A stretch of DNA of 32,000 bases from Dickeya dadantii NCPPB 898 (GTDB lineage Bacteria; Pseudomonadota; Gammaproteobacteria; Enterobacterales; Enterobacteriaceae): NCBI RefSeq assembly GCF_000406145.1, contig NZ_CM001976.1, positions 133,186 through 165,185 on the forward strand. The letters run 5' to 3'. Shown here one piece after another: positions 1-32,000 of this stretch. The notes beneath the pieces were generated by a model. It did not search any database. It worked only from the letters and a program-made list of their open reading frames with translations, and was not told the DNA's origin. The position numbers were made by a program, and so were the translations under genes. Within the stretch, counting starts at the first letter, position 1, and every line of letters begins with the position of its first letter.

Positions 1-274
1 CTTTGCAATGGTTAGCCGATGCCCCGATTATGCGTGTTGCTGGTGCCGGTTTAACTGACCGCGATCAAAGCGGAGGAGGGGGCGCATCGTGGTCTGATAC
101 ACAGTCCGGCGACGCGAAGCGCGGCCAGTCAGGCCACCCCGCAAGGGCGGATTGTTTTACTGGGCCTGCGTTATTCGACGCTGATTGGGGCCGACCAGAC
201 CGTGCGGCTTGCCCCTCTTTGCGGGAAGGGTAAACTAAGCCGCAATGTGTTCGACAATCGTAATGAGACGCTGA

Positions 275-520
275 ATGACCGATATTTTCGCCAATCCGGA
301 CCGTACCCTGGATGCTCAGGGACTGCGCTGCCCGGAGCCGGTAATGATGGTGCGCAAGACGGTGCGCCAGATGGACGCCGGGCAAACCCTGCTGATTCTC
401 GCCGACGATCCGGCGACCACCCGCGATATCCCCGGTTTTTGCCGTTATATGGAGCATGAGCTGCTGGCGCAGATGACCGAGCAATTGCCTTATCGTTACC
501 TGCTGCGCAAGGGTGCGTAA
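275..520 (+). CDS. tusA: Sulfur carrier protein TusA (SirA-like)
   Basis: 81-aa ORF. It is colinear with remembered E. coli TusA, including [16 protein letters not shown] and [13 protein letters not shown]. Confidence 0.92.
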
Positions 521-569
521 CCAGCGGCTGACGGCCCTCCGGCCAGTGCGGGAGGACGTCGCCGCCAGA

Positions 570-627
570 CGTAAAGCGAACGTACTATATAAAGTGAACG
601 TACTATACGTAAAGCGAACGTACTATC
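570..627. repeat. Tandem repeat, three copies of an 18-20 bp unit (CG)TAAAG(C/T)GAACGTACTAT, spanning the yhhN stop codon
   Basis: Read directly. 570-588 and 608-626 are identical 19-mers, and the middle copy has two differences. Copy 3 encodes the yhhN C-terminus (..IVRSLYV*). Confidence 0.9.
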
Positions 628-1232
628 AGGAAGTGGCCGCCAAAATAGCAGATGGCGACCAGCGCCTGATGGGCGCGGAAGTTAACGCGGAAGTGATTCA
701 CCAGCCAGATGGCGTGACCGGCAAATAACAGCAGCGTACCCAGCAGCAGCGAGAAGTTGGATTCGTTGCCCAGCGCGAAGTAGTGCTCCCCCGCCACCCA
801 CGCCATGAATGCGGTCACCAGCACCAGCGCCGTGACCGTCAGACGTTCGGCCTCCAGCCGGGACCACAGCAGCGCCAGCAGCAACGCCGACAGAATCAGC
901 AGCGTCAGCGGCAGCGGCCAGAAAAAACCCAGCGATGGCCGCGAGGCGAAAAAGCTGATGGTATAGAGCAAGTGCGACGCCAGGTAGGTCGACAGCGCGA
1001 ATCGCAGCCTGTCGCCGGAGAGCTGCATCAGCGCGTCGCCGACCAGCGTGGCGGCCAGACCCAGCACCACCAGATAACCGGGAATGCCGAGCATCGGCGT
1101 CTGCCAGACCATCAGCATCATCAACAGTAGGGTGACGGGTTTAAACAGCCAGCGCTGCCAGACCGGGCCACGGTAGCTGGCATCGACATACAGCCAGCCG
1201 GAAAAAAATACGGCAATGAAAGACCAGAGCAT
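603..1232 (-). CDS. yhhN: YhhN-family polytopic membrane protein (lysoplasmalogenase-like)
   Basis: 209-aa hydrophobic ORF. Colinear with remembered E. coli YhhN from MLWSFIAV...DASYRGP.WQRW.FKP to ...CYF.GHFLIVRSLY. Confidence 0.85.
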   Translation of the reverse strand: MLWSFIAVFFSGWLYVDASYRGPVWQRWLFKPVTLLLMMLMVWQTPMLGIPGYLVVLGLAATLVGDALMQLSGDRLRFALSTYLASHLLYTISFFASRPSLGFFWPLPLTLLILSALLLALLWSRLEAERLTVTALVLVTAFMAWVAGEHYFALGNESNFSLLLGTLLLFAGHAIWLVNHFRVNFRAHQALVAICYFGGHFLIVRSLYV

Positions 1233-1503
1233 ACAGTGTCCTTAAACGTGGTGAATCGGGCGGAACCCCGCCATGCGGCGCGTCTTTTCTTTCTGACTTA
1301 CCCGGCTATGTTGGTCATTCCAACGGGCACCGCCAGCCTAAGTATAGGCGGATCCCAGGGTCGGGCTGACGCGGATCCGCTCCGGTGGCGTGTCTCCCGC
1401 CCGCACAGGGCTGCGGGTCGTCGTGCTTCATGCTATGTTAGCGGCCAGTTTTTGTGACGGAATAATGATACCCGGCGGTCTGTCGGAGGAGACGAACCTT
1501 TAA

Positions 1504-1830
1504 ATGAGCAATGAACCCGTACTTTACCGCATCCAGTTCATCAATAACGGTAAGAACTATCAGCTGTATGTGCGCGAGCTGGTGCAGAGCAATCTGTTCG
1601 GATTTATTGAAATCGCCGACTTTGTTTTCGACAACCCGTCCACCGTACTGGTTGACCCGACTACGGAAAAACTGAAAACGGAGTTTGCCGGCGTCGACCG
1701 CAGCTATATTCCGCTGCAGGCGGTCATTCGTATTGACGCCGTGACCGGGCGCGAACGTGATAGCGCGCGGATTTCGGAACTGGGCGACAACGTTACCCAT
1801 TTTCCTTCTCTGCCGGGTAAAAAAACCTGA
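1504..1830 (+). CDS. Small conserved protein, DUF1820-like
   Basis: 108-aa ORF with a GGAGGAG upstream. The pattern LYRI.F.N.GK.Y.LY.R....S.L.GFIE...VF......LVDP..EKLK.EF.GV.RS.IP..AVIRID matches my memory of DUF1820 proteins. The family assignment is not searched. Confidence 0.6.
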   Translation: MSNEPVLYRIQFINNGKNYQLYVRELVQSNLFGFIEIADFVFDNPSTVLVDPTTEKLKTEFAGVDRSYIPLQAVIRIDAVTGRERDSARISELGDNVTHFPSLPGKKT

Positions 1831-1837
1831 CCGGCCT

Positions 1838-1869
1838 GGCGGCGCTTTGCGGTATCGCGCCGCCGTTTT
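1838..1869 (+). terminator. Rho-independent terminator after the DUF1820-like gene
   Basis: Perfect 8-bp GC stem GGCGGCGC (1838-1845) / GCGCCGCC (1857-1864), followed by GTTTT. Confidence 0.65.
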
Positions 1870-1890
1870 CCCTGATTGCGAGCCTGCCGG

Positions 1891-2178
1891 TTAACGCCGT
1901 TTACGCGGCGGCGTCGGCTGCTTGCGCTGCCAGTCCAGCAATTCAAATACCCCAAACAGGAAGATGCGTAATTGCAGTAGCCCGCTGAGCGGCGGCGCGT
2001 CTTTGGGTTGGCTCGCTTTCAGCAGCAGGAACTGCACACCGTGCATCAGCAGCATGAACCCCATCGCCAGAATCATGAAGATATTCAACGGGCGGGGAAA
2101 GGGGTGAATGAGGTTCATAATCAAAAATCCCCATATGCCCAACATCAGTAGCCGGCCAAGGTTAATCCAGATGCTCAT
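1891..2178 (-). CDS. yhhL: DUF1145 inner-membrane protein YhhL
   Basis: 95-aa ORF. INLGRLLML..WGFLI.NL.HPFPRPLNIF...RIFLFGVFELL.WQ matches remembered E. coli YhhL. AGGAGG lies 4 nt upstream of the ATG. The start overlaps the rsmD 3' end. Confidence 0.8.
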   Translation of the reverse strand: MSIWINLGRLLMLGIWGFLIMNLIHPFPRPLNIFMILAMGFMLLMHGVQFLLLKASQPKDAPPLSGLLQLRIFLFGVFELLDWQRKQPTPPRKRR

Positions 2179-2794
2179 CGTTGCCTCCTGAGGCCGCGTC
2201 GGATGCGTGGCGAATATAAAGACGGTAGGAAACCTGCCCCGCGGTTTTTTCCCGGTGCAGCGTCCAGGTGGGCGGGATGGCTAGCGTGCGGTTTTCCGCC
2301 TCGGTTTCAATATAGATCCAGGTTTCCTGCGCCAGCCAGCCGCCGGTTTCCAGCAACCGCAGCGTGTCGTCCAGCAGGCCGCGACGAAACGGCGGGTCGA
2401 GAAACACCACGTCGTAAGGCTGTGCCGAAGCCGGTTTAGCCAGCCATTGCAGCGTATCGGCATTCACGACCTCGGCATTATCGGCCCGCAGCAGCGACAG
2501 GTTTTGCGTGAGTTGACGCGCCACATTGCGTTCGGCTTCCAGCAGCGTGGCATGGGCGGCATAACGCGACAGTGCTTCCAACCCCAGAGCGCCGCTGCCG
2601 GCGAAACAGTCCAGACAGCGTGATTGCTGGATCACCGGCGCCAGCCAGTTGAACAGGGTTTCACGTACGCGGTCGGTGGTGGGGCGCAAACCGGGGCTGT
2701 CCGGCACGGGGAGTTTTCTGCCGCGCCACTGACCGCCAATGATGCGGATTTGACCGGGTGCGGATGTCGCTTGATGTTTTACCATAGCCTGCAT
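2162..2794 (-). CDS. rsmD: 16S rRNA (guanine966-N2)-methyltransferase RsmD
   Basis: GQIRIIGGQWRGRKLPVPDSPGLRPTTDRVRETLFNWL, DCFAGSGALGLEALSRYA and FLDPPF match E. coli RsmD. An alternative start is ATG 2785. Confidence 0.9.
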   Translation of the reverse strand: MQAMVKHQATSAPGQIRIIGGQWRGRKLPVPDSPGLRPTTDRVRETLFNWLAPVIQQSRCLDCFAGSGALGLEALSRYAAHATLLEAERNVARQLTQNLSLLRADNAEVVNADTLQWLAKPASAQPYDVVFLDPPFRRGLLDDTLRLLETGGWLAQETWIYIETEAENRTLAIPPTWTLHREKTAGQVSYRLYIRHASDAASGGNDEHLD

Positions 2795-3095
2795 TTTGCT
2801 GAAATAAAGTACCGGCGGCGGCCGCCGGATTTAATGAGGCGTTATTCTAACGGCGCCAGCCGGTGTAGCAAATGTAAAGATGCAGTTAATGGGAGACGAC
2901 GCGGAAAAATCCCTCAAATCAGTGGACATATCAGTGAACATAGCCTGAGTTTGACACACCTGGTTACGGAGATTGTCGCTCTCTCCGGTGGTCCGGCGCG
3001 TGTTGCTGGCGGCGGGAAAGTGTTAAACTCGTTGTTTTATTGACTTCTATTGGTTATTGATCAGCCGCACTGGGTGGCAGGAGCGCAATTACACG

Positions 3096-4451
3096 ATGGC
3101 GAAAGAGAAAAAGCGCGGATTTTTTTCCTGGCTGGGGTTAGGACGCCAGGACGAGGATAAAACCGAACAACCGCAACCGGCCCCGGAAGCGCCGCAGGCG
3201 GATGACGCAACGCCCGCTGCCCCGGAACCGGCGCAAAATACGAGCGATGAAGCGCCGGAGCCGCCGGCGCTGAACAAAACCACGTTGGCTGAAGCCACGC
3301 AGGCTGAAACCGGGGAAACGCCGGCACCGAAATCGCAGCCGACTGAGACAGCGGCAGAGATACCGCCGACGCCGGTCGAACCGCCGGAAACGGTAGCGCT
3401 CGTCGCTGAGCCGACGGCAGATGCTGAACCACAGACAGATACTGTCGCGGAGGACGATGTCGAGCTCGAGCCAGAAACGGTGGTTGTTCCGGCTGCGCCG
3501 GTGGTGTCTCAGGAGCAGGAACGCCCGACCAAAGAGGGCTTTTTCGCCCGCCTGAAACGCAGTCTGGTTAAAACCCGTCAGAATCTGGGGTCCGGATTCG
3601 TCGGGTTGTTCCGCGGCAAGAAAATTGACGACGATCTGTTTGACGAGCTGGAAGAACAACTGCTGATTGCCGACGTCGGGGTGGAAACCACCCGGAAAAT
3701 TATCGATCGGCTGACCGAGCATGCCAGCCGCAAGCAACTGAAAGACGCCGAAGCGCTGATCGCGTTGCTGAAAGCGGAAATGAGCGACATTTTGGCGAAA
3801 GTGGACGCGCCGCTGGATATCGACAGCAAAACGCCGTTCGTCATTCTGATGGTGGGCGTCAACGGCGTAGGTAAAACCACCACCATCGGCAAGCTGGCGC
3901 GGCAGTATCAGGCGCAGGGCAAGTCGGTGATGCTGGCCGCGGGCGATACCTTCCGCGCGGCGGCGGTGGAGCAGTTGCAGGTGTGGGGCCAGCGCAATAA
4001 TGTGCCGGTGGTGGCTCAGCATACCGGCGCGGATTCCGCCTCGGTGATTTTCGATGCGCTGCAGGCCGCCAGGGCGCGCGGCGTCGATGTGCTGATCGCC
4101 GATACCGCCGGGCGGTTGCAGAATAAATCGCACCTGATGGAAGAGTTGAAGAAGATCGTGCGCGTAATGAAGAAGCTGGACGAAAACGCGCCGCACGAAG
4201 TGATGCTGACGCTGGACGCCAGCACTGGTCAGAACGCCGTCAGCCAGGCCAAACTGTTTAATGAAACGGTCGGGCTGAGCGGCATCACGCTGACCAAACT
4301 GGACGGCACCGCCAAGGGCGGGGTGATCTTCGCCATCGCCGATCAGTTTGGCATTCCCATCCGTTACATCGGGGTGGGGGAAAGTATTGATGACTTAAGG
4401 CCGTTCAAGGCGGATGATTTTATTGAAGCCCTGTTTGCCCGTGAGGATTAA
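3096..4451 (+). CDS. ftsY: Signal recognition particle receptor FtsY
   Basis: Start trimmed to MAKEKKRGFFSWLG as in E. coli. It has an acidic Pro/Glu/Ala-rich A domain followed by an NG domain with GVNGVGKTTT, DTAGR and TKLDGTAKGG. Confidence 0.95.
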   Translation: MAKEKKRGFFSWLGLGRQDEDKTEQPQPAPEAPQADDATPAAPEPAQNTSDEAPEPPALNKTTLAEATQAETGETPAPKSQPTETAAEIPPTPVEPPETVALVAEPTADAEPQTDTVAEDDVELEPETVVVPAAPVVSQEQERPTKEGFFARLKRSLVKTRQNLGSGFVGLFRGKKIDDDLFDELEEQLLIADVGVETTRKIIDRLTEHASRKQLKDAEALIALLKAEMSDILAKVDAPLDIDSKTPFVILMVGVNGVGKTTTIGKLARQYQAQGKSVMLAAGDTFRAAAVEQLQVWGQRNNVPVVAQHTGADSASVIFDALQAARARGVDVLIADTAGRLQNKSHLMEELKKIVRVMKKLDENAPHEVMLTLDASTGQNAVSQAKLFNETVGLSGITLTKLDGTAKGGVIFAIADQFGIPIRYIGVGESIDDLRPFKADDFIEALFARED

Positions 4452-4456
4452 AACGG

Positions 4457-5125
4457 ATGATTCGGTTTGAGCAGGTCAGTAAGGCGTATCTCGGCGGTCG
4501 TCAGGCATTGCAGGGGGTGGATTTTCATATCCGCCCGGCCGAGATGGTGTTTCTGACCGGTCACTCTGGTGCGGGGAAAAGTACCCTGCTGAAACTGATT
4601 TGCGGGATTGAGCGCCCAAGCGCGGGCCACATCCTGTTTGGCGGTCACGATATCAGTCGTCTGAAGAAAAGCGAGGTGCCGTTTCTGCGCCGCCAGATCG
4701 GCATGATCTTTCAGGATCACCATCTGCTGATGGATCGCACGGTGTATGAAAACGTCGCCATGCCGCTGATTATCGCCGGCGCCAGCGCCGAAGATATCCG
4801 CCGTAGGGTGTCGGCGGCGCTGGATAAAGTCGGGCTGCTCGACAAAGCGCGCAGTTACCCGATTCAGCTCTCCGGCGGCGAGCAGCAGCGCGTGGGTATC
4901 GCCCGCGCGGTGGTGAACAAGCCTGCGGTGCTGCTGGCGGACGAACCGACCGGTAACCTGGATGAGGCGCTGTCCGAGGGCATTCTGCGCCTGTTCGAAG
5001 AGTTTAACCGCGTGGGTGTCACGGTGCTGATGGCTACGCACGACACCGGGCTTATCGCCCGCCGCCATTACCGGGTGCTGACGTTGTCGCAGGGGCGCAT
5101 GTTGGGAGGTCACGATGGCGAATAA
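4457..5125 (+). CDS. ftsE: Cell division ATP-binding protein FtsE
   Basis: Walker [10 protein letters not shown], signature LSGGEQQR, Walker [12 protein letters not shown]. Sits in the expected position after ftsY. Confidence 0.95.
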
Positions 5126-6086
5126 TACCCGCGCGCAGCGAGCCGGAAGAAAAACCAAAGCCCGTTCTTTGCAGGGCGGCTGGCAGGAACAGTGGCGTTA
5201 TGCCTGGGCCAACACCCTGCGCGATATGCTGCGCCAGCCGCTGGCAACATTGTTGACCATCATGGTGATCGCCATTTCGCTGACGTTGCCCAGCATCTGT
5301 TATCTGGTGTGGAAAAACGTCAGTCAGGCGGCGTCGCAGTGGTATCCGACGCCGCAACTGACGGTGTATCTGGACAAGTCGCTTGATGACAACGCCGCCG
5401 AAGCGGTGATTGGCAAAATTAAGGCGGAAGAGGGCGTGGACAAGGTGAATTACCTGTCCCGCAACGAGGCGATGGGTGAATTCCGCAACTGGTCCGGTTT
5501 TGGCGGCGCGCTGGATATGCTGGAGGAGAATCCGCTGCCGGCGGTGGCGGTCGTTTCGCCGAAACTGGGTTTTCAAAATAACCAGACGCTCAATACGCTG
5601 CGCGATCGTATCGCCGCCGTTCAGGGGGTGGATGAGGTGCGTATGGACGACAGTTGGTTCTCCCGTCTGGTGGCGCTGACCGGGCTGGTGGGCCAGATAG
5701 CAGCGACTATCGGTATTCTGATGGTCGTGGCGGTATTTCTGGTTATCGGCAACAGTGTGCGGCTGAGTATTTTCAGCCGTCGCGACACCATCAATGTGAT
5801 GAAGCTGATCGGTGCCACCGACGGTTTCATTCTGCGGCCGTTCCTGCATGGTGGCGCGCTGTTGGGGTTTTGCGGCGCGGTGCTGTCGTTGATCCTGTCG
5901 CAGGCGCTGGTGTGGAAACTGTCGGGCGCGGTGGTGCAGGTGGCGGCGGTGTTCGGCACTACCTTTACGGTGCGCGGGCTGGGTTGGGATGAGACGCTGT
6001 TGCTGATCCTGATCGCCGTGATGATTGGCTGGCTGGCCGCCTGGCTGGCGACGGTACAACATTTACGCCGTTTTACACCGGAATAA
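5115..6086 (+). CDS. ftsX: Cell division permease-like protein FtsX
   Basis: Colinear with remembered E. coli FtsX ([56 protein letters not shown]). Overlaps ftsE by 11 nt. Confidence 0.95.
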
Positions 6087-6261
6087 TCTGTATTGACGTC
6101 CGGCCCGGGCGTTTTCTGGTATACTCTTCCTTCGTGATAGCGGCGAGCAGCGAGGGAAGCGTATTGCCAGCGTCTTCGATGCAACCTTCCTTCATCACTC
6201 GCCAGCCTGCTGCACCCCACGACATCCATCTTGACAGGTAAAATAAGATGGTTAAAAAAGT

Positions 6262-6289
6262 GGAACTTGTGCAGCCAATCACACTCTAA
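6262..6289 (+). promoter_or_regulatory. Sigma-E type promoter (rpoH P3-like)
   Basis: GGAACTT (6262-6268), a 16-nt spacer, then TCTAA (6285-6289). The remembered sigma-E consensus is GGAACTT-N16-TCTGA/TCAAA, and E. coli rpoH P3 has GAACTT...TCTGA. Confidence 0.55.
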
Positions 6290-6328
6290 CCAGAGTTAAT
6301 CCAGAAATAGCGATAATCCGGTTTTGGG

Positions 6329-6376
6329 GCACAGTAGTTCTGTTTTTAGGTACAGTAGTTCTGTTTTTAGGCACAG
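6329..6376. repeat. 21-bp tandem repeat G(C/T)ACAGTAGTTCTGTTTTTAG, 2.3 copies
   Basis: Read directly. 6329-6349 and 6350-6370 differ at one base, and 6371-6376 is a partial third copy. It lies between the sigma-E promoter match and the rpoH start. Confidence 0.9.
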
Positions 6377-6446
6377 AAGGTGCGACAAATATCGGTATGC
6401 TGTTCGATGATGCGCAACGATATGAATGATCTATGAGAGGGGTGGA

Positions 6447-7304
6447 ATGACCAAAGATATGCAAACTTTCGCCTTAGTTCCCCAGGGCAGTCTGGAAGGG
6501 TACATTCGTGCCGCCAATGCCTATCCGATGCTGACGGCGGAGGAAGAGCGGGCGCTGGCTGAACGACTGCATTATCACGGGGATCTGGACGCCGCCAAGC
6601 AGCTGATTCTTTCACACCTGCGTTTCGTTATTCATGTTGCCCGTAACTATTCAGGGTACGGTCTGCCGCAGGCGGATCTGATTCAGGAAGGCAACATCGG
6701 CCTGATGAAAGCGGTGCGCCGCTTCAACCCGGAAGTAGGCGTGCGCCTGGTGTCGTTCGCCGTACACTGGATTAAGGCCGAAATTCACGAATACGTACTG
6801 CGTAACTGGCGTATCGTCAAGGTGGCGACTACCAAGGCACAGCGCAAACTGTTCTTCAACCTGCGTAAAACCAAGCAGCGTCTGGGCTGGTTTAATCAGG
6901 ACGAAGTGGAACTGGTGGCGCGCGAACTGGGTGTGACCAGCAAGGATGTCCGTGAAATGGAATCCCGCATGGCCGCGCAGGACATGACGTTTGACCCGTC
7001 GCCGGAAGATGACGCGCAGCCGGGCCAGCCGATGGCGCCGATGCTGTATCTGCAGGACAAATCTTCCGACTTTGCCGATGGCATTGAAGAGGACAACTGG
7101 GAAACCCATGCGGCGGACAAGTTGACCTATGCGCTGGAAGGATTGGACGAGCGCAGCCAGCATATTATCCGCGCCCGCTGGCTGGATGACGACAATAAGT
7201 CCACGTTGCAGGAACTGGCTGATCATTACGGCGTGTCCGCTGAGCGTGTACGTCAGCTGGAAAAGAATGCCATGAAGAAGCTGCGGGCGGCCATTGAAGC
7301 ATAA
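6447..7304 (+). CDS. rpoH: RNA polymerase heat-shock sigma factor sigma-32
   Basis: Start trimmed to [10 protein letters not shown]. Near-identity to remembered E. coli RpoH throughout, including the RpoH box [17 protein letters not shown] and the C-terminus [14 protein letters not shown]. Confidence 0.96.
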
Positions 7305-7335
7305 CGCAGGCCGCTACTAACGCCTTATCCACCGT

Positions 7336-7378
7336 AAACGACCGGGACAGCTGCAAGCCGCCCGGTCGTTTTGTTTTA
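7336..7378 (+). terminator. rpoH terminator, possibly shared with convergent panZ
   Basis: 11-bp stem AAACGACCGGG (7336-7346) / CCCGGTCGTTT (7361-7371), followed by a TGTTTT tail. Confidence 0.65.
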
Positions 7379-7422
7379 TCACCCGAAGGGTTTTTTATTG
7401 CCGTATGCCCTACGGCATGCCA

Positions 7423-7860
7423 CTACTTCTCTTCCCTGTTCATTTCCTTTTCCTGATTAACGACATATTCCCAGCCGCCGGACACCGGGTAGAAACCGCA
7501 GGACTGCATGAATGTGTCCATCACCGCTTCGCTGACCAGCGCATGGTCGGCGGCGTCCAGCCACCATTCCTTAACGTCGGGGCAGGCGCGCAGCACTTCT
7601 TCCACCAGATATTTACCAACGCCATGCCGCCGGGTGGAGGTTCTGACTTGCAGGTCGGTCAATTCCGCGCTGTCGCTGTTGTTGTCGATTTCGACGATGA
7701 CGCCCGCCAGTAAGCGATCGTTGAAGCGAGCGGCAAACAGGCGGTGTTCATGGTTCAGGTCGCGTTCCAGTGCGTCGAAATTCTGGTGTGGCCAAATGAA
7801 AGCCAGATCATGCCTGTCTTGTTCGCTGATTTTTGTGAGGCGTTCAACCGAGAGTCTCAT
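7423..7860 (-). CDS. panZ: GNAT-fold PanD maturation/regulatory protein PanZ (PanM, YhhK)
   Basis: 145-aa ORF. RL.K.S.QDR.DL..IWP, AARFN.RLLA and V...TRR.GVG.YL.EEVLR match remembered E. coli YhhK. Its position between rpoH and the liv operon fits. Confidence 0.75.
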   Translation of the reverse strand: MRLSVERLTKISEQDRHDLAFIWPHQNFDALERDLNHEHRLFAARFNDRLLAGVIVEIDNNSDSAELTDLQVRTSTRRHGVGKYLVEEVLRACPDVKEWWLDAADHALVSEAVMDTFMQSCGFYPVSGGWEYVVNQEKEMNREEK

Positions 7861-8263
7861 ACGCGGGTGCTCCTGTTGATTCTTAAGAATATTGTAGTGA
7901 GCCTGTAGAAAAAGGGTTGTGTAACTTTTTCTATACGGTTATCAGGGAAAAAGGTTTCTCTGCCATTAATTTTTCGAGTAATCAATTATTCCTCAGTGGT
8001 AAAACCAGCATAACTGACTATTTTTGAAACAAAATACGGATTTTAAGAGCGGTGTTTTATGCTGTTTGCGCCGTGTTTTACTGAGAATCCCAGTTGATTT
8101 ACAGCATAAAACTCCTGTTTAATGTCATGAATAATAAAGTCTTATTACAAACTATTGCTTATAATAGAGCCTAACTCGTTATTACTTATGAAAAAGTGTA
8201 AGTAACGACGGTTGATGACAATAATTATAGCAATATCCAAAAATGACAGATGGGGTAAAACGG

Positions 8264-9376
8264 ATGAAATTAAGCAAAGGTAAAGCGTTGCTGGTGGGAT
8301 GCCTGGCAGCGGCGATGAGCCATACGGTTAACGCTGCGGATATCAAGGTCGCGATCGTCGGAGCCATGTCCGGCCCGGTGGCGCAGTACGGCGATATGGA
8401 GTTTACCGGCGCCCGTCAGGCGATTGCCGACATCAATGCCAAAGGGGGAGTGAACGGCAACAAACTGGTGGGTGTCGAATACGATGACGCCTGCGACCCG
8501 AAACAGGCGGTTGCCGTCGCCAACAAGGTGATCAACGACGGTATTCACTACGTGATCGGCCATCTGTGCTCGTCGTCCACGCAGCCGGCATCCGACATTT
8601 ACGAGGATGAAGGCGTGATCATGATTACGCCGGCGGCCACCGCGCCTGACCTCACTACCCGTGGCTACAAGCTGGTGATGCGCACCACCGGTCTGGATTC
8701 CGATCAGGGCCCGACCGCCGCGAAATACATTCTGGAACATGTGAAACCGCAGCGCATCGCCGTGGTGCACGACAAACAGCAGTATGGCGAAGGCCTGGCC
8801 CGCGCCGTACAGGACAGCCTGAAAAAATCCAAGGCTAACGTGGTGCTGTTCGAAGGGGTGACCGCCGGGGATAAAGACTTCTCCACGCTGGTGGCGCGCC
8901 TGAAGAAAGAGAACGTCGATTTCGTCTACTTTGGCGGTTACTACCCGGAAATGGGGCAGATTCTGCGTCAGGCGCGCGCGGCCGGCCTGACCACCAAGTT
9001 CATGGGACCGGAAGGTGTGGGCAACTCGTCGCTGTCCAACATCGCGGGCGCGGCGTCTGAAGGCATGCTGGTAACGCTGCCGAAGCGTTATGACCAGGTA
9101 CCGACCAACCAGCCGATTGTGGACGCGCTGAAAGCCAAGAAACTGGATCCGACCGGCCCGTTCGTGTGGACCACGTACGCCGCGCTGCAGTCGCTGACCA
9201 CCGCGATGCAACGCACCGGCAGCACCGAGCCGGCCAAGCTGGCGGCCGACCTGAAAGCCAAGTCCGTGGACACGGTGATGGGCCCGCTGAGCTGGGATGA
9301 AAAAGGCGACCTGAAAGGGTTTGAATTTGGCGTATTCGAGTGGCACGCAGACGGTACTTCCTCTCCCGTGAAGTGA
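8264..9376 (+). CDS. livK: Periplasmic branched-chain amino acid binding protein (LivJ/LivK family)
   Basis: Start trimmed to [19 protein letters not shown] (signal peptide, AAD cleavage context). [35 protein letters not shown] and [19 protein letters not shown] match E. coli LivJ/LivK. I call it livK by its position directly upstream of livH; livJ versus livK is not resolvable here. Confidence 0.85.
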
Positions 9377-9408
9377 TTGACCGAATCCGTAATACTCCCA
9401 ATACCGAT

Positions 9409-9436
9409 GCCCCCTCAGCCGTCAGGCTGCGGGGGC
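9409..9436 (+). other. Intercistronic GC-rich hairpin between livK and livH
   Basis: 12-bp stem GCCCCCTCAGCC / GGCTGCGGGGGC with one mismatch, GTCA loop and no T tract. This is typical of stabiliser/attenuator hairpins after binding-protein genes. Confidence 0.5.
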
Positions 9437-9454
9437 AATGTCTAAGGTTAAGGT

Positions 9455-10381
9455 ATGTCCGAGCAGTTCCTCTATTTCCTTCAGCAGATGTTCAACGGCG
9501 TAACGTTGGGCAGCACCTATGCGCTGATCGCCATTGGCTACACCATGGTTTACGGCATTATCGGCATGATAAACTTCGCCCACGGCGAGGTTTATATGAT
9601 CGGTAGCTATGTTTCCTTTATCGTGATTGCCGCCCTGATGATGATGGGCATTGACGCCGGCTGGTTGCTGATTGGCGTCGCGTTCATCGCGGCGGTGGTG
9701 ATCTCCAGCGCCTACGGCTGGAGCATTGAGCGCGTGGCCTACAAGCCGGTGCGCAATTCCAAACGACTGATCGCGCTGATTTCCGCCATCGGTATGTCGA
9801 TTTTCCTGCAGAACTACGTCAGCCTGACGCAAGGGTCGCGCGACGTGGCGCTGCCGAGCTTGATCCACGGCCAGTGGGTACTGGGCGAAAGCAACGGCTT
9901 CGCCGCCACGCTCTCTTCCATGCAGCTCACCATCTGGATTGTCACTTTCCTGGCGATGCTGGCGCTGACGCTGTTTATCCGCTACTCCCGCATGGGGCGC
10001 GCCTGCCGCGCCTGCGCGGAAGACCTGAAAATGGCCAGCCTGCTGGGCATCAGTACCGACCGCGTGATTTCACTGACTTTCGTCATCGGCGCCGTGATGG
10101 CGGCGGTGGCCGGGGTACTGCTGGGCCAGTTCTATGGCGTGATTAACCCCTATATCGGCTTCATGGCCGGGATGAAAGCGTTTACCGCCGCGGTGCTGGG
10201 CGGTATCGGCAGTATTCCGGGGGCGATGATTGGCGGTCTGGTGTTGGGGATCGCCGAAGCGCTGACTTCCGCCTACCTCAGCACCGAATATAAGGATGTG
10301 GTGTCCTTCGCGCTGCTGATTGGGGTGCTGCTGGTGATGCCGACCGGGATTCTGGGCCGTCCAGAGGTGGAGAAAGTATGA
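9455..10381 (+). CDS. livH: Branched-chain amino acid ABC transporter permease LivH
   Basis: 308-aa polytopic ORF beginning [34 protein letters not shown], as in E. coli LivH. Confidence 0.93.
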
Positions 10382-11652
10382 AACTGCACACGCTGGTTAA
10401 TGCCGTTGTATCGGCGCTGGTGCTGCTGGTGCTGGCCACGTTCGTGATGGGCATGCAACTGAGTCTGGATGGGACTCAACTGGTGGTGCACGGCGCGGAA
10501 AAAGTGCGCTGGATGTGGATTATCGCCGCCTGTGTGCTGGTGTTCCTGTTTCAACTGCTGCGTCCCGTGCTGGCGCAGGGGGCGAAGAAAGTGTCCGGCC
10601 CCGGCTTGGTGCTGCCGAGTTTTGACGGCAGTACGCCGCGGCAGAAACTGCTGGCGCTGGCGCTGATCATCGCCGCCGTTGCCTGGCCGTTCGTGGTGTC
10701 GCGCGGTACGGTGGATATCGCCACGCTGACCATGATTTACATCATTCTGGGTCTTGGCCTGAACGTGGTGGTGGGGTTGTCCGGTCTGCTGGTGCTGGGA
10801 TACGGCGGTTTCTACGCCATCGGCGCTTACACCTATGCGCTGCTGAGTCACTACTACGGCCTCGGCTTTTGGCAGTGTTTGCCGCTGGCGGGCCTGACGG
10901 CGGCGCTGTCCGGTTTCCTGCTGGGATTCCCGGTGCTGCGGCTGCGCGGCGACTATCTGGCGATCGTCACCCTCGGGTTCGGCGAGATCGTGCGTATCCT
11001 GCTGCTCAACAACACCGGTTTTACCGGCGGCCCGAACGGCATCAGTCAGATTCCGAAGCCGACCTTTTTCGGCCTGGAGTTCAGCCGCTCGCCGCGCGAA
11101 GGCGGTTGGGATACCTTCCATCACTTCTTTGGCCTGACCTACGACCCCAGCGACCGCATCATCTTCCTGTACATGGTGGCGCTGTTGCTGGTGTTGCTGA
11201 CGCTGTTCGTCATCAATCGTTTGCTGCGCATGCCGCTGGGCCGCGCCTGGGAAGCGCTGCGCGAAGACGAAATCGCCTGCCGTTCGCTGGGCCTGAGCCC
11301 GACTAAAATCAAGCTGACCGCGTTTACCATCAGCGCGGCGTTCGCCGGTTTCGCCGGTACGCTGTTCGCCGCCCGTCAGGGGTTCGTCAGCCCGGAATCC
11401 TTCACCTTCGTCGAATCGGCCTTCGTGCTGGCCATCGTGGTGCTGGGCGGAATGGGCTCGCAGTTTGCGGTGATTCTGGCCGCCATTCTGCTGGTGGTAT
11501 CGCGCGAGTTGATGCGTGACCTGAACGAATACAGCATGTTGCTGCTGGGCGCTCTGATGGTGCTGATGATGATTTGGCGCCCGCAGGGGCTGCTACCGAT
11601 GAAGCGTACGCAGATCAAGTTGCAGGTTGAGAAGAAGGAAGAGCAGGCATGA
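10378..11652 (+). CDS. livM: Branched-chain amino acid ABC transporter permease LivM
   Basis: 424 aa. Long identical stretches to remembered LivM ([60 protein letters not shown]). ATGA overlap with livH. Confidence 0.93.
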
Positions 11653-12419
11653 GCACGCAGCCATTATTGTCGGTCCGGGGCCTGATGATGCGCTTCGGCG
11701 GCCTGCTGGCGGTCAACAACGTCGAGCTGGATTTGCATCAGGGCGAGATCGTGTCGCTGATCGGCCCCAACGGCGCCGGTAAAACCACCGTGTTTAACTG
11801 CCTGACCGGTTTCTACCGCCCCACCGGCGGCACCATTTTGCTGCGCGATCAGCATCTTGAAGGTTTGCCGGGCCAGCAGATTGCCCGCATGGGCGTGGTG
11901 CGCACCTTCCAGCACGTGCGCTTGTTCCGTGAGATGACGGTGATTGAAAACCTGCTGGTGGCGCAACATCAGCACCTCAAGAGCGGCGTGTTCGCCGGTC
12001 TGCTGAAGACGCCGGCGTTTCGCCGCGCCGAAGCCGATGCCCAGCAGCGCGCCGCCGTCTGGCTGGAGCGGGTGGGCTTACTTGAGCTGGCAAACCGTCA
12101 GGCGGGGAATCTGGCCTACGGCCAGCAGCGTCGGTTGGAGATCGCCCGCTGCATGGTGACCCGCCCGGAACTGCTGATGCTGGATGAACCGGCCGCCGGG
12201 CTGAACCCGAAAGAGACGGAAGAGCTTAACGAGCTGATTATCGACCTGCGCGGCAACCACCAGGTTTCCGTGCTGTTGATCGAGCATGACATGAAGCTGG
12301 TGATGGGCATTTCGGACCGGATTTACGTGGTGAATCAGGGCACGCCGCTGGCGAACGGCACCCCGGCTGAAATTCGTAATAACCCGGATGTGGTCCGTGC
12401 GTATCTGGGGGAAGGATAA
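11649..12419 (+). CDS. livG: Branched-chain amino acid ABC transporter ATPase LivG
   Basis: Walker [10 protein letters not shown], signature [12 protein letters not shown], Walker [12 protein letters not shown]. Overlaps livM by 4 nt. Confidence 0.93.
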
Positions 12420-12425
12420 AACGTT

Positions 12426-13127
12426 ATGTTGTCATTGAATCAGGTTTCTGCGCACTACGGCAAAATCCAGGCGCTGCATCAGGTCAGCCTGCATATCAAT
12501 CAGGGCGAAATCGTGACGCTGATTGGCGCCAACGGTGCGGGCAAAACCACCCTGTTGGGGACACTGTGCGGCGAGCCGCGCGCCTCGGAAGGGTCGATCG
12601 TTTTCGACGGCAAGGACATTACCGACTGGCAGACGGCGCGCATCATGCGCGAAGCCATCGCCATCGTGCCGGAAGGCCGCCGGGTATTTTCCCGCATGAC
12701 GGTGGAAGAGAATCTGGCGATGGGCGGATTTTTCGCCAGCCGCGAGCAATATCAGCAGCGCATTGCGCGCGTGTACGACCTGTTCCCGCGGTTGTATGAG
12801 CGCCGCATCCAGCGTGCGGGCACCATGTCCGGCGGTGAGCAGCAAATGCTGGCTATCGGCCGTGCGCTGATGAGCCAGCCGCGTTTGCTGTTGCTGGACG
12901 AACCGTCGCTGGGGCTGGCGCCGATCATCATTTTGCAGATTTTCGACACCATCCAGCAGCTGCGCGAAGAAGGCATGACCATCTTTCTGGTGGAGCAGAA
13001 CGCCAATCAGGCGCTGCGTCTGGCGGATCGCGGCTACGTGCTGGAAAACGGTCGCGTGGTGCTGGAAGACACCGGCGATGCTTTGTTAGCTAACGAAGCC
13101 GTGCGTTCTGCCTACCTTGGCGGTTAA
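12426..13127 (+). CDS. livF: Branched-chain amino acid ABC transporter ATPase LivF
   Basis: Walker A GANGAGKTT, signature MSGGEQQMLAIGRAL, Walker B LLLLDEPSLGLAP. Confidence 0.93.
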   Translation: MLSLNQVSAHYGKIQALHQVSLHINQGEIVTLIGANGAGKTTLLGTLCGEPRASEGSIVFDGKDITDWQTARIMREAIAIVPEGRRVFSRMTVEENLAMGGFFASREQYQQRIARVYDLFPRLYERRIQRAGTMSGGEQQMLAIGRALMSQPRLLLLDEPSLGLAPIIILQIFDTIQQLREEGMTIFLVEQNANQALRLADRGYVLENGRVVLEDTGDALLANEAVRSAYLGG

Positions 13128-13135
13128 AATCTTCC

Positions 13136-13162
13136 CGGGCCGGATTTCACCGGCCCGTTTTT
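13136..13162 (+). terminator. Rho-independent terminator of the liv operon
   Basis: Perfect stem CGGGCCGG (13136-13143) / CCGGCCCG (13150-13157), then TTTTT. Confidence 0.75.
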
Positions 13163-13197
13163 CTATCATCCTTTCAAAAAAATAAGTGAGATTCGAC

Positions 13198-14382
13198 ATG
13201 TCAACGGATGGGTTACTGGCGCAGCGTATGGCGCGCCTGAAAAGCTCCGCGATTCGTGAATTGCTCAAACACAGCAAAATGGACGGGGTGATTTCGTTGG
13301 CGGGCGGCATTCCTTCTGATGCGTTGTTTGATTTCCAGGGACTGAATGAAGCGACCCAACTGGCGATTACCGAACAGCCGAAATCGGCGTTCCAGTATGG
13401 CCTGACCGAAGGCAGCCCGCTGCTGCGTGAGCGTATCGCCGAGCTGTGCGCGCTGCGTGGCGTTCACACGCAGGCGCAGGACATCGTGGTCACCGCCGGT
13501 TCCCAGCAGGCGCTGGATCTGGTGATGCGCGCTATCACCAACCCGCAGGATATCTTTGTGGTAGAGCGCCCGACCTATCTGGCGGCGTTACAGACGCTGG
13601 AACTGGCGGAAGCGCAGGTAATGTCGGTGTCGTCCGACGAAAACGGCATGGTGGTGGACGAACTGGCCGCGCTGCTGGAAACCACGCGCATCAAAGGCGT
13701 CTATCTGGTGCCGAACTTCGGCAACCCCAGCGGCGTGACCCTGAGCGACGCGCGTCGCCGTCAACTGGTGGCGCTGGCCGCCCGCCACGATTTCCTGATC
13801 GTGGAAGATGACCCGTACGGCGAACTGCGTTTCACCGAAGAACGCCACGCCACCCTTTATCAACTGGCGAAAGAGGCCGGGCACGCCGATCGCGTGGTGT
13901 ATACCTCGTCGTTCTCCAAAATCCTGGCACCGGGGCTGCGTCTGGGCTGGGCGATTCTGCCCGACTGGCTGCTGCATAAAGTGGCGATCATCAAACAGGC
14001 CGCCGATCTGCACGCCAGCTCGCTGTCGCAGACTATCGTCGAATACTATCTGGGTACCGGGCGCTTGCCGGCGCAGATTGACAAGATCCGTCAGGCTTAT
14101 CGCCAGAAAGGCGAACTGCTGTCCGAACTGATGGTCAGTGAGCTGGGCGATGTGATCAGCTTCAATCAGCCGAAAGGCGGCATGTTCCTGTGGGCGCGTT
14201 TCCGTCAGCCGTTCGATACCACCGCCTGGCTGCAAAAAACGCTGGCGCAGGGCGTGGTGTTCGTGCCCGGCGAGTTCTTCTTTGCCGATAATCCGGACCA
14301 GTCAACGCTGCGCCTGTCGTTCGCCACCGCGACCGAAGAGCAGATGCACGAGGCGGTTGCCCGCCTGCGTCGCGCGCTGTAA
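13198..14382 (+). CDS. PLP-dependent aminotransferase, class I/II (ARO8 / 2-aminoadipate-transaminase-like, no DNA-binding domain)
   Basis: ~394 aa. LKSSAIRELLK, ISLAGGIP, NPSG, IVEDDPYGELRF and SSFSKILAPGLRLGW (the PLP lysine) are fold-type I aminotransferase motifs. The start could instead be GTG 13186. Confidence 0.8.
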   Translation: MSTDGLLAQRMARLKSSAIRELLKHSKMDGVISLAGGIPSDALFDFQGLNEATQLAITEQPKSAFQYGLTEGSPLLRERIAELCALRGVHTQAQDIVVTAGSQQALDLVMRAITNPQDIFVVERPTYLAALQTLELAEAQVMSVSSDENGMVVDELAALLETTRIKGVYLVPNFGNPSGVTLSDARRRQLVALAARHDFLIVEDDPYGELRFTEERHATLYQLAKEAGHADRVVYTSSFSKILAPGLRLGWAILPDWLLHKVAIIKQAADLHASSLSQTIVEYYLGTGRLPAQIDKIRQAYRQKGELLSELMVSELGDVISFNQPKGGMFLWARFRQPFDTTAWLQKTLAQGVVFVPGEFFFADNPDQSTLRLSFATATEEQMHEAVARLRRAL

Positions 14383-14391
14383 CCAGCGATG

Positions 14392-14414
14392 ACCGCTGCC
14401 GTTTCGGCAGCGGT
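14392..14414 (+). terminator. Hairpin between the convergent aminotransferase and MCP1 genes
   Basis: Perfect 10-bp stem ACCGCTGCCG / CGGCAGCGGT with a TTT loop. The T tail is weak (TGTT). Confidence 0.45.
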
Positions 14415-14512
14415 TGTTCAAGCGAGACAAGGTACGGATTGCCTCCATTCTGCTAACGTTCTCTCCCTGCTTAAGGCGCTCATCCCATTGATGTCGGCCA
14501 TGGACATCTGCC

Positions 14513-16150
14513 CTAATGCGTAGCCAACTGCTGGCCGGCGACCGGTACTAACGAGTGCTCGTCCGCGGTGTCCAGCCGCTTGCGGGAAATCACGTCGTCC
14601 ACCACGAACACGCTGATGACCTCCACCAGATGCGCCGCCTGATGATTCAGGTTGTCGGTAGCACAGGCGGATTCTTCAACCAGCGCCGCATTTTGGTGGG
14701 TAACCTGATCCAGTTGAGCGATGGCGGTGTTAATCTGCGCTATGCCTTGCTGCTGTTCGTTGGTGGTGATGCCTATCTCGTTGATCAGTTGCGCCACCTG
14801 ACGGGATTGCTCCAGCAGTTCGCTGATGGTGCTGCCCGCCAGATTGACCCGATCTGCCCCGGTTTCGATCTTCTTCACGCTTTCGATGATCAGCGATTTT
14901 ATTTCGCGGGCGGCGGAGGCGGAGTGCTGCGCCAGCGAACGCACCTCGTGAGCGACGACCGCAAAGCCTTTGCCTTCTTCGCCCGCCCGAGCCGCCTCGA
15001 CCCCGGCGTTCAGCGCCAGGATGTTGGTCTGGAAGGCAATATTGTCGATCAGGCTGATAATTTCGACGATTTGATGTGAGCTTTGGGTGATGTCCGCCAT
15101 GGTAGCGACCACGTCCCCCACGACCTGATTGCCTTTTGATGCCGTCTGGCTGGTGGCGTTGGCCAGCTCAGCCGCCATCCTGATGGTTTCGACGTTATGG
15201 CTGACCGCGTTGCTGATTTGCTCCATGGACGCCGCGGTTTGTTGCAGACTGGCGGCCTGCTCTTCGGTGCGCTGGCTGAGGTCATTCGTGCCGGCGGCGA
15301 TTTCATTGGCGCCCGAGGCGATCGCATGGCTGCTCTGACTGACCTGCTCGACGATGTTGATCAGCCCGCCGCGCATCTGGTCGATGGCGGCCAGCACGCT
15401 GCTGTTGTCTTTATCCCGTATTGGGATGGTCGTGATCAGGTTGCCCTGTGCGATTTGCTGGGCGATGCTGGCGGCATCCGCTGGTTCGCCGCCCAGCTTG
15501 CTTCTCACCTGTCGGGTGATAAACCAGGCCACCAGACAGCCTATTGCCATAGCGATGAGCGCCAGCGTCAGCATGGTTTGCCCGGCGCTATCCGCCCGCT
15601 GTTCCGAGCTGTGCGCCAGGTCGGCGGTGGCGTTTTTCTGATAATTGATAATATCATCAATGGCGTCGAAGACTTTATTTTGCGCCGGCTGGAATTCATT
15701 CAGAATAACCGCTTTTGCCTCTTCATCCTGGTTTTCCAATGCCAGCGCTTCAGCCTTTTTCAATGCCTGAATATTTTCAGGCCGTACGCTTTCCAGATTT
15801 TTCAATAATACTTTCGCATCTGGGGAAACGGTCATACTGCTGAATGTATTGATGATCTCTGTGCTTTTATCAATGGTTTCCCTGATGCGTTTACTTTCCG
15901 CTGCCATTTGCGCCTGATCGGTCATCATGACCATATTTCGAATGGCGTTGGCGACGATATTAATATTGTCTTTGTAGTTATGGATAAGTACCAGTTTCAC
16001 TAATCGGTTTTGCGCGAGCGTTTCGATATTTCCGCTTAACTGGTGCAATTGAAAACGACCGAAACTGGCGACCAGAAAGCCAATGATAATGACGGCGGCG
16101 AAACTAATACTGAGCAGCGTGCCCAATTTCATCTTTTTGAATAAGTTCAT
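14513..16150 (-). CDS. Methyl-accepting chemotaxis protein, 4-helix-bundle-type sensor (MCP1, most divergent paralog)
   Basis: Start trimmed to [10 protein letters not shown]. It has TM1, a ~160-aa helical periplasmic region, TM2 ending AWFITRQ, and HAMP. Signalling motifs are [26 protein letters not shown], the tip [22 protein letters not shown], and [10 protein letters not shown]. There is no C-terminal pentapeptide. Confidence 0.9.
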
Positions 16151-16777
16151 AATCTTTCTTGCCTGTGTGTAGACGCCCGCGTGCACGACGGCGATGCCAG
16201 AACGAAAGGGGGATCACGCCGCCGTCGCTATCACGGTTAAGGCCTGACATGCCCGTTATTTATTGGGTTGTGACCCTTTTTTCCGATGTTTTTGTTGCAG
16301 GTTGGTCGCCCCGGCACTCAACGACAACATCTGCCTGCGGTCTTAAACTGGCTCCGCGAGCGCTGAATGTTTGCGTTCAATGACGAGGCGCAGACGCATG
16401 TACCATGCACGCCCGTTAAAGGACACCGCCACGCTACTCTTTGGTCTGGTGCTGGACCCTCGCTCAAGCGGGCGAGAGCAAAAAGAATGGATGCTGGCTT
16501 AGGCATACGTTACGCATCATGCGGGTGCAGCCTGGATTCAGGCTTGTCGAACCGCGCCGTTCTATCCGAACGGCAGCGACAAGCGATGATTATTTGAACT
16601 ACTCATTTGACTATGAGCGGCGTTTTGCCGTTTGTCTAATCACCTCCCGGTGTATTTTTTGTCGACAAGGCCGGGAGGCGCTCGGGTGACCTGACTCGGC
16701 CCGGCGAGCACGCCCAACCACGTGTATGGCATCGCCTGACGGTTCACATATATTTATGTTTTAACAGACCACAGGCC

Positions 16778-16804
16778 TAAAGGCGGCGGGCGCGGTGCCG
16801 TTAT
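16778..16804 (+). promoter_or_regulatory. Candidate sigma-28 (FliA) promoter for the orphan gene
   Basis: TAAAGGCG (16778-16785), an 11-nt spacer, then GCCGTTAT (16797-16804). The remembered consensus is TAAAGTTT-N11-GCCGATAA. It lies ~105 nt upstream of ATG 16910. Confidence 0.55.
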
Positions 16805-16909
16805 GTTTCAATATATGTCAGAAAGACTCTGCCTGATGGCGCGTGATTACACCTCCCAGGCTCTTCGTCTTTGCTGATGGACCATTACCGGCACTGCATA
16901 GGATTTCCG

Positions 16910-17827
16910 ATGACTTCTCCCATCTCTTTCAACCGTTCTGCCGCGGGTACGTCAGCGCAGAATGCCAGGACCGATAACGACGCCGGTAGTACGGCTCGTG
17001 CCGGCGCGCAAGCCGATGCTTCTCAGGAACAACCGTCGGTCACCTCCGTGCTGGTGCAATTCAGCGACGAGGTCCGTAAGCGGATTGATAGCGCAATGCG
17101 GACCAATATGAGCAAAATTAACGAGTCTAAACAGGATCTGGCTCGTGGGCGCATCGAAGAAATCAAACGGCGCATCCAGATGCTGAAGATGATGATGATG
17201 ATGTCGCCCGGTCAGTCGGTTCCTCCCGGCGTACTGCGCGAGATTCGCCAACTGGCCGCAGAGCTGGGCCAGGCGGCGAAAACCTTGAATGACGGCGGGG
17301 GAAACGGCGTGGCTAATGCCGGAACCGCGGGCGGGGAAGGCTCGTCCGGCGCCGTTGCCAATGGCGTCGGCGATGCTTCCGCTTCTGCGTTGTCCGGGGC
17401 GATGTCCGTGTCTGCCGCAGGTGAGAACGCGTCTGCCGAATCCGATGGTCTGGGGGGCGAAGACCAGGCTGTCGGCGCGTCGCCGGTGGCAAAAAGCGGT
17501 GAGGAGGCATCCGCGCAGGAGGCGGAGCAATTGCAGAACGTGGTGGCTGCAATTACCGAGCGGGGAGCCGGGTCGCAGCAGCGCCGGATGGATGCGAAGT
17601 TGGTACAGGACGCCGTTCGCGAGCTGAAATCGCTGCTCGCGATGGTGAAAAATGCCAGCAAAAATGACGACAAAGAAGCCCAGAAGCAGATTCAGGCTAT
17701 CAATCAATCTATTGCCGATATTGAGAAGACGGTTCAGTCGATGAACATGACGGGAAGCGGGGCGGACATCAGCGTCGATCTGTCTGTCGGCCCAGCGGGT
17801 AATGTCTCGATTGATGTGCAGGTCTGA
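16910..17827 (+). CDS. Orphan acidic Gly/Ala/Ser-rich protein with two helical segments; function unknown
   Basis: 305-aa ORF from ATG 16910, with AGGA 6 nt upstream. The track ORF begins 13 codons earlier at a TTG. Codon usage is host-like. It has no Cys/Trp/Tyr/His. I recognise no family with confidence. Confidence 0.7.
   Translation: MTSPISFNRSAAGTSAQNARTDNDAGSTARAGAQADASQEQPSVTSVLVQFSDEVRKRIDSAMRTNMSKINESKQDLARGRIEEIKRRIQMLKMMMMMSPGQSVPPGVLREIRQLAAELGQAAKTLNDGGGNGVANAGTAGGEGSSGAVANGVGDASASALSGAMSVSAAGENASAESDGLGGEDQAVGASPVAKSGEEASAQEAEQLQNVVAAITERGAGSQQRRMDAKLVQDAVRELKSLLAMVKNASKNDDKEAQKQIQAINQSIADIEKTVQSMNMTGSGADISVDLSVGPAGNVSIDVQV
17189..17203 (+). repeat. (ATG)5 trinucleotide repeat encoding Met5 inside the orphan gene
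   Basis: Read directly: ctgaag ATGATGATGATGATG tcg, giving LK-MMMMM-S. Confidence 0.95.
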
Positions 17828-17861
17828 CAGTCAGGCGTGCAGCGCGGCGGCGTGCAATGAT

Positions 17862-17893
17862 TCGGGGAGTCGGCATTCTTTCCTCCTCCCCGA
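17862..17893. other. Hairpin between the convergent orphan gene and MCP2
   Basis: 8-bp stem TCGGGGAG / CTCCCCGA with a 16-nt loop. No clear T tract on either strand. Confidence 0.3.
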
Positions 17894-17925
17894 TGACTTG
17901 CTCGGTGTACCGCTTGCGCCGTAGG

Positions 17926-19545
17926 TTAGCGTGACGCCAACGCCAGACGCCAGTCGCCGCCGTGTGAACACTGAGGCTGAGCGGCGTGACCGTCGAGTAC
18001 GAACACATTCATCAGTTGCACCAGATGACCGGCCTGAGCGTTCAGGCTGTCGGCGGCACTGGCGGACTGCTCCACCAGCGCGGCGTTCTGCTGGGTGACC
18101 TGATCGAGCTGGCTGACCGCCTGATGGATCTGGCCGATGCCGGACTCCTGCTCGGTGGTGGTCACTCCGATTTCCTTAATCAATTCAGCGACATGATGGG
18201 CCTGAGAAACAATCTCTTCCATCGTGACGCCCGCATGGCCGACGCGTTGCGAACCGCTTTCCACCTTTTCCATGCTCTCGGTGATCAGTTCTTTGATTTC
18301 CCGGGCGGCGGAAGCGGAGCGCTGCGCCAGCGAACGCACCTCGCCGGCCACCACCGCGAAGCCGCGGCCCTGCTCGCCGGCGCGAGCGGCTTCCACCGCC
18401 GCATTCAGCGCCAGAATGTTGGTCTGGAAAGCAATGCCGTCGATAACGCTGATAATATCGCCGATTTTACGTGAACTGCTGGTGATCTCCTCCATGGTGC
18501 GGATGACGTCGCTCACCACTTCGCTGCCTTTGGCGGCCGTCTGGCTGGCGGTGGTGGCAAGCTGGGCGGCTTCGCGCACCGTATCGCCGTTCTGGCGAAT
18601 GGTCTGGCTGATTTGTTCCATTGAGGCGGCGGTTTGTTGCAGGCTGGCAGCCTGCTCTTCGGTGCGCTGGCTGAGATCGGCGTTGCCGATGGCGATCTGC
18701 TGCGAGCCGGTGGCGATGGATTCGCTGCTCTGGCGTACCTGACTGACGATATGGCTAAGGCTGTCGCGCATGGTGCGCATGGCGGCCAGCAGGCTGTGGT
18801 GGTCGCTGGTTTTCAGCATGACATCAATGGACAGGTCGCCCTGCGCCACCTGCTGGGCGATATGCGAGGCATAGGTCGGCTCGCCGCCCAGTTGTCCTTT
18901 CACCCGGCGGGTGATCAGCCAGGCCACCAGCGCGCCCAGTAGGGCGCTGATAGCGGTTACGATCAACAGCAGGGTGCCGGAATAGCTGGCATCCGCCATG
19001 AAACGCTGAGACATGGCGATGGTGTCGTTTTTGTGTTCGGTGATCATGGTGTCCATGGCGTTGAACAGCGTGGTCTGCGTGGTCAGCAGGTCGCCCAGAA
19101 TCAGCGCGCGGGCTTGCTCCTGCTGGCCGGACAGGCTCAGTTCAATCACTTTTCGCACCGCGTTGGAATAAGGCGGGCGCGCCTGATTAATTTGCGCCAG
19201 TAATTCGCGTGATTTTTTCAGCTTCAGTTTTTCATCCAACTGCCTGAGTAAGTCGTTGTTACGGTCGATGAGCTGTTCGAGATCGTGCTTTTCCTGAGCG
19301 AGGTGAGCGGCGTCGGTCTGTATGGCGCTTTCCCGAATAATGCGGGCGGCCGCATTCAGATTGTCTTTAATTTCCTGCATGGCGATCAGGTTATTCAGGC
19401 GAATATTGGACAGGTAATCCAGATTATTGCCCACATGAATTAGCTGGCTGCGCCCGAAAATCGCGACGATAAAACCGATCAGGATGACCAGTATAAAACC
19501 GGATCCGAGCATCGCGCCGAGCTTCATATTTTTTAGTATCTGCAT
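17926..19545 (-). CDS. Methyl-accepting chemotaxis protein, 4-helix-bundle-type sensor (MCP2)
   Basis: Start trimmed to [10 protein letters not shown] (AAGG upstream). TM2 ends AWLITRR. It has [42 protein letters not shown] and [10 protein letters not shown], and ends ..DWRLALASR with no pentapeptide. Confidence 0.92.
17995..18921. repeat. Direct repeat copy A (~0.93 kb, MCP2 HAMP + signalling module)
   Basis: Aligns base for base with 20188-21114 at a constant offset of 2193 nt. 18314-18437 is identical over 124 nt by my count. Confidence 0.85.
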
Positions 19546-19917
19546 TATGTGCCTTATTCTATTGGGTATTGCTGTCATCAATAGATTCGCATCCCTGGTG
19601 TGAAGCGAACTGTGTGTATTGGTCAATGATGGGTGCCGGCGGAAAGACTCTGCCGAAACAATCTATGGCGAATTGATCTCAACCTGTTAGCGGTGGGTAG
19701 CGAAATGATTTTTTAGTTAATTAACTTTTTAACAAAATGTATGCATTTGTTTACCGTGACAACATGCAGAAGGCTGGGCGGAATATAAAAGCAGGCTATT
19801 ATTAACTGATAAAAAATATCATCCGCTAAAGCATTTAACGCCATTAAACATTATGGCCGATGAACGCGTATGCACCGGCGGAAAATGGGGTCAGCGCAAC
19901 GCGAATAATTCAGGGTA

Positions 19918-20045
19918 TATACCCGTCATACTTCAAGTTGCAGGTGTGTTGGCTGCGTTCGTTCACCCGAATCACTTACCCGAGTAAGCTCATCGGGATT
20001 CACTCCCTTGCCGCCTTACTGCAACTCGAATTATTTAGGGTATAC
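19918..20045. repeat. ERIC (enterobacterial repetitive intergenic consensus) element
   Basis: 128 bp with TATACCC...GGGTATA termini. The core TCACCCGAATCACTTACCCGAGTAAGCTCATCGGGATTCAC matches the remembered ERIC2 primer site at about 17/22 and the ERIC1R site at 18/22. Confidence 0.85.
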
Positions 20046-20109
20046 GGCGTCTTTATGGGGAAATGGAATGCGTTTTCCGCTTCCCCACGGTATTAATCAG
20101 AACGGTGGA

Positions 20110-21738
20110 TTAGCCTGATGTCAGCGCCAGACGTAAATCGGCCCGGGGAGGATACGCGGCGTGCTCGTCTTGCCGGTTATTTCCCGCGACCACAAATACA
20201 TTCATCAACTGCACCAGATGGCGGGCTTGATCGCTCAGGCTGTCGGCGGCGCTGGCGGACTGCTCCACCAGTGCGGCGTTCTGCTGGGTGACCTGATCGA
20301 GCTGGTTAACCGCCAGATTAATCTGGCTGATGCCGGATTCCTGCTCGGTCGTCGTGACGCCGATTTCCTTGATCAGATCGGCGACGTGGCGCGCCTGCGT
20401 CACGATATCGTCCATAGTGGTGCCCGCGTGACCGACCAGTTGCGAACCGCTTTCCACCTTTTCCATGCTCTCGGTGATCAGTTCTTTGATTTCCTGGGCG
20501 GCGGAGGCGGAGCGCTGCGCCAGCGAACGCACCTCGCCGGCCACCACCGCGAAGCCGCGGCCCTGCTCGCCGGCGCGAGCGGCTTCCACCGCCGCATTCA
20601 GCGCCAGAATGTTGGTCTGGAAAGCAATGCTGTCGATGACGCTGATAATGTCGCCGATTTTGCGCGAGCTGGCGGTAATGTCGCCCATAGTGCGGATGAC
20701 ATTGCTTACGACTTCGCTGCCTTTGGCGGCGGTATCGCTGGCGGTGGTGGCGAGCTGGGCGGCTTCACGCACCGTTTCGCCGTTCTGGCGGATGGTCTGG
20801 CTGATTTGCTCCATTGAGGCGGCGGTTTGTTGCAGGCTGGCGGCCTGCTCTTCGGTGCGTTGGCTGAGGTCGGCGTTGCCCATCGCAATCTGCTGCGAGC
20901 CGGTGGCGATGGATTCGCTGCTCTGGCGCACCTGACTGACGATATGGCTGAGGCTGTCGCGCATGGTACGCATGGCTGCCAGCAGGCTGTGGTGGTCGCG
21001 GGTTTTCAGCATGACATCGACGGACAGGTCGCCCTGTGCCACCTGCTGGGCGATATGCGAGGCATAAGTCGGCTCGCCGCCCAGTTGCCCCTTGATGCGA
21101 CGGGTAATCAGCCAGGCAATCAGACTGCCGGTGACGGCAATCAGCGCCGCCAGCGACAGCATCAGTATACCGGCGTTGCTGGCTCGTGATTCCGAGTCGT
21201 CAGCCGTGGTGGAAGTGGCGCTCTTCTGGTAGGCCAGCAGGCTGTCGATAACCTTGAACATGTTCTCCTGAGCGCGGCGCACGTCGGTGAGGATCAAGTT
21301 TCTTGCATCGTCGTCTTTATTCTCCAGCCCTTTCTCGATCGCTCTTCCTACCGCATCCTCATAAACAGGACGGTTTTGGTCCAACTGAGCTATCAGGGCC
21401 TGCTGTTCAGGGGTGACTGCCACTTTATGGAGGATGGCGATAATGTCGTCATTTCTGGGCGCCATGTTATCGAGACGCTGTTTTTCAACGATCATTTGTT
21501 GGTGATCGGAAAGCAACGCAATATTTCTGATTACCCGGGCGGCAATATTCAGATTATCTTTGTATTCCTGTATCAACAGCAGATTGGTGATCCGCTCTTT
21601 TGATAACGTCTGAATATTTGTACTGAGCTGCCGTAACTGTAACTGACCATAAATCGCTACCAGAAAACCGATAACGATTACCATTGCGAACCCGGTGCCT
21701 AACATGGAGCCTAGCTTCATTTCTTTAAAAAAACGCAT
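20110..21738 (-). CDS. Methyl-accepting chemotaxis protein, 4-helix-bundle-type sensor (MCP3)
   Basis: [10 protein letters not shown] start (AGGTGA upstream). TM2 ends AWLITRR. The signalling module is nearly identical to MCP2. It ends ..DLRLALTSG with no pentapeptide. Confidence 0.93.
20188..21114. repeat. Direct repeat copy B (~0.93 kb, MCP3 HAMP + signalling module)
   Basis: Partner of 17995-18921. Confidence 0.85.
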
Positions 21739-21778
21739 AACGTCACCTTTTTTATATAAGATTTATTTTTATCCCTGA

Positions 21779-21910
21779 TATACCCGTCATACTTCGCGTT
21801 GCAGGTGCGTTGGTTTCGTTATCGGCCTTTTCAGCTTCATCCCATTCAGGGCTGTGGCAAGCCGCGTTGAACTCTGCCTCCTTTCTGCAATTCGAATTAT
21901 TTTGGGTATA
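21779..21910. repeat. ERIC-like chimera: ERIC termini with a replaced core
   Basis: The left ~40 nt (TATACCCGTCATACTTCgcGTTGCAGGTGcGTTGG) and right ~30 nt (CTGCAAtTCGAATTATTTtGGGTATA) match the ERIC copy at 19918-20045. The central ~60 nt is unrelated. Confidence 0.75.
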
Positions 21911-22031
21911 GATATTGGCTTCCGTAGCGTGTTTCAGGCAATAACAAGACCGCTGGCGAAATTTTTTCGTCAGGGAAAGGTTGGCCTGCAGGTGTGTATT
22001 AGACCGTTAATTTACTAATTGATTAATAATT

Positions 22032-22081
22032 CTAATCAAGATGAGAAGCATATAAACTAATCAAGATGAGAAGTGTATAAA
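22032..22081. repeat. 25-bp tandem direct repeat, two copies (CTAATCAAGATGAGAAG(CA/TG)TATAAA)
   Basis: Read directly: 22032-22056 and 22057-22081 differ at 2 adjacent bases. Confidence 0.9.
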
Positions 22082-22509
22082 AATTATCCTCGGGTGTTTT
22101 TAATACCCGAAATGAATGCTCTTCCTAAGCAAATTGCAGTATGGAGGGTTTTTACGTGTTTGTCGACAAATCGTGATAAAAGTTTTTCTTATTACTCAAT
22201 GACTTTTCTACTAACGTAATTAGAAGCAATTTTTTAATGGAAGTTACAAAAAATAAATACTCAATCAAAGACCTGCATTTTGTGATGGTATGAAAATTAT
22301 CGTGATATAAAAATGGCTCCTTTTGATATTTACTGATGACATTTATTCGCCATTATTAAAGCAATATGCTTTGTATGGTTATTTGGACTGTAGCCGTAGC
22401 CATTATCCGTTGCCAGTGCTGTCGCTGGTTTTAGCCGGGTGCTGGCGCTTTGGCACTTGTTTTCTGTGGTTCATCGGTGGCGCAGGAAGCGGTTTGTCAG
22501 GGAGGACTG

Positions 22510-22545
22510 GATTCGAAAAGAAACCGCCACGGTTACCGTGGCGGT
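22510..22545 (-). terminator. Rho-independent terminator of MCP4
   Basis: On the minus strand: ACCGCCACGG-TAA-CCGTGGCGGT, followed by TTCTTTTCG. It lies 17 nt after the stop codon. Confidence 0.75.
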
Positions 22546-22561
22546 CAGGAGAACGGGAAAT

Positions 22562-24223
22562 TTAGAACTGTTCCCAGTTGTGGGTACTGCCTTTATTCGC
22601 CAGCGCCGGTTTTTTTAGTGCTGGCGAGGTGTGTGACTGTTGCCGGGGCGACGTCTTGCTAAACGTGCCGTGAATAGTAAATACGCTCATCAGTTCCACC
22701 AGTTTTGCCGCCTGATCGCTCAGGCTGTCGGCGGCGCTGGCGGATTCTTCAACCAACGCGGCGTTTTGCTGGGTTGCGCTGTCCATCTGAGTGATGGCCT
22801 GATTGATTTGCGAAATACCGGATTCCTGTTCCTGTGTGGTGACGCCGATTTCGCTAATCAGATTGGCGACATGCTGCGCCTGGGTGACGATATCAACCAT
22901 GGTTTCACCGGCGTGCGCCACTAACTGGGAGCCGCTTTCCACTTTTTCCATACTGGTGGTGATGAGCTCTTTAATTTCCCGAGCGGCGGAGGCGGATCGC
23001 TGCGCCAGATTTCTCACCTCGCCGGCCACCACCGCGAAGCCGCGGCCTTGTTCGCCGGCGCGGGCCGCTTCCACCGCGGCGTTGAGCGCGAGGATATTGG
23101 TCTGGAAGGCGATGCTGTCAATCACGGTAATGATGTCGCCAATCTTACGGGAACTGGTGCTGATGTCGCTCATCGTGGTGATCACGTTGCGTACGACTTC
23201 GTTGCCTTTGGTGGCGGTCTGGCTGGCCGCGCTGGCGAGTTGAGCGGCTTCGCGTACGGTGTCGCCATTCTGGCGGATAGTCTGGCTAATCTGCTCCATA
23301 GAGGCGGCGGTCTGCTGTACGCTGGAAGCCTGCTCCTCAGTGCGGCGGCTCAGATCGTTGCTGCCGATGGCAATTTCGCTGGAGCCGGTGGAAATGGACG
23401 CGCTGCTATCGTGCACCTGCTGCACAATCCCGCTTAGTCTGGCGCGCATATCATTCATGGCGGCCAACAGGCTGGTGGTATCGCCCGATTGCAGTTCGAC
23501 GTTGATGGCCAGATTGCCGCTGGCAATCTGACTGGCAATATCAGAGGCATACGCAGGCTCACCGCCCAGCAGTTTTTTGATTCTGCGGGCAATCAACCAG
23601 GCAATGGCGATGCCGAGTACCGTCGAGATACCGGCGAATGTCAGCATCAGCATGCCGGCGAAGCTCGCGGACTGGCCCGCCTCGTCAGCCGAACGCCGGG
23701 TGTCGCTTTTTTGGTAGCTCACCATGTCGTTGATGGCTTTGAAGTAAGTGTCCTGAGCCGGTTTCACTTCATTCATGATGACGGCTTTGGTTTCATCCGG
23801 CTTGTTATCCTGGATGAATGACAAGGCTTTTTGCGTGGCGGCGAGGCTGGCTGGACGAGCCTGATCTATCACATCAAACAGCGCTTTTTCACGGGGAGTG
23901 CTCGCCAGTTCGGCGATGCGCTTTAGAATTTCGTTATTTCGTGTAATTGTTTTCGTAATCAGCTGTTTTTCCTGCGCTACCTGATCCGGTGCGATAAACA
24001 GCGTCAGGTTGCGTATCGAAATCGCGACGCTGTTCAGGTTATCTTTCAGTTCCTGCACCAGTAGTAGCCCTTCCAGTTGATCGCCGGCTAATGCGTTGAC
24101 ATTGTCGCTTTGCTGCCGCAATTGAAATTGCCCATAGGTAGAGACAAAGAAACTAATAATCAGCACGATGGCGAAACCGGTGCCGAGCATGGTAGTAAGT
24201 TTCATGTTCTTAATAATGCTCAT
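22562..24223 (-). CDS. Methyl-accepting chemotaxis protein, 4-helix-bundle-type sensor, NWEQF pentapeptide (MCP4)
   Basis: [10 protein letters not shown] start (GGGGA upstream). TM2 ends AWLIARR. It has [22 protein letters not shown] and [10 protein letters not shown], and ends ..[10 protein letters not shown]. Confidence 0.93.
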
Positions 24224-24435
24224 GGTTTATCCCCTAAGTGTTATTTTTAATCACGACAAACCGGTGCGTATAAAACAGAGCTAATAAAAATGCTGACAGG
24301 TTATTTGTGATTTCGGGGATTAATTTAGTTGATGAATCTTTGTTATATCTTAAGAGGTGAAGAATTAATTGGTTTTATTTTTTGTTTTTTATTATCAATG
24401 TTTTATTTTTTTATTATCATCTTCGTGATGCTCGT

Positions 24436-24469
24436 TTAATAATAGTTATGCTATTAATAATAGTTATGC
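24436..24469. repeat. 16-bp motif TTAATAATAGTTATGC repeated at an 18-bp period, two copies
   Basis: Read directly at 24436-24451 and 24454-24469, in the AT-rich spacer ~215-245 bp upstream of the MCP4 start. Confidence 0.85.
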
Positions 24470-24639
24470 GCGTGACTTTATATCGGTTGACGATATTTAA
24501 AATTGGGGAAAAGCGTTTTTCAACAAAGACGAGTGTGACTGTTGAAAGGCGATGAATGTCGGGTAATAGACAGTGTTTTAAAATAGTTGCTTATCCCAAT
24601 GGGGTCCGCCGTTGATAAGGTTTCGGTTATCAGGGGCTG

Positions 24640-24673
24640 AATTCAGAAGATACCGCCACGTAGCCGTGGCGGT
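24640..24673 (-). terminator. Terminator hairpin of MCP5
   Basis: On the minus strand: ACCGCCACG-GCTA-CGTGGCGGT, then ATCTTCTGAATT. The stem sequence is identical to that of the MCP4 terminator. Confidence 0.6.
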
Positions 24674-24689
24674 CAGAGGAAAGATAAAC

Positions 24690-26372
24690 TCAGAATTGTT
24701 CCCAGTTGCTGTTGCTGGCGTTATTCGCCAGCGCCAGTTTGGATGGCATCGGTTTTTTCTGGCCGGTTCCCGGTGTTTGCAGCAGGGTGGTTTGGTGGTT
24801 AAAGGTATTCTGAATATTGAATATGCTCATCAGTTCCACCAGCCGTGCTGCCTGGTCGCTCAGGCTGTCGGCGGCGCTAGCCGACTCTTCCACCAGAGAG
24901 GCGTTCTGCTGGGTGACCTGATCGAGCTGGTTAACCGCATCGTTAATCTGCGAAATGCCGGATTCCTGCTCGTGGGTAGTCACGCCGATCTCGCCAATCA
25001 AATCCGCTACGTGACGCGCCTGTTTCACCAGTTCGTCAATGGTGGACCCGGCTTCGCTCACCAGCGTTGAGCCGGTTTCCACTTTTTCGACGCTGGCCGT
25101 GATCAACTCCTTGATTTCCTTGGCGGCGGAAGCGGAGCGCTGCGCCAGATTTCTCACCTCGCCCGCCACCACGGCAAAGCCGCGGCCCTGTTCGCCGGCG
25201 CGGGCGGCTTCTACCGCGGCGTTGAGCGCCAGAATGTTGGTCTGGAAGGCAATACCGTCGATGACGCTGATAATGTCGCCGATTTTGTGCGAACTGACGG
25301 AGATATCTTCCATAGTGCGGACGATATTGTTGACGGCTTCACCCCCTTTGGCGGCGGTCGAGCTGGCCGACTGCGCCAGTTTGGTGGCGGTGCGCACGGT
25401 ATCGCCGTTCTGGCGGATGGTCTGACTCATCTGCTCCATGGAGGCGGCGGTCTGTTGCAGGCTGGCGGCCTGTTCTTCGGTGCGCTGGCTCAGGTCGGTG
25501 CTGCCGGCGGCGATTTCGCTGGCGCCGGTGGCGATGGATTCGCTGCTCTGGCGTACCTGAGTGACGATCTGCCCCAGTTTTTCCCGCATGTCGTTCATGG
25601 CCGCCAGCACGCTGTGATCGTCGCCCGCGCGCAGTTCGACGTTAAACGCCAGATTGCCGTCGGAAATTCGCTGGGCAACCGCCGCCGCGTAAACCGGCTC
25701 GCCGCCCAGTTGGCCTTTGACGGTGCGGGTGATCAGCCAGGCGGTCAGCGCGCCGAGCACCGCGGCGACCAGCGCCAGCGCCAGCATTAATGTGCCGTCT
25801 GAACGGGCGTTCTGCATTGAATCCGCCACCACGTTCATGGTGATTTTTTTCTGGAAGTCGAGCATGTTGTCCAGCGCTTTGAACACGCCGTTCTGAGCGG
25901 TTTGCATGTCGTTGAGAATCAGTTCGCGAGCTTGCTCGCGCTGCTCTGACTGGCCGGAAATACCCAATTGAACCGCATTATTGAATGCCTTCAGGTAAGC
26001 GGGGCGCGCCAGCGTCAGCTGGTTCAGCTGGTCGCGGGTTTCCGGCGTATCAAGCCGCTCCGACAGCTGTTTGAGCACCTCGGTGTTGCGGGCGATTTGC
26101 CGGTCGATCAACTGCTTTTCACGCGCGATGCGTTCAGGGTCGTTACTGAGCGCAATATTACGCACCAGACGGGAATTGGTATCGAAGCCGGTTTTGGCTT
26201 CCTGAATCAACATCATATTGGTGAGCGTGGTGGTGGAGAGGTGGTCGATGTCGTCCCCCAGTCCTGCCAGTTGGGTTCGGCCGAATGTTGCTACCAGCAG
26301 GCCGATCACGATGACCAGGGCGAATCCGGCACTCAGCATGGTGCCCAGTTTGGTTTTTTTCAGCGCGTTCAT
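24690..26372 (-). CDS. Methyl-accepting chemotaxis protein, 4-helix-bundle-type sensor, NWEQF pentapeptide (MCP5)
   Basis: Start trimmed to [10 protein letters not shown] (AAGGA 5 nt upstream). TM2 ends AWLITRT. It has [22 protein letters not shown] and [10 protein letters not shown], and ends ..[10 protein letters not shown]. Confidence 0.92.
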
Positions 26373-26868
26373 AGATGTCCTTAACGTCGTGTATTCCATG
26401 CGTTCATTCGGGACCTCATCCAGGAGGTAAAATGAAAATAGCTCTATGTGTGTATAATTTGGGTTAGTTCTATTTCATGTGAATAAATTTTGCTGGTCAG
26501 CCGATAGATCTCCTGTTTATTACGATTATTTTGTAAATAGATAGAGAGGTAATAGTCTTATATAAACCGATAACAAGAATAGTTAACTCCAATAATTAAG
26601 ATAAGAAAGTAATTGAAATTTACAGTGGAGCGTAGTGGCTAATAAGAGTAAGGAATAGAAATTGGTTTGTCGAATGCAATATATAAACTTTTCAGATAAA
26701 GCATCAAAAGAATAATTTTCGGTGGTATTTCTGCAATTACGATCGCATTTTTGCCGTAAGGGGGATGGTGATAGCCGGATAATCCATCATCACGCCGGAA
26801 TGCGCAGAAACGCCGACAAGCGCACAGAGACAAACTAATCCGCCGAAGCGAGCGGACGGCGCGAATAG

Positions 26869-27063
26869 TACCGATTACGCTGCGGTTTGCTATGGCAAAG
26901 GGTTCCTGCGGGATGCACGGCGCCGGGATATATCGGCGGGTATGCCAGCTTTATCGGCTTTGATAAGCAAAATGGCAATGCGATTGCCGTACTGCAAAAC
27001 GCCTTTAACTGGAGTAACTATTTGGGGATTGCGCTACTCACGGATTTAGCGAAGAGAGACTGA
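26869..27063 (+). pseudogene. Possible 3' remnant of a beta-lactamase-fold serine hydrolase gene
   Basis: An open frame with no start codon reads ..LWQRVPAGCTAPGYIGGYASFIGFDKQNGNAIAVLQNAFNWSNYLGIALLTDLAKRD*. This resembles the G.TGG(Y/F).S....P......V.L.N C-terminal region of AmpC/esterase-type hydrolases. An adjacent frame reads ..GMHGA.., which suggests a frameshift. There is no intact upstream part. Confidence 0.35.
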
Positions 27064-27190
27064 CCGACGGTGGGAACAACATGCATCGGGTACGGCGCTG
27101 ATGTGCAGTCCGTATTTTTGTGGGCGTTCCCGTCTATTTATTCCGGCTATCATCCTGGCGCAATACGGCTTTTCTTTTTTTATAACGTCA

Positions 27191-27214
27191 TGATTATTTT
27201 ATAAAAAATAATCA
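27191..27214. promoter_or_regulatory. Perfect 10-bp inverted repeat TGATTATTTT-ATAA-AAAATAATCA
   Basis: Read directly. It lies ~50 bp upstream of the first Pho box. Confidence 0.5.
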
Positions 27215-27265
27215 CATATCGTATCGACTTGCGGCGGGTTTTTCTGTTCGCTGCAATCGTATGCA

Positions 27266-27319
27266 CTTGTCATCTGGTTGTCATGATGCAGTTATTTTTC
27301 TGTCATCCGGGCGTGTCAT
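27266..27319 (+). promoter_or_regulatory. Pho boxes (PhoB binding sites) of the ugp promoter
   Basis: Four (C/T/G)TGTCAT heptamers sit at 27267, 27278, 27300 and 27313. The first pair has the canonical 11-bp period (TTGTCATctggTTGTCAT). The second pair is spaced 13 bp. A possible -10 (CATAAA) lies at ~27332. Confidence 0.7.
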
Positions 27320-27360
27320 GTTACCTGCCGAACATAAAACGCGCTTTTTCGCTCATCGCG

Positions 27361-27410
27361 CCCACAATGATCAGCATCCGCAATGATCAGCACCCACATG
27401 ATCTCAGGAG
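27361..27410. repeat. ~17-bp tandem repeat, ~2.7 copies, in the ugpB leader (CC(CA/G)CAATGATCAGCA(T/C))
   Basis: CAATGATCAGCA occurs at 27364-27375 and 27381-27392. A degenerate third copy (CACATGATCTCAGGAG) carries the ugpB Shine-Dalgarno. Confidence 0.8.
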
Positions 27411-27415
27411 ACAGC

Positions 27416-28735
27416 ATGTTTCAGCACGCTATCCGTAAAACCGCCGCCGTTGTCATTATGGCCTTAGCCGCCAGCGCACAGGCGCAGGCCGTTACCGAAA
27501 TCCCGTTCTGGCATTCGATGGAAGGGGAACTGGGTAAGACTGTCAATTCTCTGGCTGACCGTTTCAACCAGACACACAGCGACGTCAAAATCGTGCCGGT
27601 GTACAAAGGCAACTACGAGCAGAGTCTGGCGGCCGGGATTGCGGCGTTCCGCAGCGGTAATGCGCCGGCTATCCTGCAGGTGTATGAAGTGGGCACCGCC
27701 ACCATGATGGCCAGCAAGGCGATCAAACCGGTGTATCAGGTCTTTAAAGACGCCGGCGTGCCGTACGATGAGAAAATTTTCGTGCCGACCGTTTCCGGTT
27801 ACTACTCTGATGCCAAGACCGGCCACCTGCTGTCTCAGCCGTTCAACAGCTCTACGCCGGTGCTGTACTACAACAAAGACGCCTTCAAAAAAGCGGGTCT
27901 GGACCCGGAGCAGCCACCGAAAACCTGGCAGCAGATGGCCGAATACACCGCCAAACTGCGCGCGTCCGGCATGAAGTGCGGTTACGCCAGCGGCTGGCAG
28001 GGCTGGATTCAGATTGAAAACTTCAGCGCCTGGCACGGCCTGCCGATCGCCACCAAAAACAACGGTTTCGACGGTCTTGATGCGGTGCTGGAGTTCAACA
28101 AACCGGTTCAGGTCAAGCATATTCAGATGCTGGAAGACATGAACAAGAAAGGGGACTTCACCTACTACGGCCGCAAAGACGAGCCGACCGAGAAGTTCTA
28201 TAACGGCGACTGCGCCATGACCACCGCGTCATCCGGTTCGCTGGCGAATATTCGTCAGTACGCCAAGTTCAACTACGGTGTAGCCATGATGCCGTATGAC
28301 GCCGACGTGAAAGGCGCGCCGCAGAACGCCATTATCGGCGGCGCCAGCCTGTGGGTGATGAACGGCAAAGACGCCGCCACCTACAAAGGCGTGGCTGAGT
28401 TTATGCAGTTCCTGTCTACGCCGGAAATCGCCGCCGAGTGGCACCAGAAGACCGGTTATCTGCCGATCACCACCGCCGCTTACGAGCTGACGAAACAGCA
28501 GGGTTTCTATGACAAGAACCCCGGCGCCGACATCGCCACCCGTCAGATGCTGAACAAAGAACCGCTGCCGTTCACCAAGGGGCTGCGTCTGGGCAACATG
28601 CCGCAGATTCGCACCATCGTGGACGAAGAGCTGGAAAGCGTCTGGACCGGCAAGAAAACCCCGCAGCAGGCGCTGGATGCCGCTGTGGAACGCGGCAACG
28701 CGCTGCTGCGCCGCTTCGAACAAGCGAACAAGTAA
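27416..28735 (+). CDS. ugpB: sn-glycerol-3-phosphate ABC transporter periplasmic binding protein UgpB
   Basis: Start trimmed to [25 protein letters not shown] (signal peptide; AGGAG upstream). Long identities to remembered E. coli UgpB ([71 protein letters not shown]). Confidence 0.95.
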
Positions 28736-28745
28736 CCGTATTCCG

Positions 28746-28763
28746 GGCCGAAGGGATTCGGCC
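28746..28763 (+). other. Intercistronic hairpin after ugpB
   Basis: Perfect 7-bp stem GGCCGAA / TTCGGCC with a GGGA loop, 10 nt after the stop codon. Confidence 0.5.
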
Positions 28764-28768
28764 ACCCC

Positions 28769-28832
28769 TTTCTGAGAACTCTGTTTTCTCAGAGGACTGT
28801 TTTCTGAGAATCCTGTTTTCTGAGAGCATTTT
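28769..28832. repeat. 16-bp tandem repeat, four copies (TTTCTGAGAnnnCTGT), filling the ugpB-ugpA spacer
   Basis: Read directly. Units start at 28769, 28785, 28801 and 28817, an exact 16-bp period. The last unit ends 2 nt before the ugpA ATG. Confidence 0.9.
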
Positions 28833-28834
28833 GC

Positions 28835-29722
28835 ATGACTGCTTCCCGTCCTGTTTTTGGCCGCAGCCTGCTGCCTTATCTGCTGGTGCTGCCGCAACTG
28901 ACCATCACGGTGATCTTCTTCCTCTGGCCCGCCGGGCAGGCGCTTTGGTACTCGGTGCAGAGCGTAGACCCGTTCGGTCTTTCCAGTCAGTTTGTCGGGT
29001 TGGACAACTTCACCAACCTGTTTCACGACAGCTATTACCTCGGCTCGTTTTACACCACGCTGTTGTTCAGTTTTTTGGTGGCGGCGTCGGGGCTGATCGT
29101 GTCGCTGTTTCTGGCCGCGCTGGTGGATTACACCCTGCGTTTCAGCCGCCTGTACCAGACGCTGCTGATTCTGCCTTACGCGGTGGCGCCCGCCGTGGCG
29201 GCGGTGCTGTGGATGTTTCTGTTTAACCCCGGCCTGGGGTTGATCACCTGGTTGCTGCACCAGTGGGGTTACGACTGGAACCACGCCCAGCACAGCGGTC
29301 AGGCGATGTTTTTGGTGGTGCTGGCGTCGGTATGGAAGCAGATCAGCTACAACTTCCTGTTTTTTCTGGCCGCGTTGCAGTCTATTCCCCGCTCGTTGAT
29401 CGAAGCGGCGGCGATTGACGGCGCCGGGCCGGTGCGCCGGTTCTTCAATCTGGTGTTGCCGCTGATTTCGCCGGTGAGTTTTTTCCTGCTGGTGGTCAAC
29501 CTGACCTACGCCTTCTTCGACACCTTCCCGGTGATCGACGCCGCCACCGGCGGTGGGCCGGTGCAGGCCACCACTACGCTTATCTACAAGATTTACCGCG
29601 AAGGTTTCGCCGGTTTGGATCTCTCCAGTTCGGCGGCGCAGTCGGTGGTGCTGATGCTGGTGGTGACCGTGTTGACGGTAATTCAGTTCCGCTTTGTCGA
29701 GCGTAAGGTGAACTATCAATGA
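28835..29722 (+). CDS. ugpA: sn-glycerol-3-phosphate ABC transporter permease UgpA
   Basis: MTASRPVF...LPYLLV.PQL.ITVIFF.WPAG.ALWYS.QSVDPFG, the EAA loop [15 protein letters not shown], and the end ..KV.YQ*, as in E. coli UgpA. Confidence 0.95.
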
Positions 29723-29752
29723 GCAAGTTCACAATGAGCAAGTTCACAATGA
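29719..29752. repeat. 15-bp tandem repeat ATGAGCAAGTTCACA, two copies plus a partial ATGA, at the ugpA/ugpE junction
   Basis: Read directly: 29719-29733 equals 29734-29748, then ATGA. Confidence 0.92.
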
Positions 29753-30612
29753 CAGGGAACCGAATGATTGAGAATCGACGCGGGCTGGATATATTCAGCC
29801 ACGCCATGCTGGTGGTCGCCATTCTGGCGGTGCTGTTCCCGCTGTACGTGGCGTTCATCGCCGCCACCCTGAGTCAGGAGCAGATGTCGCAGGTGCCGAT
29901 GTCGCTGATCCCCGGCGGGCACCTGTGGGAAAACATGACCTATATCTGGCGGCACGGCGTGGGCGACAACAACAGCGCGCCGTTCGGCCTGATGCTGTTC
30001 AACAGCTTCGTGATGGCGCTGGCGATCACCGTCGGCAAAATCAGCGTCTCGATGCTGTCGGCTTTCGCCATCGTCTATTTCCGTTTTCCGTGCCGCAACC
30101 TGTTCTTCTGGATGATTTTCTCCACCCTGATGCTGCCGGTGGAAGTGCGAATTTTTCCGACGGTCGAGGTGATTTCCCATCTCAGCATGACCAACAGCTA
30201 TGTCGGGTTGACGCTGCCGGTGATGGCGTCCGCCACCGCCACTTTTCTGTTCCGCCAGTTCTTCATGACGCTGCCGGACGAACTGCTGGAGGCGGCGCGT
30301 ATCGACGGCGCCGGCCCGATGCGCTTTTTCTTCGACATGGTGCTGCCGTTGTCCAAAACCAATCTGGCGGCGCTGTTTGTCATCACCTTTATCTACGGTT
30401 GGAACCAGTATCTGTGGCCGCTGTTGATCGTCAACGACCCCAATCTGGGCACGGCGGTAGCCGGGATTCAGAGCATGATCGCCACCGGCGACACCGCTAC
30501 GCCCTGGCATCAGGTGATGGCGGCGATGCTGATGACGATGCTGCCGCCTCTGTTGATTGTGCTGCTGATGCAGCGCTGGTTTGTTCGCGGTCTGGTTGAT
30601 AGTGAGAAATAA
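29719..30612 (+). CDS. ugpE: sn-glycerol-3-phosphate ABC transporter permease UgpE, with a possible 15-aa N-terminal extension
   Basis: From MIENR (ATG 29764) on, it is colinear with remembered E. coli UgpE, including the EAA loop [15 protein letters not shown] and the end [11 protein letters not shown] placed the start at 29719 because that ATG overlaps the ugpA stop (ATGA) and sits 7 nt after AAGGTGA. In-frame alternatives are 29734, 29749 and 29764. Confidence 0.85.
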
Positions 30613-30618
30613 AATCTT

Positions 30619-31691
<1,073 letters not shown>

Positions 31692-31695
<4 letters not shown>

Positions 31696-32000
31696 CCCCG
31701 AACTGGCCTTATCCCGCTATCGTCGCCCACCGCGGCGGCGGTTCTCTGGCACCGGAAAACACGCTGGCGGCGATTGATGTCGGCGCGCACCACGGTCACC
31801 GGATGATCGAGTTCGACGCCAAGCTGTCGCAGGACGGGCAGATTTTCCTGCTGCACGACGACACGCTTGAACGCACCAGCAACGGCTGGGGCGTGGCGGG
31901 TGACCTGCCGTGGGACAAACTGGTCGGGTTGGACGTCGGCAGTTGGTACAGCCGGCAGTTCCGCGGCGAGCGTCTGCCGCTGCTGTCTGAAGTGGCGAAG
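31692..32000 (+). CDS. ugpQ: Glycerophosphodiester phosphodiesterase UgpQ (5' part, truncated by the window edge)
   Basis: Not in the ORF track because there is no stop in the window. My translation from ATG 31692 (ATGA overlap with the ugpC stop) is [64 protein letters not shown]. This matches remembered E. coli UgpQ. Confidence 0.9.

Follow-up and report, generated by a model that had tools for sequence, protein, structure and literature searches.

Flagellar regulons are well charted, chiefly in Escherichia coli and Salmonella, both of which lack the protein family described here. The described systems closest to it are FlgM (PF04316 / TIGR03824), the FlxA protein of E. coli (PF14282), the harpins of Dickeya and Erwinia (HrpN/HrpW), and FlaG, an exported late flagellar protein that competes at FlhA in polar flagellates (PMC11536152). 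We analyzed a 32,000-nt stretch of the Dickeya dadantii NCPPB 898 genome (hereafter, the window), in which an earlier note had described an orphan, FliA-promoter-linked open reading frame (ORF) embedded in a chemoreceptor array. That note interpreted the product as a late flagellar-regulon protein, possibly exported, with a putative role in motility, chemotaxis, or host interaction, and this interpretation was partly supported by the results below.

The ORF comprises 305 codons on the forward strand, from ATG 16910 to the stop codon TGA at 17825–17827, with the Shine-Dalgarno sequence AGGA located at 16900–16903, 6 nt ahead of the start codon. Its predicted product (31 kDa; pI 4.9) lacks Cys, Trp, Tyr, and His altogether and has only two Phe, along with 47 Ala, 35 Ser, and 31 Gly residues, and acidic residues are absent from its first 12 positions (MTSPISFNRSAA). 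The ORF, its Shine-Dalgarno sequence, the four missing residue types, the two Phe, and the lack of early acidic residues had been read from the DNA in the earlier note and were confirmed here, as was the host-like codon usage (GC3 of 0.67 vs 0.67–0.75 in the flanking chemoreceptor genes). Coiled-coil and disordered proteins of the cytoplasm, too, typically lack Cys and aromatic residues. Two longer starts have to be considered, a 318-aa TTG start in the window and a 341-aa start annotated in strain 3937. The N-terminal peptide M-T/S-S-P-I-S was kept across the family, which supports ATG 16910 as the start codon and thus indicates that both longer starts are too long. Neither a signal peptide nor a transmembrane segment was evident in the translated 305-aa sequence.

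The orthologue in strain 3937, Dda3937_02024, and its relatives carry the database name "cell envelope biogenesis protein TolA." Dda3937_02024 is a real D. dadantii gene mislabelled "TolA." Literature searches by either locus tag or accession found no mention of the gene in main texts, and no published fliA-mutant transcriptome containing the locus tag Dda3937_02024 was found. The SigmoID paper, which includes a profile of FliA sites for Dickeya and Pectobacterium, makes no statement on this gene. The coordinates of all features are collected in Table 1.

Table 1. Features of the 305-aa gene, its product, and the adjoining genes, in positions of the window.
Feature	Position	Strand	Basis
Chemoreceptor gene, orthologue of Dda3937_02023, divergent	14513..16186	-	Pfam MCPsignal and 4HB_MCP_1; context only
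Sigma-28 (FliA) promoter, -35 element, TAAAGGCG	16778..16785	+	Pattern match; conservation; listed in the 3937 transcript map
Sigma-28 promoter, -10 element, GCCGTTAT, after an 11-nt spacer	16797..16804	+	Conservation; listed in the 3937 transcript map
Putative transcription start site	16811	+	Transferred from strain 3937 TSS 160628
5' untranslated leader	16812..16909	+	99 nt counting the start base; holds the stem-loop and the Shine-Dalgarno sequence
Coding sequence, 305 aa plus stop	16910..17827	+	Orthologue of Dda3937_02024, 98% identical
Residues 1-45, disordered N-terminus rich in Ser, Thr, and Ala that opens with the conserved peptide M-T/S-S-P-I-S	16910..17044	+	pLDDT <50; family residue statistics
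Residues 46-131, S-V-x-V-x-[LF]-S motif followed by basic hairpin 1	17045..17302	+	pLDDT 89-98
Residues 132-197, acidic Gly/Ala/Ser low-complexity linker	17303..17500	+	pLDDT 38-47
Residues 198-283, hairpin 2 (helix 198-249, loop, helix 255-283)	17501..17758	+	pLDDT 83-98
Residues 284-305, C-terminal tail ending N-V-S-I-D-V-Q-V-COOH	17759..17824	+	Conserved strand motif
Transcript 3' end	17863..17901	+	Hairpin CGGGGAG-N16-CTCCCCG at 17863-17892; transferred termination site at about 17901
Chemoreceptor gene, orthologue of Dda3937_02025, convergent	17926..19626	-	Pfam; context only

Upstream of the gene, the elements TAAAGGCG-N11-GCCGTTAT (16778–16804) match the sigma-28 consensus at 11 of 16 positions, deviating at two of eight in the -10 and three of eight in the -35 element; an 11/16 count of this plain kind is at chance level, with approximately 26 such sites per shuffled window. 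The case for the promoter therefore rests on its core motif, position, and conservation and on a published start site, and we replaced the uninformative 16-position count with a scan anchored on the core motif, for which the background was measured. The pattern TAAA-N14-16-GCCGNTA occurred only once on both strands of the 32 kb (0.16 expected), as did TAAAG-N14-GCCGWTAW (0.11 expected), and both single matches were this promoter, where elements of the TAAA(G)-N15-GCCGATAA type are present with correct spacing. Among five Dickeya species, the -35 CTAAAG and the -10 TGCCGTTAT were invariant, and the 11-nt spacer was fixed in length while varying at nearly every position. The promoter was the sole conserved island of the intergenic region, whose surroundings could not be aligned over up to ~700 nt.

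The transcript map of strain 3937 places a start site, TSS 160628, 99 nt 5' of ATG 160727; it is classed as "strong+pred," carries 100% of the start signal of transcription unit 71, and is listed with the same -35 and -10 as its sigma-28 promoter (Forquet et al. 2022, Table S1). The "sigma28" label was assigned automatically by bTSSfinder, whose calls are lax elsewhere in that table (Forquet et al. 2022), with 140 labels, some of them poor. The promoter letters of strain 3937 are identical to those of the window, as is the discriminator GTTTCAA (16805–16811), and the transferred start at 16811 lies 7 nt after the -10 element. The start that had been predicted from the sequence, at approximately 16811, thus coincides with the mapped start of strain 3937. 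In that strain, the gene is transcribed as a monocistronic unit, and its 3' end, TTS 161718, is classed as "strong" and lies 74 nt past the stop codon (Forquet et al. 2022, Table S1). A simple terminator scan was blank at the corresponding hairpin because no T run occurs there. In the leader, alignment and consensus folding of five Dickeya sequences showed a stem-loop (approximately 16817–16878) with 28 pairs, six of which had compensatory changes; the z-score of the single-sequence fold was only -1.0, i.e., unexceptional, and an Rfam search of the leader gave no match. On its core motif, position, conservation, and mapped start, the element at 16778–16804 is a genuine sigma-28-type promoter, and dependence of the gene on FliA, as read from motif and position only, is very probable.

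A profile search retrieved 297 cluster representatives of similar length related to the 305-aa protein, from Pseudomonas, Achromobacter, Rheinheimera, Terasakiella, and many metagenomes, covering alpha-, beta-, and gamma-Proteobacteria; the word "orphan" in the earlier note is thus contradicted. When homologues were sought a second time, by word index from the family alignment, Dickeya was re-found and nothing else, a scan of genome contigs yielded two Dickeya loci and no others, and no relatives were found on plasmids or in phages. No Pfam or NCBIfam model covers the family. Scans of the ORF and up to 60 members against Pfam, NCBIfam, PHROGs, and PADLOC returned only coiled-coil and low-complexity noise (AIP3, SbcC, LmuB, SMC, TolA, and HLH), and a profile search of PDB sequences returned only designed coiled coils. 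Cys (0.07%), Trp (0.16%), Tyr (0.56%), and His (0.74%) were scarce throughout the family, and Cys was absent (0.0%) from its helical core.

The core-anchored scan, set at a threshold giving 23 matches in ~293 kb of background (approximately 0.024 expected per upstream region), detected, in 9 of 11 family loci, a sigma-28 motif no more than 300 nt upstream of the gene. These included Dickeya, Pseudomonas (TCAAGTTG-N11-GCCGATAC), Rheinheimera (TTAAGTTT-N11-GCCGATAA), L013, and the distant homologue L003, whose -10 sequence is the same as the Dickeya GCCGTTAT. The Achromobacter and L018 loci showed weaker variants, and no clear enteric-type motif was found for L014–L017, the four most distant members examined. 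The FliA-type promoter proposed in the earlier note is thus conserved across Dickeya and recurs upstream of relatives in other genera. The adjoining genes differ in every genus, and the motif is kept in the closer members, indicating that the promoter travels with the gene. The family is widespread in flagellated Proteobacteria and undescribed.

The AlphaFold model of the protein (pTM 0.58) contained confident helices and a disordered N-terminus and linker, an arrangement that agreed with the segment layout previously described from the sequence. Family residues 2–25 contain 24% Ser plus Thr and 5.7% Asp plus Glu. Hairpin 1 (helix 53–98, loop, helix 106–131) carries a net charge of +5 and the family motif RK..AR.R...IK.RI..LK ... 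LRE..QLA.EL.QAA, and hairpin 2 carries QR..DA...A...LK.LLA..K..L...D.E..K. Alignment of the two hairpins by hhalign (E = 7.5e-4; probability 25%) suggested that hairpin 2 may possibly be a duplicate of hairpin 1. The linker between them ranges from 46 to 102 aa across the family, is acidic (16.6% Asp plus Glu vs 2.1% Lys plus Arg), and cannot be aligned between genera. The C-terminus follows the consensus G-x-S-[IVL]-[SDN]-[VI]-x-[AV]-COOH, with hydrophobic residues at positions -1, -3, and -5 in 91 of 137 members and mostly polar residues at position -2; the AlphaFold models showed this tail as a low-confidence beta hairpin. The core was predicted to be a confidently folded helical bundle, an observation that counts against export.

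Chemoreceptor genes flank the family gene in Dickeya only. In strain 3937, Dda3937_02023 has its own start site, labelled sigma-70, and Dda3937_02025 constitutes a separate transcription unit, 72 (Forquet et al. 2022). The description "embedded in the chemoreceptor array" consequently holds for Dickeya and fails beyond it, where the neighbors differ, and the adjacency is a Dickeya-specific accident of location. No Pfam match to an MCPsignal or 4HB domain was found in the 305-aa ORF. We also considered an ORF derived from a chemoreceptor gene and rejected it, as the family HMM was negative against all five neighboring chemoreceptors and BLASTP gave E >1.

Transposon sequencing (Tn-seq) in strain 3937 showed Dda3937_02024 to be non-essential in LB, and its log2 fold change in chicory was -0.83 (q = 1), with flagellar, motor, and che genes at -4 to -7 in the same screen. 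A missing Tn-seq phenotype says nothing positive about the function of the gene, and pooled screens can hide the loss of a secreted factor. The host-interaction role suggested in the earlier note was left unsupported, given the occurrence of the family in aquatic bacteria and the absence of a chicory fitness effect for the 3937 gene. No "TolA" entry was present in the RB-TnSeq supplements. The secretome and proteome tables of D. solani listed nothing named TolA or "cell envelope biogenesis," and the orthologue, which in D. solani IPO2222 is 83% identical, could be hidden among 66 "uncharacterized" secretome entries (PMC8775594). In a non-flagellate dsbA mutant of D. solani, at least two "uncharacterized" proteins (A0A6N0BHR3 and A0A6N0AJT5) decreased 30–40-fold, in the range of FlgM, FliC, and FliD (a ratio between the two strains of about 0.02–0.05), and the flagellar export substrates in the secretome table are all Cys-free, like the 305-aa protein (PMC8775594).

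The explanation that we tentatively prefer is a sigma-28-driven late flagellar accessory protein. The gene would be a monocistronic late (class 3-type) member of the flagellar regulon, transcribed by sigma-28/FliA RNA polymerase from approximately 16811, and its product would be made only once completion of the hook–basal body frees FliA. The flagellar type III export apparatus would then handle the product as a late substrate or docking factor, like FlgM or FlaG, with the disordered N-terminus and the terminal peptide motifs used for export or docking and the helical core acting as a functional or binding module. The protein would be a soluble accessory factor, and no structural or signalling component needed for motility. 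Taken whole, with export included, this explanation falls a little short of an even chance; export by the flagellar type III system, considered by itself, is speculative and possible rather than probable, and a docking role is likewise speculative. N-terminal disorder, the absence of a Sec signal, and the complete lack of Cys are compatible with export; as features of late substrates, they are necessary but not specific. A chaperone-like gene (FliS-, FlgN-, or FliT-like) was not conserved beside the family gene in any locus examined; since some systems have no dedicated chaperone gene next to that of FlgM either, the missing chaperone gene is weak evidence. A more specific proposal, that the family represents a new late cargo or gate-docking regulator of flagellar type III export, appears unlikely. 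In such a role, the soluble protein would act as a checkpoint or modulate filament assembly in the manner of FlgM or FlaG, its conserved N- and C-terminal peptides engaging the export gate, and the absence of the family from E. coli and Salmonella would explain its having been missed.

Under the same regulation, the protein could instead stay in the cytoplasm and serve the late motility programme as an elongated coiled-coil adaptor or regulator. Its targets might be, for example, FliA, the motor/switch, second-messenger effectors, or the chemosensory array, with the terminal peptides binding partners and the acidic linker forming a flexible spacer. We regard this as a serious possibility, although not a probable one. 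It accords with the lack of an evident signal peptide or transmembrane segment, the confident helical bundle of the model, the absence of a nearby chaperone gene in the loci examined, and a pooled Tn-seq result without phenotype, as expected of a modulator; the basic and strongly conserved hairpin 1 suggests a binding surface, and the conserved extreme C-terminal peptide resembles a docking motif. Background from the E. coli and Salmonella regulons also favors it, as most of the known sigma-28-dependent accessory genes of enterobacteria encode cytoplasmic proteins. However, Cys (0.07%) and aromatic residues are almost lacking throughout the family, the folded core included, and the first 45 residues are disordered and rich in Ser and Thr; both traits fit type III substrates more typically than cytoplasmic proteins. 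In addition, no similarity to known cytoplasmic motility regulators was found. That the protein is a diverged FlgM paralogue, i.e., a second anti-sigma-28 factor extended at its C-terminus, is improbable. Residues 14–82 match TIGR03824 weakly (E = 0.035; E = 0.0023 for the best family member), and a disordered N-terminus followed by S-V-x-L-S-D/E and R-[IV]-E-x-[IL]-K-x-x-I is held in common; nevertheless, the match scored 14.9 bits against a cutoff of 40.75, weak matches occurred in only 2 of 60 members, Pfam FlgM was not among the matches listed for these 60, hhalign gave a probability of 1.4% for the family against the FlgM alignment, and the protein is three times as long as FlgM.

The remaining explanations were weaker still. 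Type I (ABC) secretion via recognition of the C-terminus is quite improbable: an acidic, Cys-free, Gly/Ser/Asp-rich protein without an N-terminal signal peptide would suit this route, and the terminal D-V-Q-V (family end [SDN]-[VI]-x-[AV]) loosely recalls the acidic-plus-hydrophobic C-terminal motif in the secretion signals of Erwinia chrysanthemi proteases, but RTX repeats are absent, no ABC transporter or membrane-fusion gene adjoins in any locus examined, and the mostly polar position -2 does not fit. We know of no link between sigma-28 control and type I secretion. A harpin-like or injectisome (Hrp) substrate acting in plant interaction, a reading that a Gly/Ser-rich, Cys-free, heat-stable-looking protein of a plant pathogen would suit, is already largely refuted and very improbable, as no harpin family match was found for the ORF or among the matches listed for 60 members, the promoter is of the sigma-28 type rather than an HrpL box, no fitness effect was seen in chicory, and family members are found in Rheinheimera, Terasakiella, Achromobacter, and environmental metagenomes. 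The database name and the location among chemoreceptor genes would suggest either a cell-envelope protein of the TolA kind or a neighboring chemoreceptor gene decayed to a fragment, and 2 of 60 members weakly touch the TolA model (PRK09510), a match attributable to Ala/Glu/Lys-rich low complexity. The true tolA of strain 3937 is another gene, the essential Dda3937_00556; a transmembrane anchor and TolA domain III are absent from the 305-aa protein; and the family profile was negative for all five neighboring chemoreceptors, so that both versions are refuted for practical purposes.

Retention of a sigma-28 promoter by a gene that moves between genomes of three proteobacterial classes, together with the lack of a Pfam or NCBIfam model, points to an unstudied accessory function in the late flagellar programme. 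If exported or docking at the gate, the protein would be a new player in the control of filament assembly or sigma-28 activity; if cytoplasmic, it would be a new motility modulator. Hundreds of database entries named "TolA" are misnamed.

Compared with known systems, the likeness to TolA is confined to Ala/Glu/Lys-rich helical low-complexity stretches, and the 305-aa protein differs in having neither a membrane anchor nor a C-terminal TolA domain. Harpins share with it a Gly/Ser-rich, Cys-free, acidic, and partly disordered make-up; however, their promoters are of the HrpL type, in contrast to the sigma-28 type found here, and the 305-aa family also occurs in non-pathogens. FlxA resembles it as the helical, Cys-poor, and functionally uncharacterized product of a FliA-dependent stand-alone gene, although FlxA has ~110 aa vs 305 aa; PF14282 gave no match for the ORF at E values up to 1 and was absent among the 25 most frequent families of 60 members. 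The earlier note was thus right in declining to assign the protein to FlxA or the harpins. FlaG, likewise a small accessory late flagellar protein with a patchy distribution that is not needed for assembly, may by analogy provide a model for action at the export gate, whereas a Pfam FlaG match was absent in the ORF and among the matches listed for 60 members, and FlaG genes lie in flagellin clusters, unlike the stand-alone genes of the 305-aa family. FlgM and the 305-aa protein are both Cys-free, aromatic-poor, and non-essential for flagellar assembly, and the 305-aa protein is very probably under sigma-28 control, as FlgM is; both have a disordered Ser/Thr-rich N-terminal part followed by helices, with a similar look of the short S-V-x-L-S and R-[IV]-E-x-[IL]-K motifs. 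Unlike FlgM, the 305-aa protein is predicted to form two confident helical hairpins joined by an acidic linker, and its C-terminus carries a conserved strand motif.

Direct recounting in the window bore out the reading frame described in the earlier note: a 305-residue product preceded by an AGGA motif, free of Cys, Trp, Tyr, and His, and containing two Phe, 47 Ala, 35 Ser, and 31 Gly residues (pI 4.9). The GC3 of the ORF (0.67) fell inside the range of the neighboring genes. The longest ORF would start at TTG 16871, and the annotated start in strain 3937 gives 341 residues; both starts are too long because relatives conserve the N-terminus M-T/S-S-P-I-S. The original 3937 record (ADM96362.1, locus Dda3937_02024; 341 aa) carries an N-terminal over-extension of 36 residues and was 98% identical to the window protein, and the nearest database protein, from Dickeya dadantii, was 99% identical. 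The window accordingly stems from a D. dadantii strain other than 3937. Most Dickeya entries and one Pseudomonas fulva entry are misnamed "TolA" or "cell envelope biogenesis protein TolA". Two antisense ORFs overlap the gene, probably as shadow ORFs of GC-rich coding sequence.

A word-index search with the ORF retrieved Dickeya proteins plus one metagenomic protein (42% identical) and nothing else. Against 1.84 billion cluster representatives, a profile search gave 297 matches at E ≤1e-3, of which 82 reached E ≤1e-10 and 22 reached E ≤1e-30, so that the protein can no longer be called an orphan. Almost all of these relatives were 260–360 aa long and aligned end to end. Named members came from Pseudomonas (P. 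fulva, P. mangiferae, and several unnamed strains), Achromobacter ruhlandii, Rheinheimera, Terasakiella, and a Pseudomonadota MAG, and were annotated as "hypothetical" or, wrongly, "TolA". Among Pectobacteriaceae, the gene was confined to Dickeya, basal aquatic species included, and the plasmids and phages searched held no relatives. One homologue from a Logan assembly (P0048; 311 aa) is a Dickeya-like variant with a 75-residue N-terminal extension and complete divergence after about residue 183, which looks like a frameshift or assembly error.

The AlphaFold2 model built from a 60-sequence alignment (mean pLDDT 71; pTM 0.58) predicted confident helices at residues 53–98, 106–131, 198–249, and 255–283, disorder at residues 1–45 and 133–191, and a low-confidence beta hairpin at residues 288–304; an earlier model from Dickeya sequences had the same layout. 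In the family alignment, a short conserved N-terminal peptide was followed by an S-V-x-V-x-L-S motif and by a basic helical hairpin 1 (net charge +5 for the window protein) that carries the motif RK..AR.R...IK.RI..LK / LRE..QLA.EL.QAA. An acidic, unalignable Ala/Ser/Gly/Glu linker of 46–102 residues separated it from hairpin 2 (QR..DA...LK.LLA..K..L...D.E..K), and the C-terminus read G-x-S-[IVL]-[SDN]-[VI]-x-[AV]-COOH, positions −1, −3, and −5 being hydrophobic in 91 of 137 members. The two hairpins aligned in register by hhalign (E 7.5e-4, probability 25%), which suggests, without proving it, that they arose by internal duplication. Cys (0.07%), Trp (0.16%), Tyr (0.56%), His (0.74%), and Phe (1.0%) were scarce family-wide, and this depletion extended to the helical core. 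The Met-rich run singled out in the earlier note was seen only in D. dadantii and the species nearest to it; elsewhere in Dickeya this position reads MMLLSLAG, and the family consensus, LK.L....G, offers no counterpart.

Features in the window, and sigma-28-type motifs upstream of other family members (L numbers denote their loci)
Feature	Position	Strand	Sequence or remark
liv-type branched-chain amino-acid ABC transporter operon, then class I/II aminotransferase Dda3937_02022	8243–14382		last four genes by Pfam
Five paralogous 4HB-type chemoreceptor genes	14513–26399	−	51–69% mutual identity; long upstream regions
Intergenic stretch	16187–16777		divergent chemoreceptor gene to promoter
Sigma-28-type promoter	16778–16804	+	TAAAGGCG-N11-GCCGTTAT; core motif, conservation, mapped start
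Potential leader stem-loop	16817–16878		
Shine–Dalgarno	16900–16903	+	AGGA, precedes ATG 16910
Coding sequence	ATG 16910, TGA 17825–17827	+	305 residues
Antisense ORF	16952–17707	−	251 aa
Met-rich run	17183–17200		LKMMMMMS, residues 92–97
Antisense ORF	17212–17673	−	153 aa
L003			TACAGAAT-N11-GCCGTTAT; scan positive
L008, Pseudomonas			TCAAGTTG-N11-GCCGATAC; scan positive; right behind upstream gene's terminator
L012, Rheinheimera			TTAAGTTT-N11-GCCGATAA; scan positive
L013			TAAAGGCG-N12-GCCGATAG; scan positive
Achromobacter			TAAAGAAG-N12-GCCGTACA; weaker variant
L018			TTAAGTTC-N12-ACCGTTAT; weaker variant

By plain count, the promoter shared 11 of the 16 positions of the sigma-28 consensus, no more than chance would give (each shuffled window contained ~26 sites as good). 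The core TAAA-N14-16-GCCGNTA occurred once in 32 kb, at the promoter itself (expected 0.16; 0.11 for a stricter pattern). When the sequences 5′ of the gene (up to 730 nt) from five Dickeya species were aligned, they proved essentially unalignable save for a block opening exactly at CTAAAG; the spacer was fixed in length and variable at nearly every position, and the alignment picked up again at TGCCGTTATGTTTCAA, a pattern that, as judged from the alignment, is a classic two-element promoter footprint. Forquet et al. (2022; PMC9239193, Table S1), who mapped transcripts in strain 3937, list Dda3937_02024 as a monocistronic unit. Its start site at 160628 is graded "strong+pred" and accounts for 100% of its start signal; its 3′ end at 161718 is graded "strong". 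Counted from the ATG (160727) and from the stop codon, respectively, the two sites fall at window positions 16811 and ~17901; the former coincides with the start predicted in the earlier note and lies 7 nt downstream of the conserved sigma-28-type −10. The same table labels the promoter sigma-28, with −35, spacer, −10, and discriminator exactly those of the window; because bTSSfinder assigned this label automatically, and its calls are lax in other rows, we took the mapped start and not the label as evidence. The unique core match, the Dickeya footprint, and the mapped start together support the FliA-type promoter proposed earlier.

The intergenic stretch upstream of the promoter is unusually long (~600–780 nt, depending on the chemoreceptor start chosen) and nearly unalignable among Dickeya species. 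The ~100-nt leader is conserved in Dickeya; its potential long stem-loop showed compensatory changes at 6 of 28 pairs, a single-sequence z-score of only −1.0, and no match in Rfam. Two GGA motifs (16871–16873 and within the Shine–Dalgarno sequence) might be candidate RsmA/CsrA sites.

Chemoreceptor genes flanked the gene in six of six Dickeya loci, whereas at non-Dickeya loci the neighbors were unrelated housekeeping or stress genes, different in each genus; embedding in a chemoreceptor array thus holds within Dickeya but at none of the other loci examined. A core-anchored sigma-28 scan covering 300 nt 5′ of each gene was positive at 9 of 11 loci (five Dickeya, L003, L008, L012, and L013), the background being 23 matches in ~293 kb, or ~0.024 per upstream window. 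The four most distant members examined (L014–L017) had no clear sigma-28 motif upstream, and the claim is therefore restricted to the less distant members, from gamma- and beta-proteobacteria, in which the predicted sigma-28 promoter travels with the gene and the neighbors do not. A tRNA-like sequence was noted by eye directly upstream of the L017 member (~5800–5900, minus strand). None of the five chemoreceptor genes in the window had a good sigma-28 match; in the 3937 map, the start of the first is labeled sigma-70, the next three form one unit with internal starts, and livHMGF plus the aminotransferase form one transcription unit.

In the Tn-seq data that Royet et al. (PMC6637903, Table S1) obtained with strain 3937, Dda3937_02024 was non-essential in LB and neutral in chicory (log2FC −0.83, p 0.54, q 1), where flagellar structural, motor, and che genes scored −4 to −7 and single chemoreceptor mutants never scored. 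The gene is therefore dispensable for building and running flagella to the extent that plant colonization requires, although a pooled screen can mask loss of a secreted factor. In the D. solani secretome (PMC8775594), the Cys-free proteins FlgM, FliC, FliD, FlgK/L, and FliK fall 20–50-fold in a non-flagellate dsbA mutant. None of its entries is named TolA; at least two "uncharacterized" entries follow the pattern of flagellar cargo, A0A6N0BHR3 (ratio 0.024) and A0A6N0AJT5 (ratio 0.033) dropping in the dsbA mutant like FlgM and FliC (Table S2), and either might represent the orthologue or a type II substrate with no relation to it.

Databases and a supplementary table already contain the gene and its start site, and accession and locus-tag searches of the literature found apparently no discussion of either. 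What is new is the definition of the family, its breadth, its co-travelling sigma-28 promoter, and its architecture, together with the rejection of FlgM, FlxA, harpin, and TolA as labels. On these data the product probably belongs among late flagellar-regulon accessory proteins, unsurprising in kind, and the gene is a solid candidate for simple genetic study.

The firm points are that the gene is monocistronic and non-essential, that it belongs to a conserved family, and that its transcript starts 7 nt past a conserved sigma-28-type −10. Beyond these, FliA–RNA polymerase very probably transcribes the gene, and its expression would hence begin only once the hook–basal body is complete. The protein might then, speculatively and at somewhat less than an even chance, be a late type III cargo like the anti-sigma-28 factor FlgM, or a gate competitor like FlaG, an exported late flagellar protein competing at FlhA. 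The main rival to this favored reading, almost as likely, is a coiled-coil adaptor or regulator that stays cytoplasmic and binds partners through its terminal peptides. PHROGs and PADLOC returned coiled-coil noise only, a PDB sequence search only designed coiled coils, and Foldseek against PDB no match below E 0.8.

As in the earlier note, no family could be assigned: the ORF and 60 members had no match in Pfam or NCBIfam at curated thresholds, and the features marking FlxA, harpin, TolA, or chemoreceptor membership were absent. Readings as a harpin, as TolA despite the database name, as a type I secretion protein, or as a FlgM paralogue are unlikely or refuted. For FlgM, the ORF gave a weak match, but only 2 of 60 members matched and the profile–profile probability was 1.4%, leaving a short motif resemblance. 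The likeness of the 305-residue protein to cargo of the FlgM/FlaG type lies in its disordered Ser/Thr-rich N-terminus, its complete lack of Cys, its aliphatic-only helical core, and its conserved terminal peptides.

Follow-up and report, generated by a model that had tools for sequence, protein, structure and literature searches.

Concerted evolution by RecA-dependent gene conversion is known for the tufA and tufB genes of Salmonella. Among chemoreceptors, tar and tap of Escherichia coli form a tandem pair of the 36H type, and the NWETF-type pentapeptide, which serves CheR/CheB docking, is present in only a subset of Tsr-like receptors and is missing from low-abundance ones. Ribosomal RNA operons also evolve in concert by RecA-dependent gene conversion (PMC8022953). 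In Campylobacter jejuni, the receptors Tlp2, Tlp3, and Tlp4 have sensors that are only ∼30% identical but identical signalling domains, a pattern credited to "domain duplications"; the signalling-domain tree matches the genome tree, and the sensor tree does not (PMC9769880). In Pseudomonas aeruginosa, PctA, PctB, and PctC are encoded by neighbouring genes, with signalling domains >96% identical and sensors <56% identical (PMC6974571). Dickeya dadantii 3937 has 47 MCP genes (PMC6638404). We found no paper tying MCP genes to gene conversion or concerted evolution.

The window analysed here, a stretch of 32,000 nucleotides from the plant pathogen D. dadantii, contains five tandem receptor genes, all on the minus strand, in the order MCP5-MCP4-MCP3-MCP2-(one further gene)-MCP1: MCP1 (14513..16150), MCP2 (17926..19545, 539 aa), MCP3 (20110..21738, 542 aa), MCP4 (22562..24223, 553 aa), and MCP5 (24690..26372, 560 aa). 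The start of MCP1 was set by its 545-aa orthologs, and that of MCP2 follows ortholog annotation, the open reading frame list reaching a TTG at 19626. Each of the five carries an MCPsignal domain (PF00015, E = 4e-49 to 2e-55) and a 4HB_MCP_1 sensor (PF12729) over approximately residues 7-185, and hydrophobic TM1 and TM2 segments flank the periplasmic sensor in the five-paralog alignment. MCP3 residues 284-525 align without gaps to residues 284-525 of E. coli Tsr (E = 2.7e-85), and the paralogs are gapless from HAMP to NVFV, so that the cytoplasmic bundle has the length of that of Tsr, with no heptad indels. On sequence grounds, all five are Tsr-like (36H-type) transmembrane chemoreceptors with four-helix-bundle sensors. 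A lookup for proteins exactly matching MCP3 gave none, but MCP3 is 98% identical to a D. dadantii protein and has orthologs throughout Dickeya and Musicola. MCP1 is the most diverged member, its cytoplasmic module being 66-70% identical to those of the other four.

The C termini differ across the array. MCP4 and MCP5 end in the pentapeptide NWEQF; MCP1, MCP2, and MCP3 have no pentapeptide of this type, the tails of MCP2 and MCP3 ending in WRLALASR and DLRLALTSG, respectively. The idea that a premature stop had truncated former pentapeptide tails to give the RLALASR ends was rejected, since the alignment showed no convincing downstream coding remnant. GWERF is the C-terminal sequence of Musicola MCP3 and of D. 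poaceiphila MCP2. MCP1-3 would presumably rely on the pentapeptide-bearing MCP4 and MCP5 for adaptation.

A sequence-only reading of the window had drawn attention to a module shared by MCP2 and MCP3, extending from the end of TM2 (the AWLITRR motif) through HAMP and the kinase-control module. The two copies lie on the minus strand at 17995..18924 in MCP2 and, at an offset of 2193, at 20188..21117 in MCP3. The gapless alignment reported for 17995-18921 and 20188-21114 holds, with 833 of 927 bases identical (89.9%), as does an exact run of 124 nt (18314-18437 = 20507-20630), which encodes the hairpin tip (MCP3 residues ∼371-411, in the same numbering as E. coli Tsr). Identity collapses where the same reading had placed the border, falling from ∼87% to ∼52% at the first codon of AWLITRR (18924 in MCP2, 21117 in MCP3), and a breakpoint test at the TM2/HAMP border gives a maximum chi-square of 240, compared with 15.8 for the highest among 500 permutations. 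MCP4 and MCP5 are, as had been claimed, more diverged, with 74-77% identity to MCP2 and MCP3 in the same module. Synonymous divergence, a check that it had proposed, differs between the two halves: The MCP2 and MCP3 sensors are saturated (dS ∼1.7), and the cytoplasmic module has a dS of 0.35, compared with 0.73-1.44 for the module in other paralog pairs. When polymorphic sites were examined with a Sawyer-type run test, none of 2000 whole-gene permutations produced a run as long as the one observed, and for the module by itself P = 0.012. The similarity of MCP2 and MCP3 is far above chance.

The module is nevertheless less alike, and much less uniform, than the description of it as almost the same, with few differences even at synonymous sites, would imply. 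The copies differ at 94 bases (pS = 0.28), and sliding pS ranges from 0.00 to 0.73. The most similar piece, putatively the youngest conversion tract, covers the hairpin tip (minus strand, 18250..18437 in MCP2 and 20443..20630 in MCP3; Tsr-numbering residues ∼371-432): its 188 nt, which contain the exact run, are 98.9% identical, with pS of 0.00-0.05. HAMP (18700..18903 in MCP2, minus strand; 20893-21096 in MCP3) shows intermediate identity. Between the tip and the 3′ end lies an apparently unconverted island of 137 nt (18112..18248 in MCP2, minus strand; 20305-20441 in MCP3) with 76% identity, where the encoded proteins remain similar despite saturation at synonymous sites (pS 0.6-0.73) and divergence equals that of unrelated paralogs. 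The expected loss of identity ∼20 codons before the stops is seen as a fading ∼22-29 codons upstream, but identity then returns, after indels, in the last eight codons including the stop. This terminal patch (MCP2 17926..17949, minus strand, CGTCTGGCG...TAA; MCP3 20110-20133) has 19 of 24 nt identical. A similar GGGGA...TCCCC stem-loop lies 3′ of both genes.

We compared the array, which is syntenic in nine other genomes, across these nine related genomes, with the genes of the array as the conversion partners considered. A scan of species genomes with the MCP3 sensor returned a single locus, that of D. undicola, and the remaining arrays were retrieved individually. In the sensors of MCP2 and MCP3, orthologs cluster together: 43 four-taxon informative sites favour grouping by genome and 968 grouping by ortholog. 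In HAMP the proportions are reversed (48 versus 23), and still more so at the tip (70 versus 6, although for D. dadantii versus D. fangzhongdai the tip has only 4 versus 3). Segment trees, which are neighbour-joining trees without bootstrap and for some segments draw on few informative sites, cluster the tip within genomes in all species and HAMP within clades; the segment MH1 and the island group by ortholog. Species-level codon bias is ruled out as the source of the pattern in HAMP and tip, since each of the nine other paralog pairs, which serve as controls, follows orthology in all segments; MCP1 likewise groups by ortholog throughout. At the tip, pS is 0.09 between MCP2 and MCP3 of the window, compared with 0.48-0.59 between D. 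dadantii and D. zeae orthologs; for HAMP the values are 0.20 within genomes of the D. dadantii clade and 0.40-0.51 between those orthologs. Three marks of concerted evolution are thus present at the locus: paralogs closer than orthologs at synonymous sites, discordant adjacent segments with breakpoints that have statistical support, and specificity to the pair.

These results suggest that the sequence shared by MCP2 and MCP3 very probably reflects recurrent, non-reciprocal gene conversion within the chromosome, in which sequence is copied between the cytoplasmic halves of adjacent paralogs. The cross-species comparison thus bears out the proposal that conversion homogenises the cytoplasmic module, except that it reaches patches (HAMP and the hairpin tip) and not the whole. 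Conversion appears to be recurrent, lineage-specific, and patchy, and HAMP appears to have been homogenised independently in separate Dickeya clades. At the tip, D. dadantii MCP2 and MCP3 share bases like those of D. dianthicola MCP3, whereas MCP2 and MCP3 of D. fangzhongdai differ there; this points to MCP2 as the likely recipient of MCP3-type tip sequence in the D. dadantii lineage, with MCP3 as the donor of the youngest tract. Relative to the other D. dadantii strain, there is no support for a conversion specific to the strain of the window, whose longer run depends on two single-base differences.

The process would be homology-dependent, with short tracts of tens to a few hundred bases concentrated in HAMP and near the hairpin tip. 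The tip, conserved at the DNA level in all paralogs, may seed strand exchange, and machinery of the RecA type presumably drives it. The module is a mosaic, with young and middle-aged pieces next to others never converted, because tracts arose at different times in different lineages, and conversion would stop at TM2/HAMP because the DNA upstream, only ∼50% identical, does not permit a heteroduplex; selection against sensor conversion is probably a second reason for this limit. Conversion may also bring a selective benefit. We think it unlikely, however, that homogenisation is more than a by-product of homology and is kept by selection at precisely two interfaces, HAMP and the hairpin tip (which forms trimers and binds CheA/CheW), with the parallel loss of the pentapeptide from MCP2 and MCP3 part of the same co-evolving unit. 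If it were so, new sensors would plug into one co-adapted output, and the array would be a platform for new chemotactic specificities.

The sequence-only reading had offered, as its other explanation, the swapping of sensor cassettes onto a common output module. In its simplest form, one old recombination or duplication set an MCP3-type output behind the MCP2 sensor, and the copies then diverged without later exchange. The sensor and module trees do disagree in the way that this predicts, the MCP2 sensor being the sister of that of MCP5 (and the MCP3 sensor of that of MCP4) while the MCP2 module pairs with that of MCP3; the 5′ border at AWLITRR is identical in all six species having both genes; and MH1 and MH2a/b group by ortholog. 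In MH1 and MH2b, moreover, pS is lowered (0.26-0.34 in the D. dadantii clade) despite the by-ortholog grouping, so that part of the similarity stems from one older event, either conversion or swap. A founding swap of sensors onto one output module may have preceded the Dickeya radiation. As the sole cause, however, a swap is contradicted by the by-genome or by-clade grouping of HAMP and tip, unlike that of any control pair, by the low synonymous divergence of the tip within the window, and by the saturated island, which would not be there had the module been inherited whole; nor do we find a single breakpoint with by-ortholog grouping on both sides in all descendants. Other species also appear to have used other conversion partners and breakpoints: Exact runs of 95-345 nt join paralogs within D. 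undicola, D. fangzhongdai, and D. poaceiphila, the longest linking the D. undicola paralog X with MCP3 and having its 5′ border after HAMP, and D. poaceiphila MCP2 is 95%-100% identical at the tip to the MCP4 copies of that species. We therefore regard a single swap as quite improbable, and a swap is not needed once recurrent conversion is accepted.

The repeats that would serve conversion could also support unequal crossing-over, leading to copy-number change and chimeras. A deletion chimera joining the MCP3 sensor to the MCP2 tail, predicted from the sequence alone, exists in D. undicola, in which an MCP3-type gene has final codons of the MCP2 type and is followed by 1.1 kb of the sequence that flanks MCP2 on its 3′ side, and MCP2 itself is missing. 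The prediction that the long repeats would be the substrate fares less well, as the junction lies in the short terminal patch (the counterpart of MCP2 17926..17949). Copy-number variants, also anticipated among relatives, are represented by a tandem MCP4 duplicate in D. poaceiphila.

The MCP3-MCP2 spacer, between the two repeat copies, contains a 127-nt palindromic repeat element (19917..20044, no strand assigned) that is putatively ERIC-like. It is missing from the same spacer in another D. dadantii strain and occurs in other array spacers of other species. Rfam gave no match within 14000-27400. Upstream of the five genes, no sequence fitted the E. coli consensus for sigma-28 (FliA) promoters well, and scans for sigma-70 promoters and terminators did not rise above background except for a strong terminator 3′ of MCP4 (22522-22546).

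Exchange between species has also touched the locus. Within the D. dadantii clade, the MCP3 sensor core occurs as two deeply separated alleles whose distribution conflicts with the species tree, the mark of a separate replacement of the sensor core with borders inside the periplasmic domain and not at TM2/HAMP. Such exchange could contribute to some of the patterns described here. That an allelic import covering both genes made the modules of one genome alike is, however, highly unlikely: An imported orthologous segment cannot make two paralogs mutually identical, the exact runs in the three species above link paralogs, and what separates the tracts, the spacer and the MCP2 sensor, agrees with the species phylogeny (window versus subsp. 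dieffenbachiae, pS 0.06).

The usual account of paralogous chemoreceptors, in which the similarity comes only from strong purifying selection and preferred codons in the signalling domain and the sensor diverges fast, has in its favour that the amino-acid sequence of the hairpin tip hardly varies, that tip pS is somewhat lowered in all pairs (0.25-0.46), and that the Pseudomonas PctA/B/C receptors have been read in this way (PMC6974571). It does not explain why paralogs of one genome agree at synonymous sites where orthologs differ, or an exact run of 124 nt above permutation expectation, and control pairs under equal protein constraint group by ortholog. For HAMP and tip this account is already refuted by the four-taxon controls, and overall we give it a minimal chance. 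An assembly artefact (a collapsed or mis-joined repeat), to which a D. dianthicola draft contig that stops inside MCP3 might point, has a negligible probability, given copies 10% apart with no identical stretch beyond 124 bases and hence no collapse, the same structure in an independent D. dadantii assembly (95%-100% identity per 200-nt window over both genes), and synteny in eight other species. A long exact repeat behind the "partial" D. dianthicola MCP3 was rejected; in a complete D. dianthicola genome the longest run shared by MCP2 and MCP3 is 53 bases, so the draft contig break has another cause.

Recurrent gene conversion between MCP2 and MCP3 is clearly a fresh example of a known process in a tandem family, with no new mechanism. 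It implies that paralog trees built from signalling domains can mislead and that tandem MCP arrays are unstable in copy number, and natural chimeras such as the D. undicola gene reveal which junctions are tolerated. With the tar-tap pair and low-abundance receptors of E. coli the array shares its tandem 36H-type genes, some without the pentapeptide for CheR/CheB docking, whose products would depend on pentapeptide-bearing neighbours; we know of no comparable recent DNA-level homogenisation in tar-tap. With rRNA operons and tufA/tufB it shares non-reciprocal homogenisation within a genome that leaves paralogs closer than orthologs. In those systems, however, homogenisation is full-length and an identical function is kept, whereas in MCP2 and MCP3 it goes no further than a domain border, leaving the sensors and some stretches of the module free to diverge.

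Among chemoreceptors, PctA/B/C are likewise neighbouring paralogs with alike signalling and unlike sensor domains. They have been read as products of duplication and selection, with no conversion test reported (PMC6974571); for MCP2 and MCP3 the by-genome grouping and the control pairs tell conversion apart from selection. Tlp2, Tlp3, and Tlp4 of C. jejuni show the same combination of unlike sensors and alike signalling domains, but they are dispersed dCache receptors of the 28H type with fully identical modules, whereas MCP2 and MCP3 are tandem, four-helix-bundle, Tsr-like receptors whose modules are 90% identical and mosaic, and in which conversion is seen at synonymous sites across species. 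Both the Tlp (PMC9769880) and the Pct (PMC6974571) studies invoke duplication or selection for alike signalling and unlike sensor domains; at the MCP2/MCP3 locus, gene conversion appears to do part of that work, in patches bounded by domain borders.

The five chemoreceptor genes of the array are long ORFs on the minus strand within 14.5-26.4 kb of the window (MCP1, 14513-16150; MCP2, 17926-19545; MCP3, 20110-21738; MCP4, 22562-24223; MCP5, 24690-26372), each encoding a 4HB_MCP_1 sensor and MCPsignal. A Dickeya dadantii protein matches MCP3 at 98% identity, and full-length orthologs occur at 84-90% across Dickeya and 76% in Musicola. Residues 284-525 of E. coli Tsr align gap-free with the cytoplasmic part of MCP3, so the array receptors are Tsr-like, of the 36H type. 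Judged by Pfam content at orthologous loci, a liv-type branched-chain amino-acid ABC operon with an aminotransferase gene flanks the array on one side and a ugp-type ABC operon on the other. The NWEQF pentapeptide terminates MCP4 and MCP5 and is absent from MCP1-3; across their 3′ ends and downstream regions, MCP4 (22536-22612) and MCP5 (24664-24740) have in common a 77-nt stretch of 81% identity that takes in the pentapeptide codons as well as a strong terminator hairpin (22522-22546). Between MCP2 and MCP1, on the opposite strand, lies a conserved gene of 300-318 aa (16871-17827, plus), present in Dickeya and missing from Musicola along with MCP2; it has no above-threshold Pfam match (best AIP3, 22 bits, under the cut-off).

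The sequence-only reading had called the cytoplasmic signalling modules of MCP2 (17995-18921) and MCP3 (20188-21114) near-identical, an observation that is real yet overstated. At a constant offset of 2193, 833 of 927 bases (89.9%) match, and the 124-nt exact run it reported is present (18314-18437 = 20507-20630), but the Nei-Gojobori estimates for the module (pS 0.28, dS 0.35, dN 0.045) make the wording too strong. The proposed break at the TM2/HAMP border is confirmed: a maximum chi-square scan places it at the first codon of AWLITRR, the shared motif ending TM2 (18924 / 21117), with identities of 52% upstream and 87% downstream and a chi-square of 240, compared with a top value of 15.8 among 500 permutations. 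Synonymous divergence lies far lower in the module than in the sensor, where dS is saturated at ~1.7; module dS in other paralog pairs is 0.73-1.44. Identity was also said to end before the stops; it does fade past NVFV, with indels, but it is back in the last eight codons plus stop (19/24 nt).

The module is itself a mosaic. Between MCP2 and MCP3, sliding pS is 0.00-0.05 across 18250-18437, 0.14-0.31 in HAMP and the first methylation helix, and 0.61-0.73 at 18150-18250, the background of unrelated paralogs. Likelihood scans delimit a tract of 98.9% identity (18250-18437 / 20443-20630) and an island of 76% (18112-18248 / 20305-20441). Polymorphic sites were put to a Sawyer-type run test: the whole-gene MCP2-MCP3 run was reached by none of 2000 permutations; restricted to the module, P = 0.012. 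MCP2-MCP5 and MCP3-MCP5 show smaller significant fragments too.

We compared syntenic arrays from a second D. dadantii strain, subsp. dieffenbachiae, D. fangzhongdai, D. undicola, D. zeae, D. poaceiphila, D. chrysanthemi, D. dianthicola, and Musicola paradisiaca. In the sensor tree the orthogroups separate cleanly, MCP2 being sister to MCP5 and MCP3 to MCP4; D. undicola, D. fangzhongdai, and Musicola also carry a sixth type of sensor, X. The module tree conflicts with it: MCP2 and MCP3 are sisters, D. poaceiphila MCP2 falls with MCP4, and X lies inside the MCP3 clade. The conflict was resolved by segment trees, pS tables, and four-taxon counts of informative sites, which for MCP2/MCP3 are sums over distant species pairs. 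Sites grouping the two genes by genome (MCP2 and MCP3 of one genome alike), as against by ortholog (the same gene alike between species), number 43 against 968 in the sensor, 48 against 23 in HAMP, 15 against 72 in MH1, 70 against 6 in the hairpin tip, and 17 against 38 in MH2a. The nine remaining paralog pairs all group by ortholog in every segment, which rules out species-specific codon usage as the source of the by-genome signal.

Other species carry tracts of their own. In D. undicola, an exact run of 345 nt joins X and MCP3, which are ~100% identical from MH1 to the domain end, with the 5′ border past HAMP; the X-MCP3 pairs of D. fangzhongdai and Musicola behave similarly. D. poaceiphila MCP2 has an MCP3-like HAMP, a tip 95-100% identical to its own MCP4 copies, and an MCP4-like tail with pentapeptide. 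MCP2 and MCP3 of the D. dadantii lineage both have the bases of D. dianthicola MCP3 in the tip tract; the two D. fangzhongdai tips are unlike this tract and unlike one another. The distribution of these bases suggests that the tract moved from MCP3 to MCP2 after the D. fangzhongdai split.

Recurrent, short-tract, lineage-specific gene conversion between adjacent paralogs fits these data best. The conversion proposed by the sequence-only reading is thereby supported by the by-genome tip and HAMP and the mosaic module, and refined to a patchy, recurrent process limited by domain borders. Its upstream limit is probably set where DNA homology is lost, at the TM2/HAMP border, and the strongly conserved hairpin tip is probably a favoured seed. 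A single cassette swap would give both genes a shared module but cannot explain the by-genome grouping of MCP2/MCP3 segments or the saturated island within the module; MH1 and MH2b may nevertheless owe their moderate similarity to an older founding event. The control pairs rule out purifying selection as sole cause. Independent assemblies, together with the 10% divergence of the copies, rule out an assembly artefact.

Copy-number change between the repeats, with a chimera of MCP3 sensor and MCP2 tail, had also been predicted. The prediction holds in a relative, D. undicola, whose array lacks MCP2 and contains a natural MCP3::MCP2 deletion chimera (array locus 11540-12760), but its junction lies in a short terminal patch, not in the long repeat: the MCP3-type gene retains the 9-nt tail insertion specific to MCP3, changes to MCP2 type inside the common CGTCTGGCGCT patch, some six codons upstream of the stop, and continues into 1.1 kb matching the window's MCP2 3′ flank at 82% identity. 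Elsewhere, MCP4 is duplicated in tandem in D. poaceiphila, the Musicola array is without MCP2 and the neighbouring unknown gene, and MCP1 is absent at the array site of a complete D. dianthicola genome.

Sensors vary as well. The MCP3 sensor core (21207-21498) has two deeply diverged alleles inside the D. dadantii clade: window and subsp. dieffenbachiae differ over ~100 codons (pS 0.55-0.88, pN 0.22-0.29), with flanks at pS < 0.3 and pN < 0.07 on both sides. The window allele resembles D. dianthicola and that of dieffenbachiae D. fangzhongdai, which looks as if between-species recombination had replaced the ligand-binding core. At the last array position (MCP1), three very different sensor types (D. 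dadantii/fangzhongdai, D. zeae/poaceiphila, and D. undicola/chrysanthemi/Musicola) suggest sensor replacement or turnover. The 'partial' MCP3 proteins of D. dianthicola form a 21-member cluster cut at aa ~401, where one inspected draft contig stops. MCP2-MCP3 identity was rejected as the cause, the longest common run being only 53 nt; another MCP of near-identical sequence, encoded elsewhere in that genome, may explain the truncation.

In most Dickeya, MCP2 and MCP3 end in ...RLALASR without pentapeptide (17926-17990 and 20110-20190). Since GWERF ends Musicola MCP3 and D. poaceiphila MCP2, the pentapeptide appears to have been lost from both genes, either in parallel or through exchange; a coding remnant was looked for downstream of their ends and not found. 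Palindromic elements of ~127-130 nt with common termini TATACCC...GGGTATA occupy the MCP3-MCP2 (19917-20044) and MCP4-MCP3 (21778-21909) spacers. The former, whose core we take to be ERIC-like, is missing from the same spacer of another D. dadantii strain and found in other spacers in other species, and is therefore an insertion polymorphism.

Of the 47 MCPs of D. dadantii 3937, 23 have 4HB sensors, and its ligand-binding regions were reported to show 'no duplications' (PMC6638404); roughly half of the receptors of Dickeya and Pectobacterium bear pentapeptides (PMC7390727). Shared modules under divergent sensors are known from C. jejuni Tlp2/3/4 (signalling domains identical, sensors about 30% identical; PMC9769880) and P. 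aeruginosa PctA/B/C (>96% and <56%; PMC6974571), a pattern credited in the latter to post-duplication selection (PMC6974571). A literature search of incomplete coverage found nothing that links gene conversion or concerted evolution to MCP paralogs; the link is an obvious one to draw. Since gene conversion is well established in bacterial multigene families such as rRNA operons (PMC8022953), the MCP2-MCP3 locus is a new, well-documented example of an already known process.
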